In this document: piece after piece, positions 1-64,000 of the stretch
How positions within the stretch are numbered: position 1 is the stretch's first letter
Layout of the letters: the number at the start of each line of letters is the position of its first letter
Assembly (NCBI GenBank): GCA_041651055.1
Contig: JBAZJW010000001.1
Coordinates: 242,661 to 306,660 of the forward strand
Length of the DNA stretch: 64,000 bases
Direction: 5' to 3'
Source: Minisyncoccota bacterium
Lineage (GTDB): Bacteria; Patescibacteriota; Minisyncoccia; Phycocordibacterales; UBA5272
Position numbers and translations under genes: made by a program
The notes under the pieces: model-generated
Seen by the model: only the letters and a program-made list of their open reading frames with translations
Databases searched by the model: none
What the model was told of the DNA's origin: nothing

Positions 1-118
1 TCGCTCCTTCTGTTTTTCTCCAATACGGAATCCATACTGCCTTATCAAAAGGAATCGTTGCAGCAAAAGCCACCTCACATAAAGAGACGACAAGAAACGT
101 ACTAATAAAAAGTTTTTT
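1..118 (-). CDS. N-terminal fragment of a secreted/membrane protein continuing past the window edge (MKKLFISTFLVVSLCEVAFAATIPF...)
   Basis: Reverse-complement ATG at 116-118 followed by a signal-peptide-like hydrophobic stretch; only 39 codons in window. Confidence 0.3.
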
Positions 119-162
119 CATTCTACTTAGTATAACAGACGAACGAGCGCCTCTGTGACAAA

Positions 163-1575
163 CTATTTCTTAGTAACTTCGATATGTAATTCTTTTAATG
201 TCTTTTCTGGTGCAGGACTTGGCGCTTGCATAAGAACATCTTTTCCTTCCCCTGTCTTTGGGAAAGCGATTACTTCACGAATGTTCGGCTCGTTTAAGAG
301 AAGCATAAGAAATCTATCTAATCCCCATGCGATGCCGCCGTGTGGTGGTGTGCCAGCTGCGAGTGCACGAAGCATATGACCGAAATTAGTTTCGATTCTT
401 TCTGGAGAATATCCCATGATTTCAAAAACATTTTTAAGTTGTTCAGATTTGTGAATTCGTACTCCTCCTCCACCTATCTCATATCCGTTCATAGCGATGT
501 CGTACTGTGTTGAAAGTATACTGCCAATATTTTTCTTTTCCATAAAATCAGCAAGATAGTCTGCCTGAACACCTGTGAAAGGATTGTGTGTAAATGTCCA
601 CTCTCCTGTACCGTCGACGTTGTCCTCCCCTGTTCTTTCGAATGCTGGAAAATCAATCACCCAACAAAATGCGAGCAAGTTCGGATCATTTTTATCTTCG
701 CGGATATCTGGCTTATCAGAATTATATTTCTCCATCGCATCTTTGTAGGCAATGCGTGGGAAAGGAATACTCTGAATTCTTTTCTCTGGGAAAAGTTCTG
801 TTACAATCTTAATAAGTAAATCTTCATTCACTTTCATAACATCTTCACGAGCAACAAAACTCATTTCCATGTCGAGCTGTGTGAATTCTGGCTGACGATC
901 ACCACGAGTGTCTTCATCTCGCATACATTTCGCAATCTGGAAATATCTTTCGAACCCTCCAGCCATGAGAAGCTGCTTGTACTGCTGTGGTGACTGAGGA
1001 AGTGCATAAAAACTTCCTGGGTACAATCGTGCAGGTACGAGATAACTTCGTGAACCTTCTGGAGTAGGATTGGTAAGGAGAGGAGTCTCAACTTCGATGA
1101 AGCGCTGTGTATCCAAATAATCACGAATGTATTTCACAACCTTGTGACGTGTAATGATGTTTTTCTGAATACGAGCGCGGCGTTGATCCAAGTATTTATA
1201 TTCGAGACGAACTTCTTCGCCGACTTCGTAGCCGTCGGTAGAAATGTCGAAGCTTGGCGTCGTCGCTTCATTCAAAATTTCAATTGCCAAAACTTCGAGC
1301 TCTACATCACCGTTTATTACACCGGCTTTCATATTCTTTTCAGGGCGCTTGTTCACAATACCCTTTACAGTCACAACCCACTCAGGACGGACCTTTTGTG
1401 CCACCTCGAGGGCTTCTGTGTGATTAGGGAGCACGACAGCCTGAACCTTACCGGTGACATCACGAAGATCGAGAAATACCATTTTCCCTTGATCACGACG
1501 AACATCAATCCAGCCTTTAACGAGAATCTCCTCTCCCACACGCTCAGCAATATCTTTAATATAAATTCTTGGCAT
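163..1575 (-). CDS. aspS: aspartyl-tRNA synthetase, short archaeal/eukaryote-type form
   Basis: Class II aaRS motifs (FYALPQSPQ, GGGGVRIH, GLDRF). Start trimmed to MPRIYIKD at 1575; the upstream 48 codons of the ORF are non-protein-like. Confidence 0.9.
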   Translation of the reverse strand: MPRIYIKDIAERVGEEILVKGWIDVRRDQGKMVFLDLRDVTGKVQAVVLPNHTEALEVAQKVRPEWVVTVKGIVNKRPEKNMKAGVINGDVELEVLAIEILNEATTPSFDISTDGYEVGEEVRLEYKYLDQRRARIQKNIITRHKVVKYIRDYLDTQRFIEVETPLLTNPTPEGSRSYLVPARLYPGSFYALPQSPQQYKQLLMAGGFERYFQIAKCMRDEDTRGDRQPEFTQLDMEMSFVAREDVMKVNEDLLIKIVTELFPEKRIQSIPFPRIAYKDAMEKYNSDKPDIREDKNDPNLLAFCWVIDFPAFERTGEDNVDGTGEWTFTHNPFTGVQADYLADFMEKKNIGSILSTQYDIAMNGYEIGGGGVRIHKSEQLKNVFEIMGYSPERIETNFGHMLRALAAGTPPHGGIAWGLDRFLMLLLNEPNIREVIAFPKTGEGKDVLMQAPSPAPEKTLKELHIEVTKK

Positions 1576-1824
1576 AAAGTTAACCGTAAACAAATAGACA
1601 TACGAAATTCTATCTGTGTACGGACGATTACGGGAACCGTGGTGCCACCATACATTGCTACTTATTGTAGCCACTCGATTATTAAAATAGTAAGGCTCCG
1701 AAGTTGTTAATTTCATCAATACCTTAGTTTTATACTAACACAAAGAAGACAAAGGATACAAGAAAAATAAAAAACAATACTGACAAAAGTCTGTATTTCG
1801 TACTCCCTGCTTCCTGCTTCTTTC

Positions 1825-2805
1825 TTATTGCAATCCAACCTGAGTACGAACAAGACTCATAGTTTCTTGTGCTTTTACTTGCGCCTTTTTCCCTCCTTCC
1901 GCCAGAATAGCTTTAATTTTTTCTGGATTACCCATGAGGTCATCAAAAGTTTCTTTCTTCCCCTCTCGCCATTGTGTAATCGTTGCAAGAAGATCATCTT
2001 TTGCCTGCTTGTAACCATAACCACCGTCTTCAAACTTCGCACGCAACGCAGCGTCTTCTTCTGTACTCAAAAAAAGTTTATGGATAGCATATACATTATT
2101 CGTATCAGGATTTTTCTTTTCTTCTGGGGTAGCACTATCTGTCACAATACTCATCACCGCTTTCTTTACTTCTTCGTCACTTCCAAAAAGAGAAATAACA
2201 TTTCCTTTACTCTTGCTCATTTTTTCGCCATCTATTCCTGGAACAGTCGCCACGTCTGGGACGATATATTCTTTCGGAAGTTTGAACTGTTCAACATTCC
2301 ATGCTCGATTATAGAATCCAGCAATATCACGTGCGTATTCTACATGCTGCTTCTGATCAGAACCAACAGGAACGATGTCCGCTTGGTACATCAAAATATC
2401 AGCTGCCATAAGAACAGGATAATCAAAGAGTCCCGCGTTAACTTCTTTACTTTTTGCTTCATGATCTTTGAAAGCGTGTGCCCGCATAAGATACGGGACA
2501 GTTACAATATTATTTAAAATGACACAGAGTTCTGTATGTGCGGGCACGTCTGATTGTTTGAACAAAATTGCTTTACTAAGATCAAGACCACATGCGACAT
2601 ATGCTGCGACAATTTCATGTGTTGATCGGCGAAGATCTTCGGCATTCTTCACCGTTGTAAGAGCATGATAATCTGCAATAAAGATGTACGGCTCAAATTC
2701 ATCACCATTGGCAAGTTCTATGTTTGGTTTTACAACTGCAAAATAATTACCAAAATGAAGGCGTCCGGAAGCTTGTATACCTGATACGAGAATTTTCTTT
2801 GACAT
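1825..2805 (-). CDS. trpS: tryptophanyl-tRNA synthetase
   Basis: HFGNY (HIGH-like) and KMSKS motifs. Start trimmed to MSKKILVSGIQ at 2805. Confidence 0.9.
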   Translation of the reverse strand: MSKKILVSGIQASGRLHFGNYFAVVKPNIELANGDEFEPYIFIADYHALTTVKNAEDLRRSTHEIVAAYVACGLDLSKAILFKQSDVPAHTELCVILNNIVTVPYLMRAHAFKDHEAKSKEVNAGLFDYPVLMAADILMYQADIVPVGSDQKQHVEYARDIAGFYNRAWNVEQFKLPKEYIVPDVATVPGIDGEKMSKSKGNVISLFGSDEEVKKAVMSIVTDSATPEEKKNPDTNNVYAIHKLFLSTEEDAALRAKFEDGGYGYKQAKDDLLATITQWREGKKETFDDLMGNPEKIKAILAEGGKKAQVKAQETMSLVRTQVGLQ

Positions 2806-2825
2806 GCGTAGTAGTATATCAAACA

Positions 2826-2866
2826 AATGAGTTGCCACGAAGTGGCCGCTCATTTGTTCTTACTCT
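2826..2866 (-). terminator. hairpin ACAAATGAG..CTCATTTGT followed by TTTGAT on the minus strand, downstream of dnaJ and R1 copy A
   Basis: 9-bp stem with nested GGCCAC/GTGGC hairpin then a U-rich tract. Confidence 0.55.
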
Positions 2867-2895
2867 ATACCATAAAGCAATTTGTAAGTTAAAAA

Positions 2896-3005
2896 TTGCT
2901 TCAGATACGAGGCGGAAGAAATTTTTACGACCAAGACGTACGCATAGTACGTCGCGTGGAGGAAAAATTTCTTCCAACGAAGTAGATGGAGTGATTTTGA
3001 GCTTA
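2896..3005 (-). repeat. R1 structured repeat, copy A, between dnaJ stop and the trpS promoter
   Basis: Shares AGATACGAGG 5' flank, outer stem GGAAGAAATTTTT/AAAAATTTCTTCC, inner hairpin GACGTACGCATAGTACGTC and CGAAGTAGATGGAGTGATTTT 3' flank with copies at 7654, 14148, 39664. Confidence 0.7.
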
Positions 3006-4097
3006 CAAGCCCTCTTCTTTTAACCCGTCAATGTGAGTTAGAGCTTTCTTCGAAAGCTTCTTCGGCATATGAATATCCAATTTCACAAGAACATCTCCTC
3101 TCTTTCCTTTTTCATGAATATACGGAACACCTCGAGAACGCACACGGAGTATTTCTCCTGTAGCTGCACCGGATGGAATGTCGATATCAATAGAACCATC
3201 GAGTCCATCAATCGTATGCTTCACACCGAGTAAGGCATCAGTGAGTTTGATACTGTGCGTAATACTCAAATCGTTTCCTTCACGCTTCCACACTTTGTGT
3301 GGTGTAACATTTATTTTTACATACAAATCCCCGGTCGTTCCACCTGAGACAGCTTCTCCCATTTGTGACATACGAATCATTTCGCCATTTGCGATTCCTG
3401 CCGGAATCGCAATATTCACTTCTTCACGAGAGTTCACAATACCGTTGCCCTTACAATCATGACACTTCTCTTCAGGAACTTTCCCTGTACCACGACATGC
3501 ATCACACGTATGTACGGTCTGGAAATTACCCATGAATGTTTTCTTCACATCATGCACTTTTCCTTGACCATTACAGGTCGTACAGGTTTTCATTTTTGTT
3601 CCAACTTTTGCCCCCGTGCCTGTACATGTCTTACATGTATTTACTTTCGATAGCAAAACGTTTCTCTCTGTACCAAAGATGGCTTCTGCAAATGGGATGT
3701 CAATTTCAAGTGAAATGTCTCGTCCGCGTTTAGGGCGTGATCCGAAACCGTTGCCTCCTTGTCCACCAAATATATCTCCGAATATATCTCCGAGATCACC
3801 AAAATCAAATTCCATACCCTGGAAGTCTGATTGATTGAATCCACCACCGAACCCTCCGAAGCCTCCCGCTTGTGGTCCTTGACCATTGAATGTCTGACCG
3901 TACGTATCGTATTCTTTTCGCTTCTTTTCGTCAGAGAGTGTTTGATAGGCTTCGTTTATTTCCTTAAACTTCGCTTCATCCCCTCCCTTTTTGTCAGGAT
4001 GATACTTGGCCGCAAGTTTATAGAACGCCTTTTTTATATCGTCTTTTGACGCCCCCTTATCTACCCCAAGCACGTTGTAATAGTCTTTAGTTGCCAT
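3003..4097 (-). CDS. dnaJ: chaperone DnaJ
   Basis: J domain with HPD, G/F-rich linker, four CxxCxGxG zinc-finger repeats. Confidence 0.95.
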
Positions 4098-4230
4098 ATA
4101 GTTTGTTAGTATCTTTATACCATAATAGATGAAGGCTACGCAAGTAGTATCTTTGACAATTTATTGAAAAGTTGTAGTATAAGGTTCAATTGTACACGTC
4201 TTCTAAATCTTACACGAAAGGACTTTACCC

Positions 4231-4716
4231 ATGAAAACAACACTTGAGGGGTTGCGGTCGGAGCAAGAGACATTTGAGTTGAATCTGCCACGCAGTTACC
4301 CCGACTGCCTGAAGCGGTTGAACAAGCCGTTCCATCTACCGAATAAAAACGGATTTTGGTACAAGGGTGCTCCGATTGTGGTAGTTAGGTGCTTTGACTC
4401 TCGCTACTCTGCATCGATGTACCGACTTTGCGGAGTAATGGATGCCCACATGCTCTTACCGTTCCCAAAGTTGTTGCCAGCTGAGGCGGAAGAAATAGTT
4501 TGGCAGATCGCAGTAAAGAACGAGCTGTTCCGACATCATGGATACATCATCACCACCCGGTTCCATGATGAAGTCTTTGGCTACAGGTACAGTTTTGCTG
4601 ACGGAGAGCGGAGAACTTTGAAAGTCGATAAACACAAAACTCTTCTTCCAAACATCATCCCCCTTGGGGAAGATATCATTTTCTTTAACCTCGGACTGAA
4701 ACGCCTGAACGGTTAA
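4231..4716 (+). CDS. hypothetical protein (ORFan P1) on the opposite strand between dnaK and dnaJ
   Basis: 161-aa ORF with AAAGGA SD 9 nt upstream, own terminator, appears more GC-rich than its neighbours by eye. Confidence 0.6.
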   Translation: MKTTLEGLRSEQETFELNLPRSYPDCLKRLNKPFHLPNKNGFWYKGAPIVVVRCFDSRYSASMYRLCGVMDAHMLLPFPKLLPAEAEEIVWQIAVKNELFRHHGYIITTRFHDEVFGYRYSFADGERRTLKVDKHKTLLPNIIPLGEDIIFFNLGLKRLNG

Positions 4717-4749
4717 GGACTGGCCGTAAAAAAGTCAAAAGCACAACAA

Positions 4750-4790
4750 AAAGCTGGATAGCCCTCTCGGGTTATCCAGCTCTTTTTATT
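4750..4790. terminator. bidirectional intrinsic terminator (GCTGGATA...TATCCAGC with T/A runs either side)
   Basis: 8-bp stem with GC-rich loop and flanking T runs on both strands; serves the 4231 gene and dnaK. Confidence 0.7.
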
Positions 4791-4798
4791 TCTACTAT

Positions 4799-6685
4799 TT
4801 ACGCCTGTGGTTCGTCTTTCTTTTCTTCTGTATCTGTATTTTCTGTTGTCTGTTCACTGTTTTCTGTTGGCTTTACTTGATCATTAGCAGACTTCATCGC
4901 CTCCCCTATTTTCATCATTTTTTCAGAGAGTGATTCTGTCGCCTTTTTGACTGCTTCTATCTCTCCACCTTCACGAACTTTTTTCACTTCATCGATTGCA
5001 TCAGTAACTTCTTTCTTAATATCATCACTGATTTTTCCTTCAGCATCTTTGAGTGCCTTCTCTGCAGTATGAACCATCGCGTCTGCCATATTTTTAGCTT
5101 CCACATGTTCCATCTTTTTCTTATCCTCATCAGCATGAGCTTCCGCATCCTGCTGCATACGCTTGATATCTTCATCAGAGAGACCACTTGAAGCTTCGAT
5201 ACGAATAGACTGAGCCTTACCGGATGTTTTGTCCAAGGCTTTCACATTCAAGATTCCATTGGCATCCACATCGAAGGTCACTTCCACCTGTGGCATACCG
5301 CGTGGTGCTGGAGGAATACCATCCAAGATAAATCTACCGAGCGACTTGTTGTCTGCTGCGAGTGGTCGTTCACCTTGTGTGATGTGAATCTCCACTGATG
5401 TCTGATTATCCGCTGCCGTCGAGAATGTCTGAGACTTCGATGTTGGAATAGTCATATTCTTTTCTACAAGCTTCGTCGCGACACCTCCCATTGTCTCGAT
5501 ACCAAGAGAAAGTGGAATCACATCGAGCAAGAGAACATCCTTCACATCACCTTGTAGCACACCAGCCTGTACAGCCGCACCGAGTGCCACCACTTCGTCT
5601 GGGTTAATCGTTCGGTTCGGTTCTTTACCAAAGAGTGCCTTCACCGCCTCCACAATCATAGGCATGCGCGTCTGACCTCCAACCATAATAATTTCATTAA
5701 TTTCTTCTTTCTTAAATGGTGAAGCGTCAATTGCGCGCTTTGTGATTTCGATAGAACGATCAACGAATTCTTTTGAAAGTTCTTCAAGCTTTGCACGAGT
5801 TACCTTTACAACTAAGTGCTTTGGTCCGTCTACACCTGAAGTGATGAATGGAAGGTTTATTTCCGTTTCCATTTGAGATGAAAGTTCGTGCTTTGCTTTT
5901 TCTGCAGCCTCATCGAGACGCTGAAGAGCGAGTGCATCGGTCGACACATCAATACCTTGATCCTTCTTGAATTCATCCGCAATGTATCTCACAAACATCT
6001 GATCGATATCACGACCACCCAAGTGTGAGTCTCCATCTACTGACTTCACTTCCACCACACCATCACCCACTTCGAGAATAGAGATGTCGAATGTTCCTCC
6101 TCCGAAGTCATACACGGCAATCTTTTCATTCTTCTGTGAATTGAATCCATACGCAAGAGCAGCGGCTGTTGGTTCTGGAATAATACGCATCACTTCAAGT
6201 CCGGCAATTTTTCCAGCAGCGATTGTCGCCTGACGCTGTACGTCGTTGAAATATGCGGGCACGGTAATAACAGCCTGTGTGATTGTCTCACCGAGCTTCG
6301 CTTCTACATCTGCTTTTATTTTCTGAAGAATCATCGCAGAAATTTCTTCTGGACGAGAATCCTTACCTCCGAGAGAAATGAGCACGCCACCATTGTCACT
6401 CGCTTTTATTTTGTATGCTACACGAGGAATGTCATTCTGTACTTCTTTATCAGCAAATGAATGACCCATGAAGCGCTTCACACCGTACACAGTGTTTTCT
6501 GGATTGGTTACTGCCTGACGCTTTGCAATCTGGCCGACAGCACGTTCACCATTTTTGTTCACTGAAACAACCGACGGAGTCGTACGGTTCCCTTCGAGGT
6601 TCTCGATGATTTTTGGCTGTCCAGCTTCGATGATTGCGACAGCACTGTTTGTTGTTCCCAAGTCAATTCCGATTATTTTTGCCAT
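4799..6685 (-). CDS. dnaK: chaperone DnaK (Hsp70)
   Basis: [18 protein letters not shown], IVLVGGxTRMP-type motifs over the full length. Confidence 0.97.
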
Positions 6686-6749
6686 ATTTTAAATAGTAAT
6701 TAGTTAGTAGTAATTCGTAATTAGTTAAATTCAAATTCAATTTCTGTGT

Positions 6750-6826
6750 GCTTCTAGCTTCTAGCTTTCAGTTTTTAACTTCCCCTTCTTCGCTTCTAGC
6801 TTCCGGCCTTAAGCTTCTAGCTTCTC
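6750..6826. promoter_or_regulatory. cluster of 3-4 direct repeats of GCTTCTAGCTTC between grpE stop and dnaK start
   Basis: gcttctagcttctagc, cgcttctagcttcc, aagcttctagcttctc. The last copy overlaps the grpE TAG stop. No CIRCE element present. Confidence 0.4.
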
Positions 6827-7485
6827 TCTTCCAGATGCCCTACATGCACTCGAGCGGGACGTAAAATTGTATCGTGCATGCGGTATCCACTCTGTAAGAT
6901 ACGTACAAGCGTATCATTTTCTTTCTCATTGGTAACAGGAACCATTTCCATACTTTCATGAAGATTCGGATCAAAGGTATCTCCAACGTTTCCGAATTGC
7001 GTGACACCTTCATTCTCAAGCACTGTTCTCAGTTGCCCAAAGATGTACTCAATACCGATTCTCCAATTCTGGTCTACCTTTTCCCATGCTTCCACATTCC
7101 CTTTTGCCATATCGTATGAATCAAGAACGGGAAGCAATTCTTCAATAAATCGTTTGGTGGAAAACTTTCTTTCAGAGAGACGGTTCGCATCTACTTCTTT
7201 TTTGAAGTTCATGTAATCCGCTCGTGTGCGCTGAGAAAGATCGAGATACTCCTGCTTCTCCCCTTCTAGCTTTTTAATTTTCTCTCGCAACTTTTTGATG
7301 GTACTACGAGCGTCTACTTCACCCTCCTCGTTTACATCCTCGAACGAAACATCATCAACTTCTGACTCGTTCTTCGTTCTTCGTTCTTCGTTAGGAGTTT
7401 CTCGCTCTGCACTTCTTACTTCTTGCTGTTCCTTGTTTTCTTCTTCATTATTCATATTGTTCAGTGTTCTAAGTTTAATAAACAC
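6817..7485 (-). CDS. grpE: nucleotide exchange factor GrpE
   Basis: GrpE C-terminal signature (DPNLHESMEMVP, ILRPARV) with an acidic N-terminal tail; start could be the internal Met at 7455. Confidence 0.9.
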   Translation of the reverse strand: MFIKLRTLNNMNNEEENKEQQEVRSAERETPNEERRTKNESEVDDVSFEDVNEEGEVDARSTIKKLREKIKKLEGEKQEYLDLSQRTRADYMNFKKEVDANRLSERKFSTKRFIEELLPVLDSYDMAKGNVEAWEKVDQNWRIGIEYIFGQLRTVLENEGVTQFGNVGDTFDPNLHESMEMVPVTNEKENDTLVRILQSGYRMHDTILRPARVHVGHLEERS

Positions 7486-7653
7486 GGTCTCTTTATCTAT
7501 TGCAGTTCTATCGTTACTATCGTGTCTTTCGTGTCAGCAGTATACCATTTTCCCTCACTCTCTGTTTATAGATTATTTAAGAAAATAAGTCAAGAAAAAA
7601 GCCTCCTTTCGGAGACTTTTTACGATTAACGCTTTGATAAACGGTATAAATAT

Positions 7654-7780
7654 TGAGATGAATGCAAGGCGTGAGAAATTTTTGCGACCAACAAATCTAT
7701 TTTGGTCCAAGACCTGAATTTGCTAATTCAGATGCGTGGAGGAAAAATTTCGAGAAACGCAGCAGTCGCTCAATATTTTA
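7654..7780 (-). repeat. R1 structured repeat, copy B (divergent core) between rpsI and grpE
   Basis: Keeps flanks GAGAAATTTTTGCGACCAA and GCGTGGAGGAAAAATTTC (outer stem GAAATTTTT/AAAAATTTC) but carries a different inner hairpin CTGAATTtgctAATTCAG. Confidence 0.6.
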
Positions 7781-7840
7781 TCGTTTAGACCACCCATTCG
7801 ACTCGCCTAAGGCAGACAAGGCTCGCTCAGGGTGTCGTAA

Positions 7841-7884
7841 GCGATAATAATAAAATCCCCTTTCGGGGATTTTATTATTATCGC
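7841..7884. terminator. perfect 20-bp palindromic hairpin GCGATAATAATAAAATCCCC-TTTC-GGGGATTTTATTATTATCGC overlapping the rpsI stop codon
   Basis: Seen directly; the rpsI stop codon lies inside the 3' arm. Confidence 0.7.
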
Positions 7885-8285
7885 TTACTCCAAGTTGGTG
7901 CCTTTCGAGCTTTCTTAAGCCCGAACTTCTTTCGTTCCACCTGACGTGAATCACGCTTTAGGAATCCAAGTTTCTTAAGGGTATTCTTGATATCTTCATC
8001 ACGAAGAACAAGTGTGCGAGAAATACCATGACGAACAGATTCTGCTTGTGCATGAATACCTCCACCAGAAACGTGTACGGTGATAGTAAATTTTTCCGCA
8101 ACTTCACTCTTTGTGATTGCTTCCTGTGCGATCATTTGAAGTTCTTCTGTTACGAAGTAATCCTTCATTTCTTTATCGTTTACCGTAAACGAAGTCTTTG
8201 TCGCAGGAGTAATGCGAACACGAGCAGTTGCTGTCTTTCTGCGTCCTACGGCTTCAATGTAACGGTTTTTTGTATCTGCTGACAT
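7878..8285 (-). CDS. rpsI: 30S ribosomal protein S9
   Basis: Ends ...KKARKAPTWSKR; S9 signature throughout. Confidence 0.95.
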   Translation of the reverse strand: MSADTKNRYIEAVGRRKTATARVRITPATKTSFTVNDKEMKDYFVTEELQMIAQEAITKSEVAEKFTITVHVSGGGIHAQAESVRHGISRTLVLRDEDIKNTLKKLGFLKRDSRQVERKKFGLKKARKAPTWSKR

Positions 8286-8300
8286 ATATTATATAAATTA

Positions 8301-8645
8301 TTATTCCTCAATCGTGAGATTCTTCAAACGAATACCTTGAAGCTTGTTCTTTGGAAGCATTCCATTCACTGCATGTGAAATGAGTTCACTGTATCCTTTC
8401 TTTTCTACGACATAACTAAGAGGCATCTCTGTGAGTCCTCCAGGAAATCCTGAGTATGACTTATGAACACTCTCTTTCATTTTGTTACCAGAAACTTTAA
8501 CCTTAGAAGCGTTGATCACCTTCACAGATACATCTGCAACTCGGTTCTTCATGAAGTGAATACTGTCTTTTGCATTAAGAAGTGCAGCGACTTCTGATGC
8601 GAGTCGTCCGAGAGCTTTATCTGTTGCGTCAATTGTGTAGTTCAT
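8301..8645 (-). CDS. rplM: 50S ribosomal protein L13 (short form)
   Basis: IDATDKALGRLAS...YSGFPGG pattern typical of L13. Confidence 0.85.
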   Translation of the reverse strand: MNYTIDATDKALGRLASEVAALLNAKDSIHFMKNRVADVSVKVINASKVKVSGNKMKESVHKSYSGFPGGLTEMPLSYVVEKKGYSELISHAVNGMLPKNKLQGIRLKNLTIEE

Positions 8646-8662
8646 AAAAGTAAGGTTAAAGA

Positions 8663-9016
8663 TTATACGAATTCGATGATAGCCTTCTCAGCACCATCAG
8701 AAAGACGTGTAGGAAGTTTGAGAATACGAGTATAGCCACCTGTTACCGTTTTATACTTTGGAGCGTACTCTGAGAAAAGTTTGATTGTTTCAGAATCCTG
8801 ATTCATGATTCGAGACATGATCAAGCGACGACGTGCTACCGTGTCTTCTTTTGCAAGTGTTACAAGCTTTTCTACATGAGGACGGATTTCTTTTGCGCGA
8901 GCAAGTGTCGTCTCAATGCGTCCATGACGAATGAGATTGACCAAGAGACCACGAATAAAGGCTTTACGCTCGTTCTTTTCTCTTCCGAATTTTCTGAATG
9001 CTTTATGGTGTTTCAT
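8663..9016 (-). CDS. rplQ: 50S ribosomal protein L17
   Basis: L17-like sequence (RKLGRxxxHR, GRIETT) and position after rpoA. Confidence 0.9.
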   Translation of the reverse strand: MKHHKAFRKFGREKNERKAFIRGLLVNLIRHGRIETTLARAKEIRPHVEKLVTLAKEDTVARRRLIMSRIMNQDSETIKLFSEYAPKYKTVTGGYTRILKLPTRLSDGAEKAIIEFV

Positions 9017-9059
9017 AGGTTTCTAGATTCTCTACTATATCATGCCGACAGGTATATTG

Positions 9060-10031
9060 CTATGCCTTTAGGGAAAGATTCAAGTCTGAGAGTGCTTTCT
9101 TAATTTCAGTAATACCTTTCTCTCCAAGTCCGTCTGTAGAGAGTAGGTCGGCTTCAGTCTTGCGAGCGAGGCCTCCAGCTGTACGAACAGCTGCAGCAAC
9201 GAGTGCATTTTCGGTGCGTGTAGAAAGACCAAGATCTTCAATCTTCACCTTTGTCGCATCCGTTGTATCAAGTGCATCTCCAGCATCCATAATTGGAGCA
9301 TGTACTGATTCCTTTGGCATATCGACAACTTGTTCACGGAAGCCTACAACAGCCTGAAGCTGTGTAATCATCGTGTGAATAGCATCTTCGAGTGCTTCAT
9401 GTGGAGTAATAGTACCATCTGTTTCAATAGAAACACGAAGACGGTTATTGTCTGTACGATCACCAACACGCATGTTTTCTACTTCGTAACTAGCGCGACG
9501 AATAGGAGTAAATGAAGCGTCGAGAACGATTGTTCCGATATCAGCCTTTTCCTTCACAAGCACTTCACGTGGTACATAACCAAGCCCCTTTTCAACAGTG
9601 ATTTCAATTGCAATATCAACATCCTTTGCCGTTGATTCACAGATGTACTGATCCTTGTTCATGATTTCAAGCTGTGTAGGAAGTGTAATATCCTTGGCAG
9701 TTGTTGTCTTTGCACCCTTGATGTGAAGTGTTGCTTTCTGAGCGTCATCACCGTGTAGCTTAAAACGAGTCTTCTTAAGGTTAAGAATAATTGCGATCAC
9801 ATCTTCTTTGATACCATCAATAGCAGAAAATTCATGCTTTACACCATCAATAGAGAGTGATGTAATTGCAGCGCCAGGGATTGATGAAAGAATAATACGA
9901 CGAAGAGAGTTTCCGAGTGTATGTCCGTATCCTGGGTAAAGTCCGTCAATTTCGTAAACGCCTGAAGTGGCGTCTTCTTTAACAATTCTTGGCTTTGATG
10001 GCAAAATAATAGAATGTGAAGACATATGCAA
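9060..10031 (-). CDS. rpoA: DNA-directed RNA polymerase alpha subunit
   Basis: NTD motifs (GxGxTLGNSLRRILLSS) and a C-terminal helix-hairpin-helix domain. Confidence 0.95.
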   Translation of the reverse strand: MHMSSHSIILPSKPRIVKEDATSGVYEIDGLYPGYGHTLGNSLRRIILSSIPGAAITSLSIDGVKHEFSAIDGIKEDVIAIILNLKKTRFKLHGDDAQKATLHIKGAKTTTAKDITLPTQLEIMNKDQYICESTAKDVDIAIEITVEKGLGYVPREVLVKEKADIGTIVLDASFTPIRRASYEVENMRVGDRTDNNRLRVSIETDGTITPHEALEDAIHTMITQLQAVVGFREQVVDMPKESVHAPIMDAGDALDTTDATKVKIEDLGLSTRTENALVAAAVRTAGGLARKTEADLLSTDGLGEKGITEIKKALSDLNLSLKA

Positions 10032-10159
10032 TTAAGGTCTTAAGTTTTGGTTAATAGGTAGCAGCTACAGAAACACGTGACGAGAACCCTTATCAATAAA
10101 GTTCTCCTATTCTAACCCGAAATTGCAAAATATGCAAGTGTGTGGTAGTGGATACGGAG

Positions 10160-10252
10160 ACAGTTATTAATAATTAGTTATTGGTGGAATCAACACAATT
10201 TAATTGCGAATTTTCCGTATTAACTAATAACTAATTACCAATAACTAATTAC
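10160..10252. promoter_or_regulatory. long inverted repeat (TAATTAGTTATTGG ... CCAATAACTAATTA, 14 bp arms) in the rpsD-rpoA intergenic region
   Basis: Arms at 10170-10183 and 10237-10250 with nested extra copies of TAATTAGTTA; would form a large hairpin in the polycistronic mRNA. Confidence 0.45.
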
Positions 10253-10260
10253 TTTATCTT

Positions 10261-10881
10261 TTATCTTGAGTAATACTCGAGAACCTTCTGTGTGTCGAAC
10301 ATTGGCTCAACCTCACGAGGCATACCGACAACTGTCGATGAAAGAGTCTGAGGATTCACGGTAACGATATGACTTGGCGTCATTCCCATTAACTTTTCAG
10401 CTAAACCAAGGAAAACCTTTGCAGACTTACTACCCTCACGGATAGAAATAATGTCTCCAATTTTCACCTGGTGAGATGAAATGTTTATACGACGGCCGTT
10501 TACTAAAATGTGTCCATGAGATACAAGCTGACGTGCGAGCGCACGAGTGTTTGCAAAACCTGAACGATACACCATGTTGTCGAGTCGTGATTCAAGCTCA
10601 CGTGCAAGTTTGAGCGCTGGAGTAACAGATCCGTCCCCAGACTCATGTGACGCAGTCGCACGCTTAACATACATAGAAAACTGCTTTTCCATGAGACCGT
10701 AGGTAATACGCATCTTCTGCTTAGCTTTCAACTGTTCTCCATATTCTGAAGAATTAGAACGGTGCTTACGTTCACTATCGAGCTTTCCAGGAGCATATGG
10801 ACGCTTTTTGAAGGCGCACTTCTCACGGCCACATAGTGACTCCCCTAGACGACGGCAACTTTTACAGGTGATTCTACTCAT
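10261..10881 (-). CDS. rpsD: 30S ribosomal protein S4
   Basis: Start trimmed to MSRITCKSCRRLGESLCGREKCA, the S4 zinc-ribbon-like N-terminus; S4 domain follows. Confidence 0.9.
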   Translation of the reverse strand: MSRITCKSCRRLGESLCGREKCAFKKRPYAPGKLDSERKHRSNSSEYGEQLKAKQKMRITYGLMEKQFSMYVKRATASHESGDGSVTPALKLARELESRLDNMVYRSGFANTRALARQLVSHGHILVNGRRINISSHQVKIGDIISIREGSKSAKVFLGLAEKLMGMTPSHIVTVNPQTLSSTVVGMPREVEPMFDTQKVLEYYSR

Positions 10882-10885
10882 AATT

Positions 10886-11320
10886 TTATACGTGACGAGG
10901 CTTACGTGCCTTTGGTCCATTGTGTGGAACCGGTGTCTTATCAATAATTGAAACAATCTCTACACCAAAGGTAGAAAAACCTCGGATAGCTGACTCACGG
11001 CCAGATCCAACTCCTTTCACAATAACATTGACTTCTTTGAGGCCAACCTGCTGTGCTTTCTCACCAATAAGCTCACCAATCTTTGATGCAGCAAACGGTG
11101 TTCCTTTCTTTGCCCCCTTGAATCCAAGAGAACCAGATGAAGACCACGCAAGAATGTTTCCAAATCTATCTGAGAGAGAAAGACGAGTGTTGTTGTATGA
11201 AGACTCAACATAGAGTGTTCCTTCAACAATCTTCTTCTTGATTACTTTTGCAAGTGATCGTGCCTTAAGAGCGCTATCAACGCCTGAGCTATTCTTTTTT
11301 ACGATTCGTTTTTTTCCCAT
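10886..11320 (-). CDS. rpsK: 30S ribosomal protein S11
   Basis: S11 signature (GVAHIxxSFNNT-like; ends PHNGPKARKPRHV). Confidence 0.93.
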   Translation of the reverse strand: MGKKRIVKKNSSGVDSALKARSLAKVIKKKIVEGTLYVESSYNNTRLSLSDRFGNILAWSSSGSLGFKGAKKGTPFAASKIGELIGEKAQQVGLKEVNVIVKGVGSGRESAIRGFSTFGVEIVSIIDKTPVPHNGPKARKPRHV

Positions 11321-11336
11321 AGGTTTATATTAAATT

Positions 11337-11717
11337 TTATGTCTTCTCTGTCTTACGGCGACCACTTCCCATCGTACGGCGTACGTTTCCACGGACAGTG
11401 CGACTGTTGGTCTTGGTACGCTGTCCACGAGCTGGTAGATGACGGATGTGACGGATACCTCGGTAAGCTTTGATATCCTTCAAGCGTTTGATGTTTTGCT
11501 GTGTCTCACGCTTTAGATCTCCTTCTGTCTTGAAAAGTTCAATTTCGCGACGGATGAGGTTTTCCTGGTCTGCAGTGAGTTCTGTAGTCTTCATGCCGAC
11601 ATCAAGACCGAGTTTCTCGATAATTGTCTTAGCACGAGGACGTCCCACACCATACACTGCCGTGAGGGCAATTTCGAGACGCTTATTTTCTGGGAGGTTG
11701 ATACCGGAGATACGCAT
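11337..11717 (-). CDS. rpsM: 30S ribosomal protein S13
   Basis: MRISGINLPENKR...YRGIRHIRHLPARGQRTKTNSRT. Confidence 0.95.
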   Translation of the reverse strand: MRISGINLPENKRLEIALTAVYGVGRPRAKTIIEKLGLDVGMKTTELTADQENLIRREIELFKTEGDLKRETQQNIKRLKDIKAYRGIRHIRHLPARGQRTKTNSRTVRGNVRRTMGSGRRKTEKT

Positions 11718-11772
11718 GGTGGATAGATGTTTAGATTAGACTTTTGAAAATCAGATACGGATACTTTATTAG

Positions 11773-11886
11773 CTAGCCCTGAGCTTGCTTATGCTTAGGA
11801 TTCTCACAAATAACACGAAGAACTCCGCCTCGTTTAAGCATTTGGCACTTGGCGCAAACTTTCTTTACTGATGATCGTACTTTCAT
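11773..11886 (-). CDS. rpmJ: 50S ribosomal protein L36 (37 aa: [37 protein letters not shown])
   Basis: Hand-translated from the minus strand; not in the ORF track because under 60 aa. Canonical CxxC...C...H zinc ribbon and synteny between infA and rpsM. Confidence 0.85.
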
Positions 11887-12015
11887 GAGAAATGTGGTTG
11901 ATATTATACTATATTCTTAAAAACTTTGCAAATTACAAGACCTGTTTAAGTATTGAGAGATAGCGGTTGGGTGTTAAGTGTTACCTAACTCCTAACCGTT
12001 AACCCTCAAAAATGT

Positions 12016-12228
12016 CTACAGTCTCTTAATAATTCGCCCCTTTCCTCCATAAGGATCCACTTGAACGGTAACCTTGTCACCGACAAGTACTTTTATCTTA
12101 TGGACACGCATACGGCCACCAAGATATGAAATAAGAACCTTTCCATCTGGCCCCTCCACACGAAAGAGTGTGCTAGGGAGCGCTTCAATTACGCGACCGT
12201 CAAATGTTTCGATATCTTTTTCATCCAT
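12016..12228 (-). CDS. infA: translation initiation factor IF-1
   Basis: S1-like OB fold sequence (GxVxEALPxxxFRVEL.G..VLAxISGKMR). Confidence 0.93.
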   Translation of the reverse strand: MDEKDIETFDGRVIEALPSTLFRVEGPDGKVLISYLGGRMRVHKIKVLVGDKVTVQVDPYGGKGRIIKRL

Positions 12229-12267
12229 AAAGTAGAGAACCCAGTGTATCAGAGATTACCTTTTATA

Positions 12268-13668
12268 TCAACGCTTTGGCAAAGATTCTACGACACGTAT
12301 CTTCGAAACCTCACTTGGAAAACGAGAAAGCCATAAAGGTGAGAAGCTTATCTCCCCTCCTTCGACAGATTCTACTGTTCTCATGAGTGGCTGGAATTCA
12401 TCACGCTTCTTTCCTGCAAGCATTTCTTTGATGGCGTCATTCGGTGTAACCCATGTGATACGTGGAGATCCGACGACGAGAACTTCGACACTCGCATCCG
12501 TCGCTACGTTCGCAGTATCTTTGATGGTATAGGTGAGCGTATCTTCATATCCTAGACGTACCGACTCACCTTTGTAATCCCGCACATCTTCCGCCAATTC
12601 TTTTGCAAAGAGTGCACTGTCTGCAAACATCAAATACCCCGTAGCAGTGACCGTATACGTAGCTGTAGCACCTTGTAAGACGTCTTGTTCGTTATCGGTG
12701 TAAACAACACTTACCGCAGAATAGAGTCCTGTATAGCCTTCCTTTTTCGTTTTTGCAAGGTCTGCTTTTACTTCTTGAGCGAGTTCAAGAGCGAATTCAT
12801 CTTTGGCAGCATTGATATCAGAAAGAGACGCCAGAGAGACATTACCTGAAGATCCTCCTGTGATAGCGCCATTTCCTCGTGCATAAAATCCCGTAAAGCG
12901 AGGTGAGCCCTTAAAGCCTGGAATAGTGAAGTCTGTTGCGGCGCTATTGTAGTCTGCTCCATAACTATCTGCATACACCGTGACTTCTATACTTCCAGGA
13001 ACATCACCTTTCATACCTGGAACAGTGATCGACTGACTGATACGGTAAATCTTTCCAGAAGCAGATTCAAAACGAGTGTTCTTAATAAGCTTCTGAGGCG
13101 CGCTGTCGAATTTGTTGTAAATAATAATTCTACCGGAAGCTTTTGCTTCTACTTTTTTGGTTTCAGAAAGTGTAAGTGTTTTTGATTTTGTAACGGACGA
13201 TGTAGCGACAACAAAAGGCACACCACTGCTTTCTCTACTGAAAACAACAGTCTTGTGCACCTCGATATCTTGATGCTTCGGAATAATTGTCGCTGTCGCT
13301 CTATCAAAAACATACGTGAGAAGTCCAGCACCGCCAGCTACGATGACAATAGTCGTAATGAATGCCCATGTTCCGAAAGAACTCTGTCGTCGTACATACT
13401 GAGTACGAGGGTCACGATATTCTACATCCGGTCGCACACGTTCACGAGGATATTCTTCTTGTTCTAGCTCTTCTCCATGCCGGCGAGGGTACATTTCCAT
13501 TTGATCTACATTTCTACGTGAACGAAAAGCTCGCGAAGGAATAACGACGGGTTCTTCTTCATACTCGTCACGAGAAGAAGCGTATGAGTTGGACTCAAAC
13601 TGAGCCACGCGTGATGGTAAGTCGCGATTAGATTTTGAACGAGTGTATGGTTTGCGAATGTCTTGCAT
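12268..13668 (-). CDS. hypothetical membrane-anchored protein (charged disordered N-terminus, one TM helix, large extracytoplasmic domain)
   Basis: TM segment WAFITTIVIVAGGAGLLTYVF; no recognisable catalytic motifs. Confidence 0.6.
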   Translation of the reverse strand: MQDIRKPYTRSKSNRDLPSRVAQFESNSYASSRDEYEEEPVVIPSRAFRSRRNVDQMEMYPRRHGEELEQEEYPRERVRPDVEYRDPRTQYVRRQSSFGTWAFITTIVIVAGGAGLLTYVFDRATATIIPKHQDIEVHKTVVFSRESSGVPFVVATSSVTKSKTLTLSETKKVEAKASGRIIIYNKFDSAPQKLIKNTRFESASGKIYRISQSITVPGMKGDVPGSIEVTVYADSYGADYNSAATDFTIPGFKGSPRFTGFYARGNGAITGGSSGNVSLASLSDINAAKDEFALELAQEVKADLAKTKKEGYTGLYSAVSVVYTDNEQDVLQGATATYTVTATGYLMFADSALFAKELAEDVRDYKGESVRLGYEDTLTYTIKDTANVATDASVEVLVVGSPRITWVTPNDAIKEMLAGKKRDEFQPLMRTVESVEGGEISFSPLWLSRFPSEVSKIRVVESLPKR

Positions 13669-14011
13669 AAGAGAGAGGAACGTTCTGTGTCCCCTCTAGT
13701 GTAACACTTACTGGTACTCCGTCTGTATAAAACTGTGCATAAGAACCGCCTTCAAGTGTTTCACCTATCCATGTCGCGTAGCGTGATGCTGTGAGATGAA
13801 AGTTTGTTGGTATGCGATCTTGTAAAGAAATAAATTCGAGCGTATAGAGAACACCATCGAGAAGTTTTGAACCTGCGATAACATTCATACCTTCTGCTTC
13901 GATATGTTTGAATCCTATTGGGTGCGTGTGCGAGACGAGAACCTTTCCGTCGACAACATAATTAACAAGCGTAGCAGAATCTCCGACAGCAATAGAGAGG
14001 TATGGGGTCAT
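13628..14011 (-). CDS. hypothetical protein with a HTHP motif (weak JAB/RadC-like resemblance); 3' end overlaps the next ORF by 40 nt
   Basis: 127-aa ORF; VSHTHPIGF motif only, no full JAMM signature. Confidence 0.45.
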   Translation of the reverse strand: MTPYLSIAVGDSATLVNYVVDGKVLVSHTHPIGFKHIEAEGMNVIAGSKLLDGVLYTLEFISLQDRIPTNFHLTASRYATWIGETLEGGSYAQFYTDGVPVSVTLEGTQNVPLSYARHSQTIHSFKI

Positions 14012-14070
14012 GAGTACAGTTTATAGTTTATAGGTGATAGTTACTAGTGGACAAATACGTATAGGCTTCT

Positions 14071-14100
14071 AAATATTCAATGAAACAATATTCAAAAAAA
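14071..14100. repeat. R2 AT-rich repeat copy (AAATATTCAATGAAACAATATTCAAAAAAA)
   Basis: Matches the AAATATTCAATAAA/ATATTCAA units at 33575, 34942, 58211, 59241, 59268. Confidence 0.55.
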
Positions 14101-14147
14101 CACAAAATACTTCGAACCAACTACTCAGAATCACTTTGTTCTAAAAT

Positions 14148-14252
14148 TATTTTAGATGCGAGGCACGGAGAAGCGAAAGAGGAGACGTAGTTAATGCTAC
14201 GTTGACGAATGAGAGAGGCTCCGTAACGAAGCAGATGAAATAATTTTAAGAC
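14148..14252 (-). repeat. R1 structured repeat, copy C, abutting the alaS stop codon
   Basis: TTAGATGCGAGG flank, outer stem ACGGAG/CTCCGT (a different sequence at the same position as in other copies), inner hairpin GACGTAGTTAATGCTACGTTGACG identical to copy D, 3' flank CGAAGCAGATGAAATAATTTTAAG. Confidence 0.7.
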
Positions 14253-16195
14253 AAAGCTGCTTTTATGCGGCGGACACCGGCCGACACAGCCTCTTCTTTT
14301 ACGATTTTGAATGGTCCACTTGTGCTATTTGAGTCGTGCCCTTGGTTGCTACCAAGTGCATCTCGAGTACCAACGGCGAGTACGCCTGTACTCTCGACAT
14401 GCGGCCCACCACACATTTCAATTGAGAATAGATCAGCATCACCACGAGACTTTCCTTCACCTATTCTATAAATACTCACCTTGTCACCATACTTATCACT
14501 AAAGAGGCCCATTGCTCCGCGAGCCTTTGCTTCTTCGATAGATATTTCTTCGCGAATCACTGGAAGATTTTCTTGTATCTTAGCATTGATGATATCTTCA
14601 ACCTGTTTTTTCTGTTCATCGGTCATCTTTTCTCCGTATGCAAAGTCGAAACGTAAGCGCTCAGGTGTAATGTTGGAACCTTTCTGTACAACACTCGGAC
14701 CGAGTACTGTCTGAAGCGCCTGATGAAGCATGTGAGTCGCTGTGTGATACTTAGTTTCCATTTCTCCGTCACCTCCCAATCCACCTTTGAACTTTCCAGC
14801 AGATGCCGTACGAGAACTTTCTGAATGTTTATTTTTTTCTTCCGCAAAACTTACCATATCAACCGCCAACCCTTTTTCTTTTGCCAATTCTTCTGTGAGT
14901 TCAATTGGAAATCCATACGACTGCAGTAAATCAAAAGCATCAACACCAGAAATATTTCCACCCGTCAGCTTTTCGAACTGCTTAATACCCTTTTCAAGCG
15001 TTGCCCTGAATTTAGTTTCCTCTTTATCGAGTTCATTCAAAATTACTTCTCGTTTTTCTTCGAGGTTCTTGTATTCATCTTTGTAGACGTCGATAAACGA
15101 AGCTCCGATTTCTTTGGTGAAATTTTCAGTCACACCCAAGTTACGAGCAAAGCGCACCGCTCGACGAATAAGACGACGCACGAAATACATCTGATCTTTA
15201 TTTCCTGGCATCACACCATCACTAATGAGAAATGTCGCTGAACGAATATGATCAAGTACGACACGGTATGCATACACTTCAATATCACTTGTACCATATA
15301 CTTTCCCTGAAAGTCTCTCGATTGTTTTCTTTGGTGCATCGAATACATCGATATTAAACATGTCAGGGTCATTACGAAGCGCTGCAGCATATCGCTCAAG
15401 CCCACTACCATGATCCACGTTCATTTGAGGAAGCTCTTCAAAGCCTGTGCCTACTTTCTTGTATTGCATGAACACATTGTTTCCTATTTCGAGGAAACGT
15501 CCACAGTCACAGTTCACATGACAAGGCGAGGCCTTGTAAGCACTGTTCTCGTGCATCTTTTTCTCAAGCGTCGGATCAAAATCATAAAACATTTCAGAGT
15601 CCGGTCCGCCTGGTTCACCTTCAGGCATATTTGCTGGCACACCACTTCGTGACCACCAATTCTTCTTCTCACTGTAATAAAAAATCTTTTCGCCGTCATA
15701 TATCCCTCCTTCTGGATTTTCATTTATCTTCGCAGCTATCCCCTTCTCCGCGAAAAGCTTCTGCCACAACTCTGCTGAATAGGTATCTCGTGGCACACCA
15801 AGCGCGTCATTACCTGCAAAACAGGTTACATAAAAATTATTCGGATCGAGTTTAAGTTCATCGATAAGAAATGTCCACATCCATGTAATTTCTTCTTCTT
15901 TGAAATAATCTCCGAATGACCAGTTGCCGAGCATCTCAAAGAATGTCGTATGACGATTGTCCCCCACCTCTTCTATATCTCCAGAACGAAACGCTTTCTG
16001 TGAGTCAGCAATACGAAGCCCGAGCGGGTGAGGTTGACCAAGAAGATATGGAAGCATCGGTTGCATTCCACTGCCCGTAAAGAGTGTCGTTGGGTCATTT
16101 TCTGGTACAAGAGAAGCGCTCGGGACAATGGCGTGTCCTTTCTCTTTCATATATTCAAGAAACTTGGAACGGATTTGGTTGACAGTAAGTAGCAT
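14246..16195 (-). CDS. alaS: alanyl-tRNA synthetase, truncated form (catalytic plus editing domains, no C-Ala domain)
   Basis: Class II catalytic core and editing-domain HxxxH (HTATHMLHQAL), CGGPH; only 649 aa. Confidence 0.9.
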   Translation of the reverse strand: MLLTVNQIRSKFLEYMKEKGHAIVPSASLVPENDPTTLFTGSGMQPMLPYLLGQPHPLGLRIADSQKAFRSGDIEEVGDNRHTTFFEMLGNWSFGDYFKEEEITWMWTFLIDELKLDPNNFYVTCFAGNDALGVPRDTYSAELWQKLFAEKGIAAKINENPEGGIYDGEKIFYYSEKKNWWSRSGVPANMPEGEPGGPDSEMFYDFDPTLEKKMHENSAYKASPCHVNCDCGRFLEIGNNVFMQYKKVGTGFEELPQMNVDHGSGLERYAAALRNDPDMFNIDVFDAPKKTIERLSGKVYGTSDIEVYAYRVVLDHIRSATFLISDGVMPGNKDQMYFVRRLIRRAVRFARNLGVTENFTKEIGASFIDVYKDEYKNLEEKREVILNELDKEETKFRATLEKGIKQFEKLTGGNISGVDAFDLLQSYGFPIELTEELAKEKGLAVDMVSFAEEKNKHSESSRTASAGKFKGGLGGDGEMETKYHTATHMLHQALQTVLGPSVVQKGSNITPERLRFDFAYGEKMTDEQKKQVEDIINAKIQENLPVIREEISIEEAKARGAMGLFSDKYGDKVSIYRIGEGKSRGDADLFSIEMCGGPHVESTGVLAVGTRDALGSNQGHDSNSTSGPFKIVKEEAVSAGVRRIKAALS

Positions 16196-16231
16196 AATTA
16201 TTTGATTATACCGTAAAATTTACAATAAAAA

Positions 16232-16440
16232 AACCGAAGCTGATTGCTTCAGTTGACCCCCGACAACAGCATAACTTCCACAAGTCTTGTCGTTGTCGGG
16301 GTATCTCACATAACAGTATTGTTATGCATAGTCTTGAAGCCGGACATCGTCCTATAACTTCATCAAGTCACTTTCTCTCTTACTTTTCCCTGTTATGTCG
16401 AAGTTCAGATACCTATGTGACTATAGTTTTCTTAACGGAA
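16232..16440 (-). ncRNA. candidate small structured RNA between ychF and alaS
   Basis: Minus-strand TGTATAAT box near 16430, several hairpins (CATAACA/TGTTATG; 10-bp CCCCGACAAC/GTTGTCGGGG), then a GAAGC..GCTTC+T7 terminator just upstream of the alaS -10. Confidence 0.3.
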
Positions 16441-16462
16441 AACAGCAATGATTTTGATTATA

Positions 16463-16497
16463 CATGAATACACCCAAAAAAACACCTGTATCCAGGG
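16463..16497 (-). terminator. ychF intrinsic terminator (CTGTATGCCCTGGATACAG + T7)
   Basis: Hairpin followed by GTGTTTTTTT on the minus strand right after the ychF stop. Confidence 0.65.
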
Positions 16498-16525
16498 CAT
16501 ACAGAAACACTACCTGAGCCCTTTA

Positions 16526-17677
16526 TTAAATCTTAAACTCAATCACATCCCCATCTTTCACTATATATTCCTTCCCTTCCGTTCTTAGCACTCCTTTCGC
16601 TTTTGCTTCTGCATAATTTCCACACGCGACCAAGTCATGATACGCCACCACTTCTGCTCGGATGAATTTCGTTTCAAAATCAGAATGTATTGCCGCAGCC
16701 GCACGTGGCGCTGTTGAACCCTTTTTGATTGTCCACGCACGAGTCTCCATTTCCCCTGTTGTTAAATATGTCTCAAGACCGAGCAAGTCATACCCCGCTT
16801 TGATGAGTCCATCGATACCACTGTCATCTTTTTCTTTTCCCTCGACTCCAGTTGAATTCTTTGGTTCGACTCGGGACACATTCGAAAGAAGCATGCTTCG
16901 CATCTCTTCTTTCTCTGTGCCTTCGAATTCTTTCAATTCATCCTCTATCTTCGCATCGACAATTACATACGTGCATTTATTTTCTTTAAAATATGTAATG
17001 AGTTTTGCAAAGCGCTCATCATTCATCTCGTCCAAATTCTTCCCACCTGACTGCTTATTCAAAACATACAAAAACGGCTTCATAGTAATGAGGTGCAAAT
17101 CACGCACAAGCTTCGCCTCCTCCTGATCAAAAGAAAGTGTGTTGGCGAGCTTCTCTGCTTCCAAATGTTTCTGCAATATTTCAAGCAAGCCTTGCAACTT
17201 GATAGCATCTTTATCTCCACGTTTTACATCTCTACCAATAGTCTGACTTCGCTTCTCCACCGTCTGCATATCCGCTAGAATAAGTTCCATGTTAATGATC
17301 TCAATATCTCGAAGTGGGTCCACGGTACCCTCCACGTGAATAAGTTCACTGTTTTCATAAATACGCACCACTTCTGCGATAGCATCTGTCTCACGAATAT
17401 GTGAGAGGAATGCGTTACCGAGTCCTTCACCACTTGATGCCCCTTTCACGAGCCCTGCGATATCCACGAATTCCACAATAGCGGGAATCAATTTCTTTGA
17501 ACCAGAAATTTTGGAAAGCACAGCGAGACGTGCATCAGGTACAGGAACTACACCCACCGATGGATCGATAGTACAAAAAGGATAATTATCCGCAGGTACC
17601 GACTTATTCGTAATGGCGTTAAAGAGTGTCGACTTACCAACGTTTGGCAGTCCGACGATTCCGATAGATAAAGACAT
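16526..17677 (-). CDS. ychF: ribosome-binding ATPase YchF
   Basis: GIVGLPNVGKSTLFNA P-loop, TGS-like C-terminus (VKDGDVIEFKI). Confidence 0.9.
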   Translation of the reverse strand: MSLSIGIVGLPNVGKSTLFNAITNKSVPADNYPFCTIDPSVGVVPVPDARLAVLSKISGSKKLIPAIVEFVDIAGLVKGASSGEGLGNAFLSHIRETDAIAEVVRIYENSELIHVEGTVDPLRDIEIINMELILADMQTVEKRSQTIGRDVKRGDKDAIKLQGLLEILQKHLEAEKLANTLSFDQEEAKLVRDLHLITMKPFLYVLNKQSGGKNLDEMNDERFAKLITYFKENKCTYVIVDAKIEDELKEFEGTEKEEMRSMLLSNVSRVEPKNSTGVEGKEKDDSGIDGLIKAGYDLLGLETYLTTGEMETRAWTIKKGSTAPRAAAAIHSDFETKFIRAEVVAYHDLVACGNYAEAKAKGVLRTEGKEYIVKDGDVIEFKI

Positions 17678-17695
17678 AGTAAAAACTACTATAAC

Positions 17696-17726
17696 AAAAA
17701 AGAGTAGCTTTTACTACTCTTTTTTG
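17696..17726. terminator. bidirectional terminator AGAGTAG-cttttа-CTACTCT with T runs
   Basis: 7-bp stem and T5-6 on both strands. Confidence 0.6.
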
Positions 17727-17730
17727 TTAT

Positions 17731-17961
17731 TTAATCTTGGAATAACCCTTGCAGTTCTTTTTGGTACTTTTTCATCACATCGAGGGAGGCATACATTTCT
17801 GGTTTGCCTTGCTTGGTAAGAACTTCGATTTCCTTAGCAATCTTCGAAAAAAGTTCAGGATTCTTTTCTACTGCTTTCGCGAGAAGTTCCTGCTGATCTT
17901 TCGGAAGACCTTTCGTTCCATGCTTTACCGCCTGCTTTACAAAAAAATCACGAATAGACAT
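17731..17961 (-). CDS. small hypothetical protein (76 aa from MSIRDFF)
   Basis: Start trimmed to avoid overlap with the DsbA-like gene; lysine-rich helical protein of unknown function. Confidence 0.4.
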   Translation of the reverse strand: MSIRDFFVKQAVKHGTKGLPKDQQELLAKAVEKNPELFSKIAKEIEVLTKQGKPEMYASLDVMKKYQKELQGLFQD

Positions 17962-17962
17962 A

Positions 17963-18619
17963 CTATTTTGCCGCTGCTTTAATAAGTGCATCGAAGGCTT
18001 CAACGGTCTGTGGACTTTCGATCATTTTGCCATTAATGAAAAAGGTTGGGGTACCTTGAATGCCAAGCTTTATCCCCTCTTGGTATTCCGCGAAAATCTT
18101 TTCTTCAACAGCCTTACTATTCATATCGTCAGAAAACTTCTTAATATCAAGTCCAAGTGTTGTTGCGTACGTCATAATAAAGTCACGTGCATTAAGTCCT
18201 GTTGACCATTCTGTTTGCTTTGCATACAAGATGTCATGCATTTCCCAAAACTTCCCTTGGATACCAGCTGCTTCTGAGGCCTTCGCTGAAAGAAGCGCAT
18301 TCTGGTGAATCTGCATAAGTGGAAAATGACGGAATACCACTTTAAGTGTTGCAGGATTTTGAATGAGCATTGTCTGAACAAGTTTTTCATATGCGCTACA
18401 TGCAGGACACTGGAAATCTCCGAATTCTACAAGTGTAACCTTACCATCCTGTGCTCCGCGGACATGGTCTGTTTCTGAAATAACCACTTCTTTTACCGCC
18501 TGTACTTGCCCTTTACTCATTGCGTAAAAATAGTATGCAAATAAAAGCACAATGATTGCAGCAAGCCCAGCAATAAATTTCCCCTGTGTTGTTTTTAGAA
18601 AGTGTTGTAGTTTTTTCAT
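17963..18619 (-). CDS. DsbA-family thiol:disulfide oxidoreductase, membrane-anchored
   Basis: N-terminal TM helix; thioredoxin-fold CPAC active site (FGDFQCPACSAYEK). Confidence 0.85.
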   Translation of the reverse strand: MKKLQHFLKTTQGKFIAGLAAIIVLLFAYYFYAMSKGQVQAVKEVVISETDHVRGAQDGKVTLVEFGDFQCPACSAYEKLVQTMLIQNPATLKVVFRHFPLMQIHQNALLSAKASEAAGIQGKFWEMHDILYAKQTEWSTGLNARDFIMTYATTLGLDIKKFSDDMNSKAVEEKIFAEYQEGIKLGIQGTPTFFINGKMIESPQTVEAFDALIKAAAK

Positions 18620-18663
18620 AATATGAGAAACAGTATACCAGTTTACAGCTTACAGTCTACAGA

Positions 18664-18700
18664 AAACAAAGAGCGGCGCCTACGGCGCCGCTCTTTGTTT
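18664..18700. terminator. GC-rich palindromic terminator AAAGAGCGGCGCC-TAC-GGCGCCGCTCTTT
   Basis: 13-bp perfect stem, T run on the minus side after the methyltransferase gene. Confidence 0.75.
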
Positions 18701-18728
18701 TCTATCTCTCTCCTTTATGCTCTCCCCT

Positions 18729-19868
18729 CTAAACTATCTTTTTCCCTTCTATACACATAAACAATGGGATTTCCTTTCGAGCTTTGTCCTCTGCTTGCTT
18801 CTTCGGACCACGTTCACTTTCGCGATGACTTACCCATTCTTCGAGATGCGTGATAGCGAAGCCTTGTTTTGCTATTGCTTTCACATACACCTGTAGTGGG
18901 CGATGGAATGATACGGTGAACTTTTTATCTTTTACACTTCCAGGTGTCATATCGATACGCACGTGCGACTCTGACATGTATTCGTCAACTCTGCGATACT
19001 GCACACCGGACTCTTCGTTGTACCCCCAGTAAGTTTGCTTTGGGTTTCGGTATGATGGATGGTTAAGTACAAAAATAAAGGAACCAGAAGAAGTAAGTAC
19101 ACGGGACACTTCTGCAATTGTTTTTTGAAGATTTTCAATATTCTGAAGTGCAAGCACACAGACAACAATATCAAACGTGACGTCTTTCAACATATACAAA
19201 TCATCAGCCGATGTGACCAAAAAGGCAACTTTATGTGTTCCTTTTTCTTTAATGGTTTCATTCTTTTCTTCGGCGAACTTAATGAGCTCTTTGCTTACAT
19301 CAACACCAGTTACATGTGCACCTTTATCACGAAGCTGTTGTGAGAAAATCCCCTGACCACACGCAAGATCAAGAACTTTTTTGCCTTCAATATCTCCAAG
19401 AAGACGGAGAAGATTCGGGAAAATAACTTGTGAGTGATACGTATCATCACCTTTTTCAAGATGCTTGTTATACCAATCGGCAACGCCACCCCAGGAAGTG
19501 TCGGGAACAGCCGGAAGCTTGGAGCTTCCAGCTGGAAGCTTTGATTCAAAGGTAGATGCTTTGTGTGCACGAGGAAGAGGTGCAGACTGTGGTTTGGAAT
19601 ATGAACGTGGTGCGCGAGCGGAGTATCCAGAATACACACGTGTTTCATTTCGTGTTGCGCCGGCTAGGCGTGATTCCTTTCCTTTGTATACGGGCTTTTC
19701 AGTACGAGCCGCGTATGGTGCTTTCTCAACGTAGAGAGCGGGAGTATTTTTATTTTTGTATGGATGACGAAGTGTCGCCTTTTCAGAACGTGGAGCGCGT
19801 TCGAAGTTGTTACGCTTGCCGCCTGATTTGGAATTAGAATACGATTTTTTTGAATCTGGTTTTTTCAT
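18729..19868 (-). CDS. class I SAM-dependent methyltransferase with a ~120-aa basic K/R-rich N-terminal tail
   Basis: Motif I VLDLACGQGIFS, motif II-like DIVVCVLAL; the basic tail suggests nucleic-acid binding. Confidence 0.75.
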   Translation of the reverse strand: MKKPDSKKSYSNSKSGGKRNNFERAPRSEKATLRHPYKNKNTPALYVEKAPYAARTEKPVYKGKESRLAGATRNETRVYSGYSARAPRSYSKPQSAPLPRAHKASTFESKLPAGSSKLPAVPDTSWGGVADWYNKHLEKGDDTYHSQVIFPNLLRLLGDIEGKKVLDLACGQGIFSQQLRDKGAHVTGVDVSKELIKFAEEKNETIKEKGTHKVAFLVTSADDLYMLKDVTFDIVVCVLALQNIENLQKTIAEVSRVLTSSGSFIFVLNHPSYRNPKQTYWGYNEESGVQYRRVDEYMSESHVRIDMTPGSVKDKKFTVSFHRPLQVYVKAIAKQGFAITHLEEWVSHRESERGPKKQAEDKARKEIPLFMCIEGKKIV

Positions 19869-20015
19869 AGATGGAGTATTTACGTTGTTGAAAATAATTA
19901 TACCATATTTTACAAAAAAGTACAGTTTCCCACGACTGAATTCATCTATCTTTACTTTTCATACTGTGGTGGTAGTATTCATGCATATCGTTTTTTCAAC
20001 CAAGGAGAATGAATC

Positions 20016-20309
20016 ATGAAGCTTCAATTTGTGGCCGGTTTGCGTGGAGTCTTTGGGACTCCAACGAAACACAACACTCTTGAGATCTTGCAGGATCAAG
20101 ATGGAAACTACCTTCTGGTCATCCAAGAATCCTGCGGTGATATGGGGGACATGCGCTCAGGAAGCATCAGAATCGAGTCGCCGAGTGGTGATATCTTGCA
20201 GCGCGAAACCTACAAATACATCGCCGGTCTTGCGGCACACATCCACGAGATGCATACAAAGCATCCTGACCATCCGGCATACCGGGTTACCGAAGACCCT
20301 TCAGCATGA
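20016..20309 (+). CDS. hypothetical protein (ORFan P2)
   Basis: 97 aa; canonical AAGGAG SD 8 nt upstream; appears more GC-rich than neighbours by eye; own GC-rich terminator. Confidence 0.6.
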   Translation: MKLQFVAGLRGVFGTPTKHNTLEILQDQDGNYLLVIQESCGDMGDMRSGSIRIESPSGDILQRETYKYIAGLAAHIHEMHTKHPDHPAYRVTEDPSA

Positions 20310-20315
20310 GCCCCC

Positions 20316-20352
20316 GCCGCGGCAGTCGTTTACGACTGCCGCACTTTTTTTA
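20316..20352 (+). terminator. intrinsic terminator GCGGCAGTCG-TTTA-CGACTGCCGC + T8
   Basis: 10-bp GC stem and a T8 run directly after the P2 stop. Confidence 0.8.
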
Positions 20353-20506
20353 TTGTGTACACAAAGAAGCGAAGTGTTTTACCTCAAGATTGATACGAGG
20401 TCAGCATTAGAGACACTGGATCCTCGATAGTCCCTTCAACTTCGTTCAGGATAAATAGTCGAGAATAACACAGGATTCCTAAAAACTATAAACCAGTGAC
20501 TAATAA

Positions 20507-22258
20507 CTATCTATCGGGAGGGACTTCGTAATAGGAAATCAGAAACTTAACCAACTTAAAAAACGGATCCGTAAGTGTCGCTGACGCATACTCTGCCCCT
20601 TTCGGATACGTGTGGAATAAGAAAATAATATACTTTGGTTCATACGCTGGGAAATAACCGAAGAACGAATGCAGATACCGATCATCGTAATATCCTCCTC
20701 CCGGCTTTACCATCTGCGCAGTACCAGTCTTCGCAGCAATCGTATAGTGATCCATTTTACGCGCACCTTTGGCGAGAGCTGTATCAACCACATGCACAAG
20801 CATACGAGAAATACGCTCACTCGCATCTGCGCTTATGACTTGCTCTGGCGCATCTGCTACTATTTTCTTGGTATCACCATTTTGATAAATGATACTGTCC
20901 ACCACATGAGGTGTCACAAGCTTGCCACCATTACCAAGTGCTGCGAGTGCGCGAATCGTTTGAATAGGCGTAATGGCGATACCTTGCCCGAATCCAGCAG
21001 TTGCACTATCAACAAATACTTTACTGTCCAAGTTCTTGGTGAGACCGCTTGCCTCACTCGGTAAGTCGATACCTGTCTCACTGCCGATGCCGAACTTTTT
21101 GAAATACTCCTGAAAATGCTTTGCTCCGAGCTGTTCAACAAGGAATACAATACCAACGTTCAGAGACTGGTCGAGAATCGCCTGCATCGAAGTATTCGGT
21201 CCACGCGCTCTACTATCAAAGTTTTTCACTTTGTAACCATTTAGATCACGGAATCCCGTGTCCGTGTAGACTGTGCTTGTTTCGTTTACTGCATTAGAAT
21301 CTATCGCAGAGGCCATAGTGATAGGTTTAATAATACTTCCCATTTCGTATACACCGGAAATATTTTGATTACTAAAAGCACTCGCATCCTTCACGTCAGC
21401 AAATTGATTCGGATCAAAAGAAGGAAGACCGTCCATCGCAATAATGGCACCAGTCTGTGGATCCATGATAATGCCACCAATGGTTTCTGATTGCCACTGG
21501 GATTTCGTTTCAACGAGAATATTGTGAAGGACGCGCTCTGCCTCACTATCTATCGTGAGCACGATATCCCCTTCTTCTTTATCTTTATTTGAAACAACAG
21601 TCTTCTCGATGTTAGCAAAAAGCTCTGCAAAGAAATTCACTGTCTGATCGCTACTATTTCGTGCGAGCACATCATCGTAGTATCGTTCAAGCCCATATTG
21701 CCCCTTCACTCGCGTACCATCATTTCCTACAAAGCCGAGAACCTTCGAGCCAACAGTCTCTTGCGGATATGCGCGTTTATTATCTTTGACAAACGATACC
21801 CCTGGGTACTTCATGGCTTTTATTTGTGCAACAATGTCACCATTCACATCTTTGGCTATTTCTTCATAGGGATCATTTTTCTTCGTAGCCTTTGCCATGA
21901 AGACATCTTTATCAAGAGGAATATAGGCATTTAATTTTGTATATAAAATCTCAGCGTTCGTAATAGCGCTCGGATCAAGCGCGATGCGATACGTGGTGCG
22001 GAGTTCAGCGGCCAAAATAGGTTCACCGTGAAAATGAGAAAAGAAAATAGTCCCTCTATCAAAATTGATTGGGGTAGTCGATATGTATTGTTTGTCTGCA
22101 AGTGCTGTGTAGGCATCATGCTTCACTACTTGTATATAAAATGCCTTACCCACGATCACAGAAGCAAGTACGAACCACACAAAGATAACAAGATGCGCCC
22201 GATATTCTGAGCGCAGCTTCTGGTCTTCGGTTATGGTTGTATCACTACTAGTGCGCAT
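20507..22258 (-). CDS. ftsI: peptidoglycan D,D-transpeptidase FtsI / PBP3-like
   Basis: N-terminal TM, SxxK (GSIIKP), SxN-like and KTGT motifs; dcw cluster position after ftsL. Confidence 0.85.
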   Translation of the reverse strand: MRTSSDTTITEDQKLRSEYRAHLVIFVWFVLASVIVGKAFYIQVVKHDAYTALADKQYISTTPINFDRGTIFFSHFHGEPILAAELRTTYRIALDPSAITNAEILYTKLNAYIPLDKDVFMAKATKKNDPYEEIAKDVNGDIVAQIKAMKYPGVSFVKDNKRAYPQETVGSKVLGFVGNDGTRVKGQYGLERYYDDVLARNSSDQTVNFFAELFANIEKTVVSNKDKEEGDIVLTIDSEAERVLHNILVETKSQWQSETIGGIIMDPQTGAIIAMDGLPSFDPNQFADVKDASAFSNQNISGVYEMGSIIKPITMASAIDSNAVNETSTVYTDTGFRDLNGYKVKNFDSRARGPNTSMQAILDQSLNVGIVFLVEQLGAKHFQEYFKKFGIGSETGIDLPSEASGLTKNLDSKVFVDSATAGFGQGIAITPIQTIRALAALGNGGKLVTPHVVDSIIYQNGDTKKIVADAPEQVISADASERISRMLVHVVDTALAKGARKMDHYTIAAKTGTAQMVKPGGGYYDDRYLHSFFGYFPAYEPKYIIFLFHTYPKGAEYASATLTDPFFKLVKFLISYYEVPPDR

Positions 22259-22565
22259 AGAGCACAGTATAACTTGCTATCGCATCTTTTCGCACGGCAA
22301 ATGTCGTACTATCAATACGCGTGTAATTATTTGAAGCCAGTGTTGATTCATTGATTGATGCAACACGGTTCGCGTAGGTTGTTTCAAGTGCACTCATCTC
22401 AGATGTAAGGTCGCGACTAGCAATCGTATTTTGCTTTCGTTCAATGACAGAAAAAACGAGGGAAAGCAAAATAACACAGTACGCGAGAGCGAGTACCAAG
22501 AGTGTACCGAACATCGTGTGTACTGTTCGCTGATAGAGTGTGAGTGATTGATAGTTTGGTGACAT
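22248..22565 (-). CDS. ftsL: cell division protein FtsL-like (single TM plus coiled coil)
   Basis: 105-aa bitopic protein between rsmH and ftsI. Confidence 0.6.
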   Translation of the reverse strand: MSPNYQSLTLYQRTVHTMFGTLLVLALAYCVILLSLVFSVIERKQNTIASRDLTSEMSALETTYANRVASINESTLASNNYTRIDSTTFAVRKDAIASYTVLYAH

Positions 22566-22570
22566 AATGG

Positions 22571-23464
22571 TTATATTTTTTCTACGATTCGTAACTGGGC
22601 ACTGCGAGCACGTGGGTTGTTGTGTAATTCTTCTGACTGAGGCACGATAGCTTTTTTGTTAATCATTTTCAAACTGTCCCCTTGTGCACGTAATCCTTGT
22701 TTTACAATTCTGTCTTCCGTGCTATGAAAAGTAATGAATGATGCACGGCCGTGTGTGTGTAAAATAATTGGAAGTGATTCGATGAGGTCGTTGATACTTC
22801 CCAACTCATCGTTCACCGCCATTCGAAGTGCTTGAAATGTTTTGGTAGCAAAGTGCGTCTTCTTGTGACGATACATGGTAGGCACTGCGCCGGCAATGAT
22901 ATCCACAAGTGCAAGCGTGGTCGTAATAGGCTTTGACTTGCGGGCTTCTACAATGGCACGAGCGATACGGCCTCGATATGTCTCATCTGCAAACGCAAAG
23001 AGAATATCAGCGATGGTCGACTCACTCCACGAATTTACAATCTCGTATGCGGTCGTCATGTCATCTGAAGGATTGGCATCAAAAGTCATCGTAAGTGGCT
23101 CATCAAAGCGAAATGAAAATCCTCTCCCTGACTCATCGAGCTCCTGTGAAGAAAGACCGAGGTCAGCGAGCACTCCATCTACCTGCGTAATCTTCAGGTT
23201 ATGAAGTACTGCTTTGATATATCTAAAATTTGAATGAACGAAATGAATTGTTGGTGCCGGCTTCACAGTCTTCAATAAGACTTCTGCTTCAGCGAGTGCT
23301 TCTTGGTCAAGATCGATACAAATAAGTGTGCCGTCTTTTCCAAGTAACTTCGCTATCTCGAATGAATGCCCGCCTCGATTGGTTGTACAGTCGACGTAGA
23401 CGCCGCCCTTCTTGATTGCGAGGCCTTCGAGCGATTCATGTAAAAGTACGGGAATGTGGGACAT
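22571..23464 (-). CDS. rsmH: 16S rRNA (cytosine1402-N4)-methyltransferase RsmH (MraW)
   Basis: HIPVLL, VDCTTNRGGHS, DLGLSS motifs. Confidence 0.92.
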   Translation of the reverse strand: MSHIPVLLHESLEGLAIKKGGVYVDCTTNRGGHSFEIAKLLGKDGTLICIDLDQEALAEAEVLLKTVKPAPTIHFVHSNFRYIKAVLHNLKITQVDGVLADLGLSSQELDESGRGFSFRFDEPLTMTFDANPSDDMTTAYEIVNSWSESTIADILFAFADETYRGRIARAIVEARKSKPITTTLALVDIIAGAVPTMYRHKKTHFATKTFQALRMAVNDELGSINDLIESLPIILHTHGRASFITFHSTEDRIVKQGLRAQGDSLKMINKKAIVPQSEELHNNPRARSAQLRIVEKI

Positions 23465-23520
23465 ACCTAGTTGAAAGTCTTAAAGTCCATAAAGTCAAAA
23501 GGAGATACCATACAGAGAGA

Positions 23521-23955
23521 CTATAAGATGCCGAGGTCGCTTAACTTTCCAGCGAGAACATCGGCCTCACCACTTACCTTAGTCGTGAAAGACTTCCATG
23601 CCTCTTCATCCCAGATTTCTACTCGTGAATGCATTCCCGCAATAACAACTTTGTTTGAAAGCTTGGCAAATTCTTTTAACGTGTCAGGGATAACGATACG
23701 ACCCGCAGCATCAACGTCAGTTTCAAATGCATTTCCTAAAATGAAGCGATTGAAGTCACGGGTGTCTTTGTTACCAAAACCTGATTGCGATAATTTTTCT
23801 GCCACCTTCTCCCATTCTTTGATAGGAAAAACAAACAACGAGCTATCGAGACCATTGGTTACCACAACTTTCTTTCCCAAATCCGCGCGCCACTTTGATG
23901 GTAGCGTGAGTCGTTTTTTTGGATCGAGATCGTGTTTGTATTGGCCAATTAACAT
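23521..23955 (-). CDS. mraZ: transcriptional regulator MraZ
   Basis: Two tandem MraZ repeats with DxxxR; first gene of the dcw cluster. Confidence 0.9.
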   Translation of the reverse strand: MLIGQYKHDLDPKKRLTLPSKWRADLGKKVVVTNGLDSSLFVFPIKEWEKVAEKLSQSGFGNKDTRDFNRFILGNAFETDVDAAGRIVIPDTLKEFAKLSNKVVIAGMHSRVEIWDEEAWKSFTTKVSGEADVLAGKLSDLGIL

Positions 23956-24056
23956 AGTTGATAGTTATTCGTTGGTCGTTGGTCGTTATTCGTTAAACAC
24001 GAATATAAATCAACTAAAAGCAGAGAAAGTGACTCCCACCACTTTGCCCCACTAGC
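23956..24056 (-). promoter_or_regulatory. mraZ upstream region with five tandem heptads (AACGAAT AACGACC AACGACC AACGAAT AACTATC on the mraZ strand) and GTGGG-N5-GTGGT-GGG direct repeats 70-95 nt upstream
   Basis: Seen directly; GTGGG/GTGGT repeats at ~10-bp period resemble known MraZ operator architecture. Confidence 0.45.
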
Positions 24057-24159
24057 AACCATTATACTCCACTTTTGTTCTACAGCACTAGGAAATGAAG
24101 TGGATAAGTCGAGAAACAGTTTATAGTTACTAGTTTTTAGTTTCTAGTAAATACCTCAA

Positions 24160-24199
24160 TACATAAAAAGCGCGTCCTTCGGACGCGCTTTTTATGTAT
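24160..24199. terminator. perfect palindromic bidirectional terminator ATACATAAAAAGCGCGTCC-TTC-GGACGCGCTTTTTATGTAT
   Basis: 18-bp arms with A/T runs on both sides. Confidence 0.8.
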
Positions 24200-24209
24200 A
24201 CTTAATATA

Positions 24210-24722
24210 TTACAAAAACTTATTATATAAATCAAAAACTTCTTCTGAATACGCAATAAAATGAACCTCTTCAAAAGAGTAATCTTTTTCCAGATAATTT
24301 TTTATTGTTTTAACGGCTATTTGTGTTGCCTCTTCTTTTGGATACCCAAATATACCAATTGAAAGTGCTGGGAATGCAATTCTTTTTATTCCATGTTCTT
24401 TTGCCTTATCTAAAACATTTTTATATGTTAATTTCAGAAGTTCTTTTTCCTTCCCATCTTCTTGGCCATATCGTGGAGCAACTGTATGTAAAATATATTT
24501 TGCTGGAAGTTTATATCCTCTAGTTACTTTAACCTCAGCTTTTTTGCAACCACCGAGTCTTGCACACTCTGAAGATAACTCTTGCCCTGCGGCATAATGA
24601 ATAGCCCCATTTACACCACTACCACCACATAAATACTCATTTGAAGAGTTAACAATTGCTTCTACATTAAATTTAGTTATGTCTCCCAAATAAACTTTTA
24701 TTCTCTTCATTTTAATAATCAA
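24210..24722 (-). CDS. macro-domain protein (ADP-ribose-binding / O-acetyl-ADP-ribose deacetylase, YmdB-like)
   Basis: GDITK...EAIVNSSNEYLCGGSGVNGAIHYAAG macro signature; very AT-rich gene. Confidence 0.8.
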   Translation of the reverse strand: MIIKMKRIKVYLGDITKFNVEAIVNSSNEYLCGGSGVNGAIHYAAGQELSSECARLGGCKKAEVKVTRGYKLPAKYILHTVAPRYGQEDGKEKELLKLTYKNVLDKAKEHGIKRIAFPALSIGIFGYPKEEATQIAVKTIKNYLEKDYSFEEVHFIAYSEEVFDLYNKFL

Positions 24723-25023
24723 GACCCTTTTCTAACATACAAGCTTTATATTCTGATTCATACGACTTAAAATTGTTACTAAAATCGTAATGTTCTCTTG
24801 AAAGAAGTTTATAACAATCTTTTCTAATTTCTGATGGTCTATACTGAAACCAATAAAATAACAAAATAAACACTATAAAAATAGTAATCAATTTAATATT
24901 TTGTCTCAAAAATTTGCCTGTAATTATTTTAATTCTATGCTCTACTGGAAATAAATGCATAACATCATCCATTGTGGTCTCATGTATAGAATTCCCTTTT
25001 TCATCTGTATAAGTTCTTCCCAT
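24712..25023 (-). CDS. small single-TM membrane protein (103 aa from MGRTYTDEK)
   Basis: Start trimmed to avoid lysS overlap; TM LITIFIVFILLFYWF; very AT-rich. Confidence 0.5.
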   Translation of the reverse strand: MGRTYTDEKGNSIHETTMDDVMHLFPVEHRIKIITGKFLRQNIKLITIFIVFILLFYWFQYRPSEIRKDCYKLLSREHYDFSNNFKSYESEYKACMLEKGLDY

Positions 25024-25027
25024 AAAT

Positions 25028-26485
25028 TTAATTTGTTTTTGGTTTAACAAGAGGAAAGAGGTGTACCTCTCGTATTGGTCTATCCGAAAGAAACGCAAAG
25101 ACTCTTTCACCGAATCCGAAGCCACATGTCGGAGGCATACCATGCTCGAGCATTTCCACGAATGAATCATCAACCATCATCGCCTCTTCATCCCCTCCTG
25201 CGAGCAATTCTTGCTGCTTTGCGAATCTCGCTGCCTGATCTACAGGATCATTTAATTCACTGTATCCTTTTCCTAATTCACTACCAGCTAAAATCGGCTG
25301 AAATATCTGCGCGGTCTCACTGCCGATATTCTTCTTGGCAAGTGGCGCCACGATAAGTGGGTGATTGATGAGGAATGCAGGTCCGGCAATATTCTTACGA
25401 CAATATTTCCACAATGTATCGATGAGACGCTCACGATTCGCACCTTCATACTTTACATGCGAAGCTTCGAGTTTCTTTTTTATGTCATCATCTGTCGCCG
25501 TTGTAATATCAATACCTGTTTGACGCATAATCTCATCAACATAATCTATTTTCGTCCATTCATCGGCGAGATCGAAGGTATGTCCACGTGTGGTAAATAC
25601 CGTCGTCCCGAAAACTTCCTTAGCAATCGTACGATATAATTCCTGAACAAGTGTCATGCCGTCTTCATAATCAGCGTAGGCCATATAAAATTCACAGTTT
25701 GTAAATTCTTGAAGATGGTCCGGTGACGAGCCCTCATTTCTATATGCACGACCGATTTCGAAAGTACGAGGAAATCCAGCAGCCATGAGACGCTTCTGCC
25801 ACAACTCACCGACAGAGATACGCATGAAGACATCAAGGTCAAAATCATTGTGATGCGTTGCAAATGGTCTCGCCTCAGCTCCACCTGTTGTCACTTCAAT
25901 ACTCGGAGTCTCCACTTCCAAGAATTTCTTTTCTTTCAAAAATGCACGGACGGTGTCCCAAAACTTGGCCTTCTTCTCGAAAAGTTCGCGGAGTTCTGGG
26001 TCTGTGAGAATGTCCAAGTATCTTTCACGCATACGAAGTTCTTCATCGACAATACCGTGATACTTATCAGGAAGTGGAAGCAGTGCTTTCGAAAGCATTG
26101 CCACATTTGAAACAAGGACACTTTCTTGACCGGACTTCGTGATGAACAATGTTCCTGTCACTTCGATGAAATCTCCGGTGTCTACGTAGTTTGTAAAGAA
26201 AGAGTGAGCATCTTCCCCTGATTCTGGTAACTTAATCACCGCTTGAAGTTTCGCAGTACCATCGTAGAGATCAATAAAGATAAGTGCACCTTGTCCACGA
26301 GATACCATCACTCGACCAGCGACAATCACTTGTACTTCATCTGTCACAAGCTTGGTAAAATTACGCACCACGTCACTTAATTCATGTGTACGACGAGAAA
26401 CACTCGGGTAGCCTGATTTGCCAGTGCTTTCTAGTGCTGCTAATTTCTTGAGGCGCTCTGCGCGAAGTTCTTCGATGGAAGCCAT
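25028..26485 (-). CDS. lysS: lysyl-tRNA synthetase (class II)
   Basis: OB anticodon-binding domain plus class II motifs (FRNEG, GGxGxGIDR-like). Confidence 0.92.
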   Translation of the reverse strand: MASIEELRAERLKKLAALESTGKSGYPSVSRRTHELSDVVRNFTKLVTDEVQVIVAGRVMVSRGQGALIFIDLYDGTAKLQAVIKLPESGEDAHSFFTNYVDTGDFIEVTGTLFITKSGQESVLVSNVAMLSKALLPLPDKYHGIVDEELRMRERYLDILTDPELRELFEKKAKFWDTVRAFLKEKKFLEVETPSIEVTTGGAEARPFATHHNDFDLDVFMRISVGELWQKRLMAAGFPRTFEIGRAYRNEGSSPDHLQEFTNCEFYMAYADYEDGMTLVQELYRTIAKEVFGTTVFTTRGHTFDLADEWTKIDYVDEIMRQTGIDITTATDDDIKKKLEASHVKYEGANRERLIDTLWKYCRKNIAGPAFLINHPLIVAPLAKKNIGSETAQIFQPILAGSELGKGYSELNDPVDQAARFAKQQELLAGGDEEAMMVDDSFVEMLEHGMPPTCGFGFGERVFAFLSDRPIREVHLFPLVKPKTN

Positions 26486-26573
26486 AATGAATAGTTTTTA
26501 GTTTACAGTTCTTAGTTTACAGTATACATGCGTATATACATACAATACTAACAAATCACACACTATTCGTCGA

Positions 26574-26612
26574 TAAAAGAAAGAAGGAAACTTGATTGCT
26601 TCCTTCTTTCTA
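26574..26612 (-). terminator. greA terminator AGAAAGAAGGAA-N10-TTCCTTCTTTCT
   Basis: 12-bp perfect stem followed by TTTTAT on the minus strand. Confidence 0.7.
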
Positions 26613-26629
26613 AAAACTAAAAACTATCC

Positions 26630-27091
26630 CTATGCTGTTCCTTTGATTGTGTACGATACGTCACCTTTTGGTGTTGTAACGGTAATCGTATCCCCCTTCT
26701 TCTTGCCGAGAAGAGCAGACCCGAGAGGAGATTCGTTTGAAATCTTTCCTGAAATTGAGTCAGCTTCTTCACTCCCTACAAGCGCAAATGTCTTTTCTGC
26801 TTTATCGCCTTTCTTAAGAACCGTAACCGTTGATCCAACATGAATCACACCGACGGCTGCGGTATTTGTTTCCATAATAACCGCATTCTTAAGAATCTGT
26901 TCAACGTGATTAATACGATCTTCACAGTTTGCCTGATCTTCACGTGCCTGATGATATTCAGCATTTTCTGAAAGATCACCAAGAGACTTCGCATACTCAA
27001 GAGCATCCGCAATCTCTTTGCGACGAACCGTTTTCAATTGATTGAGCTCATTTTCGAGCTCTGTTTTCTTTTCAAGTGTTAAATATTCCAT
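26630..27091 (-). CDS. greA: transcription elongation factor GreA
   Basis: N-terminal coiled coil with D..E acidic tip (DLSENAEY), C-terminal FKBP-like domain. Confidence 0.93.
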   Translation of the reverse strand: MEYLTLEKKTELENELNQLKTVRRKEIADALEYAKSLGDLSENAEYHQAREDQANCEDRINHVEQILKNAVIMETNTAAVGVIHVGSTVTVLKKGDKAEKTFALVGSEEADSISGKISNESPLGSALLGKKKGDTITVTTPKGDVSYTIKGTA

Positions 27092-27212
27092 AGTTTTGTT
27101 GCAAAATTATACCACCAAAGGTGTCTTTTTTGTAGATTGACAAAGGTCTTTATTTGTTACATAATACGATTCTCTTTAACGGTTCTTTTTTATTTTCTGG
27201 AGGCACCCCATC

Positions 27213-27743
27213 ATGGTTCGTTTTCTCATTGCCATTCTTACAAGCCTTGTGCTTGCTCCCGCTTTCGCTGAGGAGGTCAGCATCTACCGCGTGAGAAACC
27301 TTCTCAACGGAACCGAACGATGTGAACAACATGTTCGAGACGGAATGACACGAGTCGTGAGCGAGTGCCAGACGAATCGCTGGCTGAGTACTGTCAAGGG
27401 AAGCATGGACGGTAAAACCGAAGTTGCCATGTCACCTGATGGAATCATCTCCAGCATGGGATTCTCGGTTGCTCCGAGAGACCTTCTCCCTGGCATGAAA
27501 GCCTATGGTCTTTCCGTGACCACAGTGAACGGCAAGACTGCCGAACTCGAATTTTCTTTGAGCGCAAGAAGAGAAGGACCCTACACCGTGGTCGAAATTG
27601 TTTCAGCTGGTGGAGCACTGGTCTCCGTCTGCGGTTACACCACAGACTACGACAACCCTGAATGGGTTGACTCCATCATTCAAGACGGCAGAAAAAAGCT
27701 CTCTCACGAGAGCGCTATCCGAATGCTGTTTGTACACCGGTAA
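27213..27743 (+). CDS. secreted hypothetical protein (ORFan P3) with a signal peptide
   Basis: GGAGG SD 9 nt upstream; signal peptide MVRFLIAILTSLVLAPAFA; appears more GC-rich than neighbours by eye; own terminator. Confidence 0.65.
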   Translation: MVRFLIAILTSLVLAPAFAEEVSIYRVRNLLNGTERCEQHVRDGMTRVVSECQTNRWLSTVKGSMDGKTEVAMSPDGIISSMGFSVAPRDLLPGMKAYGLSVTTVNGKTAELEFSLSARREGPYTVVEIVSAGGALVSVCGYTTDYDNPEWVDSIIQDGRKKLSHESAIRMLFVHR

Positions 27744-27769
27744 GACCTGACCAACCGGCCGACTAAACA

Positions 27770-27797
27770 AAACCACCGCAACGGTGGCTTTTTTATT
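27770..27797 (+). terminator. intrinsic terminator CCACCG-CAA-CGGTGG + T7
   Basis: Immediately after the P3 stop. Confidence 0.75.
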
Positions 27798-27896
27798 TCT
27801 CAAAACTCTCCCTTTTTGTCTAGGTCTTGCCTATACAATGTGAATCATTTTATTTTAATAGTGAAAATTGTTTCATTAAATATTTCCACCAAATGT

Positions 27897-29612
27897 CTAC
27901 TTCATATACGAAGTATTATCTCTCATCCACTCGAATGTCTCACGCGCAGCAAAGACAGAGCCATAAAGATTATGTCTATCCCCTTTTTCCATAACAACTA
28001 CAAATGCGTACTTTGGATTTTCATATGGGAAGTATCCGGTGATAAGTGAATTCACGAATTGCTTACTCACACCGAGCTCAGCTGTTCCTGACTTTGCAGC
28101 AATATCAACACCTGCGATATCCAGTGCTCGCCCTGTTCCATTTTCTGCATGCACTACCATATGCATTCCTTCACGAATAACATTCAAATCTTTTTCTGGT
28201 AATGAAATAGCAATACTTGATGTTGCAGCCCCAGCTAAAACATGAGGTCGCACCAGCTGCCCTCCGTTTGCAAGAGCTGCGACAGCTCGGACAAGTTCAA
28301 GAGGTGTAAGCTGAAACCCATATTGACCGATTGATGTGTGGTACGTATCTCCCACAAGCCAGTCTTCATTAAACACTTTTTTCTTCCATGCTGGATTCGG
28401 GACAACACCGTATTCTTCAGCTGGTAGATCAATACCTGTCGTCGTACCAAAACCGAAAAGCTTCGCGTACGTATTGATACGATCAATACCTAAACCTGGC
28501 TGGCCCTGAAACCCTCCACCGACCTGATAAAAATATTCATCAGATGATTCAGCTAATGCTTTTCGCATATCTGTATACCCATGAGCTTTCCAGTCTTTAA
28601 AAACAGTATCTGGTCCACCGTATTTATTTTTTACCACAAGCTGTCCAGAACTATAAATATTTTTCTCTGGTGTGATAACTCCTTCCATAAGCGCAGCAAG
28701 TGCAACAAATGGCTTCACGGTAGATCCCGGCGTAAAAAGACCACTCACTGCTCTATCCAAAAAAGTGCGACGCTTATCTAAAAGATCTTTACTCACCTGA
28801 GCATTCTCTTCTTTTGTTTTTGCATTCGTCATCAAATTATTATTATACTGAGGATAGCTCGTGATAGCCAAAATTTCTCCAGAATGGATATCCATAATCA
28901 CACCAGCACCGGATGTAAATCCAGCTTTTGCTGAGAGTGCTTCCATGCGCTCGTAGAGTTTTGCTTGCACACCTTTATCGATAGTAAGTTTTATATTTTC
29001 CCCATTACTTGGGTCAATGTTTACGTTTTCTGCCTCAATCTGATGAAGCGCGTTGATGGCAATCACTCTCTCTCCTGGCACACCTTGCAATGTATCTTGA
29101 TACTCTTTCTCAAGACCATCTTTTCCGATGTATGACTCTTGCCAAAAAATACCACTCTGATCTTTTTTTGGATAACTCACATACCCAAGCACATGGGAGA
29201 ACCCTCCTTCTGTAATATATGCACGCTTTGGAATCTCATCGATAGCAGTCGATGTACCTATCGTATTCCATGCGAGCAAGACTCCATTTCTATCCGAGAT
29301 GGTTCCACGAAGAGCAAAGAGTGGCGTCGTTTTCAAATGATTTCTATCAGCCTTAACTGTATACGCTTCCCCGTTCACAATTTGCATACTAAACAATCGA
29401 TAGGAAAACGAAGAGATGAGAATCGTAATAACAATGATGGCTCCATAAAAAACATTTCTCCCAAGCGGACGCTCGAGCTGCCCTTCCATTTGATCGAGAT
29501 TGAGTTTTGAAATATTCTGAGAATCCAAAAACACATCTTCTGGCAAGATTTCATGCGCTGACGCTTTTCTAGCGCGCCGTGTAAATGTACGGTGAAACAA
29601 TTTCATATACAA
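27897..29612 (-). CDS. mrdA: penicillin-binding protein 2 (elongasome transpeptidase)
   Basis: STVKPF (SxxK), SGS/SxN region, KSGTAE; follows mreB-mreC. Confidence 0.85.
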   Translation of the reverse strand: MYMKLFHRTFTRRARKASAHEILPEDVFLDSQNISKLNLDQMEGQLERPLGRNVFYGAIIVITILISSFSYRLFSMQIVNGEAYTVKADRNHLKTTPLFALRGTISDRNGVLLAWNTIGTSTAIDEIPKRAYITEGGFSHVLGYVSYPKKDQSGIFWQESYIGKDGLEKEYQDTLQGVPGERVIAINALHQIEAENVNIDPSNGENIKLTIDKGVQAKLYERMEALSAKAGFTSGAGVIMDIHSGEILAITSYPQYNNNLMTNAKTKEENAQVSKDLLDKRRTFLDRAVSGLFTPGSTVKPFVALAALMEGVITPEKNIYSSGQLVVKNKYGGPDTVFKDWKAHGYTDMRKALAESSDEYFYQVGGGFQGQPGLGIDRINTYAKLFGFGTTTGIDLPAEEYGVVPNPAWKKKVFNEDWLVGDTYHTSIGQYGFQLTPLELVRAVAALANGGQLVRPHVLAGAATSSIAISLPEKDLNVIREGMHMVVHAENGTGRALDIAGVDIAAKSGTAELGVSKQFVNSLITGYFPYENPKYAFVVVMEKGDRHNLYGSVFAARETFEWMRDNTSYMK

Positions 29613-29733
29613 TCACTATACCACAAAGCACTAAGGTGAAAACTGGTACACGAGAAAGTCCTAAAATGATATCAAAAAAGAATGTCATTAGAAAAGAAAC
29701 ACTTATGAGTACATAATAACGAGATACGGGCAT
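29569..29733 (-). CDS. possible tiny MreD-like membrane protein
   Basis: 54-aa hydrophobic ORF in the mreD position between mreC and mrdA; overlaps the mrdA start, so uncertain. Confidence 0.25.
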   Translation of the reverse strand: MPVSRYYVLISVSFLMTFFFDIILGLSRVPVFTLVLCGIVIVYEIVSPYIYTAR

Positions 29734-29737
29734 GGAA

Positions 29738-30523
29738 TTATTTTTGTACATAAAATACAGATGACGTAACAGGGTTATAGGCTCCGCGTACATATACACG
29801 CCATGCGACGGCTTGATCATCACGTATCACATTAGACACTGTTCCGAGAGTCATACTCGGATCGCTTTTCAAAAAAATAGATTCACCTTGAGCAATTACC
29901 GTATCACGAGGTACATCACCCACAAAAGTTCCCCCGCCGTCTCCTTTCAAAGAAATATTCAGTGTCGATGAGGCGGTAACACCCTCTGTCACTTCGCCAC
30001 TTGAGGTCATCAACTTACAAAGTGATGTGCGATCATATACTTCGACAATGATACATACTGGCTTGCGACCATGAATGAAAACAAGGTCTTGTGTTACGAT
30101 TCCATCCTTAAACCCTTTTGAAAGAATGAGCGACGAATAAATCGTGGTGAGATCTCGTATCAAAGGATACATTGCAATCGTTGTCTCACCAACTTTCATG
30201 CCATCTGTTTCGATTAATTCTTTTTCTTTAAGGAGAGCATTCTTTTCCGCGAGTTCATTTTCTAGTCGCTCAACTGTGAGCGACAATGTGCTCGCACGCA
30301 AAATAAGTTCTCTACGTGACTGGAAGTATGTATAGATAATAGAAGGTGTACGAATAATCGAATTCTTCGATGTCCCTGTTGAAATAATAAATGATTCAAG
30401 GTGAGGATATATCGATGTGCGGATGTGTGGCCAAAAGTATGTCATGCCTGCGAGCACCACAAAAACAGCAATGTAATATCGATACTGTTTGCGATTACGT
30501 TTTCTATCGGAAAGATATGTCAT
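29738..30523 (-). CDS. mreC: rod shape-determining protein MreC
   Basis: N-terminal TM, coiled coil (LENELAEKNALLKEKE), C-terminal beta domains. Confidence 0.8.
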   Translation of the reverse strand: MTYLSDRKRNRKQYRYYIAVFVVLAGMTYFWPHIRTSIYPHLESFIISTGTSKNSIIRTPSIIYTYFQSRRELILRASTLSLTVERLENELAEKNALLKEKELIETDGMKVGETTIAMYPLIRDLTTIYSSLILSKGFKDGIVTQDLVFIHGRKPVCIIVEVYDRTSLCKLMTSSGEVTEGVTASSTLNISLKGDGGGTFVGDVPRDTVIAQGESIFLKSDPSMTLGTVSNVIRDDQAVAWRVYVRGAYNPVTSSVFYVQK

Positions 30524-31553
30524 CAGTGTTTTCTACGAGTACATCTCTGTACGCGTCTATGTCTTCTAGTATAACGCCTGCTCCGCGAGCAACAGCCGTG
30601 AGAGGATCATCAGCGACCGTAACAGGAACCTTGAGTTGCATCTCGAGTAACTGTGGAAGATTTTTGATAAGCGCTCCACCACCTGAAAGTGTCATTCCTT
30701 TGTGCATGATGTCTGCGAGTACTTCTGGTGGCGTCGTCTCTAACACTTCACGTATTGCATCCACGAGTTGCGCGATAGACGCATACATCGCTTCACGAAT
30801 ATCGACATCAGTGATAATCGCTTCACGAGGAAGTCCTGTGACTAAGTCACGCCCCTTCACACTTAACTCTTCGCCGTGTTCATCGGGAAGCGCAGAACCG
30901 ATAGTGACCTTGATATGCTCACCTGTTTTTTCTCCAATCAACATTTTGAATTCATCGCGCATATAACTGATGATGTCTTGGGTAAGTTTGTCTCCTGCAA
31001 CTTTCAAACTTTTTGCACGCACGACACCTGAAAGCGCGATGACGGCGATGTCTGTCGTACCACCACCGATATCCACCATCATGCTTCCGACTGGATCGTG
31101 TACCGGCATATGCACGCCGATTGCTGCCGCCATCGGCTCCTCAACAATGTACACTTCGCGCGCACCAGCAGACTTCGCAGCGTCATACACCGCACGCATT
31201 TCTACATTCGTGATTCCTACCGGAATCCCGATCACCACTCTCGGACGAAATAATTTCTTGTCTGTATCGTTTGCTTTGTTGATGAGATACGAAAGCATCT
31301 CTTCTGTAACTTCGTAATCTGAAATCACACCGTCGACAAGTGGTCGTACGATACGAATGTGTGATGGTGTGCGCCCCATCATGTCTTTGGCTTCTGTACC
31401 AACAGCGACGACACGATTTGTTTTCGTGTTGAGTGCGACGACAGATGGCTCATTGATAACTATTCCTCTCCCACGAAGATACACGAGTGTATTTGCAGTA
31501 CCCAAATCTATACCAATATCATTTGAAAAGTGTCGGTAAAATCGCTCGAACAT
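30504..31553 (-). CDS. mreB: rod shape-determining protein MreB
   Basis: Actin-fold motifs (IGIDLGTANT, DIGGGTTD), 349 aa. Confidence 0.93.
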   Translation of the reverse strand: MFERFYRHFSNDIGIDLGTANTLVYLRGRGIVINEPSVVALNTKTNRVVAVGTEAKDMMGRTPSHIRIVRPLVDGVISDYEVTEEMLSYLINKANDTDKKLFRPRVVIGIPVGITNVEMRAVYDAAKSAGAREVYIVEEPMAAAIGVHMPVHDPVGSMMVDIGGGTTDIAVIALSGVVRAKSLKVAGDKLTQDIISYMRDEFKMLIGEKTGEHIKVTIGSALPDEHGEELSVKGRDLVTGLPREAIITDVDIREAMYASIAQLVDAIREVLETTPPEVLADIMHKGMTLSGGGALIKNLPQLLEMQLKVPVTVADDPLTAVARGAGVILEDIDAYRDVLVENTDDISFR

Positions 31554-31751
31554 TGTACTATTCTATCACAAATACAGATGTTAGACATTAGATTTTGGAT
31601 TTTAGATAATGCGAAATAATGCTTTATTTGAAGGCTTTTTACAATATTTTAAAAAACAATTTTTAGTAGACAAAAGGGTGAATTTGTTGTAGAGTTGTAC
31701 GGAAAGTTCATAACCATCACGCGGTGAAATAGTCCGCAAAGAAAGACAGTC

Positions 31752-32111
31752 ATGATCACAACTGATCCGACAATACTTGATCAGGTACTCAAAATCCTTG
31801 AACTGAAATGTCAGCAAGACTTTCAAGGAAAACATCTCGAAATACACGAGGGCAACGACTGCTTCACCTACACGATAGACCACACCCATTTCATGGAGGG
31901 GTTAGAGGGGCGAAATGGGCGAGAAGGCCCATCCTTATATCTTTACCTCTCGTGTTCAGACGACGGGCCAGTCATCCGTATTGATAAAAAATATGGAGTG
32001 GTTTTCAGAATGAAGCCTCGTGAGGCTTACGATTCTGTTTGTGTCTTTTTTGGCACAAGACCCCATCGACTCAGTCATGTAGGAGGAAGACTCTGCAACC
32101 CTCCCGCGTGA
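31752..32111 (+). CDS. hypothetical protein (ORFan P4)
   Basis: 119 aa on the opposite strand between mreB and proS with its own terminator; weak purine-rich RBS. Confidence 0.5.
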   Translation: MITTDPTILDQVLKILELKCQQDFQGKHLEIHEGNDCFTYTIDHTHFMEGLEGRNGREGPSLYLYLSCSDDGPVIRIDKKYGVVFRMKPREAYDSVCVFFGTRPHRLSHVGGRLCNPPA

Positions 32112-32134
32112 AAAAGCACTAGCCGTCCGACACA

Positions 32135-32168
32135 AAAACCCCGTATACATGCGGGGCCTTTTTATTTT
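32135..32168 (+). terminator. intrinsic terminator CCCCG-TATACAT-GCGGGG + T5
   Basis: After the P4 stop. Confidence 0.7.
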
Positions 32169-32218
32169 GTGTTTTATCTCCTAACCCCTAACTGTTAGCT
32201 CCTAACTATGAATTTTAT

Positions 32219-33499
32219 TTATTCGCAATTCTTCTGATACGTCGCGAGCAATTCTTCAATCGTAACGATTTCACTTTCTTCTTGTGTTCGTTCTTTTATT
32301 TCTACACCACCTTTTTCAAGTGACTTATCTGAAATAACCACACGCATCGGAATACCAATCAAATCACTATCGGCGAATTTACTTCCAGCCCCTTCTTCAC
32401 GATCATCAAACAAAACTTCTACATGTGCAGCCATAAGTTTCTTGTAAAGTTCTTCGGCCTTCTTCCCCGTCTCACTGTCCTTATCCTTTGCAAGAGAAAT
32501 TAAATGCACAGAGAATGGTGCGATAGCTGCAGGCCACACGAGACCTTTTTCATCGGCAAACTTTTCTGTAATCACACCCATAAGTCGCGATGGGCCAATA
32601 CCATAGCATCCCATATGTACTTCTTGCTTTTCGCCCGCTTCATTGATGTACGTATAATCAAATGCTTTTGTAAACTTAGTGCCGAGCGGGAAAATATTTC
32701 CCACTTCGCATGCTTTTACTTGTTCGAGACTTTCAAAGTCTACATTGAGACGCTTCGAGTTCTCTTCTGTCACAACTTCTTTGTTATATGCGATGTTATT
32801 TTTACGATCAAGATAAATAATGTCTTCCCCCGCATCCACTACAGTCTGAAACTCATGAGAAAATTCTTTTGTAAAGTCTCCGCCACCAGCAAGTGTAATG
32901 AATGTATCATCACCAAGACCAATCTCACGATAAATATTCATATATACTTTCTTTGCTTCTTCGTAATATGTTTTCAGATCAGCTTCATCGCGATGGAAAC
33001 TGTACAAATCTTTCATACGAAACTCACGACCACGGAGAAGTCCAGACTTAGCTCGGGCTTCATTTCGGAATTTTGTTTGTATTTGATAAAACGCAACAGG
33101 TAAGTCTTTATATGAACGAGCATAGAGTGCTGCGATAGGAGTAATCAATTCTTCATGTGTCGGATTCAAAATATATGAGTTTGAGGACTTTTCAAGAGAA
33201 ACAGCGTTTGCCGCTTCTGTCTTCATGAGTACATCGACAGTATCTAATCTTCCTGTCTTTTCCCAATTCTCACGTGGAGAGAGTGATGACATTACAAGTT
33301 CATTTCCAATAGCATCCATATGGCGACGAATAACATTTTCGATTTTTGTAAGAACACGAAGACCGAGCGGTAAAAAGGTATACACTCCCGCCATCTCCTT
33401 ATGAATAAATCCAGCACGAGTAAGGAGTATCGCGTTCTTTGACACTTCATCTTTCGGAGCTTCCTTTTGTGTTTTTGTATAGAGTTGTGATTGTCGCAT
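32219..33499 (-). CDS. proS: prolyl-tRNA synthetase (short form without INS editing domain)
   Basis: Class II catalytic motifs and a C-terminal anticodon-binding domain; 426 aa. Confidence 0.88.
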   Translation of the reverse strand: MRQSQLYTKTQKEAPKDEVSKNAILLTRAGFIHKEMAGVYTFLPLGLRVLTKIENVIRRHMDAIGNELVMSSLSPRENWEKTGRLDTVDVLMKTEAANAVSLEKSSNSYILNPTHEELITPIAALYARSYKDLPVAFYQIQTKFRNEARAKSGLLRGREFRMKDLYSFHRDEADLKTYYEEAKKVYMNIYREIGLGDDTFITLAGGGDFTKEFSHEFQTVVDAGEDIIYLDRKNNIAYNKEVVTEENSKRLNVDFESLEQVKACEVGNIFPLGTKFTKAFDYTYINEAGEKQEVHMGCYGIGPSRLMGVITEKFADEKGLVWPAAIAPFSVHLISLAKDKDSETGKKAEELYKKLMAAHVEVLFDDREEGAGSKFADSDLIGIPMRVVISDKSLEKGGVEIKERTQEESEIVTIEELLATYQKNCE

Positions 33500-33574
33500 A
33501 TTCTTAGTATACAGGAGCTAATGAGCTGTGTATAGAATATATTTATTGATGTAAATTAAATGAGAATTTAAAAA

Positions 33575-33662
33575 AAATATTCAATAAAATAATAATCAAT
33601 ATTCAATAAATACACTTCTGAATGAATCCGTTTAAATATTGAGTATTACGTTATTGAATATT
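33575..33662. repeat. R2 AT-rich repeat: inverted pair (AAATATTCAATAAAATAATAATCAATATTCAATAAA ... GTTTAAATATTGAGTATTACGTTATTGAATATT)
   Basis: 14-mer (A/C)AATATTCAATAAA appears twice at 20-nt spacing, then an inverted copy; lies between proS and rseP. Confidence 0.6.
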
Positions 33663-33670
33663 ACGTTTCC

Positions 33671-34852
33671 CTACCCTCTCACATCGTGCACCGTTACAAT
33701 CACAAGAAGAAGCATTAAAGCAAAAAATCCAACGATGTTCACCCATGAATAATACTTGTGCGGAACCTTTCTTCGTGCGATTGCTTCTATCGTCACCACA
33801 ACCATACGACCACCATCAAGTGCAGGAAGTGGAAGAATATTGAATATCGCCAAGTTAATAGACAACACTGCAATGAGCGTGAGCAATGCCTCGTAGCCAT
33901 GTTCATTTGTTTGACCAACTATTTTTGCAATACCTATCGGACCAGAAAGAGACGAAAGAACATTCTTACCTTGTGTAAGAGATGTCACAAGCGAACCAAG
34001 CCCTTCAAGAGTCATTGCTGTCATATCATAGGTGCGAATACTTCCGATTTTTATAGCATCAAAAACATTCGCATGCATGTATCCAACACGTTCCACCGAA
34101 ACACCTATCGCCTTCTTGTCTTCCACAATGCCATACACAGCAGCAATAGTCGTACTCTCAAGCTTACCGTCAGCACGTTTATAGGTAATCGTAAAAGGAT
34201 CATTGTTGTGTGCTGCAATAAATGAGATAAGCGATGTCGCATTATCCAGGTTCGCTTGAGACTTCCCTGCTGTCACTTTGACAAGAACAGACCCCGGAAC
34301 AATGCCGGCCAAGTATGCAGGAGATGTCGGAGCTGCGTCTACTACCATGAGTTCAGTATTCTTTACGCGTGCACCATATACTTCGTCACTTGCGCTCATT
34401 TGTACATTTCCATAAGAGATTCCAATGAAAACAAAAAGAGCGAGAAGCATGTTCATGGTTACACCAGCAACGAGTACGAGTAGCTGTGCCCACCATGGAC
34501 GATTACCAAAAGCACGAGGGTGATTTTTCGCAACATCATCCGGCTCACCATTTTCTCCCCAAATAGAAACATAACCTCCAAGAGGAAGTGCATTGATAGC
34601 GTAGGTTGTCTCCCCTACTTTCTTTGCGAAAATTCTCGGAGGAAAACCAAAAGCAAATTCGTCCACGCGCATATTCACCCACTTAGCAACGATAAAGTGT
34701 CCGAATTCATGCACCGCAACCAAAAGCAAAAGTATGAGAACGAAAAGCACTACGGTATTGTGACGAAACCATACGACGAGAAAAAGTGTTGACAAGAGGA
34801 AAAGAAAATCAAAACGAGTGAATAATTTTTTGATACGTGGAGATAATGACAT
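33671..34852 (-). CDS. rseP: site-2 protease RseP (M50 zinc metalloprotease)
   Basis: HEFGH zinc motif, PDZ region, LDGG motif (LPLPALDGGRMVVV). Confidence 0.9.
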   Translation of the reverse strand: MSLSPRIKKLFTRFDFLFLLSTLFLVVWFRHNTVVLFVLILLLLVAVHEFGHFIVAKWVNMRVDEFAFGFPPRIFAKKVGETTYAINALPLGGYVSIWGENGEPDDVAKNHPRAFGNRPWWAQLLVLVAGVTMNMLLALFVFIGISYGNVQMSASDEVYGARVKNTELMVVDAAPTSPAYLAGIVPGSVLVKVTAGKSQANLDNATSLISFIAAHNNDPFTITYKRADGKLESTTIAAVYGIVEDKKAIGVSVERVGYMHANVFDAIKIGSIRTYDMTAMTLEGLGSLVTSLTQGKNVLSSLSGPIGIAKIVGQTNEHGYEALLTLIAVLSINLAIFNILPLPALDGGRMVVVTIEAIARRKVPHKYYSWVNIVGFFALMLLLVIVTVHDVRG

Positions 34853-34941
34853 GGGGAAAAGTATACCATAGGAAAGTTCAAGCAGCTCGGCTACGAAGAT
34901 AACGATAAAATAGAAAAATAACTATCTACAAAACAGTTTGT

Positions 34942-34976
34942 AAATATTCAATAAAATAATATTCAATATTCAAACG
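34942..34976. repeat. R2 AT-rich repeat copy AAATATTCAATAAAATAATATTCAATATTCAAACG
   Basis: Near-identical to 33575-33610; the two copies flank rseP. Confidence 0.6.
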
Positions 34977-35102
34977 AATTAGTTGTAGTAGATATTGGGT
35001 CATGATTTTTATCAAGGTCACAATGGTCCTCAATTTGACACAGGTAAGACAGTAACGCATAATACTTTTGGATCATTAACGTTTTTTGAACTGGAGTTCA
35101 AT

Positions 35103-35615
35103 GTGACATACCAAAAAACAGGCTTTCTGAAGAGAGGGCTTTGGGGAATTATCAGCGGCATCGCTGGAGCGCTTTTCATTGGACTTGCCCTCTGGGCCGT
35201 GTTCCGTGCGAACAATGCAAACGCAGCATCAAGCGTAACCACAAACGGCTACTTTGCACAAAAAGCAGCCTTCGGACCACTGAACTGTATGCGAGTGGTA
35301 ACACCCGAAGCGGTCTATTTCATGGCATCAGCGCTCACACAAGATGCCTTGGTACTGAAAAATGTCCGAACATGTCTCGAGCGCGCCCAAAGAAGTCGCA
35401 CCAAACTGGTCGACAAAAAAGAAGGACAAATGACCGCTCGCATACACGCGAGCATCGGAGATCTTCATTGTCTTCAGACAGATATATATGTAATCGTCTT
35501 CGAAAACCGCATACATCCGAAACTCGACGCCATACTTCCTATCTGTTTCGACGCTGCCCGGGAGGGTCACGATAACGTGAGGATGAAAAGGGAATGGTTC
35601 ATGCACTGGATTTGA
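35103..35615 (+). CDS. hypothetical membrane protein (ORFan P5); GTG start chosen
   Basis: GGAG 7 nt upstream of GTG at 35103 (the ORF is open from 34995); TM helix GLWGIISGIAGALFIGLALWAVF; appears more GC-rich than neighbours by eye. Confidence 0.5.
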   Translation: MTYQKTGFLKRGLWGIISGIAGALFIGLALWAVFRANNANAASSVTTNGYFAQKAAFGPLNCMRVVTPEAVYFMASALTQDALVLKNVRTCLERAQRSRTKLVDKKEGQMTARIHASIGDLHCLQTDIYVIVFENRIHPKLDAILPICFDAAREGHDNVRMKREWFMHWI

Positions 35616-35632
35616 ATAATGAAAAACCAATG

Positions 35633-35676
35633 CAAAAAAAACGGCGACAACCTCTAAAGGTTCGCCGTTTCTCTAT
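35633..35676. terminator. imperfect bidirectional hairpin ACGGCGACAACC...GGTTCGCCGT flanked by A8 and T-rich tracts
   Basis: Between the convergent P5 and frr. Confidence 0.5.
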
Positions 35677-35756
35677 TTTGTATCAGCCGTTTCTTTCTCT
35701 TCGTGTTTAATAAAAAATTAAAATTTATCATTATCAACTCAATGGTAATCCGTTGA

Positions 35757-36311
35757 TTATTCTCCTAACACTTCTTTTTCTTTTCTCTGGAACATTTCTT
35801 CAAGTGCAGCATTTGTAGAGTCTACATGCTTTTGGTTTTCTTCTCGATAGCGATGCTGTTCATCTTCACCGTATTCACCTTCTTTCGCACGAGCATCGAT
35901 ATCTTTATTTGCTTCTTCACGCATAGAACGCACACGAACACGTGCATCTTCTAATCTATCTTTCAAAAGCTTTACCATCTTTTGTCTTGTCTCTGTAGTG
36001 AGTGCTGGGAAATGTACACGTAACCCTTCAGCATCTGACGAAACAGAAAGTCCGAGGTCTGCATCATTGATAGCCTTTTCCATCATGCCAACAATAGACT
36101 TATCCCACGGTGCGACACGCAGTGTACGAGGGTCTTCGATATTCACACTCGCGGCATGCGCGATAGCAGTACGTGAACCATACAAATCGATACACACAAG
36201 ATCGAGGACCTGTGGTGATGCTCGTCCTGTCTGAATAGAACGATACTCGTTCGCAAGCCATTCGAGAATTTCTTGTTTTTTTGTTTCAACGTTTGAAAAG
36301 TTGTAAGGCAT
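35757..36311 (-). CDS. frr: ribosome recycling factor
   Basis: RRF signature over the full length (184 aa). Confidence 0.93.
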   Translation of the reverse strand: MPYNFSNVETKKQEILEWLANEYRSIQTGRASPQVLDLVCIDLYGSRTAIAHAASVNIEDPRTLRVAPWDKSIVGMMEKAINDADLGLSVSSDAEGLRVHFPALTTETRQKMVKLLKDRLEDARVRVRSMREEANKDIDARAKEGEYGEDEQHRYREENQKHVDSTNAALEEMFQRKEKEVLGE

Positions 36312-36360
36312 GGGGGCAGTTATTAGTAATTAGTAATTAGTTGATACATACAATTCTATA

Positions 36361-37023
36361 CTAGTTCTTGTGTTGCGGCAATAAAAGAGACAGATACTCG
36401 AGGAGGGCTTTTCCTGAAGCTGAAGGGTCAGATGCATAGGAGGCAGTTTCTAAGGTTTCGAGTACGTATCGTGATTCTATTTTTTCTTGCGAAAGAACTT
36501 CGACGAGCGAGAGTATGAAGTTTCGTACACCTTCTCTGTCCTTTCTCCCCTCTTCATCCATGCGAGCAAGAAGTTCTATGACAAAAGGTAACTTCATGCG
36601 CGCACCATACGGCGCGTGCATGAATTCTTCTGCATGTGCATCACTCTTACTTCCTTCTTCTTTCTCCGTACTCCTCATTTCAAGTACTCTTGAAATGACT
36701 GTCCCAATGAGACTTGTTTTATTACTCGTCAGTAAAATAAATCGCACACCAGTTCGTGGCTCTTCCAACAATTTAAGCATTGCATTTTGTGCTGGAATCG
36801 TCGCAGTATGAAAAGAAATGAGTGCGATCTTTTCTTCATTATAGGGAGTGTTCGTCCACGAAGTTAGCGCCCGTGCTGTTTCGATATCAAGTACGGTTTG
36901 GTCGAAAAATTTGTGTGCAGGAGAAAGAGCTTGAAGTTCGTTCCAGAGCGCGAGGCCTACGGCCTCGCGCTCACCATGCACGACAAGCACCGCATGATGA
37001 AGAGGTAAATCAGAGAGTTTCAT
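36361..37023 (-). CDS. holB: DNA polymerase III delta-prime-like clamp-loader subunit (AAA+ fold, degenerate P-loop)
   Basis: SFHTATIPAQNAMLKLLEEPRTGVRFILLTSN sensor-1/box motif; start trimmed to MKLSDLPLHHAVLVVHG. Confidence 0.7.
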   Translation of the reverse strand: MKLSDLPLHHAVLVVHGEREAVGLALWNELQALSPAHKFFDQTVLDIETARALTSWTNTPYNEEKIALISFHTATIPAQNAMLKLLEEPRTGVRFILLTSNKTSLIGTVISRVLEMRSTEKEEGSKSDAHAEEFMHAPYGARMKLPFVIELLARMDEEGRKDREGVRNFILSLVEVLSQEKIESRYVLETLETASYASDPSASGKALLEYLSLLLPQHKN

Positions 37024-37163
37024 ATGCTTCAAGTATAGCAAAGAATTAGCCTTGCGAGAGATTATGTATTTAAGTAGAATACGCACCAGACTGCTCTTTT
37101 ACAGAAAGAGCTCCTCATATCACCAGTTCTTGGCACATCAACCCTTTTAAAAGAGAGAACGTC

Positions 37164-38330
37164 ATGAAACCAGATCATTCATCTCTTGCAAAAGAGAGAA
37201 GTCGCACGGGTATAGGTACGTTTACTGAAGGTGGAACGGTAGGGAAAGCTATCCGTGACGCAGAAGTCATGGAAAGACGAGCAATGTACGTTATCAAACT
37301 TGATGATAAAGGAAATGTTCGTGAACATTACCGCAACCCCCCTTTTGAAACACTTCTTGATTGCATCGTTGTCCTCGCACCTGCAATATTCCAAGGTGTA
37401 AGAATAGAAGAAGCTGTCGCAATGGAAATTGGCCTGAGTCGTACGGCACCAGGAAAGGCGATTGAAATTAAAGCGGATAGACCTGACTGTAAAAAACAGA
37501 AGGAGGTCATTCAGCAAAGACTACACATCGGAATCCTTCCCTGGCACGTCGTCGAAAAGCTACTACCAACCCTTTGGATCGCAATACAGCAATGTATTGA
37601 TAAAAAAATGGAAGGGTGGACAAGAGCGCGGTTCATTCAGAGCCCAGATTCAGGCAGCGAAAATCGTAACAAGAAACGTCTTTGTGTTTACGAGTCATGG
37701 ATGACAATTCGTGTTCCAAAAGAATATGCGTTGGTCTATACCATACTGCGACTCAAGGACGAATCCGACAAACTGAAGCCTGGAAAAAACTACGCCGAGG
37801 TAGCAGAGTCTGTTTCTCGAGAGCTTAATCTCTTTCGAAATCTTAACCCATCTCATCATGAAAGGTATTCAGATGAAGTCTTAAAAAGATCTGGCACTCT
37901 AAGATGGATGGCTGATTGGATGAAAAAGAAAGTCGAGTTTCATGGTTACACCATGCGCTCGCTTAAAGCTGTGCGGAAATTATTGAAGGAAAGAAGTCCA
38001 CAAGACCTCGCTCTCTTTAATACCGTGTGTCGAGTGTTTAGGGTTCCAGAAGCCCCGCCTGACATTTTTCTTGATGTCCACGAGCCACTGTTGGGTAACA
38101 AGAAAAAACAGCTACTCCTTGAGTGTCCACTCAGACCACATCGGGTGTACAAGTATGAAAAGCGCAGAAAGCTCACTCATGCACACGCACCTGATTGCTT
38201 CACCATTGCTATCGTCGGCAGTCATGCTCATTTGGAGAAGCTTGATGCTCGTAACACTCTCAACCGTATCAAAACAGCCAGAGAAACGAGAAAGTTCGTT
38301 CCCGACGACGACTCAGACATCCCCTTCTAA
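37164..38330 (+). CDS. hypothetical 388-aa protein, first gene of a two-gene plus-strand module
   Basis: No motif recognised by eye; several HxH/His-rich patches near the C-terminus (THAHAPDC, GSHAHLEKL); weak purine-rich RBS. Confidence 0.6.
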   Translation: MKPDHSSLAKERSRTGIGTFTEGGTVGKAIRDAEVMERRAMYVIKLDDKGNVREHYRNPPFETLLDCIVVLAPAIFQGVRIEEAVAMEIGLSRTAPGKAIEIKADRPDCKKQKEVIQQRLHIGILPWHVVEKLLPTLWIAIQQCIDKKMEGWTRARFIQSPDSGSENRNKKRLCVYESWMTIRVPKEYALVYTILRLKDESDKLKPGKNYAEVAESVSRELNLFRNLNPSHHERYSDEVLKRSGTLRWMADWMKKKVEFHGYTMRSLKAVRKLLKERSPQDLALFNTVCRVFRVPEAPPDIFLDVHEPLLGNKKKQLLLECPLRPHRVYKYEKRRKLTHAHAPDCFTIAIVGSHAHLEKLDARNTLNRIKTARETRKFVPDDDSDIPF

Positions 38331-38349
38331 ACATTAAAAAGGAGCTCCC

Positions 38350-39558
38350 GTGAAAATAGCACATCTGTCCGTAGCAGGACTCAACACTTGTAGACAACAG
38401 GTGATCGCTGTTCCTCGCGGGGCACCAATCACCAGCACTCGCTTCTTCGCATCTCACGATGTGTTTGAAAACGACAACATGATCATGCATCTGGCGAAAG
38501 CAGAGGAGCTCATCCTTGCATTAACCGGTGCATACAGACGCGGTGAGTCTATGTTTCAAAGCGTTCGCGCTGAGACGCATGGACCACAGTACACCTATGT
38601 GCCAGGATACGAGCTCGGAAGAATTCGTGCTCGTCGAATGGACTACCTGCCAGGTGTTGAAGGTCCAGATATCAGAGTCATTAAAAAAGGAAGTCCGAGG
38701 CATCTCCTGTTCCTTTTCTTCGCGACACTTACAGACAGAAGGACGAAGAGTGGCGGCGACTTCGGTGTCTATGCTTCACACTGCAAAATCTACCACAAAC
38801 ATCCTGAGCTTTACACCTCATCTGCCATCTCTTGGAACAAGGGCGACCTTGGAAAACTCTTGAGTCGGTACAAAATTGGTGTCCCAAACCAATCCGCAGA
38901 ATATTGGATACGTTGTGCCGAGACACTTTTTGGAAATTATGGGGGAAACCCTGTACGTCTCTACGAAGAACACGGGAGTAACGTGGAAGGTATTCTGAAA
39001 TTCAAAGAAGCAGGAAAAAGGCTTGGCAAAAAAAATGGCGACAAGGAAAGTGGAGACCCTCTCCCTGGATATGGTCCCAAAATTGCCTCGCTATACGCTT
39101 TGTTTCTGGATGCGTTCGGCGCCTTGCCGTTTCCTGAGGATGCCTTTCCTGTTGATGTCCAGGTGCAGAGACTTTTCATTCAGTACGGTGCAATAACCAT
39201 GAAGACAAGAGTGTCAAATGCACTGATGGAAAAAACTATTAGACCCCTCGTGTGTCTTTTGGCCAAATTCCACGGACTGGATAAACAGGACATATCACAT
39301 GCGTTTTGGCTTTTGGGAAGCCAAGGATGCACCTCCTGTTCCCGAAGACTTAATGCACCAACGATATGCCCAATCTACTCGAAGTGCCTCGGTTGTCAGA
39401 ACACCGCGAACTACTTTGCGAAAGGTCTATGGGACCCCGCAGACGAACCAATGAAAAAAGGTGCTGCTACGGTTACGTTTGGAATGCTCGCAGAGCGCCC
39501 CACACGGTACAGCCGGAATCCGACAAAAAGCACCCAGATGCATTTGTTCACTGAATAG
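38350..39558 (+). CDS. HhH-GPD superfamily DNA-glycosylase-like protein with a C-terminal 4-Cys cluster and an N-terminal ~130-aa unknown domain
   Basis: GTG start with AAGGAG 5 nt upstream. HhH motif LPGYGPKIASLYALFLDAFGALPFPEDAFPVDVQVQRL (compare EndoIII LPGVGRKTA...FPVDTHV) with Lys and Asp positions conserved. Cys cluster CTSCSRRLNAPTICPIYSKCLGC. Confidence 0.65.
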   Translation: MKIAHLSVAGLNTCRQQVIAVPRGAPITSTRFFASHDVFENDNMIMHLAKAEELILALTGAYRRGESMFQSVRAETHGPQYTYVPGYELGRIRARRMDYLPGVEGPDIRVIKKGSPRHLLFLFFATLTDRRTKSGGDFGVYASHCKIYHKHPELYTSSAISWNKGDLGKLLSRYKIGVPNQSAEYWIRCAETLFGNYGGNPVRLYEEHGSNVEGILKFKEAGKRLGKKNGDKESGDPLPGYGPKIASLYALFLDAFGALPFPEDAFPVDVQVQRLFIQYGAITMKTRVSNALMEKTIRPLVCLLAKFHGLDKQDISHAFWLLGSQGCTSCSRRLNAPTICPIYSKCLGCQNTANYFAKGLWDPADEPMKKGAATVTFGMLAERPTRYSRNPTKSTQMHLFTE

Positions 39559-39574
39559 AAGGCATACTCAGTGC

Positions 39575-39625
39575 CCACAGACTGCTCATCCTCCCCCCAA
39601 GGCTCTGAGCGGTTTTTTTTATTTC
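39575..39625 (+). terminator. weak hairpin (GCTCA...TGAGC) followed by T8
   Basis: T8 run at 39613-39620 after the glycosylase-like gene. Confidence 0.4.
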
Positions 39626-39663
39626 ATAAAATAAATCCATTCAACATACCAAACACTAAAAAT

Positions 39664-39766
39664 TGTTTTAGATACGAGGAGCCTAGGAATTTTTCTAGGA
39701 GACGTAGTTAATGCTACGTTGACGAAGAAAAATTCCGTAGCGACAAAGTAGATGAAATAATTTTTA
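39664..39766 (-). repeat. R1 structured repeat, copy D, abutting the stop codon of the second mreB
   Basis: TTTTAGATACGAGG, outer stem GGAATTTTT/AAAAATTCC, inner hairpin GACGTAGTTAATGCTACGTTGACG, 3' flank CAAAGTAGATGAAATAATTTTTAG. Confidence 0.7.
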
Positions 39767-40777
39767 GCGTTTGGCAAAGATACTGCGTTTGTAAGTATCG
39801 AGATGTTCAAGAGCTATACCTGTCCCCTTCGCCACACAATAGAACGCATCCTCTGCGAGAACCGCTTTGACCCCCGTACGTCTCTCTACTAAGTCTGGGA
39901 AATGACGCAACATCGATGTCCCCCCTGACATAATAATTCCATTATCAATAATATCTGACGCGAGTTCAGGAGGAGTCTCTTGAAGCACATCTTTGATTGC
40001 TTTAATCATTAAACGAAGTTCTTTATCGATCGCCTTTACAATTTCATTCGTTCGAATCTCTACAGTGCGTGGAAGCCCTGCAATAAAATCTCGCCCCTTC
40101 ACTTTCATGGAAAGCTCTTCTTCAACAGGCAGAGCACTTCCTATTTTTATTTTTATTTCTTCAGCAGTCTGGTCTCCAATCGCGAGGTTATATGTCTTTT
40201 TAATGTAATCAATAATTGCCTGATCAATTTTGTTGCCCGCGCATTTCACCGAAGTACTACAAACAATACCGCCAAGAGAAATAACCGCCACGTCTGTCGT
40301 ACCTCCTCCGATATCGACAATCATTCTTCCTTGCGCCTCATGAATAGGAATACCTGCACCGATAGCAGCCAAGATAGGCTCCTTCACCACGTATGCATTT
40401 CGTGCACCTGCCTTTAATGCCGCTTCAATAACCGCACGACGTTCCGTTGAGGTCACTCCTGCCGGCACAGAGACCATCACATCTGGTTTGAAAAAAGTAA
40501 ATCCACCGAGCGCTTTGTGAATATAATACCGAAGCATCGCTTCTGTCACACGATAGTCCGCGATCACACCATCACGCATCGGACGATATGCAATAATCGA
40601 GTCCGGTGTCTTTCCGATCATGTCTTTGGCTTCTGTTCCCACTGCCATAATCTTATTATCAATTTCAGACACCGCGACGACAGATGGCTCCACAAGGACA
40701 ACGCCCTTTCCTGGGACATACACAAGCGTGTTGGCCGTTCCTAAATCGATACCTAGTTTCTTGGAGAAAAATCCCAT
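39764..40777 (-). CDS. mreB: second MreB-family actin homolog (Mbl-like paralog)
   Basis: LGIDLGTANTLVY, DIGGGTTD; 337 aa; distinct from the copy at 30504. Confidence 0.9.
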   Translation of the reverse strand: MGFFSKKLGIDLGTANTLVYVPGKGVVLVEPSVVAVSEIDNKIMAVGTEAKDMIGKTPDSIIAYRPMRDGVIADYRVTEAMLRYYIHKALGGFTFFKPDVMVSVPAGVTSTERRAVIEAALKAGARNAYVVKEPILAAIGAGIPIHEAQGRMIVDIGGGTTDVAVISLGGIVCSTSVKCAGNKIDQAIIDYIKKTYNLAIGDQTAEEIKIKIGSALPVEEELSMKVKGRDFIAGLPRTVEIRTNEIVKAIDKELRLMIKAIKDVLQETPPELASDIIDNGIIMSGGTSMLRHFPDLVERRTGVKAVLAEDAFYCVAKGTGIALEHLDTYKRSIFAKR

Positions 40778-40825
40778 AATGGGTGAATTATAGCATAAAA
40801 AGTGGAAGTAAGGATTCCCTTAATT

Positions 40826-40945
40826 TTTAATTTTTAGTTCTTAGTTCTTAATGTAATACCAATAATTTAAAGGTCTTTTTGGAATTTTTACATAAAAATT
40901 AAAAATTTAAAACTAAAAATTAACGCTGCCTACAAGGCAGCGTTT
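40826..40945. promoter_or_regulatory. AT-rich divergent promoter region with inverted repeat TTAATTTTTAGTT / AACTAAAAATTAA and hairpin AACGCTGCC-TTGTA-GGCAGCGTT
   Basis: Inverted arms about 70 nt apart; a 9-bp GC hairpin immediately upstream of the priA-like start. Confidence 0.35.
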
Positions 40946-40962
40946 ACTGCTATACTACCCTC

Positions 40963-42825
40963 ATGAAAGTGCTCACCGTCGCCCCACTTGCAAATGGGAT
41001 TCCCTATGAGGAACTTTCCTATTTTTCAAAAGACGACGTGAATCCTGGTGACCTCGTAGAAATAACCATCAAGCGACGTGTATGTAAAGCACTTGTATTA
41101 GACGGACATGACGCACAAGAAGAACGCCAATCGCTTCGTCACGCTTCATTTAATTTGAAAAAAATATCAAAGGTCGTCACCAAACAATTTCTTCCTCCAA
41201 AATTATGGAATGCACTTTCCTTTTCTGCATCCTATCTCGTACGGCCACTCGGCACACTTATCTACGACCTTCTCTCAGAAAGATCTTTCGAAACATTAAC
41301 CCCTGTCACGGTACAGACAGAAGCGAAAGGCTTCGAATTACTCTTGCTTGAACAAAGTTATGAAAATAGAATCACGAGGTACAAGACAACGATACGAGAA
41401 TCATTTTCAAAAAAATATTCTCTGGTACTTTTTTTTCCCACCATCACCGACCTCGAATACGCTCGTGCAGAACTCATAAAAGGAATCGATGAGTATGCCG
41501 TCACCCTCCACAGTGGATTAACCGAGAAACAATACAAGGAAGCACAAAAACAAATCACCGAGAATCCTCATCCACTTCTCATTCTTTCGACACCGTCACT
41601 CTTGCCGTGGATACGCAACGATTTAGGACTTGTTATTATAGAACGTGAACACAGTCACTACTACTACACTCACGGTACACAAGGATACGATATGCGATTC
41701 GTTATAGAGCAGCTCGCTCGTGGAAGCGGTATCCCCTGCTTACTCGGATCGCACATGCTCACCCTTCGCGCGCACATGCTCTACAAAACAAAAGACGCAC
41801 ACGAAGTTATGCCGCTGCAATTTCGAAACGATGCGTCTATTTCTGTTATACCAATGATTGATGAAAATAAAAGCGCCAGTCCATATCTCTCACGAGCCGC
41901 ACTCTCTATGCTTCATACTGCAAAAGTCGCCGAGCATGGACACTTCTTTCTCTATGCACACAGAAAAGGAATGTATCCGACAACGGTCTGTTCTGACTGC
42001 GGAACACTCTTTACATGCATCACGTGTAATCGTCCGTATGTCCTTCACAAAATAGCTGGCATGCGTACCTACGTGTGTCATGGTTGTGAAAATATCGTAC
42101 AACTAAATGATGACACGACACTCGCTTGTAAACATTGTGGTGGCTGGCGTATGCAAACACTCGGCATCGCGACCAGTGGCGTCGAAGAAGAACTGCGTCG
42201 TCTCGGTCTTCCACTTTTTGTAATTGATGGAGAAAACACTCCCACACGTGCCAAAGTAAAAAAGGTATACAAAGAGTGGCAAGAGTCCGTGTATGGCGTT
42301 TTGATCGGAACAGAAATGGCACACAATATCATACAAGAGTGTGATGGCATTATTATTCTGTCGCTTGATTCTCTTTTTTCACTGCCAGAATATCGTACCG
42401 ATGAAAAGATTCTCAACCTCGTCACAGAAATGGCGGAGAAGGTAATTCCTGGTGCGGAATATGGAGGCAAACTTATTCTTCAAACACGCCTCAAAAACAT
42501 GCCCGTAATTAAGCAGCTCACCGCGCCAAGCTTTAGAGAAGTGTTCGACACACTTCTCAAAGAGCGAGAGCAGTTTCTTTTACCGCCATACTATACCGTC
42601 ATCAAAGCATCGTTTGATAATTTGGAAGACGCTCTTCGTAGCCGTATGGAACAAGAACTTGAACCATATGTCGTCGAATGGTTCGAGCAAGGTCGTGGGG
42701 TTACCCTTCTTTTTATTCACGTGAAAGAAACTGAGTGGGCCAACAACCCTTCTGTACGTGATCGTGTACGACGTATCGTGTATGACGGGCACCCTCAGGT
42801 TAACCCTCTACACTTCTTCATCTAA
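40963..42825 (+). CDS. priA: primosomal protein N' (PriA)-like with degenerate helicase motifs
   Basis: N-terminal 3'-DNA-binding domain pattern and Cys-rich zinc region (CSDCGTLFTCITCNRP...CHGCEN...CKHCGG), but no GxGKT Walker A and EREH in place of DEEH. Confidence 0.65.
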   Translation: MKVLTVAPLANGIPYEELSYFSKDDVNPGDLVEITIKRRVCKALVLDGHDAQEERQSLRHASFNLKKISKVVTKQFLPPKLWNALSFSASYLVRPLGTLIYDLLSERSFETLTPVTVQTEAKGFELLLLEQSYENRITRYKTTIRESFSKKYSLVLFFPTITDLEYARAELIKGIDEYAVTLHSGLTEKQYKEAQKQITENPHPLLILSTPSLLPWIRNDLGLVIIEREHSHYYYTHGTQGYDMRFVIEQLARGSGIPCLLGSHMLTLRAHMLYKTKDAHEVMPLQFRNDASISVIPMIDENKSASPYLSRAALSMLHTAKVAEHGHFFLYAHRKGMYPTTVCSDCGTLFTCITCNRPYVLHKIAGMRTYVCHGCENIVQLNDDTTLACKHCGGWRMQTLGIATSGVEEELRRLGLPLFVIDGENTPTRAKVKKVYKEWQESVYGVLIGTEMAHNIIQECDGIIILSLDSLFSLPEYRTDEKILNLVTEMAEKVIPGAEYGGKLILQTRLKNMPVIKQLTAPSFREVFDTLLKEREQFLLPPYYTVIKASFDNLEDALRSRMEQELEPYVVEWFEQGRGVTLLFIHVKETEWANNPSVRDRVRRIVYDGHPQVNPLHFFI

Positions 42826-43014
42826 CAGAATTTGCATACGTGGCGATCTTCTTTGTCAAAACTCATTATTTCCTCGTCACTGTACTATTCGTACACCTTC
42901 TTGAAAAGAATGGTTTTTCCTCGAATCTCATCCACGTATACAAATCCTAATACACAAAGAAATGAATTGCTGTGTACTCTTTTTGCTTTAAGCCCTTCGT
43001 GGTAGAGTATAATC

Positions 43015-43557
43015 ATGAAGGTTAAAGACATCATTATCCAAATAGACGAAAAGGAAGATAATCCTCTTCGTGCGGAAGCTCGCATCATTAGAGAGGAAGA
43101 GTTTGGCACGCCATATCTCAAAGAAGTCGTAGCGACAATGCAAGAAGCTCTCGCCCGTGAATCAGACGGTGTGGCTTTGGCTGCTCCTCAAATAGCCCTA
43201 TCGCTTCGCATTTTTGTCATAGCTCCATCTGCCTACCCAGAAGATGCGAAATCAAAACCTCTCGTATTCATCAATCCAAAAATAACCAAGTCATCCAAAA
43301 AAACAGCCAACATGCAAGAAGGATGTCTCTCTGTCAGATGGGTGTACGGTACGACAACTCGCTCCACGTCAGCAACCGTCGAGGCGTACGATATCGAAGG
43401 TAAAAAGTTTAGCTATGGAGGATCGGGACTCATTGCTCACATTTTCCAACACGAGGTAGACCACTTGAATGGTACTCTTTTCATTGACCACGGTTTTGAT
43501 TTTGAAGAATACACAGAAGAAGAGGTAAAGGCCGGAGAAAAGAAAAATAAAAACTAA
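43015..43557 (+). CDS. def: peptide deformylase
   Basis: EGCLS and QHEVDHLNG metal-binding motifs. Confidence 0.93.
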   Translation: MKVKDIIIQIDEKEDNPLRAEARIIREEEFGTPYLKEVVATMQEALARESDGVALAAPQIALSLRIFVIAPSAYPEDAKSKPLVFINPKITKSSKKTANMQEGCLSVRWVYGTTTRSTSATVEAYDIEGKKFSYGGSGLIAHIFQHEVDHLNGTLFIDHGFDFEEYTEEEVKAGEKKNKN

Positions 43558-43559
43558 GT

Positions 43560-44462
43560 ATGGATAAAGATTTGTCTTATGTATTCTTCGGAACAGGGCC
43601 CCTTGCAGAAAGTGTACTTGCCGCGCTCGTGCGAAATGGATACACCCCATCACTTCTCGTAACAAAACCAGATGCACCACAGGGTCGCCACATGCAACTC
43701 ACTGCACCACATATAAAAACATGGTGCGAAATGAAAGGTATCCCTGTTCTTCAGCCAGCAAAATTAGATTCCGAATTTATCTCTCAACTCTCACCTCTCA
43801 CCTGTGACCTATTTATTGTTGCGAGTTACGGGAAAATAATTCCAGAAGCAATTTTAAATATTCCGGAACATGGAGTTCTTAATGTACACCCATCCATGTT
43901 GCCCCTCTATCGTGGCCCTTCCCCTATCGAGTCCGCGTTGCTTGATGGTGTCGTAACAACAGGGGTATCCATTATGAAACTCGATAGCGGCATGGACCAC
44001 GGCCCGATTCTCATTCAGAATGCTTTCTTAATTAATGGAGAAGCGACCGCACAAACACTTGAAGTAGAATGTGGTCAAATAGGTGGAGAACTTTTATCCC
44101 AAGTACTTCCTCACTATCTAGAAGGAACACTCATCCCGAAAGAACAAGATCACACCAAAGCAACTGTGTGTAAAAAAATCACAAAAGAGTTGGGAGAAAT
44201 CACACTCGAAACACGCGGTGATGAGGTACAGAGAAAGTTCCGTGCGCTCACTCCGTGGCCAGGACTTTATTTTTTTATACAACATGGTTCGAATGACTCA
44301 CCACAGACACCTAAAAAGATTCGTGTAAAAGTAACCTCAGTAGCACTTCTTTTATCAGGAGCAGAAACACTCACTGCAAGTGATGTCATAGAAAAAGTAG
44401 TACCTGAAGGAAAACATGAAATCTCGTGGGAAGATTTTAGGAGAGGATATTTACATAGTTAA
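43560..44462 (+). CDS. fmt: methionyl-tRNA formyltransferase
   Basis: Formyltransferase N-domain (HPSMLPLYRGPSPI) plus C-terminal domain; def-fmt operon. Confidence 0.92.
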   Translation: MDKDLSYVFFGTGPLAESVLAALVRNGYTPSLLVTKPDAPQGRHMQLTAPHIKTWCEMKGIPVLQPAKLDSEFISQLSPLTCDLFIVASYGKIIPEAILNIPEHGVLNVHPSMLPLYRGPSPIESALLDGVVTTGVSIMKLDSGMDHGPILIQNAFLINGEATAQTLEVECGQIGGELLSQVLPHYLEGTLIPKEQDHTKATVCKKITKELGEITLETRGDEVQRKFRALTPWPGLYFFIQHGSNDSPQTPKKIRVKVTSVALLLSGAETLTASDVIEKVVPEGKHEISWEDFRRGYLHS

Positions 44463-44487
44463 CAGTCGAGAGTTGAGAGTTTACAGA

Positions 44488-44524
44488 TATTACAAAAGCG
44501 GTGCTGAAGGCACCGCTTTTGTAA
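44488..44524. terminator. bidirectional terminator AAAAGCGGTGC-TGAAG-GCACCGCTTTT
   Basis: 11-bp stem and flanking A/T runs between fmt and the PPIase gene. Confidence 0.8.
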
Positions 44525-44554
44525 TATTCATTTAGAAGTAGTTCGCCAGAATTT

Positions 44555-45265
44555 TTACTTTACTTCAATTTTTTCCACAACCACATCCTGCAAAGGCCTA
44601 TCCGCACCGTCTGTTTGCATATCATTGATGAGAAGGGCAATATCAAGACCGCGTGTTACATGTCCGAATACTGTATGCTTCCCTGCGAGCCATGGTGTTC
44701 CGGCTATCGAGGTCACAATAAAGAACTGACTACCGTTTGTGTTCGGTCCAGAGTTTGCCATAGCGAGTACTCCTTGTGAAAATACATCACTCGGAGATGT
44801 CTCATCTTCAAAAGAATATCCTGGCCCCCCTGTTCCCCATGCGGCTTTCTTTGTAATATCCTTTGAAAGCGGATCCCCTCCTTGAATCATAAAGTCACGG
44901 ATCACACGATGGAATCGTGTACCATTGTAAAATCCTTCACTTGAAAGCTTCGCGAAGTTCGCGACAGTTACTGGAGTGCTCGTTGAAAAGGTGACCTCAA
45001 TAATTCCTTTGTTTGTGGTAATAACTGCTTTGGTTACCTTTTCTGGCACAGGTGATGTTGTTGTACTCATAGTGCTTGTCGCGTTAGTGATAATTTTTAC
45101 AGGCGCTTGTGCCGTATTTTTCTTTACCGTCTCTGTACTTGTTGAAACTGTCCCAACTTTTACTTGAGGAAGATCGATGGTATCTTGCAAAAAATATGCA
45201 AGCCCTCCCATAAGAACAATCAGTACAGCGATGACAGAGTACGTTACTTTAATGTCGTTATCCAT
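44555..45265 (-). CDS. cyclophilin-type peptidyl-prolyl cis-trans isomerase, membrane-anchored with a Thr-rich linker
   Basis: N-terminal TM helix; RFHRVIRDFMIQGGDP and GYSFEDE cyclophilin motifs. Confidence 0.88.
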   Translation of the reverse strand: MDNDIKVTYSVIAVLIVLMGGLAYFLQDTIDLPQVKVGTVSTSTETVKKNTAQAPVKIITNATSTMSTTTSPVPEKVTKAVITTNKGIIEVTFSTSTPVTVANFAKLSSEGFYNGTRFHRVIRDFMIQGGDPLSKDITKKAAWGTGGPGYSFEDETSPSDVFSQGVLAMANSGPNTNGSQFFIVTSIAGTPWLAGKHTVFGHVTRGLDIALLINDMQTDGADRPLQDVVVEKIEVK

Positions 45266-45274
45266 ACCAAAGGG

Positions 45275-45637
45275 TTAGATCAATCGTTTAAACAATGCCT
45301 TAACCTGATGAGCTCCACGACGAAACACAGATCTCTCCTTGTCTTTATGTTGTGCAAGTTCACGTGTTAACATATCTTTCAAAATATCGATCGCCTTATA
45401 CAAATCATCTTGTGTTGTTCGAACCACGGTTTCTTTTCCTCTGATGTGAAGCTGTGCCTCTGCCTGAAATACATCCCCATGAGCATGGTGATTTGTTGTC
45501 TTTGAAAGACCAACAGAAAGCTTCGCACTCGTATCCCCTTCCGGAACATACTTTTCAAGAGATCGCATTTTTTCTAATGCATATTCTCTGATAGCGTCTG
45601 TCATTTCCATATGAACTCCTGTGATTGTGATGTGCAT
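45275..45637 (-). CDS. hpf: ribosome hibernation promoting factor (HPF/RaiA family)
   Basis: Sigma-54 modulation protein / S30EA-fold sequence, 120 aa. Confidence 0.85.
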   Translation of the reverse strand: MHITITGVHMEMTDAIREYALEKMRSLEKYVPEGDTSAKLSVGLSKTTNHHAHGDVFQAEAQLHIRGKETVVRTTQDDLYKAIDILKDMLTRELAQHKDKERSVFRRGAHQVKALFKRLI

Positions 45638-45753
45638 AGATGTGTATGATTAGTAAGTATGTATTCAGTATATACCAAAAACAGCATATACGGATATACA
45701 CATTCACTATCCTACAAAGTACCTTTTTCTCCTCTTTTTGATATACTTACCTC

Positions 45754-46365
45754 ATGACTACACACAATTTTACATTTAAAGAAATATTCAGTTCAGCCTG
45801 GGGGCTCACCAAGAAAAATGCTTGGTATCTCCTTTGTGTCCTCCTTGCAGGAGCTATTATTATGGGTGCCGTTGATCATATTAAGGTTCTCGGCGCTATC
45901 GTCGGACTCTTTTTAGGTGTCGCTGTCATTACCGTATCCCTTATTATTGTAGAAGGTAAAACACCAACCTTCTCTGACCTTTTTTCAAGCTTCAAGAGCT
46001 ATACAATTATCTGGAAGTACCTCCTCGCTTCTGTTCTCTATGGCATTATTATTTTTGTCGGGCTACTCCTTCTTATTATCCCTGGTGTCTACCTCGCTGT
46101 TCGTCTTCAGTTCTACAAATTCCTTATTATAGAAAATGAGAATATTAAGGTTATGGATTCACTCACACAGAGTATGAATATGTCACGTGGACATTTCTGG
46201 AAACTTTTTGGTTTCATTGTTACTCTTCTTGTAGTTAACACTATTGCAGCCATTCCTTTTGGTCTAGGTCTTATTGTGACAGTTCCTGTTTCTGTATTAG
46301 CAAGCACAATTCTCTACAAGAAACTTCTTCCACACGCTCACACGCACGCACACGTACAAGCGTAA
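45754..46365 (+). CDS. hypothetical polytopic membrane protein with a His-rich C-terminus (HAHTHAHVQA)
   Basis: 4-5 predicted TM helices; TATACT -10 box 7 nt upstream of the ATG. Confidence 0.6.
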   Translation: MTTHNFTFKEIFSSAWGLTKKNAWYLLCVLLAGAIIMGAVDHIKVLGAIVGLFLGVAVITVSLIIVEGKTPTFSDLFSSFKSYTIIWKYLLASVLYGIIIFVGLLLLIIPGVYLAVRLQFYKFLIIENENIKVMDSLTQSMNMSRGHFWKLFGFIVTLLVVNTIAAIPFGLGLIVTVPVSVLASTILYKKLLPHAHTHAHVQA

Positions 46366-46380
46366 GTATTCTATACACAG

Positions 46381-46421
46381 AAAAGGCCGTACACTGTAAT
46401 CTTGCAGAGTACGGCCTTTTC
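46381..46421 (+). terminator. terminator AAAAGGCCGTAC...GTACGGCCTTTTC
   Basis: 8-bp GC stem then a T run. Confidence 0.7.
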
Positions 46422-46455
46422 TTGTATGATTGTATACATCATTTCAATGTTTAGC

Positions 46456-46530
46456 TCCGCGGTAGCTCAGCGGTAGAGCAGCTCGCTGTTAACGAGTTGG
46501 TCGTAGGTTCGATCCCTACCCGCGGAGCCA
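46456..46530 (+). tRNA. tRNA-Asn (anticodon GUU), CCA encoded
   Basis: Hand-folded cloverleaf: acceptor TCCGCGG/CCGCGGA, D arm GCTC-AGCGGTA-GAGC, anticodon arm GCTCG-CTGTTAA-CGAGT, variable loop TGGTC, T arm GTAGG-TTCGATC-CCTAC, discriminator G, CCA. Confidence 0.9.
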
Positions 46531-46537
46531 AGCATTG

Positions 46538-46577
46538 AAAACTAAAATACCCCTTTCATGGGGGTATTTTAGTTTTC
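46538..46577 (+). terminator. perfect hairpin AAAACTAAAATACCCC-TTTCATG-GGGGTATTTTAGTTTT after the tRNA
   Basis: 16-bp arms. Confidence 0.7.
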
Positions 46578-46593
46578 AACAGTTTCCCAGCGG

Positions 46594-46695
46594 GTAGGGA
46601 TCGAACCGAAGGTCCACATTTTTAATGACTGAAAGGAATATAAAAATGTAGGATCCCGACCAACGGGAGGGGCGATCCCTACCCTGAAAAATAAA
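46594..46695. other. structured segment built from inverted and direct partial copies of the tRNA-Asn T-arm/acceptor 3' end
   Basis: CGGGTAGGGATCGAACC (reverse complement of the tRNA 3' half) and GGGGCGATCCCTACCC (direct copy) enclose an inner hairpin CCACATTTTTA...TAAAAATGTAGG. Confidence 0.5.
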
Positions 46696-46748
46696 ACACC
46701 TACCCCACAACCCTTGCATAATAAAAAAAATTATTCTAGTATAAAAAC

Positions 46749-47139
46749 GTGTTCATTGGTATAGCGGATGTCAAAACGGCAGGTCAGAGCATGCGAAAAT
46801 ATTGCTCCAGAGGTCATCCCAGGTGGCAACATTTGAGAGCCTTTGCAGAATGCTTCTTGTGAGGACAAGGAGCCGACACTGTGTGGTTCGACCCCACAAC
46901 CTAACGAAAACTATAGGTTTTGATGCGCACTAATAGGATGGAGACTGCGACGTTGTACTTCCGGGTACGATCGAGTCAACCCTGAGAGACATCCCTTCAA
47001 AACTGATAAAAGCGAAATCTATAGGGTGCTAATTTGGTGGAGGTTCACTCCTTGCCATAAGAGGCCCGATACCTGAGGTCACTAACCCCGAGACCAGAGA
47101 GTAGCTTTAGTCGGTAGTCATCCAAGTACCAATGAACAC
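46749..47139 (+). ncRNA. candidate ~390-nt structured ncRNA of unresolved identity
   Basis: Ends pair over 13 bp (GTGTTCATTGGTA / TACCAATGAACAC). No ORF of 60 aa or more in any frame. Internal T-arm-like GTGTGGTTCGACCCCACA. Followed at once by a terminator. Confidence 0.4.
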
Positions 47140-47147
47140 ACACTTAC

Positions 47148-47176
47148 CAAACCGCCTCCAGCGGTTTTTCTTTTTC
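47148..47176 (+). terminator. terminator AACCGC-CTCCA-GCGGTT + T-rich run
   Basis: Directly follows the 3' strand of the closing helix of the candidate ncRNA. Confidence 0.6.
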
Positions 47177-47234
47177 CCCATATAATAAAGTTACCACCAT
47201 CTACTTACTTAAAAAAGATTACTTCCTTGCACCA

Positions 47235-47252
47235 ATACCCCCTAGGGGGTAT
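47235..47252. promoter_or_regulatory. candidate CsoR operator: perfect 18-bp GC-core palindrome ATACCCCCTAGGGGGTAT overlapping the csoR -10 (TATACT)
   Basis: Palindrome ends 9 nt before the csoR ATG; CsoR-family operators are TACCC-type GC-rich palindromes. Confidence 0.6.
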
Positions 47253-47261
47253 ACTATTTTC

Positions 47262-47525
47262 ATGAACCAAGATATTCCAAAACTCATACGTCGCCTTAAA
47301 ATTATAGAAGGACAAGTTCGTGGCTTACAAGAAATGTTAGAAAAGAAAACATACTGTATCGACGTCATCACACAAACCTCTGCCATCAAACAGGCCCTCT
47401 CCACCATAGAAGACGCCCTCATGGAAGGACACCTCGAGCACTGCGTCGTCGACCAAGCAAAAAAAGGTCAACTAGAAAAAATAAAAAGTGAAGTTCTTAA
47501 AGTGTATCGTCTAAAAAGAAAATAA
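47262..47525 (+). CDS. csoR: CsoR/RcnR-family metal-sensing transcriptional repressor
   Basis: 87 aa; C-x(n)-H-x3-C-type ligand pattern (YCIDV ... HLEHC); four-helix-bundle family size. Confidence 0.8.
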   Translation: MNQDIPKLIRRLKIIEGQVRGLQEMLEKKTYCIDVITQTSAIKQALSTIEDALMEGHLEHCVVDQAKKGQLEKIKSEVLKVYRLKRK

Positions 47526-47526
47526 T

Positions 47527-48732
47527 ATGAGCTGTACATTATGCGCCGAGGGAGGTATCAAAAACTTTAAAGACTTCAATGAATCATGCTTTTGTAGTAC
47601 AAAAGACCAAGAATCTCCCTATGGCAATTTCTCTTCACATTCGGCCGTCTTTCTCTCTCATGCCATTGTAGAAAATATACATGCAAGTATTACTGTTCTA
47701 GAAAAAACAATACGAAGCAGCTATTTTGCAGACTTAGTATCCGCCGAAGGCGATCCTATTTCATCAAATACAAATGGAGGACTACTCATGTCGTACGATT
47801 TTCACCTTGACGAAGAAACGCCAAAGCTTATTGAAATAAATACAAACGCTGGCGGATTTTTCCTTAGCTACGAATTATTGAAGGCTTCAAAAAACTGCTG
47901 TACTCATGCCAAGGCTCAAGATATTGAAACCATGGAAGAAACTATCGTGGCAATGTTTCGAAACGAATTCAAAAAAATAAGCGACAAACCATTAGGAACT
48001 GTCGCAATTGTCGACGAGAATCCAAGTGGACAATTTTTGTATCCAGAATTCCAAATTTGCAAAGACATTTTAGAAAAACATGGAATAACGACATACATCC
48101 TAAGCCCCGAAGAAATCACAGTAGAGCATGAGATGGCATACTATGAAGGAAAAGTCATAGACCTCATCTACAATAGACTCACCGATTTTTATTTCAACGA
48201 AGAAAAGAATGCAAAGTTTATTCCCCTTCTCAGAAATACAAAAACGCTCATCTCACCAAGCCTGGATGACCACAAGCTCTTTGCCGATAAAATTAATTTT
48301 ATACACTTTCAAAACCCCGCCACCTATAAAGACACACTCTCCCTAGATGAGATAACAACCCTTACCACCAGTATCCCTGAAACAAAATTAGTAACCCTTG
48401 AAAATAAAGACACACTGTGGGAAGGCCGAAAAAAATATTTCTTTAAACCTCTAAATAGCTACGGAAGCAAAGGTGCCTATAATGGCAAAGGGTTAACCAA
48501 AAAAGTATGGGAATCTATAATTACGCAACCATACATCGCTCAAGAGATCGTCAAACCAAATACAAAAATAAAAGAAATTGATGGTGCAGAAGAACCTTTC
48601 AAGTTCGACATAAGGGCATATACCTACAATGGAAAAGTATTACTCTTGGGCGCACGAATATACCGAGGGCAAACAACAAATTTCAGAACGGTTGGTGGCG
48701 GATTCGCCCCCATCTTTCTGACAGAGAATTAA
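47527..48732 (+). CDS. glutathionylspermidine-synthase-like ATP-grasp ligase (YgiC/YjfC family) with an N-terminal Cys-rich extension
   Basis: C-terminal KPLNSYGSKGAYNG ... IRAYTYNGKVLLLGARIY...GGGFAPIF resembles the YgiC/YjfC ATP-grasp core; CxxC/CxC pair at the N-terminus; 1-nt gap after csoR. Confidence 0.55.
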   Translation: MSCTLCAEGGIKNFKDFNESCFCSTKDQESPYGNFSSHSAVFLSHAIVENIHASITVLEKTIRSSYFADLVSAEGDPISSNTNGGLLMSYDFHLDEETPKLIEINTNAGGFFLSYELLKASKNCCTHAKAQDIETMEETIVAMFRNEFKKISDKPLGTVAIVDENPSGQFLYPEFQICKDILEKHGITTYILSPEEITVEHEMAYYEGKVIDLIYNRLTDFYFNEEKNAKFIPLLRNTKTLISPSLDDHKLFADKINFIHFQNPATYKDTLSLDEITTLTTSIPETKLVTLENKDTLWEGRKKYFFKPLNSYGSKGAYNGKGLTKKVWESIITQPYIAQEIVKPNTKIKEIDGAEEPFKFDIRAYTYNGKVLLLGARIYRGQTTNFRTVGGGFAPIFLTEN

Positions 48733-48764
48733 TCATTTAGAAAGAAACATACCTAAACACCATT

Positions 48765-49373
48765 ATGGAAACCACAACAAACAAACCAATCTGCGAGCAG
48801 TGCAAAATGGAATCTACACATACAGAAAAAGACGAAGTGGGTGTAGATCGTTTTTTCTGTGATCATCACTCTCTCACCCTTGCAAACAAAAAGAATGTAA
48901 CTACATTTCAAAAACTTGTACCACTTCTTTATGTCTTTGCAGTAATATTCTTCCTTTCTTCTGTTAGACAATTTGCAACGGGAATAAATCCGTTTCTTTT
49001 CATGATGGATTTTATGGGAATATTCTTTATTGTGTTCGGACTTTTTAAACTCGTCGACTTACGTGGGTTCGTTGAAGGATTTAAGAGTTATGACTTTATT
49101 GCCAAGAGATATACAGCATATGGCTATGCGTATCCTTTTATTGAAATCGCTTTAGGGGTTCTCTACATACTCGGTTTTATGTTCGTATGGCAAACACTGC
49201 TCGTACTATTCTTGTCCGCAATGGGAATATACACTGCATATATAGCGATTAAACACGAAGATGAGATACCATGTGTTTGTCTCGGTACACTTTTTGATTT
49301 CCCTATGACATGGGTCACCTTTACGGAAAATACGATTATGTTTCTTATGGCACTTTTTATGATGGTCATGTGA
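48765..49373 (+). CDS. membrane protein with an N-terminal Cys/His metal-binding motif (CEQC...CDHH) and a MauE/DoxX-like 4-TM domain
   Basis: Four hydrophobic helices after a cytoplasmic CxxC...CxHH segment; internal CVCLG. Confidence 0.55.
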   Translation: METTTNKPICEQCKMESTHTEKDEVGVDRFFCDHHSLTLANKKNVTTFQKLVPLLYVFAVIFFLSSVRQFATGINPFLFMMDFMGIFFIVFGLFKLVDLRGFVEGFKSYDFIAKRYTAYGYAYPFIEIALGVLYILGFMFVWQTLLVLFLSAMGIYTAYIAIKHEDEIPCVCLGTLFDFPMTWVTFTENTIMFLMALFMMVM

Positions 49374-49410
49374 TCTTCATAAAAGAAAAAAATTACTCGC
49401 AAAAACTCCT

Positions 49411-49818
49411 ATGAAAAATAATATACTTTTTGTTTCAAGTCTCTTGGCTCTCGCTGTCGGATTACTTATCGGATATTCTGTCTGGGGTACACGTGCCAAT
49501 GAAAACAACGTAATGTCTTCATCAACATTTGGACACAGAATGCCAAACGGACAAATGATGAACACCTACAGCGGAATGGATATGACAACGACAATGAACG
49601 GAATGATGCAGGAATTGCAGGGTAAAAATGGAGACGCTTTTGATCAAGCATTTTTATCACAGATGATCGTGCATCATCAGGGTGCTGTCGTTATGGCAGA
49701 AGCTGTGCTTAAGACATCAAAAAGGCCAGAGCTTCTTAAGCTTGCGAAGGATATTATCACAGCACAAACTAAAGAGATTGAGATGATGCAAGGTTGGGAG
49801 AGGACATGGTTTAAATAG
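49411..49818 (+). CDS. DUF305-family secreted protein with a Met-rich segment (copper-resistance-associated family)
   Basis: Signal/TM anchor; MPNGQMMNTYSGMDMTTTMNGMM Met-rich motif; DUF305 signature FDQAFLSQMIVHHQGAVVMAE. Confidence 0.7.
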   Translation: MKNNILFVSSLLALAVGLLIGYSVWGTRANENNVMSSSTFGHRMPNGQMMNTYSGMDMTTTMNGMMQELQGKNGDAFDQAFLSQMIVHHQGAVVMAEAVLKTSKRPELLKLAKDIITAQTKEIEMMQGWERTWFK

Positions 49819-49832
49819 TTTTTGTACAACAA

Positions 49833-49860
49833 TAAAAGCGCCCGGCAGGGCGCTTTTATT
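49833..49860 (+). terminator. terminator AAAAGCGCCC-GGCA-GGGCGCTTTT
   Basis: 10-bp GC stem with flanking A/T tracts after the DUF305 gene. Confidence 0.8.
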
Positions 49861-49879
49861 GTTGCCTCATCACTTTACC

Positions 49880-50521
49880 ATGATAGGGCCCTCAAAAAAC
49901 TATACGTATAAGGCTATAAAAGACCTTTACAAGCCAATCTATATGTGGAACTATAAAGGTATGATACCTACCCCACCCATTCTTCCACCCAATATCCCTA
50001 ACGTGCCTTTTTATTCTCAGTTCCATGATATACAACCACTTGCATGGCAAAAGGTTGGTTGTGGCGTTGCAAGCTTGGCCATGGTTATCGAATACTACAA
50101 ACCAGAAACGGTTTCAGTAAATACACTTCTAGAACAGGCATTAAAAAGTGGAGCATACAATAAGAATGCTGGATGGGTACACAAAGACCTTGTCCTCTTG
50201 TCAAACAAATACGGCTTAAAAGGAACGACCCATGATCTTTCGAAAGAAAGCAAAGATAAAGCTTTTATACAATTCAAAAAATCTTTGAAAGATGGGCCAG
50301 TAATCACGTCAATCTTCTATAAATTTAATCCAAAAAGTCCAATACCCCACCTTATTGTTATCGACGGTATCGATGGAGACACCGTGTACTATAATGACCC
50401 CGCATCAAAGGAGGGGGAACAAACAATTTCGGTAGACCTCTTTCTGAAAGGCTGGAAAAAGAAGTTCATTGTTCTTCGTCCATCTTCAGAAAAAGAAAAG
50501 GTGATTCTCGCTAAAAAATAG
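49880..50521 (+). CDS. C39-like (papain-fold) peptidase domain protein; start uncertain
   Basis: Cys motif QKVGCGVASLAMV and downstream His (PHLIVIDG); the ORF is open from 49859, which lies inside the terminator, so the start is moved to MIGPSK. Confidence 0.55.
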   Translation: MIGPSKNYTYKAIKDLYKPIYMWNYKGMIPTPPILPPNIPNVPFYSQFHDIQPLAWQKVGCGVASLAMVIEYYKPETVSVNTLLEQALKSGAYNKNAGWVHKDLVLLSNKYGLKGTTHDLSKESKDKAFIQFKKSLKDGPVITSIFYKFNPKSPIPHLIVIDGIDGDTVYYNDPASKEGEQTISVDLFLKGWKKKFIVLRPSSEKEKVILAKK

Positions 50522-50582
50522 TTACCCTCAAACTAAAGAGTCTTCCCTTTGACAAACATCTTCGTGATACACTTAATGACAT

Positions 50583-51227
50583 ATGCCATTCTTTTATCAA
50601 TTACCAAAAAATGTGCGTGCATGTTTTTCAGGTAAAAATCTTCTTCTACAGGTTACAGCTATTATTCTTACCTATATCATCGTCATTTCCGGTTTTGATT
50701 GGCTGTATTTCACATCAGTACAAGGTCCCTATTTCCATACATACCTTTTCCCAGCCGTTATTATCGGAGGACTTCTTCCTATTTTTGGAACTGGAGCCTT
50801 ATATCTTTTTTCAAAATATACAAAGAACAAATCTCTCACGAATACTTCCTGGGCTCTTGCTCAAGCAAGCTTCCTTGGATGGTTCATTTCTTCTTTTTAC
50901 AAAGCCTTCACAGGAAGAATAGAGCCGGACCTTCATAGCGGAATGTTGTTAGACATTAGCCGAGAATGGAACTTTGGATTTCTCAAGCACGGCATTTTCT
51001 GGGGATGGCCGTCGTCTCATACGGCTGTCGCTTTCGCTATGGCTTTCACGCTCATAATGCTCTATCCGAAAAAGAAAACCATTACCGTTCTCGTTCTCCT
51101 CTATGCTTTTTATATCGGCTTCGGTGTATCAATCGGCATTCATTGGTTCTCCGAATTCATCGCAGGAGCAATTATCGGATCACTCATTGGAACGGTTGTA
51201 GGTAAAAGTTTTCGTACAAGAAAATAA
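50583..51227 (+). CDS. PAP2-superfamily membrane phosphatase
   Basis: KxxxxxxRP-like (TGRIEPD), PSSHT (PSGH) and a downstream H motif; 5-6 TM helices. Confidence 0.65.
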   Translation: MPFFYQLPKNVRACFSGKNLLLQVTAIILTYIIVISGFDWLYFTSVQGPYFHTYLFPAVIIGGLLPIFGTGALYLFSKYTKNKSLTNTSWALAQASFLGWFISSFYKAFTGRIEPDLHSGMLLDISREWNFGFLKHGIFWGWPSSHTAVAFAMAFTLIMLYPKKKTITVLVLLYAFYIGFGVSIGIHWFSEFIAGAIIGSLIGTVVGKSFRTRK

Positions 51228-51315
51228 AACCAAAAAAGAAACGTGTAAGAATTTATCCCTTTGCTACGTCATAGATGGCATACTGGACAGCTTTATTTAA
51301 ATACATAATTTCACC

Positions 51316-52284
51316 ATGAACACTCGCTCAGCAATCATTACTCTTATAGCAGGCCTCGCATTCATTTCTCTTGGTATATTCTGGTATACCCGTGAACAAG
51401 CATACCTTTCCATAACAACGTTTGATGAGTGTGTTGCTGCGGGCTACCCTATTCTCGAAACCTATCCAGAACAATGTCAGACTCCGGATAAACGCCTCCT
51501 TGTAAACAAGAAGCAGATTCCTTCACAAACCATTTCCACTTCAACTGTCACAGGAAAAGAGAACCTCATATATCTCGACAATCTCTCATCAGGCCAGACA
51601 GTAACCAGTCCCGTTACCATTTCTGGGTCTGCTCGTGGCAACTGGTATTTCGAAGCATCCTTCGGTGTCGAAGTTGTTGATGGAAATGGCACTCGTTTAA
51701 CAATGCAACCAGCACAAGCGAAGTCTGATTGGATGACGGAAAACTTTGTGCCTTTTTCGGTAACACTCACTTTTCCGCAACCCCTCACTGCAACAGGGGC
51801 AATTGTTTTCCATAAAGATAATCCGAGCGGGATACCTTTAAACGATGATGAGCTACGTATTCCGGTGCTTTTCAAGCAAGCAGAACGCACTGTGAAGCTC
51901 TACTATTACAACAGTGCTCTTGATAAAGATTCAAAAGGAAATATTCTCTGCTCTGCGAAAGGTCTTATGCCTGTAACCCGCACTATCAAAGTATCGAAGA
52001 CCCCTCTACAAGATACACTTCGTCTCTTCTTGTTAGGAGACATATCTCAAGAAGAAAAAATAGAAGGTGTTTCGAGTGAATTCCCTCTTTTAGGAGTTTC
52101 ACTCGCTTCCGCCACTATTACAGGAAGTGGTCTCACCACGATTACGTTACTTGACCCAAATAACAAAACAAGCGGAGGGTCCTGCAGAGTAAACATTCTC
52201 CGTGCACAATTAGAAGCAACAGCAAAACAATTCGAAACCGTAAAGAAAATCATTATAGTACCTGAAACTATTTTCCAACCATAA
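51316..52284 (+). CDS. Gmad2 / GerMN-domain lipoprotein-like protein
   Basis: N-terminal TM helix, Ig-like middle, GerMN-like C-terminus (LYYYNSALDKD...). Confidence 0.55.
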   Translation: MNTRSAIITLIAGLAFISLGIFWYTREQAYLSITTFDECVAAGYPILETYPEQCQTPDKRLLVNKKQIPSQTISTSTVTGKENLIYLDNLSSGQTVTSPVTISGSARGNWYFEASFGVEVVDGNGTRLTMQPAQAKSDWMTENFVPFSVTLTFPQPLTATGAIVFHKDNPSGIPLNDDELRIPVLFKQAERTVKLYYYNSALDKDSKGNILCSAKGLMPVTRTIKVSKTPLQDTLRLFLLGDISQEEKIEGVSSEFPLLGVSLASATITGSGLTTITLLDPNNKTSGGSCRVNILRAQLEATAKQFETVKKIIIVPETIFQP

Positions 52285-52307
52285 ACAATACCACTATTGA
52301 AAAAAAG

Positions 52308-52333
52308 AAAAAGAGCGCTTAAGCGCTCTTTTT
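52308..52333. terminator. bidirectional terminator AAAAAGAGCGCTTAAGCGCTCTTTTT
   Basis: Perfect palindrome between the convergent 51316 and 52353 genes. Confidence 0.8.
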
Positions 52334-52352
52334 CTTTATGAATGATTTTCTC

Positions 52353-52541
52353 TTAACGAGGCCAAACCATTTTAACTGCGGCAAGACCTACAAGAACATA
52401 AACTACCGCTTCTAGTGTTGGCACTGAACCGAGAATCATGTTGACGACATTCCAATTACCGCCCGCAAGCATTCCTAAACCGACAAGACCCCAGTTCACC
52501 CCACCTACTATTACCAAGACACGCGTGACTTGTGAAAGCAT
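52353..52541 (-). CDS. DUF378-family small membrane protein
   Basis: 62 aa, two TM helices, GGVNWGLVGL signature. Confidence 0.7.
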   Translation of the reverse strand: MLSQVTRVLVIVGGVNWGLVGLGMLAGGNWNVVNMILGSVPTLEAVVYVLVGLAAVKMVWPR

Positions 52542-52686
52542 ATATGTTGTTTATTAGTAAACCCAGGAATCGTAGACTTGCCGACCCTGTTACTATAAGT
52601 ATAGCGAGCCTGAAAGGCCCTGCCAGTGGATAACTATTCTATAAAAGGATTACAAAATAAGAGTTTTAAGCATCCTTATCCCTTTT

Positions 52687-53151
52687 CTATTGCACTGACT
52701 TTGTAAAAACCGGTTTTACGAGATCAGTATATTGCTTTGCATTGAAAATATATCGAGATAGCGTACTTGTTCCGATGGACTGAATAAGAAATGCATGAGG
52801 TGGGTCATAGGAGCCAGCAGATGAGCCATTAATCGTAAGTGCGAGCAATCCTCCTGATTTGAATACCCATGTTCCGTATTCTTTGAGAACATCAATTGCG
52901 TCTTTACGTTCAATATCAACCTGAGCCACACCGTCTTCTGTAAGCGTCATCATGTACGGATTCTTGCATCCTGATGTTTCATTGCATCTGTAGACCCCAG
53001 AGACTTCTTCTGCGGTTGGTAATTTTGCAAAAGGTTCTGGTTTTCCTGCAATAGAAACACCTAAGACACCGTGATCATTCGCTTTAGTAATAAAATACCC
53101 CCCACCAACAATAAGCACAAGTCCGAGAGCTAGTACGATGAATTGATACAT
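52687..53151 (-). CDS. hypothetical membrane-anchored protein
   Basis: N-terminal TM helix; no motif recognised. Confidence 0.55.
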   Translation of the reverse strand: MYQFIVLALGLVLIVGGGYFITKANDHGVLGVSIAGKPEPFAKLPTAEEVSGVYRCNETSGCKNPYMMTLTEDGVAQVDIERKDAIDVLKEYGTWVFKSGGLLALTINGSSAGSYDPPHAFLIQSIGTSTLSRYIFNAKQYTDLVKPVFTKSVQ

Positions 53152-53308
53152 GAATAAAGTATAACATCAGACCATCCCCACAAGCTGACTTTCTGTGCAT
53201 ACCGCAAAAACTTGCATATTCATCTCCAGTTCCGTATACTGAGTCTACCTTGATAGTTAGCTTGCTAACTATCAGCGTGCGAACTAATAACCCAAATCTC
53301 ACACCCCT

Positions 53309-53941
53309 ATGAAAACAATCACAGAAGCACTTATGTGGCGCTATGCTACAAAACAATTCGATGCGACCAAAATCGTACCAGAAGAAACCATACACCAGAT
53401 CCTCGAAGCTGGACGCTTGTCCCCTTCTTCATTCGGCCTCCAACCATGGAAATTTATTCTCGTTGAAAATAAAGATCTCCGTTTGAAACTTAAAGAAGCT
53501 GCATATAATCAGCCGCAAGTAATCGATGCATCACACATGCTTGTACTCGCATACAAAAATACTGTCGATGAAGCATATATCGATACGTACATGCAATCAG
53601 TAGCAGAAGCAAGAAGTATTTCTGTTGAAGACCTTGCTGGATTTAAAGGTGCTATCATGGGGTCCATTGCTGGTAAACCTTCTGATGCCCTCGCTGTATG
53701 GAATTCACGACAAGTATACCTACCTCTTGGTATTATGCTTGAGGCAGCGGCACTGCTTGAAGTAGATGCCTGCCCGATGGAAGGATTCGATACTGCGAAG
53801 TTCAACGAGATTCTTGGATTAAATGAAATCGGCTATTCAAGTGTAGCCATGATGACTATTGGTTATCGTGCGGACACAGATACGACAGCTGGAGCAGCAA
53901 AAAGTAGATTCCCCCTTGGTGAAGTCGTAATCAGGAAATAG
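53309..53941 (+). CDS. NAD(P)H nitroreductase family protein
   Basis: Nitroreductase-fold signatures (RYATKQF, SSFGLQPW); 210 aa. Confidence 0.85.
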   Translation: MKTITEALMWRYATKQFDATKIVPEETIHQILEAGRLSPSSFGLQPWKFILVENKDLRLKLKEAAYNQPQVIDASHMLVLAYKNTVDEAYIDTYMQSVAEARSISVEDLAGFKGAIMGSIAGKPSDALAVWNSRQVYLPLGIMLEAAALLEVDACPMEGFDTAKFNEILGLNEIGYSSVAMMTIGYRADTDTTAGAAKSRFPLGEVVIRK

Positions 53942-53978
53942 GTTTTAGTTTATAGGTTACAGGTTTTAGAAAATATGA

Positions 53979-54016
53979 AAACAAAGAGCGGCCATGAAGT
54001 GGCCGCTCTTTGTTTT
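53979..54016. terminator. terminator AAACAAAGAGCGGCC-ATGAAGT-GGCCGCTCTTTGTTT
   Basis: 15-bp stem between the convergent nitroreductase and nrnA genes. Confidence 0.8.
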
Positions 54017-54039
54017 ACATAGGGTGGCCCTATGTATAC

Positions 54040-54960
54040 CTAAAGCCCTTCTTGTATATTCGGATTCTCGACAATTGTAAACGGGAATACTCCCTCTTCT
54101 GCCTTAATCGCAAACCCAGAAGATCCAGGATGTCCACTTCCACCAAATTTCCCTGCGAGCTCCGTACAGTCAAAGCTTCCATTACTTCGTAGTGAGCACT
54201 TCCACTCTCCATCATCATAACGATATGACAAAGCAACAGGAGGATACAACTCATACACTTTATGAAGAAGGTGAGACTTCTCATCAAGAGGAAGGGTGAC
54301 GTTCACCGCTGGCACAATAACCCCTTTCAAATCTATGAAATGAATACTATTCAGTGCTGGTTCTACAAGAATGTCGCGGTACCCCAACAACAGTTTTCCT
54401 TTTTCAATAACGAGACCCCTCTTACTTTCATCTTCCATTTCTTCATAGAGGGCGTCGAAGTCTGCAAAAGTTCGTGGACGAGTGAAGAGATAGACACAGA
54501 TGATGTGCGCGTCAGGAAGTGTGAAGGAGTAAATATCTGACTCACTGATGTATCGCAAAAATACAGGCACAGATATTTCTGGATGAAAATATTCCCATGC
54601 GAGATATGCTCCTGAATGTGCGAGATTAAAGACGAACTCCTTTCGGGCGGTCACATGCGCCTCCCCTCCCTTGTGGTGGTCAATCACAACGAGACGTTTT
54701 GCTTTTGATTCCAAATCCGAAAGTCTCGCTTCATCGTATGAAAAATCCACCACATACACTTCCTTTCCTTCTATTCCTTCTGGAATGAGATCTCCATAGG
54801 ACGCGGGAATATACGACGCCTCTTCACCAAACTTTTTCCATGCGGCCCAAGCGGCGCCGAATCCGTCTCCGCAATGCTTATGATAAATAACAACAATGTC
54901 TTTAAGGGGTTGAGTTGGTTCCATATGCATACATAGTACCATATCGGCATAATCGCCCAA
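54040..54960 (-). CDS. nrnA: DHH/DHHA1 phosphoesterase (NrnA-like oligoribonuclease / pAp phosphatase)
   Basis: DHH motif (VVIDHHKGG) and DHHA1 GGSGHPGSSG; the true start is probably an internal Met at ~54930. Confidence 0.8.
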   Translation of the reverse strand: MGDYADMVLCMHMEPTQPLKDIVVIYHKHCGDGFGAAWAAWKKFGEEASYIPASYGDLIPEGIEGKEVYVVDFSYDEARLSDLESKAKRLVVIDHHKGGEAHVTARKEFVFNLAHSGAYLAWEYFHPEISVPVFLRYISESDIYSFTLPDAHIICVYLFTRPRTFADFDALYEEMEDESKRGLVIEKGKLLLGYRDILVEPALNSIHFIDLKGVIVPAVNVTLPLDEKSHLLHKVYELYPPVALSYRYDDGEWKCSLRSNGSFDCTELAGKFGGSGHPGSSGFAIKAEEGVFPFTIVENPNIQEGL

Positions 54961-55119
54961 GAAAACACCTCTGTATCTATCGAATATTTTAAGATGAAAA
55001 CATTGAATATTCTACAAAATGTGTTATCATGCATACATCGCCCAATCGGGCACTTTATTTTGGCATCTCCAGTGTTGCATTGCTCTTAGCTGTAAACTGT
55101 AGACTGTCTACTATCTATT

Positions 55120-56595
55120 ATGGCTGTCGAAAAACAAATCCCTGCTGGAGGTGAAACCGTACTTCGTTTTGAAGACGTCACCTTTAATTACAGCGAAAAC
55201 AAACCAGTCTTATTCGAGACTAGTTTTGTTGTACGCAAAGGAATCAAGCTTACCTTAATGGGACCAAACGGCGCCGGCAAGTCAACACTCTTTTCTCTTA
55301 TCATGGGAGAAGCGAAGCCAGAAGAAGGCCGCATCATCGTCGGACAAGATTTACGTATCGCTATTGCAAAACAATTCATTCCTCATACACAATGGAAGCT
55401 TACGGTACGAGAATTCCTCGAACTTGGCTTTGATGAAAAAGTATACGACATCGACAAGCGCGCAAAGGTAGTATTTGAAACAGTAGAATTAAACGTCCCT
55501 CTTGATAAAACTATCAAAGAACTTTCTGGTGGACAAAAAGGGCGTCTCCTCATCGCGCAAGCACTTATTCAAAAGCCTGACATTCTTCTCCTCGATGAAC
55601 CGACAAACAATCTCGATAAAGCGGGTGTACAACTTCTCACCGATTTTATGAAGTCATATGAAGGAACGGTAATTGTTATCTCCCATGATGCAGACTTCCT
55701 TAACTCATTCACACACGGTGTTATCTATATCAATACACAGACATACCAAATCGAACAGTATGTCGGTAACTATTTCAAGGTGGTTGAAGAAATAAAACGA
55801 GAAGTAGAGCGAGCTGAACGTGCCAATTCACAGCTTGAAAAAGAAATTCAGAACAACAAAGATAAGGTAAACTTCTTCGCACTCAAAGGAGGAAAGATGC
55901 GTAAGCTTGCTGCGAAATTACGTGATGAAGTAGAAGAGCTCGAAGACAGTAAAGTGGATGTTCGCAAAGAAGATCAAACCATTAAGCCGTTTACCATTAC
56001 CTGCCAAGAAGATATCGGAAGTGTCATTGTAAAATTCGACTCTGTAGAAGTGCTTCATGATGGGGCACCGGTAAAGAGAAAAGTGAACGTTGAACTTCGT
56101 AAAGGAGACAAACTTCACATCATCGGACCAAACGGTATCGGTAAGACCACCCTTCTCGAAAAGATTGCCAACCGTAATGAAAAAGGTGTAACCATTCAAG
56201 ATGGTATTATCGTTGGTTACTATCGTCAGGATTTCTCAACACTTGATTTTGAAAAGAGTGCCTACCAAGAACTTGCAAAGGTATTGAAGCGACTCGACGA
56301 TCAATTGCTCCGTCGCACGGCAGCAAGCATGTTACTCGGTGCCTCCCAGCTCGCCGCGAAGATCGGGCTCTTGTCTGAAGGGCAGAAAGGATTGCTCATG
56401 TTTGCATACTTGAGACTTCTACAACCTGGACTACTTATCCTAGACGAACCGACGAACCACATCAATTTCCGACACATTCCAGTAATAGCCGAAGCACTCA
56501 AAGCATACACTGGTCCGATGATTATCGTATCCCACGTTCATGAATTCGTGAAAGAAATAGGTGTTACTCAAACACTTGATTTAGGAAAATTATAA
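55120..56595 (+). CDS. ABC-F family ATPase (tandem ABC domains, no TM domain)
   Basis: Two Walker A (GPNGAGKST, GPNGIGKTT), two LSGGQ-like signatures, coiled-coil linker. Confidence 0.9.
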   Translation: MAVEKQIPAGGETVLRFEDVTFNYSENKPVLFETSFVVRKGIKLTLMGPNGAGKSTLFSLIMGEAKPEEGRIIVGQDLRIAIAKQFIPHTQWKLTVREFLELGFDEKVYDIDKRAKVVFETVELNVPLDKTIKELSGGQKGRLLIAQALIQKPDILLLDEPTNNLDKAGVQLLTDFMKSYEGTVIVISHDADFLNSFTHGVIYINTQTYQIEQYVGNYFKVVEEIKREVERAERANSQLEKEIQNNKDKVNFFALKGGKMRKLAAKLRDEVEELEDSKVDVRKEDQTIKPFTITCQEDIGSVIVKFDSVEVLHDGAPVKRKVNVELRKGDKLHIIGPNGIGKTTLLEKIANRNEKGVTIQDGIIVGYYRQDFSTLDFEKSAYQELAKVLKRLDDQLLRRTAASMLLGASQLAAKIGLLSEGQKGLLMFAYLRLLQPGLLILDEPTNHINFRHIPVIAEALKAYTGPMIIVSHVHEFVKEIGVTQTLDLGKL

Positions 56596-56622
56596 ACCGC
56601 ACCCCTCCCTTGGTGCGGTTTA
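56595..56622. terminator. bidirectional terminator AAACCGCACC-CCTCCCTT-GGTGCGGTTT
   Basis: Overlaps the stops of both convergent genes. Confidence 0.75.
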
Positions 56623-56623
56623 T

Positions 56624-57118
56624 TCACTGCATTATTGATTTCTGTTTTACTTGAAATATGTCCACGCGGTAATACTCAGTACTATCTTTCCCTATAGAAG
56701 GGCAAAACGTAAAAAGATCACCATGACTATTGTAGATCTGAACAAGAAAAGCGAAATAACAGACCGCAAGAAGTATCACATCAGCATCCGTTAGTATTTC
56801 CCCTTTCTCTTTAAGGGTTCTAATCTTGGCAAGGAAAAGTGGTGGGGCAAGTCCAAGATCCATATCCATGGAACCAAAGGATTTACTTCTAACAGCTTGC
56901 ATAGCAAGAGGTCTACTAAAAAAGAACTCCTGATCTTGATTCATACCAAAGATGTAGACACCTGCATTGGAGAGGTCAAGATAATTTTCAAAAAGATCGA
57001 AGGCAAAATCCAGTATGGAAAAATCTGAATTATCCTCGTCGATCTCTTCCAAAAAAGCCTTTATCTCCTCTCTGAATTCGAGAACGCTTTTTGATAACGG
57101 AATGCTAAGCTTGGTCAT
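56624..57118 (-). CDS. hypothetical acidic protein
   Basis: 164-aa ORF, no motif recognised. Confidence 0.5.
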   Translation of the reverse strand: MTKLSIPLSKSVLEFREEIKAFLEEIDEDNSDFSILDFAFDLFENYLDLSNAGVYIFGMNQDQEFFFSRPLAMQAVRSKSFGSMDMDLGLAPPLFLAKIRTLKEKGEILTDADVILLAVCYFAFLVQIYNSHGDLFTFCPSIGKDSTEYYRVDIFQVKQKSIMQ

Positions 57119-57217
57119 GCTGAACTCCTTGTATTTGGGGTTTCTGAACTGCTTTCCTCTCTAAGGCTACCTAATTAAAGACATGTGCGCAACTTGTGTA
57201 CATTATTGTAGGTATGT

Positions 57218-57226
57218 GGTATAATA
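57218..57226 (+). promoter_or_regulatory. extended -10 promoter element TGGTATAAT about 90 nt upstream of the RRM protein gene
   Basis: TGnTATAAT consensus match; would give a long 5'UTR containing duplicated TGTAGGTATGTG. Confidence 0.4.
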
Positions 57227-57316
57227 GCAGATAAGTAAGCAACTCCACGTTTCTACGGTTTCTACACTTGTAGGTATGTGCTCAGGGCTTATGGTTAATA
57301 ATTAGTTTCTACATAA

Positions 57317-57598
57317 ATGAATTCAAAACTATACATTGGTGGTATTCCTTACACTTCTACTAACGAAGATCTAAAAGCTCACTTCAGTGGCGCTGGAACA
57401 GTTGTTTCAGCTCAGATCATCATCGACAAGATGACTAACCGTTCAAAGGGCTTCGGCTTTGTTGAAATGTCATCTGACGCAGAAGCTGAGAAGGCTATTG
57501 CTATGTTCCACGATCAAGAGTTCCAGGGTCGTCGTCTAACGGTAAACGTTGCACGTCCACTCGCTCCTCGCGAAGATCGTCCACGTCGCGCATTCTAA
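57317..57598 (+). CDS. RRM-domain RNA-binding protein
   Basis: RNP-2 (KLYIGGIPY) and RNP-1 (KGFGFVEM) motifs, Arg-rich C-tail. Confidence 0.9.
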   Translation: MNSKLYIGGIPYTSTNEDLKAHFSGAGTVVSAQIIIDKMTNRSKGFGFVEMSSDAEAEKAIAMFHDQEFQGRRLTVNVARPLAPREDRPRRAF

Positions 57599-57615
57599 TT
57601 TCGATTAGAATCACG

Positions 57616-57649
57616 AAAACAAAATCGCCCGAAAGGGCGATTTTGTTTT
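57616..57649. terminator. terminator AAAACAAAATCGCCC-GAAA-GGGCGATTTTGTTTT
   Basis: 15-bp stem, bidirectional. Confidence 0.8.
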
Positions 57650-57663
57650 GTGCGCTCAACCTC

Positions 57664-58470
57664 CTATTTTTTTTCACAGACAAGAAAGTACTCCTGATTC
57701 CCGTCCCCTCCTTGAATATGACACAGGAAAATCTGCACGGACGTCATTCCTTTTTCTTTCGCCAATATTTTGTAGTCATCGAGTATACCATTGACTAATT
57801 GCTCATCTTTCACAATTCCTTTCTTGGTATTCCCTTTTCCGACTTCAAACTGTGGCTTAATAAGTAAAAAATACAAAGCCCCCTTTGCGCCAAACCTCAC
57901 GATATCATCAAAGACATGTGTAAGAGGAATGAACGAAAGGTCGGCGACAATTATTTCATACGGTGTACTATTTTTGAAATTACGAATATCTGTATTCTCA
58001 AATACTGACACACGTGCATCATTTCTTATTTTCTCGTGCAACTGAAGTGTTCCCACATCAACAGCATCCACATGTGACACACCGTATGAGAGCAAGCAAT
58101 CTGTAAACCCTCCCGTAGAAGACCCTACATCAAGAGCAGTCTTCCCTTCCAACATTTCTCGTATTTTGCCTTCGTTTTTATTATCTAGATTTTCTGAATT
58201 TGCATTCTCATTAAATATTGAATGTTCATTTATTGAATATTTCTTTTCGGCATCCTTGATGTCAAAAAGCACTCCCTCCAACTTCTCCCCTCCTCTTGAA
58301 ACAAATTTCCTTCGCGCAGTAACCTCAATCACATCAATCTCAGCAACTTGTTTTGTCTGCTTTGTAGCAATAGAACCATTCACAAGGACGTTCCCGCTTT
58401 CAATAATTCCTTGTGCTTCAGTTCTACTTTCGCAAAGCCCCCTCTTTACCAACTCTTGATCTAATCGCAT
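57664..58470 (-). CDS. tlyA: TlyA-family rRNA 2'-O-methyltransferase (S4 domain plus FtsJ fold) carrying an in-frame insertion from an R2 repeat
   Basis: S4-like N-terminus, SRGGEKL, LDVGSSTGGFT. Between KLEGV and LDVG there is a ~25-aa insert (KKYSINEHSIFNENANSENLDNKNEG) encoded by the R2 repeat at 58211-58249. Confidence 0.8.
   Translation of the reverse strand: MRLDQELVKRGLCESRTEAQGIIESGNVLVNGSIATKQTKQVAEIDVIEVTARRKFVSRGGEKLEGVLFDIKDAEKKYSINEHSIFNENANSENLDNKNEGKIREMLEGKTALDVGSSTGGFTDCLLSYGVSHVDAVDVGTLQLHEKIRNDARVSVFENTDIRNFKNSTPYEIIVADLSFIPLTHVFDDIVRFGAKGALYFLLIKPQFEVGKGNTKKGIVKDEQLVNGILDDYKILAKEKGMTSVQIFLCHIQGGDGNQEYFLVCEKK
58211..58249. repeat. R2 AT-rich repeat copy inside the tlyA coding sequence
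   Basis: TTAAATATTGAATGTTCATTTATTGAATATTTCTTTTCG is about 36/39 identical to 59271-59309. Confidence 0.65.
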
Positions 58471-58517
58471 GCTTTAAATATTTACATCTTTAAATATGGG
58501 TATAGTTTCCTTGGAAA

Positions 58518-59213
58518 CTATACCCCCGCCCACCCTTTCACCGTGAGTGCCTTCTTGGCCGCAGATGTCTCTGCTTCCTGCTTACTCCTCCCTTCCCCTT
58601 CTGCGATTAATTCTTCTGCAAAATAAATACCAACCTTAAAAAGTTTGTCATGGTCTGGACCTTCTTCGTTGATCACACTGTATGATGGTGTCGTGTTGTA
58701 CAACTCCTGAGCTTTCTCCTGTACAAAACTCTTTGCATCCTTATATAATCCTTTCTTAATAATTTCTGCAGTCTTACCGAGAAGTGAACGTGTGACAAAG
58801 CCTTTTGTACTCTCATACCCCTGGTCGAGATAGAGCGCTCCGATGAATGCTTCGTATGCATCAGCCAAAATAGATGAACGTGCCCGTGTGATATCTTTTG
58901 CTTCTCCTTTTGAGAGCTTCATCATGTCATTAAAATGTAATCCACCAGCCACCTCGCCGAGCGTCACAGCGTTCACTAGCGCCGAACGATACGCCGTCAA
59001 ATCCCCTTCATTGTGATGTGGGTACGTCGCATAGAGATATTCTGTGACGATAAGCTCGAGCACCGCATCGCCCAAAAATTCGAGACGCTCATTGTGCTCA
59101 AATCCATTACGTGGATTTTCATTGATGAAGCTACGGTGAATAAACGCCTGCGCGAGCAAGTCGTTATTCTTAAACTGTACACCGGTATTGTGTTGAAACT
59201 GTTCGAGGGTCAT
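58518..59213 (-). CDS. rnc: ribonuclease III
   Basis: ERLEFLGDAVLELIVTEYLY catalytic signature, C-terminal dsRBD. Confidence 0.93.
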   Translation of the reverse strand: MTLEQFQHNTGVQFKNNDLLAQAFIHRSFINENPRNGFEHNERLEFLGDAVLELIVTEYLYATYPHHNEGDLTAYRSALVNAVTLGEVAGGLHFNDMMKLSKGEAKDITRARSSILADAYEAFIGALYLDQGYESTKGFVTRSLLGKTAEIIKKGLYKDAKSFVQEKAQELYNTTPSYSVINEEGPDHDKLFKVGIYFAEELIAEGEGRSKQEAETSAAKKALTVKGWAGV

Positions 59214-59240
59214 GTGTTTTTATATAAATAATCAATGTAA

Positions 59241-59309
59241 CAATATTCAATAAAAGGCTTTGTATTTTGTTTAAATATTGAATATTGATTTATTGAATAT
59301 TTTCTTTCG
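59241..59309. repeat. R2 AT-rich repeat copies (CAATATTCAATAAAAGG and GTTTAAATATTGAATATTGATTTATTGAATATTTTCTTTCG); the latter supplies the stop codon of the NusB-NUDIX gene
   Basis: The last codons KENIQ-stop of the 59290 ORF are the reverse complement of TTATTGAATATTTTCTTT. Confidence 0.65.
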
Positions 59310-60201
59310 CCTTCTCAAGAGCCTTTTCTACAAGAGGTTTGATGTCATCATACATGCGAAGGTCGAGCACCTCTTTCGCCTCGAACCACTTCGCATCGTC
59401 TAGGCCACCTTTGTTTTCTTTGTGTTCAAGGGTAAGCGGCAAATACTCAGCAGACGCCAAGTAATAACTCACATGCTTTACGATTTTACCCTGCTCTGGT
59501 TTGTTGGCAATGTATTCGTTCTCACCAAGCTTATCCAAAATGGTGACAGCAATGCCGATCTCTTCTTGTATTTCTCGTGCCGCTCCCTGCTGCTCATTTT
59601 CACCAGCTTCTATTTTTCCTTTTGGAAGTGTCCAGTAGCCGAAGACGTCGTGCACAAGTCCGATGTGAAGTTTATTGTCATGACGACTACATACGACAGC
59701 ACCTGCGAGAAGTTCACGCTTGCTCGTTTCGAAATGCTCCTTTTTACTTTTGGTGACCTGGCCTTTTTCTGGCTCACCCATTTCTTTGTAAATAGCCCCA
59801 AGCACGCCGTTGATAAACCTGCCGGATGTCTCACCTCCGAATGACTTGGCAAGTTCGATGGCTTCATCGATAGCTACCTTTGGTGGCACTTGTGCACGAT
59901 CACCGAACAAAAGCTCCGTGAGACCGATGCGAAGAATATTTCTGTCTACCATGCCGATTTTATCAAGTGGCCAGTCAGGTGCAGCACGAGTAATGATGTC
60001 ATCTAATGTGATGCGACGAGAAAGAGCGTTCACGACAATGTCTTTCGCAAAGGAAACGTCTTTGATCCCCTCACCGAATTCATCACGGTTACGCTCGAGT
60101 ATAGGCAAGAACACATCCATAGGAACACTCAAATCACCTTTCATGTCTAGTTCGAAAAGTGTTTGAAGTGCGAGTGTTCGTGCTATGTGCCGGGTACTCA
60201 T
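59290..60201 (-). CDS. nusB: NusB antitermination factor fused to a C-terminal NUDIX hydrolase domain
   Basis: NusB core (VAIDEAIELAKSFGGETSGRFINGVLGAI) in residues 1-140; canonical Nudix box GKIEAGENEQQGAAREIQEEIGI in the C-terminal half. Confidence 0.8.
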   Translation of the reverse strand: MSTRHIARTLALQTLFELDMKGDLSVPMDVFLPILERNRDEFGEGIKDVSFAKDIVVNALSRRITLDDIITRAAPDWPLDKIGMVDRNILRIGLTELLFGDRAQVPPKVAIDEAIELAKSFGGETSGRFINGVLGAIYKEMGEPEKGQVTKSKKEHFETSKRELLAGAVVCSRHDNKLHIGLVHDVFGYWTLPKGKIEAGENEQQGAAREIQEEIGIAVTILDKLGENEYIANKPEQGKIVKHVSYYLASAEYLPLTLEHKENKGGLDDAKWFEAKEVLDLRMYDDIKPLVEKALEKAKENIQ

Positions 60202-60240
60202 AGGGTTGTAAAGGAGCTGGTTGAGGAGAATTAGGAGAAG

Positions 60241-60444
60241 CTATGCTTTCGCGGCGCTTTTTGTGACTTTTGCCTTTACGTTAATAACTTTTTTGCCACG
60301 ATAATAACCACATGCATCACAGATGTGATGAGGGGCCTTCATAGCGCCACAGTTCTTGCAGGCAACGATATTAGCTGCTTTCAAGGCGTGGTGTGAGCGA
60401 CGGTTTGCCGTATGCGCTCGTGTGTGTCTCATTCGTACTACCAT
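60241..60444 (-). CDS. rpmF: 50S ribosomal protein L32 (zinc-ribbon form)
   Basis: RRSHHALK N-motif and CKNCG...CDACG zinc ribbon. Confidence 0.8.
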   Translation of the reverse strand: MVVRMRHTRAHTANRRSHHALKAANIVACKNCGAMKAPHHICDACGYYRGKKVINVKAKVTKSAAKA

Positions 60445-60512
60445 AGTTGTTATATTCTACAGTATTTTCTATCATCTTGCAAATGAAGTGTTGATAACCA
60501 TAATAATGACCA

Positions 60513-61276
60513 ACAAGGCGAGGCCTTGTAGCTACAAGGCCTCGCCTTGTTGGTGGCCAATCATAAGCCAAGAAAGAATACTTTCTGTAAAATGTTTAGG
60601 ACTTTCAAAATATATAGGAAACTGAGATGGAGATATAACTGAATTTTCCGAACGTACAATTCCACAATAATCATGAAAACTAGAGTACGGATATTGCCTT
60701 ACAAAATCAATCACCTCTTTTCTTTTACTGATTATTTTTTCTTTCCACAAAGGGTCAACCAGCTTCGCAGGGTTTAGATGTATATACGCATACAAATAAC
60801 GCATATATCTATCATTTCCAGCATGTTGAGATTTAAATGGGCCCTCAAATAATGCTCCCGTTCTTTTATACTTTTTATTAAAATACATTACATATGCAGT
60901 GCATACCTTTTGCATAAATAAAGTGACACCTTCCTCTTCTATCTGTTTAGCTAAAATATGAAAATGATTATCCATGAGTGCATAGGCACCGATGGCCACC
61001 AACGGAGAGTCCTTCTTTGAAAAAGCAAGATCAAGAGACGAAGCGTCTACACGAGAGCGGGGCACTTGATTTAAAAGGCCCAATAATTTTACAAACCGTC
61101 TCCTATCCTGATCATCTTTAAAGATAATTTGTTTACTGTTCCCTCGATTATATACGTGATAATACTCATTTACCGCCAAAACGACACTTCTTTTTGACAT
61201 AGTAAAAGTATATACCCAATACAAGGCGAGGCCTTGTAGTTTTCCCCCTTCCCTAACTACAAGGCCTCGCCTTGTA
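60513..61276. mobile_element. IS200/IS605-type or REP-associated (RAYT) Y1 transposase unit flanked by near-identical palindromic hairpins
   Basis: Left hairpin ACAAGGCGAGGCCTTGTAG/CTACAAGGCCTCGCCTTGT (60513-60550). Right hairpin has the same arms around a 15-nt loop (61221-61276). Confidence 0.75.
60532..61200 (-). CDS. Y1 (HuH) transposase, IS200-like / RAYT family
   Basis: HuH motif HFHIL, catalytic Tyr context YAYIHLNPAK. Start trimmed to MSKRSVVL; the C-terminus runs into the left hairpin, whose centre is the TAG stop. Confidence 0.75.
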   Translation of the reverse strand: MSKRSVVLAVNEYYHVYNRGNSKQIIFKDDQDRRRFVKLLGLLNQVPRSRVDASSLDLAFSKKDSPLVAIGAYALMDNHFHILAKQIEEEGVTLFMQKVCTAYVMYFNKKYKRTGALFEGPFKSQHAGNDRYMRYLYAYIHLNPAKLVDPLWKEKIISKRKEVIDFVRQYPYSSFHDYCGIVRSENSVISPSQFPIYFESPKHFTESILSWLMIGHQQGEAL

Positions 61277-61290
61277 AGATTCCTTTCTCT

Positions 61291-63420
61291 TTACTTCCCT
61301 CCCAGCTTATATAGAGAGTAGATTTCTGAAGCAGAGAGCGAGCGATTATATACTCGGACATCATCGAGAGACCCTGTCATTTTTCCTCTTATTCCACAAC
61401 CAGGATCTGCTCCAACTGACAGATTTTCTAAACTGTTCCAAGCAACACCTGTGGCACTTGTTGTGGTACTAAGATTACCGTTTATATACAAAGAAAGGGT
61501 CGAACCATTATATGTCCCTGCAACGTGTGTCCATTTATTGATTATAGCGTTTGAATCTGAAGAAATTCTCTTGTTTGCAGTTGTGTTACTAGTACCGAAC
61601 CCAAAAGAATATTTGTTAGGATATTCAGCACTTTCAGTACCACCTATTGATAGGTAATAACTTGCATACGTAGAACAACCAAGTCCGTGGTACATAAAAT
61701 TCTGATAAGTCGTTGTTGATGTATACACCCAAGCAGAAAGTGTCATAGGTCCACCAGTAAGACGAAGAGCTGCGCTATTTCCTGCAGTGAAATAATCATT
61801 CACCCCATCAAACCGAAGCCCCTGCCCGATCTTCCCTATAGCAACCGTTGGCCCATTCGTAAGTGTTCCATTATTTCCATTCCCACTTACATCTGTCGCG
61901 GTGGCGCTTGTCATATTCTTGCCATCAAATGTCCACCAACCGACGAGACCGGAGGTGAGGGTGAAGGTGGGAGAAACGTTAAGGCTACCAGCTTGAGATT
62001 TGTAGAGGGCGTAGATCTCTGTGGAGGAGAGTGCTCGGTTGTAGATGCGAAAATCATCTATCTTTCCATTTATATAACCATTATATCCATTTCCTATCCA
62101 CGTATAGGTTCCCGCGTCTGTACCAATAGAACCAACATAAGAGCCATCAGGAACTGAGTTTTTATATGCCCGCCAAGTCGTACCGTCGTAAGTAAGCACC
62201 ATATGATACCAAAGATTATCACTTACATTTTCTGTTATTGGATAACTATGATTCAGAAACCAATCAACTTGTGTTGGACTTGTTCTCTTCAATAAAATCC
62301 AAGGTGAAGTATCTGAAAGACTTCCAGCAATTTGCATTATTCCTTTTGTTGATTGTGCCCCTCTAAGATTCATCCAAAAAGAAATTGAAAGGGTGCTCCC
62401 TATAGCTGTTTTGTTAAGATTGCTTTTTACGTAATCGTCCACTCCGTCGAAATCCAAAGCTTGACCAATTTTACCAATAACTGCAGTTGTACCATTTGTA
62501 CGTGTCCCGTGATATCCACTACCACTCATATCCGTCGCGGTGGCGCTTGTCATATTCTTGCCATCAAATGTCCACCAACCGACGAGGCCAGAGGTGAGTG
62601 TGAAAGTGGGAGAAACGTTAAGGCTACCAGCTTGAGATTTGTAGAGAGTATAAATTTCTTGGGCAGAAAGTACGCGATTATATATACGAACATCGTCAAG
62701 AGTTCCGTCAAAGGGTCGTAGATTATCCCCTCGGTTACCGATTGTCATTCTCACTACACCTGCACCAGCATAGCCAGCTGCAGCAGACATTGTTTGAGGT
62801 ACACCATTAAGATAGACGCTTGAAAGCGTGGTTGTTCCGTCCCAAGTAACAACAGCGTGGTACCAAGTATTCAATTTATTCACACTATTATTAGGAATTT
62901 TTCTATACGATGTAACCCCTCCAATGACAATAGTTACTATAATTGAATTTTCGTCGGCGTTGCCAGTTTGAGGTATTCCAATAGCCCAATAATTTGATTG
63001 ATTAGCCGTAGAAGACTCTTCAAGCAAACGTGGTAAATTCGTTGTTAAAGAGTTACGTTTAAACCAAAATGACACAGTTTTAACATTACTCCCAGCAAAA
63101 CTACTGGCATCGGGCACAGAAACATAATCATTCGAACCGTCAAAATAAAGACCTTGTCCAATCTTCCCTTTTGTGACCAATGGCCCATTCGTACGTGTTC
63201 CATTATTTCCATTCCCACTCACATCTGTCGCGGTAGCATTCGTCATGTTCTTCCCATCAAATGTCCACCAACCAACAAGGCCGTTTGTAAGATTTTGACC
63301 GGCGGTATTTGTGGTGACCAACGCCCCCGCTTGTTGTGTATGAACAAATACCAGACATGCGAATACAACGCCGAATATCAGTACTTTATATTTTGTGAGT
63401 ATGATTTTAAGTTTGTTCAT
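61291..63420 (-). CDS. secreted protein with three tandem LamG / concanavalin-A-like lectin domain repeats
   Basis: Signal peptide; triplicated ~210-aa unit (LTSGLVGWWTFDGKNMT.ATATD.SGNGNNGT..NG...IGKIGQ.L.FDG..DY); adjacent units are nearly identical at the DNA level. Confidence 0.8.
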   Translation of the reverse strand: MNKLKIILTKYKVLIFGVVFACLVFVHTQQAGALVTTNTAGQNLTNGLVGWWTFDGKNMTNATATDVSGNGNNGTRTNGPLVTKGKIGQGLYFDGSNDYVSVPDASSFAGSNVKTVSFWFKRNSLTTNLPRLLEESSTANQSNYWAIGIPQTGNADENSIIVTIVIGGVTSYRKIPNNSVNKLNTWYHAVVTWDGTTTLSSVYLNGVPQTMSAAAGYAGAGVVRMTIGNRGDNLRPFDGTLDDVRIYNRVLSAQEIYTLYKSQAGSLNVSPTFTLTSGLVGWWTFDGKNMTSATATDMSGSGYHGTRTNGTTAVIGKIGQALDFDGVDDYVKSNLNKTAIGSTLSISFWMNLRGAQSTKGIMQIAGSLSDTSPWILLKRTSPTQVDWFLNHSYPITENVSDNLWYHMVLTYDGTTWRAYKNSVPDGSYVGSIGTDAGTYTWIGNGYNGYINGKIDDFRIYNRALSSTEIYALYKSQAGSLNVSPTFTLTSGLVGWWTFDGKNMTSATATDVSGNGNNGTLTNGPTVAIGKIGQGLRFDGVNDYFTAGNSAALRLTGGPMTLSAWVYTSTTTYQNFMYHGLGCSTYASYYLSIGGTESAEYPNKYSFGFGTSNTTANKRISSDSNAIINKWTHVAGTYNGSTLSLYINGNLSTTTSATGVAWNSLENLSVGADPGCGIRGKMTGSLDDVRVYNRSLSASEIYSLYKLGGK

Positions 63421-63424
63421 ATTT

Positions 63425-63979
63425 TTATGGAGTTACGACAGGAGCTGGATCAACTACTGGTGCGGGAACTGGGTCTACAACTGCCACAGGTGTAGGGTCA
63501 ATGACTGGAGCTGGTACTGGGTCAACTGGTACAGGTACAGGATCTACCGGTGCGGGCGCCGAAGTTGGATCTACGGGCAACGGATCAACTACCGGAGTTG
63601 TTGTCGCGGTATCTGCCGGTATAGTGGTAGTGGTCGTGGCTGTGTCTATTGGAGTAGCTGTTGTACTCGTACCCGCCACCGTGCCTGTCGTCCCTGTTGG
63701 CGCTGGAGCACTTTGTACTGAAGACTGATTCGAAGCGTTCAAGAGATTCGTAAGTGTCGTCTTGTCGATACATACATCTTCGAGACAGAGTGTCTTGGCA
63801 GTGATGCGACCGTTCTCATCGATTGACCATGTGCCGTTGGCTGATGCGAGTGACTTGATGTTTGTAATGGCGACACCGTTTGCATTTAAGTCTACGTTTC
63901 CTGTGGTGAGCATATTTGTCGTCGATGCATTTCTTCCTGCAAGATCAAGCTTCTGATTACCGTTTTCGATGAGCATCAT
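63425..63979 (-). CDS. surface-protein fragment with a Pro/Thr/Val-rich low-complexity C-terminal region; may extend beyond the window
   Basis: PVDP/PAPV repeat tract; the Met at 63979 may not be the true start. Confidence 0.45.
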   Translation of the reverse strand: MMLIENGNQKLDLAGRNASTTNMLTTGNVDLNANGVAITNIKSLASANGTWSIDENGRITAKTLCLEDVCIDKTTLTNLLNASNQSSVQSAPAPTGTTGTVAGTSTTATPIDTATTTTTIPADTATTTPVVDPLPVDPTSAPAPVDPVPVPVDPVPAPVIDPTPVAVVDPVPAPVVDPAPVVTP

Positions 63980-64000
63980 GACTCTGTCCTTACCTTGTAC

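What the first reader, a model, noticed from the sequence alone, without database searches (positions are those of the whole stretch)
46749..47176. ~390-nt ORF-free structured RNA candidate with a 13-bp closing helix and its own terminator
Between the tRNA region and csoR there is no ORF of 60 aa or more on either strand for about 700 nt. The ends of a 391-nt segment pair perfectly over 13 bp (GTGTTCATTGGTA ... TACCAATGAACAC) and a hairpin+T-run terminator follows immediately. Inside are a tRNA-like T-arm (GTGTGG-TTCGACC-CCACA) followed by AACGAAAACTAT...TAATAG. This loosely resembles a tmRNA tag-reading-frame region with a double stop, but lacks canonical tmRNA termini. I could not place RNase P CR-I or CR-V motifs. 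A stable, transcribed ncRNA is the simplest explanation; it may be a divergent tmRNA or RNase P RNA, or a novel large ncRNA.
Basis: seen in the sequence. Interest (0 to 1): 0.6.

Follow-up and report, generated by a model that had tools for sequence, protein, structure and literature searches.

The report
Orphan 391-nt candidate structured RNA gene
A 391-base stretch with no gene, next to a tRNA in a tiny uncultured bacterium (Paceibacterota), looks like a self-contained gene for a folded RNA of no known type, but it occurs only in this one strain, so this cannot yet be proven.

Summary
The described features are real. There is an 896-nt ORF-free gap. A 391-nt segment (46749-47139) has ends that pair perfectly over 13 bp (14 with a G-U). 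A plus-strand hairpin with a T-run terminator follows it, and it contains a tRNA-like T-arm.

It is not a tmRNA, RNase P RNA, intron or any other Rfam family, and it shows no trace of a decayed protein gene.

Several intrinsic signals favour a plus-strand structured RNA:
- It sits in the longest and most GC-rich intergenic region of the window.
- A promoter-like TTGCAT-17-TAGTAT would start transcription at the first base of the closing helix.
- The terminator serves no ORF.
- The T-arm has a chance expectation of about 7e-4.
- GNRA and UNCG tetraloops appear only on the plus strand.

The weaknesses are serious:
- No homolog was found anywhere except the same strain, so no covariation test is possible.
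- Relatives lack it at the syntenic tRNA-Asn locus, which is a variable hot spot.
- A 13-bp inverted repeat is expected about 0.9 times per 64 kb by chance.
- The interior folds only slightly better than shuffled sequence (z = -1.5).

Best reading, at about 50%: an accessory, strain-specific, stand-alone structured ncRNA. The main rival is a non-functional, terminal-repeat-bounded mobile remnant.

Separately, a conserved family of tRNA-mimicking units lies next to the tRNA.

The parts
46714..46742 (+). Promoter-like site TTGCAT (46714-46719), 17-nt spacer, TAGTAT (46737-46742). It would place +1 at about G46749, the first base of the closing helix.
   Evidence: Read from the sequence. It is too weak for the scan tool's criteria (3/6 in the -35 hexamer, 4/6 in the -10; one search does not list it). 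It resembles the csoR promoter TTGCAC-17-TATACT, read from the sequence 90 nt downstream. Transcription is inferred, not shown.
46749..47139 (+). 391-nt body of the candidate RNA.
   Evidence: No ORF of 60 aa or more. GC is 0.483, against 0.22-0.42 for the other intergenic regions of the window. MFE is -127.8 kcal/mol with 8 hairpins of at least 4 bp.
46749..46762 (+). 5' strand of the closing helix, GUGUUCAUUGGUAU.
   Evidence: Pairs with 47126-47139: 13 perfect pairs plus one U-G. (pair probability 0.99).
47126..47139 (+). 3' strand of the closing helix, GUACCAAUGAACAC.
46820..46835 (+). Hairpin CAGGUG-GCAA-CAUUUG with a GNRA tetraloop.
   Evidence: pair probability 0.98; for the rarity of special tetraloops.
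46852..46873 (+). 9-bp hairpin GCUUCUUGU-GAGG-ACAAGGAGC.
   Evidence: pair probability 0.98.
46882..46898 (+). tRNA-like T-arm: 5-bp stem UGUGG/CCACA and 7-nt loop UUCGACC.
   Evidence: Only three such hairpins occur in the window. One is the real tRNA-Asn T-arm. 0.22 are expected by chance.
46953..46970 (+). Hairpin UUGUACU-UCCG-GGUACGA with a UNCG tetraloop.
   Evidence: (pair probability 0.88).
47149..47176 (+). Intrinsic terminator: 7-bp stem AAACCGC/GCGGUUU, loop CUCCA, then UUCUUUUUCC.
   Evidence: The orientation is + only. No + strand ORF lies between it and the tRNA-Asn terminator.
46456..46530 (+). Context: tRNA-Asn(GUU) with its own terminator hairpin (46535-46579).
46584..46686 (+). 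Context: a tRNA-Asn-derived structured unit lying between the tRNA and the candidate. Its closing stem is GGGUAGGGAUCG/CGAUCCCUACCC.
   Evidence: It is conserved in L017 with a compensatory change. It is related to the family modelled.

Best explanation
The segment is most likely a stand-alone gene for a roughly 390-400-nt structured non-coding RNA on the + strand. It is accessory and strain-specific rather than housekeeping.

Proposed mechanism:
- A sigma-70-type promoter (TTGCAT-17-TAGTAT) starts transcription at about G46749.
- The intrinsic terminator at 47149-47176 ends it.
- The first and last 14 nt anneal into a closing helix that seals both ends, as in other stable bacterial RNAs.
- The interior folds into about eight hairpins. 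They are capped by a GNRA loop, a UNCG loop and a tRNA-like T-loop. Such modules typically nucleate tertiary contacts or are read by tRNA-binding proteins.
- The RNA would act in trans, as a scaffold or decoy. It probably arrived with the variable DNA that accumulates downstream of tRNA-Asn in this lineage.

Shown: the sequence features, the composition, and the absence of coding or known-family signal. Inferred: transcription, the fold, and any function.
For: - The intergenic region 46366-47261 is the longest (896 nt) and most GC-rich (0.449; candidate 0.483) in the window. The others are 121-330 nt (one window-edge stretch aside) with GC 0.22-0.42. The candidate's GC is in the top 4% of all 391-nt windows.
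- A + strand terminator lies 9 nt after the closing helix and has no ORF to terminate.
- The promoter-like site puts +1 on the first helix base.
- The T-arm-like hairpin has a chance expectation of about 7e-4 for this segment.
- Two special tetraloops occur in the + strand fold: 0 of 300 shuffles and 1.1% of genomic windows reach two, and the - strand has none.
- Folding z-scores: -2.75 with helix and terminator; interior -1.51 on + against +0.07 on -.
- No protein signal in any of the six frames: 5.8 billion proteins at E<=1, Pfam, and PHROGs, where the only match is one weak hit at E=0.2.
Against: - No homolog was found in about 1.4 Mb from relatives (97 loci), including syntenic tRNA-Asn loci.
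- None in JGI metagenomes, tested with 12 degenerate patterns. These scans did not recover the source contig either.
- None in IMG/VR or in phage and plasmid records.
- Only identical copies from the same strain exist, so no covariation test is possible.
- Close relatives lack it at this locus, so it is not essential.
- The 13-bp helix is expected about 0.9 times per window by chance.
- The GC-corrected folding energy is only at the 6th percentile of genomic windows.
- The -35 hexamer is weak.
- There is no expression data.
Confidence: 0.5

Rival explanations
1. It is a non-functional DNA-level element: a small non-autonomous, MITE-like element bounded by terminal inverted repeats, or a leftover of an integration event at the tRNA-Asn hot spot. 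The 'closing helix' would then be its 13-bp terminal inverted repeat, and any transcription would be incidental.
For: - The region downstream of tRNA-Asn is variable among relatives that keep def-fmt-PPIase-HPF-DUF975-tRNA-Asn synteny.
- It holds copies of the tRNA 3' end in both orientations.
- In relatives it holds arrays of short repeat-bounded units.
- The candidate is absent from relatives.
- Read without its outermost base on each side, the element begins TG and ends CA, as many DDE-transposon ends do (my own knowledge, not tested).
- A 13-bp inverted repeat is not rare by chance.
Against: - No target-site duplication beyond a possible 2-nt AC.
- No second copy and no parent element with these ends in the window.
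- No copy in any public collection searched.
- No transposase or integrase remnant in six frames.
- This reading does not explain the T-arm, the strand-specific special tetraloops, the high GC, or the exact bracketing by a promoter-like site and a terminator.
Confidence: 0.28
2. It is a long 5' leader, a cis-regulatory RNA or attenuator, of the downstream csoR copper-resistance operon, with the terminator at 47149-47176 acting as the regulated switch.
For: The order promoter, structured RNA, terminator, then operon on the same strand is the classical attenuation layout.
Against: - Homologous csoR/ATP-grasp/MauE/DUF305 operons in nine other loci (L003-L011) have short upstream regions and no trace of this RNA.
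- csoR appears to have its own promoter, with what looks like a CsoR operator palindrome in the spacer (TTGCAC-17-TATACT around ATACCCCCTAGGGGGTAT, 47226-47258; read).
- No convincing antiterminator alternative was seen.
- No riboswitch model matches.
Confidence: 0.07
3. It is a highly divergent tmRNA or RNase P RNA.
For: It has a T-arm-like hairpin and 5'/3' end pairing, both features of those RNAs. The sequence AACGAAAACUAU recalls the E. coli tag region (from memory).
Against: - No match to any tmRNA, RNase P or other Rfam model at E<=10.
- ARAGORN finds nothing until thresholds are cut to 60%, where the hits are nonsense.
- The T-arm is about 240 nt from the 3' end.
- There is no NCCA end.
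- The candidate tag frames are atypical.
- Housekeeping RNAs would have recognisable homologs in relatives, and none was found.
Confidence: 0.02
4. It is a decayed protein-coding gene, or it encodes one or more small proteins.
For: One frame is open for 61 codons (46751-46933) and another for 50 codons. GC content is similar to that of coding DNA.
Against: - Six-frame pseudo-protein search: nothing at E<=1 among 5.8 billion proteins.
- Nothing in Pfam, and one weak PHROG hit at E=0.2.
- tblastn against the relatives' loci hit only the tRNA-linked unit, not the candidate.
- No gene was called here in the public assemblies.
- No Shine-Dalgarno sequence precedes the small ORFs.
Confidence: 0.05

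Closest known systems
Large bacterial structured ncRNAs of unknown or recently found function, often next to tRNAs or on mobile DNA (GOLLD, ROOL, OLE, raiA)
   Same: It is a stand-alone gene several hundred nt long, GC-rich relative to an AT-rich genome, multi-hairpin, and located next to a tRNA gene in variable DNA. That GOLLD and ROOL are often found near tRNAs or in prophages is from my own knowledge.
   Different: No sequence or structure match to any of these Rfam families. Those families are defined by many covarying homologs. This one is a singleton.
tmRNA (SsrA)
   Same: It has a T-arm-like hairpin, paired 5' and 3' ends, and a length of about 360-400 nt.
   Different: It has no tRNA-like acceptor end with CCA. 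The T-arm is not next to the 3' strand. There is no plausible tag frame. No ARAGORN or Rfam hit.
Bacterial RNase P RNA (types A and B)
   Same: Similar length, a closing P1-like helix formed by the two ends, and use of T-loop-like motifs.
   Different: No covariance-model match at E<=10. No GGAAAGUCC-type CR-I motif in the sequence. No homolog in relatives.
MITEs and Correia-like small repeat-bounded elements
   Same: About 400 bp, non-coding, perfect 13-bp terminal inverted repeat, sited in a recombination hot spot.
   Different: No target duplication, no further copies, and no parent IS was found. It carries RNA-type motifs on one strand only.
tRNA-linked mimic units of this same clade
   Same: Same neighbourhood, just after the tRNA terminator. 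Same outline of a 12-14-bp closing helix followed by a terminator.
   Different: In those units the closing helix copies the acceptor and T stems of the upstream tRNA, and a CUGC-loop hairpin is conserved. The candidate's helix is unrelated to tRNA-Asn, and R1 does not hit it.

Membership tests
tmRNA | Recognised by tmRNA covariance models (standard, alpha, beta, cyano, mitochondrial) or by ARAGORN. | tested here: not met
   (no hit at E<=10). (no gene at default or 80% thresholds; only nonsense at 60%).
tmRNA | tRNA-like domain: a 7-bp acceptor stem from the two ends, a T-arm directly before the 3' strand, and a discriminator plus CCA. | tested here: not met
   The ends pair over 13-14 bp and are followed by ACACUU. 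The T-arm (46882-46898) lies about 240 nt from the 3' end.
tmRNA | Tag reading frame ending in a hydrophobic, Ala-rich C-terminus. | tested here: not met
   The frames read ...NENYRF* or ...TKTIGFDAH**.
RNase P RNA | Match to the RNaseP_bact_a, RNaseP_bact_b or other RNase P covariance models, which encode the conserved P4 core (CR-I/CR-V). | tested here: not met
RNase P RNA | A universal housekeeping gene with recognisable homologs in related genomes. | tested here: inconclusive
   No homolog of this sequence in about 1.4 Mb from relatives (97 loci). Those loci are only partial genomes.
Group I / group II intron | Match to the intron covariance models, and location inside a host gene. | tested here: not met
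   It lies between genes.
MITE / small IS-derived element | Terminal inverted repeats. | tested here: met
   13-bp perfect inverted repeat at the ends.
MITE / small IS-derived element | Target-site duplication flanking the repeats. | tested here: not met
   The flanks ...AAAAAC and ACACTT... share at most AC.
MITE / small IS-derived element | Multiple copies in the genome, or a parent element with the same ends. | tested here: inconclusive
   None in the 64-kb window or in public collections. The rest of the 559-775-kb genome could not be read.
Riboswitch / attenuator leader of the csoR operon | Conserved association with homologous downstream operons. | tested here: not met
   Nine loci carrying homologous csoR operons (L003-L011) lack it.
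   No R1 hit in the window. The helix GUGUUCAUUGGUA is unrelated to the tRNA-Asn 3' end.
Stand-alone structured ncRNA gene (generic) | Own promoter and own intrinsic terminator on one strand, with no ORF. | tested here: met
   The promoter match is weak.
Stand-alone structured ncRNA gene (generic) | Compensatory base changes among homologs. | not testable with these tools
   No homologs were found.
Stand-alone structured ncRNA gene (generic) | A detectable discrete transcript. | not testable with these tools
   No expression data are available.

The most novel reading that the evidence does not exclude
The segment is the founding member of a new class of roughly 390-nt structured RNA in CPR (Paceibacterota) bacteria. 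It would be carried on mobile DNA that targets the tRNA-Asn locus, and would use a tRNA-like T-loop module to interact with tRNA-handling machinery, or to build a compact fold with its own activity.
Probability: 0.2. Interest if true: 0.6.

Novelty: new member of a known kind. Interest (0 to 1): 0.3.

Why it matters
CPR bacteria have tiny genomes with very little non-coding DNA, and their RNA repertoire is poorly charted. A 390-nt accessory structured RNA unlike any known family would be a useful lead. This would be all the more so if it is linked to the tRNA-Asn recombination hot spot and the tRNA-mimicking units found beside it. As a singleton it currently has no comparative support, so on its own it is a modest lead, not a discovery.

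Tried and rejected
- **Rfam:** at gathering thresholds on the whole window, and at E<=10 on 1.1 kb and on 441 nt. Only tRNA-Asn and noise.
- **ARAGORN:** at default and lowered thresholds. No tmRNA.
- **Synteny through the downstream csoR operon:** the operon is a mobile cassette with different upstream DNA elsewhere.
- **Synteny through upstream fmt:** 80 GTDB loci plus closer metagenome contigs. tRNA-Asn synteny is kept but the candidate is absent.
- **nhmmer, blastn (word size 7) and six-frame tblastn against all loci:** only self, plus the tRNA-linked unit in L017.
- **blastn against phage and plasmid records:** nothing.
- **Pseudo-protein trick:** frames of the RNA translated so that related-loci scans with degenerate codon patterns. 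Twelve patterns in JGI metagenomes and in IMG/VR gave nothing.
- **Six-frame pseudo-protein against 5.8 billion proteins, Pfam and PHROGs:** nothing apart from one weak PHROG hit at E=0.2.
- **Exact-protein look-ups for strain variants:** only the same strain.
- **T-arm as a tRNA fragment or att core:** the 17-mer hits only coding DNA in IMG/VR.
- **Closing-helix sequence as a tRNA 3' end:** no matching tRNA in the loci.
- **Far-end direct repeat of the tRNA 3' end, to delimit an island:** none.
- **TCTAGTATAAA as a recurrent promoter motif:** not recurrent.
- **Literature searches:** nothing relevant.

Full report
**Observation.** The window comes from a Candidatus Paceibacterota (CPR) metagenome-assembled genome; the contig is 559-775 kb.
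- Between a DUF975 membrane-protein gene (ends 46365) and csoR (starts 47262) there is no ORF of 60 aa or more.
- The gap contains tRNA-Asn(GUU) at 46456-46530.
- The 13-nt arms 46749-46761 and 47127-47139 are perfectly complementary. They extend to 14 pairs with pair probability 0.99.
- A terminator-like hairpin with a T-run follows at 47149-47176 on the + strand.
- The T-arm UGUGG-UUCGACC-CCACA is at 46882-46898.

The description is therefore accurate.

**Is it more than chance?** Several measures are weak.
- A perfect 13-bp inverted repeat within 500 nt is expected 0.9 times per 64 kb, so the helix alone proves nothing.
- The segment with helix and terminator folds at z = -2.75 against shuffles.
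- The interior alone gives only z = -1.51 on the + strand and +0.07 on the - strand.
- After regressing on GC, its energy is at the 6th percentile of all 391-nt windows.

Other signals are stronger.
- The intergenic region is the longest (896 nt) and most GC-rich (0.449; candidate 0.483) of the window. The others have GC 0.22-0.42. This is the classic signature of structured RNA genes in AT-rich genomes.
- A T-arm-like hairpin (5-bp stem, G-C closing pair, UUCRANN loop) is expected 0.22 times per 64 kb on both strands, which is about 7e-4 for this segment. Of the other two in the window, one is the true tRNA-Asn T-arm and one lies in coding sequence.
- The + strand fold has 8 hairpins, including one GNRA (GCAA) and one UNCG (UCCG) tetraloop. 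None of 300 dinucleotide shuffles and 1.1% of genomic windows reach two special tetraloops. The - strand has none.
- The + strand terminator has no ORF to serve.
- A promoter-like TTGCAT-17-TAGTAT resembles the neighbouring csoR promoter. It would start transcription on the first base of the helix. The -35 hexamer is weak, and the scan tool did not list the site.

**What it is not.**
- Rfam gives nothing but the tRNA at gathering thresholds, and only noise at E<=10, even on the isolated 441 nt. This rules out tmRNA, RNase P RNA, 6S, SRP RNA, introns, riboswitches and the known large ncRNAs.
- ARAGORN finds no tmRNA.
- The tmRNA idea also fails on anatomy. The T-arm is mid-molecule, there is no CCA end, and the tag frames read NENYRF* or TKTIGFDAH**.
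- It is not a decayed gene as far as can be tested. A six-frame pseudo-protein found nothing at E<=1 among 5.8 billion proteins and nothing meaningful in Pfam or PHROGs.

**Conservation.** No homolog was found anywhere except in the same strain.
- The downstream csoR/ATP-grasp/MauE/DUF305 operon is a mobile cassette with different upstream DNA in other genomes, none carrying the RNA.
- The upstream block def-fmt-PPIase-HPF-DUF975-tRNA-Asn is syntenic in many relatives with 66-80% fmt identity. The DNA after tRNA-Asn differs in each, and nhmmer and blastn find no homolog in about 1.4 Mb (97 loci).
- Phage and plasmid records gave nothing.
- JGI metagenomes gave nothing with 12 degenerate patterns, although these scans did not recover the source contig either.
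- IMG/VR gave nothing.
- Only identical copies from the same strain exist in ENA and Logan.

The RNA is therefore an orphan, and covariation cannot be tested.

**Context.** The tRNA-Asn 3' flank is a hot spot.
- The window has an inverted 18-22-nt copy and a direct 12-nt copy of the tRNA 3' end. Together they form a roughly 100-nt structured unit at 46584-46686.
- That unit is conserved in L017 with a compensatory change.
- Relatives carry related units, including a four-unit tandem array in L095.
- A three-sequence alignment folds into a three-way junction with 11 of 41 pairs changed on both sides.
- A covariance model finds further members, including one after tRNA-Gln whose closing stem copies tRNA-Gln instead.
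- The 391-nt candidate is not a member of this family.

**Interpretation.**
- Best explanation, about 50%: a stand-alone, accessory, + strand structured ncRNA. Its 5' and 3' ends pair, and its interior uses T-loop, GNRA and UNCG modules. It probably arrived with the variable DNA at this hot spot. Transcription, fold and function are inferred.
- Main rival, about 28%: a non-functional repeat-bounded mobile remnant. The hot-spot context and the absence from relatives favour it. It lacks a target duplication, further copies, or any transposase trace, and it does not explain the strand-specific RNA motifs.
- Minor rivals: a leader of the csoR operon (about 7%), a decayed or small-protein gene (about 5%), and a divergent tmRNA or RNase P RNA (about 2%).

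**Verdict.** This is a real and reasonably well-formed candidate ncRNA gene of no known family, but a singleton without comparative or expression support. Interest is modest. Expression data and whole-genome profile searches in Patescibacteria are the decisive next steps.

Noticed in passing
window 46584-46686; L017 ~10205-10320; L015 13102-13216; L018 13307-13431; L019 16046-16160(-); L021 ~13786-13980; L095 7343-8270 (four tandem units); L006 6847-7001; L034 13272-13361; L012 13004-13157(-): A family of structured units lies directly after the terminator of a tRNA gene. The closing stem copies the acceptor stem and T stem of that tRNA, plus the discriminator and CCA where encoded. The D and anticodon arms are replaced by a hairpin with a conserved CUGC loop. 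The T loop is replaced by a long arm (GGGGUCGCGAAA...UUUGUGACC). Among three sequences, 11 of 41 pairs change on both sides. Model R1 finds further members. The member after tRNA-Gln is retargeted to tRNA-Gln's stems. No Rfam match.
   Followed up: partly
tRNAs in the loci: Among 32 tRNAs with enough downstream sequence, an exact 11-mer test for downstream copies of the tRNA 3' end flagged 7 of 17 tRNA-Asn, 1 of 3 tRNA-Gln and 0 of 12 others. The test misses known members L015 and L021, and three of the Asn hits show only a direct copy. Asn and Gln are the two tRNAs served by the GatCAB transamidation pathway and share U1-A72 (own knowledge). The sample is small, and the Asn loci are homologous rather than independent.
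   Followed up: partly
window 46506-46607: The last 18 nt of tRNA-Asn, its 19-bp terminator hairpin, and an inverted copy of those 18 nt form one roughly 100-nt extended palindrome. The Logan assembly of the same strain breaks exactly here into two contigs.
   Followed up: partly
window 47226-47258 and 47262-49818; L003-L011: csoR appears to have its own promoter, TTGCAC-17-TATACT, with the palindrome ATACCCCCTAGGGGGTAT (a likely CsoR operator) in the spacer. The csoR / circularly permuted ATP-grasp / MauE / DUF305 block recurs as a cassette in unrelated contexts, often next to copper ATPases or RND pumps.
   Followed up: partly
window 46702-46712 and 46891-46901: An 11-nt direct repeat, ACCCCACAACC. 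One copy sits just before the promoter-like -35 hexamer. The other forms the 3' side of the T-arm. Chance expectation within the 0.9-kb intergenic region is about 0.1 (rough hand estimate). Unexplained.
   Followed up: no
L034 13150-13220: The 3' half of a tRNA-Asn (from the anticodon-loop region onward) is followed by a mimic unit. ARAGORN calls no tRNA, and the 5' half looks different, so the gene may be disrupted or intron-containing.
   Followed up: no
L016 19523-19642 (-): A LOOT RNA (RF03000) match above gathering score lies 3.6 kb from tRNA-Asn in a relative.
   Followed up: no
window ~7567-7960, ~51993-52380 and ~57230-57900 (+): Other 391-nt windows stand out in the genome-wide controls. 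Windows starting at 7567 and 51993 have unusually low GC-corrected folding energy. Windows starting at 57231-57522 have 2-3 special tetraloops. A long perfect hairpin lies near 7837-7890.
   Followed up: no
L095 6339-6803 and L092 13978-14568: These are ORF-free stretches upstream of tRNA-Asn in close relatives. GC is 0.46 against 0.36 for the locus in L095, but only 0.376 against 0.351 in L092. The two share a conserved GC-rich hairpin, GACACCCACCGGAGGCGGGGCYCGGGTGGGTGG. They are not homologous to the candidate.
   Followed up: no

Follow-up and report, generated by a model that had tools for sequence, protein, structure and literature searches.

A CsoR-type operon with a predicted ATP-grasp ligase in a Minisyncoccota bacterium, and the recurrence of the ligase family in metal-resistance loci

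What would a CsoR repressor control when its gene is followed neither by a P-type ATPase nor by CopZ, as in the canonical CsoR regulons (Bacillus csoR-copZ-copA, the Mycobacterium cso operon, the RicR regulon)? The question is raised by a locus in a 64-kb stretch of DNA, called here the window, from a Minisyncoccota bacterium, which belongs to the CPR group as a Candidatus Paceibacterota. Its operon resembles those regulons in having a CsoR of the C-H-C type, which is predicted to be autoregulated, and a G/C-tract palindromic operator lying over the promoter, and differs from them in its cargo, namely an ATP-grasp ligase, a MauE-like membrane protein and a DUF305 protein, with an RND pump in the relatives. 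The label GRASP is used here for the uncharacterised ligase family to which the 401-aa protein of this operon belongs. The features, in the coordinates of the window, are the following:

47227..47255, + strand, putative csoR promoter: -35 element TTGCAC at 47227-47232, 17-nt spacer, -10 element TATACT at 47250-47255 (from the sequence)
47235..47252, no strand, predicted CsoR operator: perfect 18-bp palindrome ATACCCCCTAGGGGGTAT, overlapping the spacer and the -10 element
47262..47525, + strand, csoR: 87-aa CsoR/RcnR-family repressor (PF02583)
47527..48732, + strand, GRASP: predicted circularly permuted ATP-grasp ligase, 401 aa (AF2 model, fold matches, motif conservation)
48765..49373, + strand, MauE/DoxX-family membrane protein, 202 aa (PF07291, alignment of 22 homologues)
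49411..49818, + strand, DUF305/CopM-like extracytoplasmic protein, 135 aa (PF03713)
49830..49861, + strand, terminator-like hairpin: CAATAAAAGCGCCC-GGCA-GGGCGCTTTTATTG (read from the sequence)

The four open reading frames were all found where a sequence-only reading of the window had placed them, and they form one tightly packed unit with intergenic gaps of 1, 32 and 37 nt, the 401-aa frame beginning 1 nt past the stop codon of csoR, as had been claimed. This unit is bounded at its 5′ end by the palindrome on the promoter and at its 3′ end by the hairpin, which is real, as that reading had it, and has a 14-bp stem, a GGCA loop and, after these, a T-rich tail. The next gene starts at 49961 in the calls of the source assembly (12435 in L001, plus an offset of 37526). 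A C39-like peptidase (PF13529, E=2.2e-16) and a PAP2 protein (PF01569, E=2.6e-13) are indeed encoded after the terminator, but they stand outside the system, because they lie behind the terminator and are missing from every homologous operon; the C39-like gene was absent from the loci L003, L010, L096 and L097 and from all the other GRASP contexts inspected. Gmad2, which is also behind the terminator and not conserved, was likewise rejected as a part of the system.

The product of csoR matches PF02583 with 86.5 bits (cut-off 22.8, E=1.6e-24). Among the NCBIfam models, that of the copper sensor RicR comes closest (E=1.1e-18, under its exception-level cut-off), and the scores against the RcnR and FrmR models are likewise under the cut-offs. 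In the x-C-H-C fingerprint of CsoR, helix 2 contributes a Cys and helix 3 a His-x3-Cys; the translation contains Cys32 (TYCIDV) and His57-x3-Cys61 (GHLEHC), which we take to be the Cu(I)-type ligand set of that fingerprint. The operator is of the G/C-tract CsoR type and lies over csoR's own promoter, which is missing from the automatic promoter scan because its -35 element matches at 3/6 positions only. Since the ATG of csoR stands only 6 nt past the -10 element, the transcript is probably leaderless. The pattern ATACCC-N2-10-GGGTAT has only two occurrences in the whole window, is found 5′ of csoR in every Paceibacterota-type relative, and occurs once in the actinobacterial locus L053, which likewise encodes a CsoR. 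Copper can be strongly inferred to be the inducer of the operon.

A comparison of csoR neighbourhoods, which the sequence-only reading had suggested as a check, showed that the operon recurs in Paceibacterota-type relatives, with operator and promoter conserved in all of them and with the same gene order, at 50–58% identity. The order csoR-GRASP-MauE-DUF305 was found in L003 (56% identity), L010 (about 52%) and L097 (50%), where csoR and GRASP abut or overlap and where MFP and RND genes come directly after the operon that ends in DUF305. In L096, csoR-GRASP is kept, an HMA-DsbD_2 membrane protein stands in place of MauE and a cupredoxin-like protein in place of DUF305, which is a functional replacement at equal positions. 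In these four loci csoR is preceded by the layout TTGAC[A/G] - CsoR box - TATACT - about 8 nt - ATG. Chance adjacency of the genes is thus rejected, because gene order and operator are shared by independent relatives. A metagenome scan with the single GRASP protein gave 4 loci only, as the back-translated patterns were too specific. The idea of a CsoR-controlled metal operon without CopA or CopZ, in which an ATP-grasp ligase is the first structural gene, is supported, and in the searchable literature no description was found either of this csoR-GRASP-MauE-DUF305 arrangement, which agrees with the claim that it had not been described, or of the GRASP family.

This family comprises about 1000 clusters at 50% identity (E<=1e-30), with genes of roughly 400–430 aa, to which all the plasmids and genomes inspected give the label "hypothetical protein"; the paper on plasmid pMR68 also treats its copy as an unassigned hypothetical. 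The window protein has no match in Pfam (E<=0.1) or NCBIfam, and searches of the PDB sequences, by phmmer and by profile hmmsearch, gave noise only; among 25 members there were weak Pfam matches to ATPgrasp_YheCD (8/25), CP_ATPgrasp_2 (5/25) and TTL (1/25). Long members examined for domain fusions have low-complexity extensions that hold no Pfam domain. The family nevertheless keeps all the catalytic motifs of an ATP-grasp enzyme together with a near-invariant CxC...CC site. The motifs are: (i) IEINTNAGG (102–110), with the Mg-binding E-x-N; (ii) FFKP...YGSKG (305–315), corresponding to the flexible loop K-P...G-x-G; (iii) K359-x-D361-x-R363, with the D-x-R; and (iv) R377...GQTTNFRTxGGGF (381–393), with R...N...GG. 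The residues E103, N105, K307, K359, D361, R363 and R377 are invariant in 216–217 of 218 members, and FFKP..GyGs and ARIYxGQTTN align with ILKPLDGMGG and ARIPQGGETR of E. coli GshB. The cysteine site is formed by C21-x-C23 and C124-C125, conserved in 205/218 (C21), 209/218 (C23) and 212/218 members (C124 and C125), and over 365 members the loss of CxC and the loss of CC tend to coincide. The Cys-rich N-terminus is therefore not an addition to the ligase, as had been supposed: only the extra C3-x2-C6 is clade-specific. Cys-poor members were found at 5 loci, a small number, all of them outside metal contexts.

The AF2 model of GRASP (pLDDT 88.7, pTM 0.90) gave 53 Foldseek matches in the PDB at E<=0.001, and the best 50 of the 53 are all ATP-grasp ligases, which supports the prediction of a circularly permuted ATP-grasp amide ligase of the GspS/glutathione-synthetase (GS) fold type. 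The best matches are eukaryote-type glutathione synthetases, above all that of potato (5oes, E=3.8e-16, TM 0.63), with GspS, YgiC and Cp1B after them; further matches include yeast and human GS, homoglutathione synthetase, 3n6x, YgiC/YjfC and trypanothione synthetase, and RiPP ATP-grasp enzymes such as PsnB come in only around E=1e-4. With the GS and homoglutathione synthetase structures (5oes, 1m0w, 2hgs, 3kal; E=3.8e-16 to 6.6e-14, TM 0.59–0.63) the model has in common the circular permutation of the ATP-grasp and a Mg-binding E-x-N near the N-terminus, within IEINT in GRASP, a pentapeptide that human GS presumably also holds. However, identity is only 11–15% and GRASP is about 70 residues shorter; it has no Pfam match that would place it in the eukaryote-type GS families (PF03917/PF03199) and none to GSH_synth_ATP, and HMMER, run with the single sequence and with the family profile, matched none of the GS chains of the PDB. 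To our knowledge, the CxC...CC cluster has no counterpart in eukaryote-type glutathione synthetases.

GspS, YgiC/YjfC (PF03738; 2io7, 7uk8, 7uk6) and trypanothione synthetase belong to the same fold class (E=1e-12 to about 1e-10, or 4e-10, against 7uk8, 7uk6, 2io7 and 2vpm). They are ATP-dependent amide ligases acting on small thiol peptides or amines, and GRASP is predicted to be likewise an amide ligase; in the E-x-N region, PKLLENNADT of YgiC is aligned to PKLIEINTNA of GRASP. The description of the protein as YgiC/YjfC/GspS-like holds for the fold (Foldseek 1e-12 to YgiC) and fails for the sequence family: PF03738 (GSP_synth) matched neither the window protein (E<=0.1) nor any of 25 members (E<=10), and hhalign of the family profile gave a probability of 0.5% against E. 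coli YgiC and 22% against GshB, too weak for residue mapping, although the expected motifs lined up. Unlike GspS, GRASP is without an amidase domain, and unlike the whole group it is found in metal(loid)-resistance islands and under the control of metal sensors. In RefSeq, YgiC and YjfC are annotated as peptide-spermidine ligases. The fold also matches CP_ATPgrasp_2 (PF14403; 3n6x, Mfla_0391; E=7e-14) and Cp1B (9cjn; E=1.6e-13), a fungal E-64 ligase that is a proven small-molecule amide ligase joining an acid to an amino acid (PMC12568646). The PF14403 matches of the 5/25 members are all under the family thresholds, the best being 2.5e-5. The typical partners of CP_ATPgrasp_2, which Iyer and colleagues are said to have given in 2009 as alpha-E and transglutaminase-like proteins, are absent at the GRASP locus.

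The two remaining genes were correctly recognised from the outset. The MauE-like protein matches PF07291 (55.8 bits, cut-off 27, E=7.5e-15) and is indeed rich in Cys and His: its N-terminus, predicted to be cytoplasmic, carries a metal-finger-like C10-x2-C13-x-M15 ... F-C32-x-H34-H35, and the heavy-metal-binding domain PF19335 occupies the same N-terminal position in two distant homologues. Its helices are Met-rich, and the membrane-embedded C170-V-C172-L-G is invariant in the alignment of 22 homologues. For this protein only, an analogy may be drawn with the Scs/DsbD-type copper-tolerance systems and the Mer transport proteins, which similarly combine paired cysteines in the bilayer with a cytosolic or periplasmic Cys motif in soft-metal loci; however, it is of another family, and there is no thioredoxin-like partner in the window. 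The Met-rich DUF305 protein is CopM-like, with 78.9 bits against PF03713 (cut-off 27, E=5.6e-22) and 71.2 bits against the NCBIfam CopM model NF049983, whose curated cut-off is 90 (E=5.4e-20); a signal/anchor helix stands at its N-terminus, and it carries a stretch rich in Met at about residues 42–66 and an HHxGA motif.

The most informative fact had been overlooked in the sequence-only reading: in many bacterial phyla, GRASP genes turn up again and again in islands and on plasmids for resistance to copper, arsenic, mercury and zinc. Its genes stand directly behind ArsR, or beside Acr3/ArsC, GAPDH-ArsJ, CopA/multicopper oxidase/DUF305, CDF/Czc or mer. At least 37 of 80 genome loci have a recognised ars, Cu or Zn gene within 6 kb of GRASP, a count without a background comparison; these neighbour counts are lower bounds, given that simple ORF calling missed GRASP in 10 high-GC loci, where an HMM search recovered it. 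Among the plasmids inspected, 8/9 show the association. Examples are ArsR-Acr3-ArsC-GRASP in Leptospira, ArsR-GAPDH-ArsJ-x-GRASP-CzcCBA in Cellvibrio, ArsR directly 5′ on the same strand (L014, L035, L049, L075), MCO-CueR-CopA-CopZ adjoining GRASP (L098), DUF305-GRASP in Mesorhizobium INR15, copAB-DUF305-ATPase-tat-GRASP-Tn3 on the Moraxella p1 plasmid, IS6100-CDF-GRASP-IS6100 on Sphingobium pF1 and mer genes with GRASP on pMR68; it is also carried by pSinB, pHAL1 and pPNAP02. This recurrence in resistance islands and plasmids of many phyla points to an undescribed metal-resistance function.

The association is not universal. About half of the proteobacterial loci have no recognised metal gene within 6 kb, some clades are found in other contexts (helicase-MobB-MoeA, GGDEF/EAL, an N-ATPase operon), and many loci lie on plasmids or transposons with a mixed and unrelated cargo. 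PPK2 and general-stress genes such as OsmC adjoin GRASP at some loci. An AsnO-like amidotransferase ("N-acetylglutaminylglutamine amidotransferase") stands directly 3′ of GRASP in six Comamonadaceae loci, and an HFCD-type flavoprotein (PF02441, the Cys-decarboxylase family) directly 5′ in pMR68. When all the loci were searched for HFCD, DUF2933 and DUF5676, HFCD was found in pMR68 only, and the AsnO-like gene is confined to one Comamonadaceae lineage; these neighbours are hints, not rules, of a small-molecule product with a free carboxylate.

The mechanism that we propose starts from what was found: which genes are present, how operator and promoter are arranged, that the operon is conserved, that the ligase has an ATP-grasp fold with its motifs, and that its family is associated with metal(loid) resistance genes across phyla. 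What the ligase joins and makes, what its cysteine cluster does and in which direction the MauE-like protein transports enter the mechanism as hypotheses. In the absence of Cu(I), a CsoR tetramer would sit on the 18-bp palindrome over the -10 element of the leaderless promoter, and Cu(I) bound at Cys32/His57/Cys61 would free it from the operator, so that csoR, GRASP and the MauE-like and DUF305 genes would be co-transcribed. GRASP would be a cytosolic and catalytically competent ligase forming an amide bond through an acyl-phosphate intermediate, and its product would most likely be a small peptide or amide, probably containing Cys or another thiol, that serves as a buffer or an escort for soft metal(loid)s. 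The CxC...CC of the ligase could most simply be a site for thiophilic metal(loid)s that couples activity to metal load, a structural Zn site being also possible. The cytosolic Cys/His finger and the membrane CxC of the MauE-like protein might pass Cu(I), or reducing equivalents or thiol, across the membrane, outside which the DUF305/CopM-like protein would bind Cu and, in the sister lineages, could hand it to the RND pump encoded immediately downstream. To this main reading, that is, an autoregulated operon derepressed by Cu(I) and a ligase that answers soft-metal stress with a small amide or peptide, probably a thiol, with the product inferred, we give a probability of about 0.6. A thiol chelator or modified peptide would be a reasonable product; the thiol idea comes only from the fold similarity to glutathione synthetases (11–15% identity, TM about 0.6) and from the soft-metal contexts. 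CPR bacteria are generally regarded as poor in the biosynthesis of amino acids and thiols, so that they may lack a gamma-Glu-Cys substrate.

If the product were not a thiol, GRASP could still be a true ligase, its cysteine cluster holding structural Zn and its product being an osmolyte-like or NAGGN-like dipeptide amide or a polyamine conjugate, in which case the metal islands would reflect general stress protection or hitch-hiking. The AsnO-like neighbour, which is named after NAGGN synthesis, the spermidine-ligase annotation of YgiC and YjfC, the mixed cargo of the mobile loci and the adjoining PPK2 and OsmC genes all speak for this. However, hitch-hiking is hard to reconcile with the direct transcriptional coupling of GRASP to metal sensors of two unrelated families (CsoR in CPR and Actinobacteria, ArsR in Proteobacteria and Leptospira); Cu(I), As(III), Hg(II) and Cd/Zn are all thiophilic; a CxC or a vicinal CC is seen more typically in metal(loid) sites than in structural Zn sites; and the Cys-poor members, few as they are, lie away from metal contexts. 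We hold this explanation to be unlikely, though worth keeping in mind. That GRASP should instead modify proteins or peptides, as a RimK-, TTL- or RiPP-type ligase adding residues or cross-linking under metal stress, seems to us quite improbable. Modifiers of this kind have been predicted in several ATP-grasp families, both circularly permuted and YheCD-type, the weak Pfam matches of the GRASP members include some of these, and the window has, 140 nt downstream, a gene for a C39-like peptidase, whose family processes leader peptides; but that gene is behind the terminator and has no equivalent in the homologous operons, no conserved small ORF or precursor was found beside GRASP, and hence the co-occurrence of ligase, precursor and C39 peptidase that marks a RiPP or bacteriocin-type cluster was not found. 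Moreover, GRASP stays constant while its neighbours change completely between lineages, and its best fold matches are small-molecule ligases (GS, GspS, YgiC, Cp1B), with PsnB far behind.

A further alternative concerns the regulator and not the ligase, since the CsoR/RcnR family senses diverse effectors: the signal might be Ni/Co (as in RcnR and InrS), persulfide (CstR) or an aldehyde (FrmR), and the operon would then handle that stress. The scores of the csoR product under the RicR, RcnR and FrmR cut-offs leave room for this, and MauE/DoxX and DsbD_2 proteins are tied to thiol and redox chemistry. An N-terminal His marks RcnR and InrS, and a C-x-C pattern marks CstR; the present regulator has neither, and shows instead the C-H-C ligands, together with a G/C-tract operator of the CsoR type and partners of the Cu type, namely the Met-rich DUF305/CopM and, in L096, the HMA domain and the cupredoxin-like protein. 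We therefore regard this alternative as very remote.

Returning to the reading of GRASP as a ligase with a small, probably thiol product, a bolder version can be put forward, which is tentative and which we would rather doubt than defend. GRASP would represent a new kind of determinant of soft-metal(loid) resistance, one that moves horizontally and has two switches: CsoR or ArsR would act on its transcription, and Cu(I), As(III), Hg(II) or Cd, bound at the CxC...CC site, on the finished protein. It would make a low-molecular-weight thiol or peptide not known before, which chelates the metal or escorts it to exporters such as the TRASH/HMBD-like MauE protein, the product being in some lineages amidated (AsnO-like) or decarboxylated (HFCD). 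If this were true, bacteria would have in GRASP an ATP-driven parallel to the metal-activated phytochelatin logic.

Few accessory gene sets of bacteria have been studied as well as the Cu, As, Hg and Zn resistance islands, yet GRASP has remained without a Pfam or NCBIfam model. It moves on transposons and plasmids alongside cop, ars, mer and czc genes, and it survives in a reduced CPR genome (the source contig has 775 kb). This mobility with metal genes and this survival, together with the coupling to two kinds of sensor, suggest that GRASP contributes something distinct and portable to metal resistance. Should the product prove to be a new thiol or chelator, it would add a biosynthetic arm to a resistance usually ascribed to efflux, reduction and sequestration, and would give an insight into how CPR bacteria, with their minimal metabolism, cope with copper.

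In this metagenome-assembled genome of a Candidatus Paceibacterota (CPR) bacterium, the csoR operon comprises four tightly packed genes on the forward strand, 3′ of tRNA-Asn (46456-46530) and of a non-coding stretch of about 430 nt, in which the regulator is followed by a circularly permuted ATP-grasp ligase (GRASP, a label that we extend to its family of homologues), a membrane protein and a DUF305 protein:

47262-47525, +, csoR (Pfam Trns_repr_metal, E=1.6e-24)
47527-48732, +, GRASP, a 401-aa ORF beginning 1 nt past the csoR stop (no Pfam match)
48765-49373, +, MauE-like membrane protein, 202 aa (Pfam MauE, E=7.5e-15)
49411-49818, +, DUF305 protein, 135 aa (Pfam DUF305, E=5.6e-22)
49830-49861, hairpin with a 14-bp stem and a T-rich tail, at the 3′ end of the operon

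The regulator, MauE and DUF305 parts belong to known families, the csoR product being RicR-like by NCBIfam and the DUF305 protein CopM-like at 71 bits, that is, below the 90-bit cut-off, while the ligase, although of the ATP-grasp superfamily, falls in no curated family. The first gene past the operon, on the same strand and with its start at 49961 in the source assembly's gene calls, encodes a C39-like cysteine peptidase that lacks an ABC-transporter domain (49859/49961-50521); genes for a PAP2 phosphatase (50583-51227) and a Gmad2 Ig-like-domain protein (51316-52284) come next, also on that strand. The first two had been named beside the operon in the sequence-only reading; no such genes are found at the homologous operons of CPR-type relatives (L003, L010/L011, L096 and L097), where the Gmad2 gene is likewise absent.

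The operon is Cu-responsive with a probability that we put at about 0.85. A perfect 18-bp palindrome, ATACCCCCTAGGGGGTAT (47235-47252), ends nine nucleotides before the csoR ATG, and is placed between a −35 element, TTGCAC, and a −10 element, TATACT (47250-47255), which it overlaps; as the ATG lies 6 nt past the −10, a leaderless operon mRNA is probable. Four independent relatives (L003, L010, L096, L097) share this layout upstream of csoR, in the form TTGAC(A/G) - ATACCC-N-GGGTAT - TATACT - ~8 nt - ATG, and the translated CsoR of the operon contains Cys32 and His57-x3-Cys61, the C-H-C ligand set of Cu(I)-sensing CsoR. Together, the conserved layout and the ligands make autoregulation by CsoR a well supported reading, and the inducer is very probably Cu(I). 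The pattern ATACCC-N2-10-GGGTAT has a sole match in the 64 kb besides the csoR operator, a palindrome, ATACCCCTTTCATGGGGGTAT (46547-46567), which forms the core of a 16-bp hairpin right after tRNA-Asn, and which may be a mere terminator or else an additional CsoR site whose spacer is longer.

Between the tRNA gene and csoR, the non-coding stretch (46745-47175, +) adopts a multi-branched fold, which a 14-bp helix (gtgttcattggta...taccaatgaacac) closes, and has a terminator of its own at its end (47149-47167). Its minimum free energy on the + strand is −137.8 kcal/mol (z=−3.76; the − strand gives z=−1.59). Rfam yields no match at the gathering or E<=1 thresholds, and relatives such as L003 lack the stretch at the corresponding place. 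A structured RNA not yet classified may be encoded here. Closer to the tRNA gene, 60 nt downstream of it, the 3′ end of tRNA-Asn recurs inverted and without mismatch over 18 nt (GGTTCGATCCCTACCCGC; 46590-46607, −), within an imperfect hairpin of about 100 nt (46585-46690). This copy could be a tRNA-gene remnant or an integration scar; a search of the rest of the window gave no direct repeat that would mark the boundary of an island.

GRASP homologues with 50–58% identity occur, in the same gene arrangement, in similar small-genome bacteria (one labelled Minisyncoccia by NCBI). In L003, csoR-GRASP-MauE-DUF305 is followed by two unknown genes, a membrane-fusion protein (MFP) and an RND transporter, and in L097 by the MFP and RND genes after two DUF305 genes, while L096 retains csoR-GRASP, with an HMA-DsbD_2 protein at the membrane position and a cupredoxin-like protein next. 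L010/L011 are arranged as L003, and there (1283-7673) a large serine recombinase, two DsbA-like genes, DsbB, an HXXEE protein, a CDF transporter and a LysM/M23 peptidase precede csoR-GRASP-MauE-DUF305-RND, a setting that points to a mobile island for metal and disulfide stress in CPR bacteria. The gene orders in the relatives therefore define a core formed by csoR and GRASP, a Cys-containing membrane protein and an extracytoplasmic copper-binding protein; this core is usually accompanied by an RND pump, and the operon of the window is a short version without it.

The MauE-like protein has its homologues in a tight family, most members of which come from bacteria of this kind, and in the alignment of 22 homologues its N-terminus conserves K-C-E-x-C-x-M ... 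H-(Y/F)-F-C-x-H-H, a membrane CVCLG is invariant and the helices are Met-rich. In two distant homologues the Pfam heavy-metal-binding domain HMBD replaces the region of the N-terminal motif. These features, and the HMA-DsbD_2 replacement in L096, argue for a protein that would either conduct Cu(I) through the membrane or carry reducing equivalents or thiols, the latter being, purely by analogy, a role like that of Scs/DsbD systems in copper tolerance. The DUF305 protein, for its part, resembles CopM, with a signal/anchor helix, a Met-rich stretch and an HHxGA motif, and DUF305-GRASP neighbours are also found in alphaproteobacteria (L019, INR15).

GRASP itself is 100% identical to an NCBI protein entry of Candidatus Paceibacterota origin. 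It matches nothing in Pfam or NCBIfam, nor any PDB chain with HMMER, even with a 25-sequence profile. The AlphaFold2 model obtained from the alignment of these 25 family members is confident (pLDDT 88.7, pTM 0.90), and in Foldseek only ATP-grasp ligases are found among the 50 PDB matches listed, headed by the eukaryote-type glutathione synthetases of potato (5oes, E=3.8e-16, TM 0.63), then yeast and human, and soybean homoglutathione synthetase. A second tier contains 3n6x (a CP_ATPgrasp_2 protein), the E-64 amide ligase Cp1B (PMC12568646), YgiC/YjfC, GspS and trypanothione synthetase, with far lower scores for non-permuted GshB and RiPP ligases. The fold looks active, and the catalytic motif set is complete and invariant in the family: IEINTNAGG, with the Mg-binding E-x-N, in the N-terminal half as in permuted enzymes; the flexible loop FFKP...GyGsK; and the catalytic motifs K359-x-D361-x-R363 and R377...GQTTNFRTxGGGF. 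Two of the segments align with ILKPLDGMGG and ARIPQGGETR of E. coli GshB, and the E-x-N region with PKLLENNADT of YgiC. The description of the ligase as GspS/YgiC-like thus holds for the fold and the class of chemistry, and is wrong as a family assignment, because none of the members checked against Pfam matches GSP_synth or GSH_synth_ATP; sub-threshold matches to ATPgrasp_YheCD, ATP-grasp_3 and CP_ATPgrasp_2 occur in a minority.

A profile search of 1.84 billion representatives gave 985 clusters (50% identity) at E<=1e-30 and 3055 at E<=1e-3, and GTDB species genomes contain at least 599 loci. The neighbours of the best 80 of these were clustered and the clusters annotated with Pfam; the 80 are mostly from Proteobacteria, together with Bacteriovoracaceae/Bdellovibrionales, Acidobacteriota and one Iamiaceae actinobacterium, and Leptospira also has members. 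Recognised metal(loid) genes lie within 6 kb of GRASP in at least 37 of the 80 (ars 20, Cu 12, Zn 7), a raw count without a formal background control and, given the crude gene calling, a lower bound. The clusters include ArsC of both types, Acr3, ArsH, AqpS, ArsP with its small thioredoxin, and GAPDH-ArsJ, and ArsR is directly 5′ of GRASP on the same strand in four loci (L014, L035, L049, L075); they also include multicopper oxidase, YHS/HMBD P-type ATPase, DUF305, CDF and CzcA. The link with metal(loid) genes crosses phyla: Leptospira licerasiae has ArsR-Acr3-ArsC-GRASP, Cellvibrio ArsR-GAPDH-ArsJ-x-GRASP-x-CzcCBA, the Iamiaceae locus (L053) MauE, CsoR, GRASP, a P-type ATPase and DUF305 together, and in L098 GRASP adjoins a multicopper oxidase, a MerR-family (CueR-like) regulator, CopA, CopZ and DUF411.

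In PLSDB, GRASP is found on 31 plasmids, annotated as "hypothetical" wherever the feature is listed, and eight of the nine inspected carry metal genes nearby: pMR68 (merT-P-F-A-B ... flavoprotein-GRASP), Moraxella osloensis p1 (copA-copB-DUF305-ATPase-tatABC-GRASP-Tn3), pSinB of a gold-mine Sinorhizobium, pHAL1 of Halomonas sp. HAL1, pPNAP02, Mesorhizobium INR15 (cueR-ATPase and DUF305-GRASP), Sphingobium pF1 (IS6100-CDF-GRASP-IS6100) and a Phenylobacterium plasmid (copB 5 kb away). None were found near GRASP on the ninth, Sulfuricella pSCD, where an atpD-first, AtpZ/AtpI-containing F-type ATPase operon with an N-ATPase-like order lies immediately 3′ (L108, 7282-13242). Soft, thiophilic metal(loid)s are the common denominator of the GRASP contexts. 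A setting unrelated to resistance islands is that of Dechloromonas, Azonexus, Accumulibacter and Zoogloea (L023, L058, L059, L060, L091), with GRASP between a DinG-like helicase gene and mobB-moeA, which are molybdenum cofactor genes.

Two cysteine motifs, C21-x-C23 and the vicinal C124-C125, are kept in 205–212 of 218 members, and in a broader set all four cysteines are present in 264 of 365; C3-x2-C6 is an addition of the CPR clade. Both cysteines of the CC pair are retained in 264 of the 297 members with an intact CxC (89%), compared with some 9 of the 47 without it (19%), and this co-retention suggests that the two motifs form one functional site, although common ancestry could contribute. 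The genome sample has five Cys-poor loci, all outside metal contexts (small numbers), three of them between the DinG-like helicase and MobB/MoeA (L023, L058 and L059, where GRASP is also N-terminally shorter), while L060 and L091, which share that setting, are not Cys-poor and keep all four cysteines. CxC and CC are motifs that one typically finds in thiophilic metal(loid) sites, for instance in ArsR, CadC, ArsD and metallothioneins. The cluster may be a structural Zn site, or it may be regulatory and gate activity through metal binding; we consider a metal-gated enzyme less likely than not.

There are strong grounds to infer that Cu(I) would derepress the operon through CsoR. GRASP would then make an amide or peptide of small size, for which a thiol compound is the most plausible candidate, because thiol-peptide ligases have the nearest folds, thiophilic agents cause all the associated stresses and small-molecule carboxylates are the substrates of two lineage-specific neighbours: an HFCD cysteine-decarboxylase-type flavoprotein on pMR68, and an AsnO-like amidotransferase in six Comamonadaceae loci. 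In these (L103 8013-11471, that is, Polaromonas pPNAP02, and L051, L057, L063, L068, L080), the asparagine-synthase-type amidotransferase, named "N-acetylglutaminylglutamine amidotransferase" by RefSeq, lies directly 3′ of a longer GRASP paralogue, with a GGDEF/EAL protein often next in the genome loci, and the pair may catalyse two successive steps towards an amidated peptide. We rather favour a small-molecule ligase over a protein modifier; the thiol nature of its product is a tentative assignment.

No paper on GRASP or on the csoR-GRASP operon was found in the open-access literature or bioRxiv. In summary, what is new here is a CsoR regulon with an unprecedented cargo, and an orphan ATP-grasp family that probably contributes to metal(loid) resistance, with a real chance that its enzyme chemistry is also new.

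Follow-up and report, generated by a model that had tools for sequence, protein, structure and literature searches.

A dispersed AT-rich repeat that is otherwise intergenic has genuinely been copied, in frame, into the tlyA gene of the 64-kb stretch of DNA analyzed here (the window). The loop that houses this copy has received intergenic-type sequence recurrently across the clade, and comparison of relatives suggests a turnover much more rapid there than elsewhere in tlyA. Our preferred explanation, which we hold to be probable, is that one arm of an intergenic element was duplicated into the gene, in frame, by template switching or ectopic conversion, and that the resulting insert has been retained as a tolerated passenger.

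Position and structure of the insert in tlyA

The gene and the parts of its insert are located as follows.

57664 to 58470, minus strand: tlyA, 268 amino acids (aa), with an S4 domain and an FtsJ-like 2′-O-methyltransferase domain (open reading frame, Pfam, and structure model)
58171 to 58245, minus strand: in-frame insert of 75 nt, 25 codons, residues 76 to 100 (KKYSINEHSIFNENANSENLDNKNE), compared to a canonical 22-aa loop
58199 to 58254, minus strand: tract of the insert that derives from the repeat, 82% identical over 56 nt to 59259 to 59314, with a 32-nt core at 93.75%
58217 to 58241, minus strand: unit core, AATATTCAAT-AAATG-AACATTCAAT, matching the half-site consensus at 19 of 20 positions
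58171 to 58198, minus strand: distal part of the insert, N/E/D-rich and of low complexity, with an approximate xxxAAT hexamer periodicity read from the sequence

Judged by its motifs and by the confidence of its structural model, the tlyA gene looks intact. Pfam recognized the S4 (E = 1.6e-11) and FtsJ (E = 7.9e-28) domains in the order of the TlyA family, phmmer matched the protein to Mtb TlyA (E = 4e-35), and an NCBI protein with 100% identity is named [quoted passage not shown] The AlphaFold model (pLDDT 92.7) is confident except in the insert loop; in a Foldseek search, it was matched to Mtb TlyA 7s0s_B at a TM score of 0.77 and to 3hp7 at E = 7.8e-21. Among 120 homologs, K63, D177, K205, and GSSTGG (residues 116 to 121) occupy invariant columns, and E260 is nearly invariant; we take K63, D177, K205, and E260 to be the K-D-K-E catalytic tetrad of RrmJ/TlyA studies. 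Enzymes of the TlyA family methylate C1409 of 16S and C1920 of 23S ribosomal RNA, an activity that is putative for the present protein. To call tlyA an essential-type gene, as the earlier note did, is an overstatement, since a Bacillus subtilis tlyA deletion is described as viable and cold-sensitive (PMC12805891).

The insert is located between helix αA, which bears K63, and strand β1, which bears the S-adenosylmethionine (SAM) motif GSSTGG. The segment from KLEG to D-x-GSSTGG is 47 aa long, compared to 22 aa in ~100 of the 120 homologs. The net gain of 25 aa bears out the earlier observation of ~25 extra residues between KLEGV and LDVGSSTGGFT. Mtb TlyA has 6 residues where the present protein has 38. 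In the model, the region is predicted to form a helix-loop-helix (helix 59 to 79, loop 80 to 91 with a pLDDT of ~61, and helix 92 to 107). The unit core is translated in the sole stop-free frame of its three sense frames, as read directly from the sequence. The insert is neither palindromic nor bounded by terminal inverted repeats, has no partner arm within tlyA, and shows no significant local RNA fold (z = +0.7).

The earlier note had singled out a 39-nt string at 58211 to 58249. Its location, its translation as KKYSINEHSIFNENANSENL, and the preserved reading frame of tlyA were all reproduced. Its similarity to 59271 to 59309 is also real, at 35 of 39 positions (89.7%) rather than the 92% claimed. 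The description of the insert as a copy of the repeat applies to ~56 nt; the rest of the 75 nt is N/E/D-rich low-complexity sequence, and for the distal part, 58171 to 58198, BLAST found no match elsewhere in the window (none below E = 0.1).

The intergenic repeat family

The repeat unit has the form AATATTCAAT-N5-AATATTCAAT, that is, two 10-nt direct half-sites 15 nt apart. It is embedded in an arm of ~45 to 56 nt with the consensus AAATATTCAAT-GAAAC-AATATTCAAT-ATTCAAACAAAATAC. The 64 kb surveyed, out of a 775-kb genome, contain seven full units and two degenerate ones, in line with the family of at least seven copies proposed before. The copies, together with GC palindromes of a different type, are listed below.

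14072 to 14096, plus strand: solo full unit, AATATTCAATGAAACAATATTCAAA, intergenic, 60 nt upstream of the minus-strand ORF 13628 to 14011
27860: degenerate copy
33576 to 33600, plus strand, and 33638 to 33662, minus strand: inverted pair of full units in the spacer between M50 peptidase and tRNA synthetase genes (inverted repeat I9)
34943 to 34967, plus strand: solo full unit; its spacer is divergent, with the M50 gene on one side and ORF 34995 to 35615 on the other
54979 to 55011, minus strand: degenerate unit in the DHH/ABC-F divergent spacer
58217, minus strand: start of the full unit in tlyA
59227 to 59251, plus strand: full unit; it is the inverted partner of 59277 to 59301, with which it forms an AU-rich hairpin (I17), and it stops 13 nt short of the rnc start codon
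59259 to 59314, minus strand: closest copy and probable donor, at the 3′ end of nusB-NUDIX and the left arm of the nusB/rnc spacer hairpin (full unit starting at 59277)
60509 to 60554 and 61220 to 61276: GC palindromes of REP type flanking an ORF with a weak Y1_Tnp match

All full units in the window other than the tlyA copy are intergenic or lie across a stop codon; the nusB-NUDIX stop codon (59290 to 59292) falls within the unit core 59277 to 59301. The core 8-mer AATATTCA is the commonest 8-mer in the 8.6 kb of intergenic DNA of the window, where it occurs 12 times, which corresponds to a 10.7-fold enrichment over coding DNA (7 occurrences in ~55 kb).

Several measurements confirm that the tlyA insert is a copy of this repeat. 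In a blastn-short search of the window, its 32-nt core matched the nusB/rnc spacer with E = 3e-8, and a repeat search extended the similarity to the 56 nt given above (family D4). Matched without gaps against the rest of the window, the insert scored 26 at best, while 200 dinucleotide shuffles gave 12.8 ± 1.0 with a maximum of 16. When 370 coding tiles of 75 nt were compared (mean 12.3, SD 1.4), the insert, at 27, ranked at the top, and the three tiles with an AT content of at least 70% scored at most 13. The 12-mer AATATTGAATAT was found 10 times in the window with up to one mismatch, compared to 0.77 expected. One could still suppose that the segment is a native AT-rich, low-complexity loop that resembles the spacer through AT-richness alone: the region is AT-rich, and 58171 to 58198 is simple N/E/D-rich sequence without matches elsewhere. 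Such a coincidence is extremely improbable. Besides the failure of any of the 200 shuffles to reach the insert score and its rank among the coding tiles, the tlyA and spacer copies have in common the exact 15-nt half-site spacing and both flanks, and five other genomes, whose repeat words are quite different and include GC-rich palindromes, each gave an equal result independently. The shuffle and cross-genome tests thus contradict the possibility, raised in the earlier note, of coincidental AT-richness.

Where units are paired, they form long AU-rich hairpins between co-directional genes, typically with a 3′ arm that stops 8 to 13 nt short of the next ATG and precedes a U/A-rich tract. The nusB/rnc spacer RNA folds with ΔG = −18 kcal/mol (z = −3.6), and spacer 33555 to 33680 (minus strand) folds with ΔG = −33.9 kcal/mol (z = −6.9), with a terminator-like U8 run after the stem. 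A stable stem-loop followed by a U-rich tract between co-directional genes is a property of the paired intergenic units and not of the tlyA copy. A 22-pair consensus stem is common to six cassette copies from four genomes; in five cassettes, the distances from the arms to the ATG of rnc, tlyA, or ABC-F are 63 to 72 nt and 8 to 13 nt. Cassettes are kept at orthologous positions (nusB/rnc and the ABC-F leader) in genomes ~70% identical in these proteins, and the relative L085 has a full inverted unit pair ahead of its ABC-F gene. We infer that the paired-unit hairpins act as terminators or attenuators or as elements of mRNA processing or stability. A consensus terminator scan did not call them because their stems are AU-rich. 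A covariation test is uninformative because almost all stem pairs are invariant across copies. At the gathering score, the sole Rfam 15 match in the whole window was a tRNA (46456 to 46527), with none at the units, and E-value scans of 57000 to 60500 and 33400 to 35100 returned nothing at the units.

Inserts at the same point in relatives

The relatives considered were the 120 closest TlyA homologs; DNA of the tlyA region was compared for eight relatives. Extra residues at exactly this point are present in 17 of the 120, the present protein included. For five of the eight relatives with DNA examined, the insert matches intergenic repeats of its own genome, which may be AT-rich units, heptamer arrays, or GC palindromes. 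The own-genome match covers 34 nt at 94% in L081, 30 nt at 93% in L083, and 18 of 18 nt in L089. The L085 insert is made of the heptamers GCAGTAA/GCAGTGG, which are found at its own nusB end too, and that of L088 is a GC palindrome also present in its own tlyA/RRM spacer. The own-genome match exceeded all 200 shuffles for the window, L081, L083, L088, and L089 and 199 of 200 for L085. In a cross-genome matrix, the own score was the clear row maximum for the window (48 compared to at most 26), L088 (36 compared to 20), and L083 (44 compared to 42); it was narrowly the highest for L085 (26 compared to 20) and tied with L089 for L081 (44 in both).

The insert is not confined to the present genome: L086/P0003, whose tlyA is ~68% identical, has a unit of the window’s kind at the same codon junction, with CGAAAAGAAATATTCAAT matching at 18 of 18 positions. 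By direct count, the two tlyA units are ~85% identical over 46 nt. Nor is the present TlyA alone in having an insert here, as many relatives have different repeat-derived inserts at the same point. Between L081 and L083, the Rnc and NusB proteins are 100% identical, yet the tlyA inserts are set apart by two indels, one a 21-nt GC hairpin and the other 9 nt long, and by many substitutions. In the clade with Rnc proteins 81 to 100% identical, the insert is an intact unit (L086), heptamers (L085), or unrecognizable (L087), while in P0016, P0018, and P0013, which fall within the same TlyA clade on a rough neighbor-joining tree, it is shrunk or absent. P0008, P0013, and P0018 rank as the nearest insert-free relatives. 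The tree of the 120 TlyA cores is star-like and fits either one ancient insertion followed by losses or several independent insertions. The αA-β1 loop is a recurrent sink for intergenic-type sequence. In two broader searches, generic TlyA peptide patterns run against a genome collection gave, among the matches listed, mostly distant ones (Actinomycetota and others) and no close relatives, and a metagenome pattern scan with AATATTCAATNNNNNAANANTCAA was set aside because its 120 matches were scattered, almost all of them single chance occurrences in unrelated contigs.

Origin and significance of the tlyA copy

Family membership, position, frame, intact motifs, recurrence, and own-genome matches are observed; from the anatomy of the junctions, we infer that the copy would have been made by template switching or ectopic gene conversion and not by transposition. 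Junctions in relatives suggest copying of this kind from nearby spacers. At its 5′ junction, the L089 insert repeats 19 nt of the neighboring KLAGAFF coding DNA perfectly in inverted orientation; the junction of L081 and L083 has GATGTCG...CGACATC and that of L084 has GATACTG...CAGTATC, with three pairs changed on both sides and complementarity kept. The source was probably the nusB-end arm, located 1 kb upstream of the tlyA copy in the same operon. This assignment draws on short low-complexity flanks: the 5′ flank CGAAA(A)GAAA is found only in tlyA copies (window and L086) and nusB-end copies (window, L081, and L083), and the tlyA and nusB-end copies of the window have the spacer AAAT[G/C] and the 3′ flank ATATTTAA in common. 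The NusB-NUDIX C terminus is ...EKAKENIQ* in the window, L081, and L083. Short purine-rich, GAAGAAAAAATAC-like homologies may have helped, as suggested by reading of the sequence; the 5′ junction has GAAA(A)GAAA and the 3′ junction AAAATAC. The copy would have survived because the frame in which its unit is read is the only one free of stops and because it came to lie in the solvent-exposed αA-β1 connection of the methyltransferase domain, where it would merely lengthen a helical hairpin. Given the permissive frame, the exposed loop, and the fast turnover, the peptide is most likely a tolerated passenger and not a designed feature. Of the earlier suggestion of a mobile or duplicative element, the duplicative part stands; mobility is at odds with the solo arm, the orthologous cassettes, and the inverted junction duplications. 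One observation speaks against our explanation, namely the near-intact unit in both the window and L086 despite 68% gene identity: selection on DNA or RNA could account for it as well as repeated conversion.

That shared unit is what would be expected if the arm were retained for a function in DNA or mRNA, whether as a duplex with the rnc arm working as an RNase III–type switch or as the binding site of a unit-recognizing protein. The inserts of the window and L085 resemble the left arm of their own nusB/rnc hairpins while their repeat words are quite different, and inspection of spacers revealed an inverted repeat just upstream of rnc in 8 of 8 relatives with DNA. The E. coli rnc gene is autoregulated via a leader hairpin. 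The duplex predicted between the tlyA copy and the rnc-proximal arm reaches −17.1 to −18.7 kcal/mol, compared to −19.0 kcal/mol for the local hairpin. Complementarity to the right arm is, however, no independent evidence because it follows automatically from similarity to the left arm. The duplex is only ~2 SD from the mean, and another segment of tlyA attains −17.4 kcal/mol with the same arm; such long-range pairing is therefore possible but not exceptional within tlyA. Since the insert also has no local structure and its sequence is not conserved, and is sometimes lost, within the tight clade defined by Rnc, we consider selection on the nucleic acid improbable. A promoter function was rejected: the tlyA copy overlaps a TTGACA-18-AATATT arrangement, but promoter-like sites are not above shuffles (8 found compared to 5.9 expected), and on inspection, the other units have no consistent −35/−10 arrangement. 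In a more specific form, the αA-β1 loop would be a maintained site for a cis-acting element, an in-frame leader-hairpin arm pairing with the rnc arm, to which we give little credence; that the resulting duplex in the nusB-rnc-tlyA transcript brackets rnc and serves as an RNase III–type processing or autoregulation switch seems just as doubtful. If true, the tlyA copy would co-evolve with the repeat “dialect” of each species, a regulatory RNA element would be written into a protein loop, and the tracking of spacer sequence by the loop across genomes with unrelated repeat words would be explained.

True transposition of a MITE- or REP-like element, possibly mobilized by a Y1/HUH enzyme and with a target preference for tlyA sequence, would account for a dispersed multicopy family, for inverted pairs that resemble terminal inverted repeats 75 to 87 nt apart, and for the scatter of insert-bearing proteins among insert-free relatives on the tree. 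At a distance of 2 kb there is an IS200/Y1-like ORF with GC palindromes on either side, the GC palindrome of L088 sits in frame in the TlyA loop as well as in an intergenic spacer of that genome, and the L081 GC hairpin in the same loop is the 21-nt indel relative to L083. Yet the Y1_Tnp match (22.9 bits, with a Pfam cutoff of 23) goes with the GC palindromes rather than the AT-rich unit, the tlyA copy consists of one arm and lacks the second, and the flanking sequences inspected revealed no duplicated flank shared by the copies. Cassettes at orthologous positions (nusB/rnc and the ABC-F leader) fit long-lived cis elements rather than recent hops, and inverted duplications of host coding DNA are not a product of transposition, which leaves this origin unlikely. 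It is also rather implausible that the insert is an adaptive extension, with a helical hairpin that aids docking on the unusual CPR ribosome or binding of a partner and for which the repeat supplied raw material. A helix-loop-helix that is predicted to be ordered rather than fully disordered, the persistence of 8- to 39-aa inserts at this point in many lineages, and the site between catalytic helix αA and SAM motif I are in its favor; they are countered by extreme variability in length and sequence even between near-identical genomes, by the ~85% of examined relatives without an insert, members of the insert-bearing clade among them, by the low confidence of the loop tip (pLDDT ~61), and by a peptide composition that simply mirrors translated local repeats. 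CodY/Fur boxes, iterons, uptake sequences, TIGR arrays, and DGR targeting were rejected because their anatomy does not fit direct half-sites 15 nt apart in dispersed copies and because no other observation hinted at them.

The closest known analogs of a duplicated arm in tlyA are the Rickettsia palindromic elements (RPEs), described as in-frame repeats in protein-coding genes (Ogata et al. 2000, as reviewed in PMC10969869 and PMC3184786). In both cases, a dispersed repeat of noncoding type lies in frame and free of stops in a conserved housekeeping gene of a reduced genome, at a site compatible with the protein fold, and its presence varies between orthologs. RPEs, however, are palindromic, ~100 to 150 bp long, and encode a conserved peptide, whereas the tlyA piece falls short of that length, being a nonpalindromic single arm of 45 to 56 nt plus simple sequence, and peptides at the TlyA site differ between lineages. 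The TlyA loop, moreover, appears to have been rewritten repeatedly with genome-specific repeats, and its junctions suggest template switching from nearby spacers instead of element insertion. REP, BOX, RUP, ERIC, and Bordetella BRE repeats are reported as fused to or inserted in ORFs (reviewed in PMC3184786), and the nusB-NUDIX stop codon inside a unit is comparable; those repeats are GC-rich palindromes or MITEs with terminal inverted repeats, while the AT-rich unit alone is neither. REP-type GC palindromes do occur in the window (60509 to 61276) and in the TlyA loop of L088 and L081, but not in that of the window, and the AT-rich tlyA insert is not a GC-rich palindrome with a Y1 transposase, as a REP element would be. 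We found no evidence of mobility of the AT-rich unit.

Quasipalindrome or template-switch mutagenesis of the Ripley type is known as small corrections of imperfect palindromes in mutation assays. The junction inverted duplications (19 nt in L089; 7-bp stems in L081/L083 compared to L084) and an apparent nearby ectopic template are similar; the proposed tlyA product differs in being a 50- to 75-nt in-frame addition fixed in natural lineages. The USS/DUS uptake sequences of Pasteurellaceae and Neisseriaceae are single 9- to 12-mers that occur about once per kilobase. They, too, are short genome-specific “dialect” motifs that often form inverted pairs behind genes and occur in ORFs at weakly constrained positions, but here there are ~7 units in 64 kb with two half-sites each; the comparison is an analogy only, and no link of the unit to DNA uptake was found. 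The literature searched contained no description of in-frame inserts derived from repeats, either in CPR proteins or in TlyA.

The intergenic family is an uncharacterized candidate regulatory or terminator element in a phylum, CPR, whose gene-expression signals are poorly known, and its position is strikingly fixed just before the start codons of genes without an obvious Shine-Dalgarno sequence. For annotation and phylogenetics, the tlyA case is a warning that lineage-specific “insertions” in CPR proteins may be repeat-derived, may evolve much faster than the gene that carries them, and may mark recombination breakpoints. In the ultra-small genomes of CPR/Paceibacterota, intergenic repeat sequence leaks into coding DNA, and a permissive loop of a conserved ribosome-modifying enzyme has been rewritten again and again with repeats of its own genome. 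The TlyA inserts offer a natural series in which to follow the gain of protein segments from noncoding DNA, the kinds of loop that tolerate such segments, and the errors of replication or recombination that create them. On a small scale, they parallel the “selfish DNA inside genes” of Rickettsia.

The TlyA insert and its match to a spacer repeat

The segment from KLEG to D-x-GSSTGG is exactly 22 residues long in ~100 of the 120 nearest TlyA homologues and 47 residues long in the window protein. Alignment and direct counting place the net insert at residues 76–100 (58171–58245), in agreement with the ~25 extra residues described between these motifs in the earlier note. Mtb TlyA has 6 residues at the insert region compared to 38 here. 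The source genome belongs to Candidatus Paceibacterota (CPR/Patescibacteria): its TlyA is 100% identical to a protein so named at NCBI, from a 775-kb contig. The closest other TlyA in the protein database is 70% identical, and no close strain is present there. The DNA surveyed comprised 64 kb of the host genome and 3 to 21 kb from each of eight relatives (L081/L082 to L089), where the gene order is the same:

L32 gene, minus strand
59290–60201, minus strand: nusB-NUDIX fusion (NusB with a C-terminal NUDIX hydrolase domain, 303 aa)
58518–59213, minus strand: rnc
57664–58470, minus strand: tlyA
beyond tlyA: a convergent RRM gene, then an ABC-F gene

The AlphaFold model of TlyA (120-sequence input; pLDDT of 92.7 overall) has a fold like that of solved TlyA structures (7s0s_B, TM 0.77). 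Since a helix at residues 59–79, a loop at 80–91 (pLDDT ~61, lower confidence), and a helix at 92–107 precede strand b1 in the model, the insert is predicted to extend the helical hairpin between helix aA, with the invariant K63, and SAM motif I. None of the invariant motif residues is missing, and the gene therefore looks functional. Its framing as an essential-type gene is weakened, because PMC12805891 describes tlyA as non-essential in B. subtilis.

The 39-nt string reported in the earlier note was found at 58211–58249 and is identical to 59271–59309 at 35 of 39 positions by direct reading. The best local alignment spans 32 nt (93.75% identity, E = 3e-8), and ungapped similarity extends over 56 nt at 82% (58199–58254 versus 59259–59314, repeat family D4). 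The top match score of the insert in the rest of the window was 26, compared to 12.8 ± 1.0 for 200 dinucleotide shuffles, and the insert ranked first among 370 coding tiles (27 versus a mean of 12.3). AT-richness does not explain the match, since the three coding tiles with AT of at least 70% scored no more than 13. Coincidental similarity of AT-rich DNA, the alternative named in the earlier note, is contradicted by the shuffle tests and was rejected.

In the window and in L081 and L083, the final residues and stop codon of nusB-NUDIX are encoded by a repeat unit (...KENIQ*); the C terminus varies in relatives with a different spacer repeat. The fusion was detected in seven relatives; the eighth, L088, has just the 3′ end of the gene on its contig. 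A bidirectional terminator hairpin (AAAACAAAATCGCCCGAAAGGGCGATTTTGTTTT, 57616–57650) separates the convergent tlyA and RRM genes and gives a spurious sub-threshold sraL match in Rfam; hairpins with flanking A- and T-runs occupy the equivalent spacer in L081, L083, L084, L085, L087, and L089. At 61291–63420 (minus strand), DNA-level tandem repeats of 639 to 693 nt (family D1, 61 to 78% identity) encode a protein of 709 aa that has three Laminin_G_3/concanavalin-like domains. The syntenic region of the relatives also holds small genes of the 23S_rRNA_IVP Pfam family, one also weakly bAvd, and toxin-antitoxin genes (PemK, RelB/YafQ, and HigB):

L083: 6758–7267, 11492–11845, and 9530–9916
L084: 3702–4058
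L081: 222–1126

Since these genes lie at differing spacers and synteny is otherwise intact, repeat-holding spacers take gene-sized insertions too.

Repeat units and leader cassettes

The repeat unit is AATATTCAAT-N5-AATATTCAAT, with half-sites exactly 15 nt apart and a conserved 3′ extension, ATTCAAACAAAATAC. AATATTCA is the commonest 8-mer in intergenic DNA of the window (12 occurrences in 8.6 kb versus 7 in ~55 kb of coding DNA). Seven full units, consistent with the family of at least seven copies proposed earlier, start at the following positions:

14072, 33576, 33638, 34943, 59227, and 59277: intergenic; the nusB-NUDIX stop codon falls within the last
58217: tlyA copy, the sole non-intergenic full unit in the window

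When the unit was read directly in its three sense frames, two proved to contain stops (AAT ATT CAA TAA, which is the nusB stop, and AAA TGA). The tlyA gene uses the only open one, and the reading frame is preserved through the insert, as had been claimed.

Inverted pairs of units (cassettes) occur at two window loci, and both fold as long AU-rich hairpins. The nusB/rnc spacer has a ΔG of −18 kcal/mol (z = −3.6); the spacer between M50 peptidase and class II tRNA synthetase genes (33555–33680, minus strand) has a ΔG of −33.9 kcal/mol (z = −6.9) and a U8 run after the hairpin. The latter resembles an intrinsic terminator whose AU-rich stem (~45 bp) is exceptionally long, and a GC-based terminator scan would overlook it. 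Leader cassettes were located as follows:

Window, 59216–59312: nusB/rnc spacer
L081, 2752–2857 and 3566–3664: orthologous nusB/rnc spacer and upstream of tlyA
L083, 8643–8746: orthologous nusB/rnc spacer
L085, 12812–12908: upstream of ABC-F
L088, 1022–1121: cassette-like inverted repeat ahead of tlyA, found by reading the spacer; it failed the unit scan

In five cassettes the two AT-rich arms keep a constant distance from the start codon of rnc, tlyA, or ABC-F: forward arms lie 63 to 72 nt upstream of the ATG, and reverse arms end 8 to 13 nt upstream of it. These genes have no obvious Shine-Dalgarno sequence. An inverted repeat lies directly 5′ of rnc in all eight relatives, built from differing, species-specific words. 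Six cassette copies from four genomes have a 22-pair consensus stem in common; nearly every pair is invariant, so covariation is mute either way. No Rfam family matched the units, and neither a promoter scan nor inspection revealed a consistent promoter arrangement at them. Judged from sequence, the paired cassette may act as an RNA hairpin, either a terminator/attenuator or a processing/stability element, and candidate roles for the leader cassette are RNase III autoregulation or termination.

Other intergenic word families with a 7- to 8-nt period form TAGTTTA/CAGTTTA and AGTTATT/AGTAATT arrays (14015–14055, 24115–24155, 26490–26530, 40821–40846, 53937–53977; 6695–6728, 10162–10253, 36318–36342). 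ACTAATTA occurs eight times in intergenic and never in coding DNA of the window. Heptamers differ among relatives (GCAGTAA in L085; TTTAAATN in L083, L084, and L086).

The same loop in related genomes

Extra residues at exactly the insert point are present in 17 of the 120 TlyA proteins, the window protein included. The corresponding DNA reads as follows:

L086 (protein P0003): intact AATATTCAAT-GAAAC-AATATTCAAT unit; its junction is that of the window copy
L081: half-units AATTTTCAA flanking a GC hairpin; 34 nt at 94% to L081 116–149
L083: AATTTTTAATTTCTAATTTTAAATTTTTAA; 30 nt at 93% to its own post-rnc spacer
L085: GCAGTGG/GCAGTAA heptamers, likewise at its own nusB 3′ end
L088: near-perfect GC palindrome, also in its own tlyA/RRM spacer
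L089: TAATTTTCAATTTTCAAA; 18/18 to its own spacer 5′ of the RRM gene

No own-genome match was found for the L084 and L087 inserts in contigs of just 8.9 and 3.4 kb. The own-genome match exceeded 200 of 200 shuffles in the window, L081, L083, L088, and L089, and 199 of 200 in L085. When scores were set out in a cross-genome matrix, the own-genome value was the highest or joint highest of its row for the window, L081, L083, L085, and L088. L086 and the window are identical over CGAAAAGAAATATTCAAT (18/18), compared to 68% for the whole tlyA genes. The lineage-specific insertion anticipated earlier thus holds against the uninterrupted majority of homologues but not against L086.

Six relatives (L081, L083, L084, L085, L086, and L087) are grouped as a tight clade by Rnc and NusB-NUDIX identities of 81 to 100%; the window proteins are ~68 to 76% identical to those of each member. 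Between L081 and L083, Rnc and NusB proteins are 100% identical, yet the tlyA inserts are set apart by two indels (a GC hairpin of 21 nt and a second of 9 nt) and by multiple substitutions. By hand count of mismatches, mostly at third codon positions, their tlyA genes (L081 3665–4459, L083 10001–10783) are ~97% identical before the insert and ~83% after it. Judging by this fall in identity, recombination appears to have had a breakpoint at the repeat-derived insert. A rough NJ tree groups the clade's TlyA proteins with homologues P0004, P0016, P0018, and P0013, whose segments decrease stepwise (45, 33, 23, and 22 aa). Loop turnover is fast.

Junctions and origin of the insert

The L089 insert opens with a 19-nt perfect inverted duplication of adjoining, conserved KLAGAFF coding DNA (2157–2175 versus 2194–2212), encoding the peptide KKGTSEQ, which reads as a clear template-switch (snap-back) signature. 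Small coding hairpins lie at the 5′ edge of three other inserts:

L081, ~3869–3889: 7-bp stem GATGTCG...CGACATC
L083, ~10205–10225: the same stem
L084, ~5245–5265: GATACTG...CAGTATC, three pairs differing on both sides with complementarity kept

The 5′ flank CGAAA(A)GAAA is common only to the tlyA copies (window and L086) and the nusB-end copies (window, L081, and L083). In the window, these two copies additionally have a derived spacer (AAATG/AAATC) and the 3′ flank in common. The 3′ extension of the unit (CAAAATAC) resembles post-insert tlyA (GGCAAAATACGAG) by direct reading, which is suggestive only. The inverted duplication, the stems, and the shared flank argue for template switching or ectopic conversion rather than transposition. 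Given these junctions, we propose that a template switch guided by microhomology, or else a short conversion tract, would have placed a copy of ~55 nt of the nusB-end arm, which lies 1 kb upstream and has the same orientation, in tlyA, and that the loop may since have continued to exchange sequence with neighboring repeats.

Classical transposition of the repeat into tlyA is disfavored because the tlyA copy is a solo arm, no target duplication was seen in the inspected flanks, intergenic cassettes are kept at orthologous positions, and junctions are inverted duplications of host DNA. Of the “mobile or duplicative” element suggested earlier, the duplicative part is thus retained. Transposition is possible for the GC palindromes in L081 and L088. 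The window itself contains an IS200/Y1-like ORF flanked by palindromes. This ORF (60532–61224, minus strand, 230 aa, within 60509–61276) scores 22.9 bits against a cut-off of 23. The flanking GC palindromes (ACCAACAAGGCGAGGCCTTGTAG/... and TACAAGGCGAGGCCTTGTAGTT/...) are perfect, one overlapping the 3′ end of the ORF, a layout similar to that of a REP element and its RAYT transposase. The L088 TlyA loop carries an in-frame palindrome with the same CTACAAGG...CCTTG ends.

The tlyA arm could also be a selected DNA or RNA element that pairs with the rnc-proximal arm: the predicted duplex (−17 to −19 kcal/mol) is similar in stability to the local hairpin. However, a second tlyA window pairs with that arm almost equally well, the insert sequence is unconserved within the tight clade, and the complementarity is a by-product of the similarity of the tlyA copy to the left arm. 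An adaptive role of the inserted peptide is unlikely, since the insert is variable and often absent.

Intergenic repeats inserted in-frame have been documented elsewhere, namely Rickettsia palindromic elements and, less often, BOX, RUP, ERIC, and Bordetella repeats (PMC10969869, PMC3184786). The outcome in tlyA is the same: within a reduced genome, a conserved protein has taken up a stop-free repeat copy at a permissive site. Unlike those families, the tlyA copy has no palindrome or terminal inverted repeats, shows no target-site duplication in the inspected flanks, and is much shorter. Two further features that we did not find described are the repeated rewriting of a single loop with repeats particular to each genome and donors that are likely to be spacers of the operon itself.
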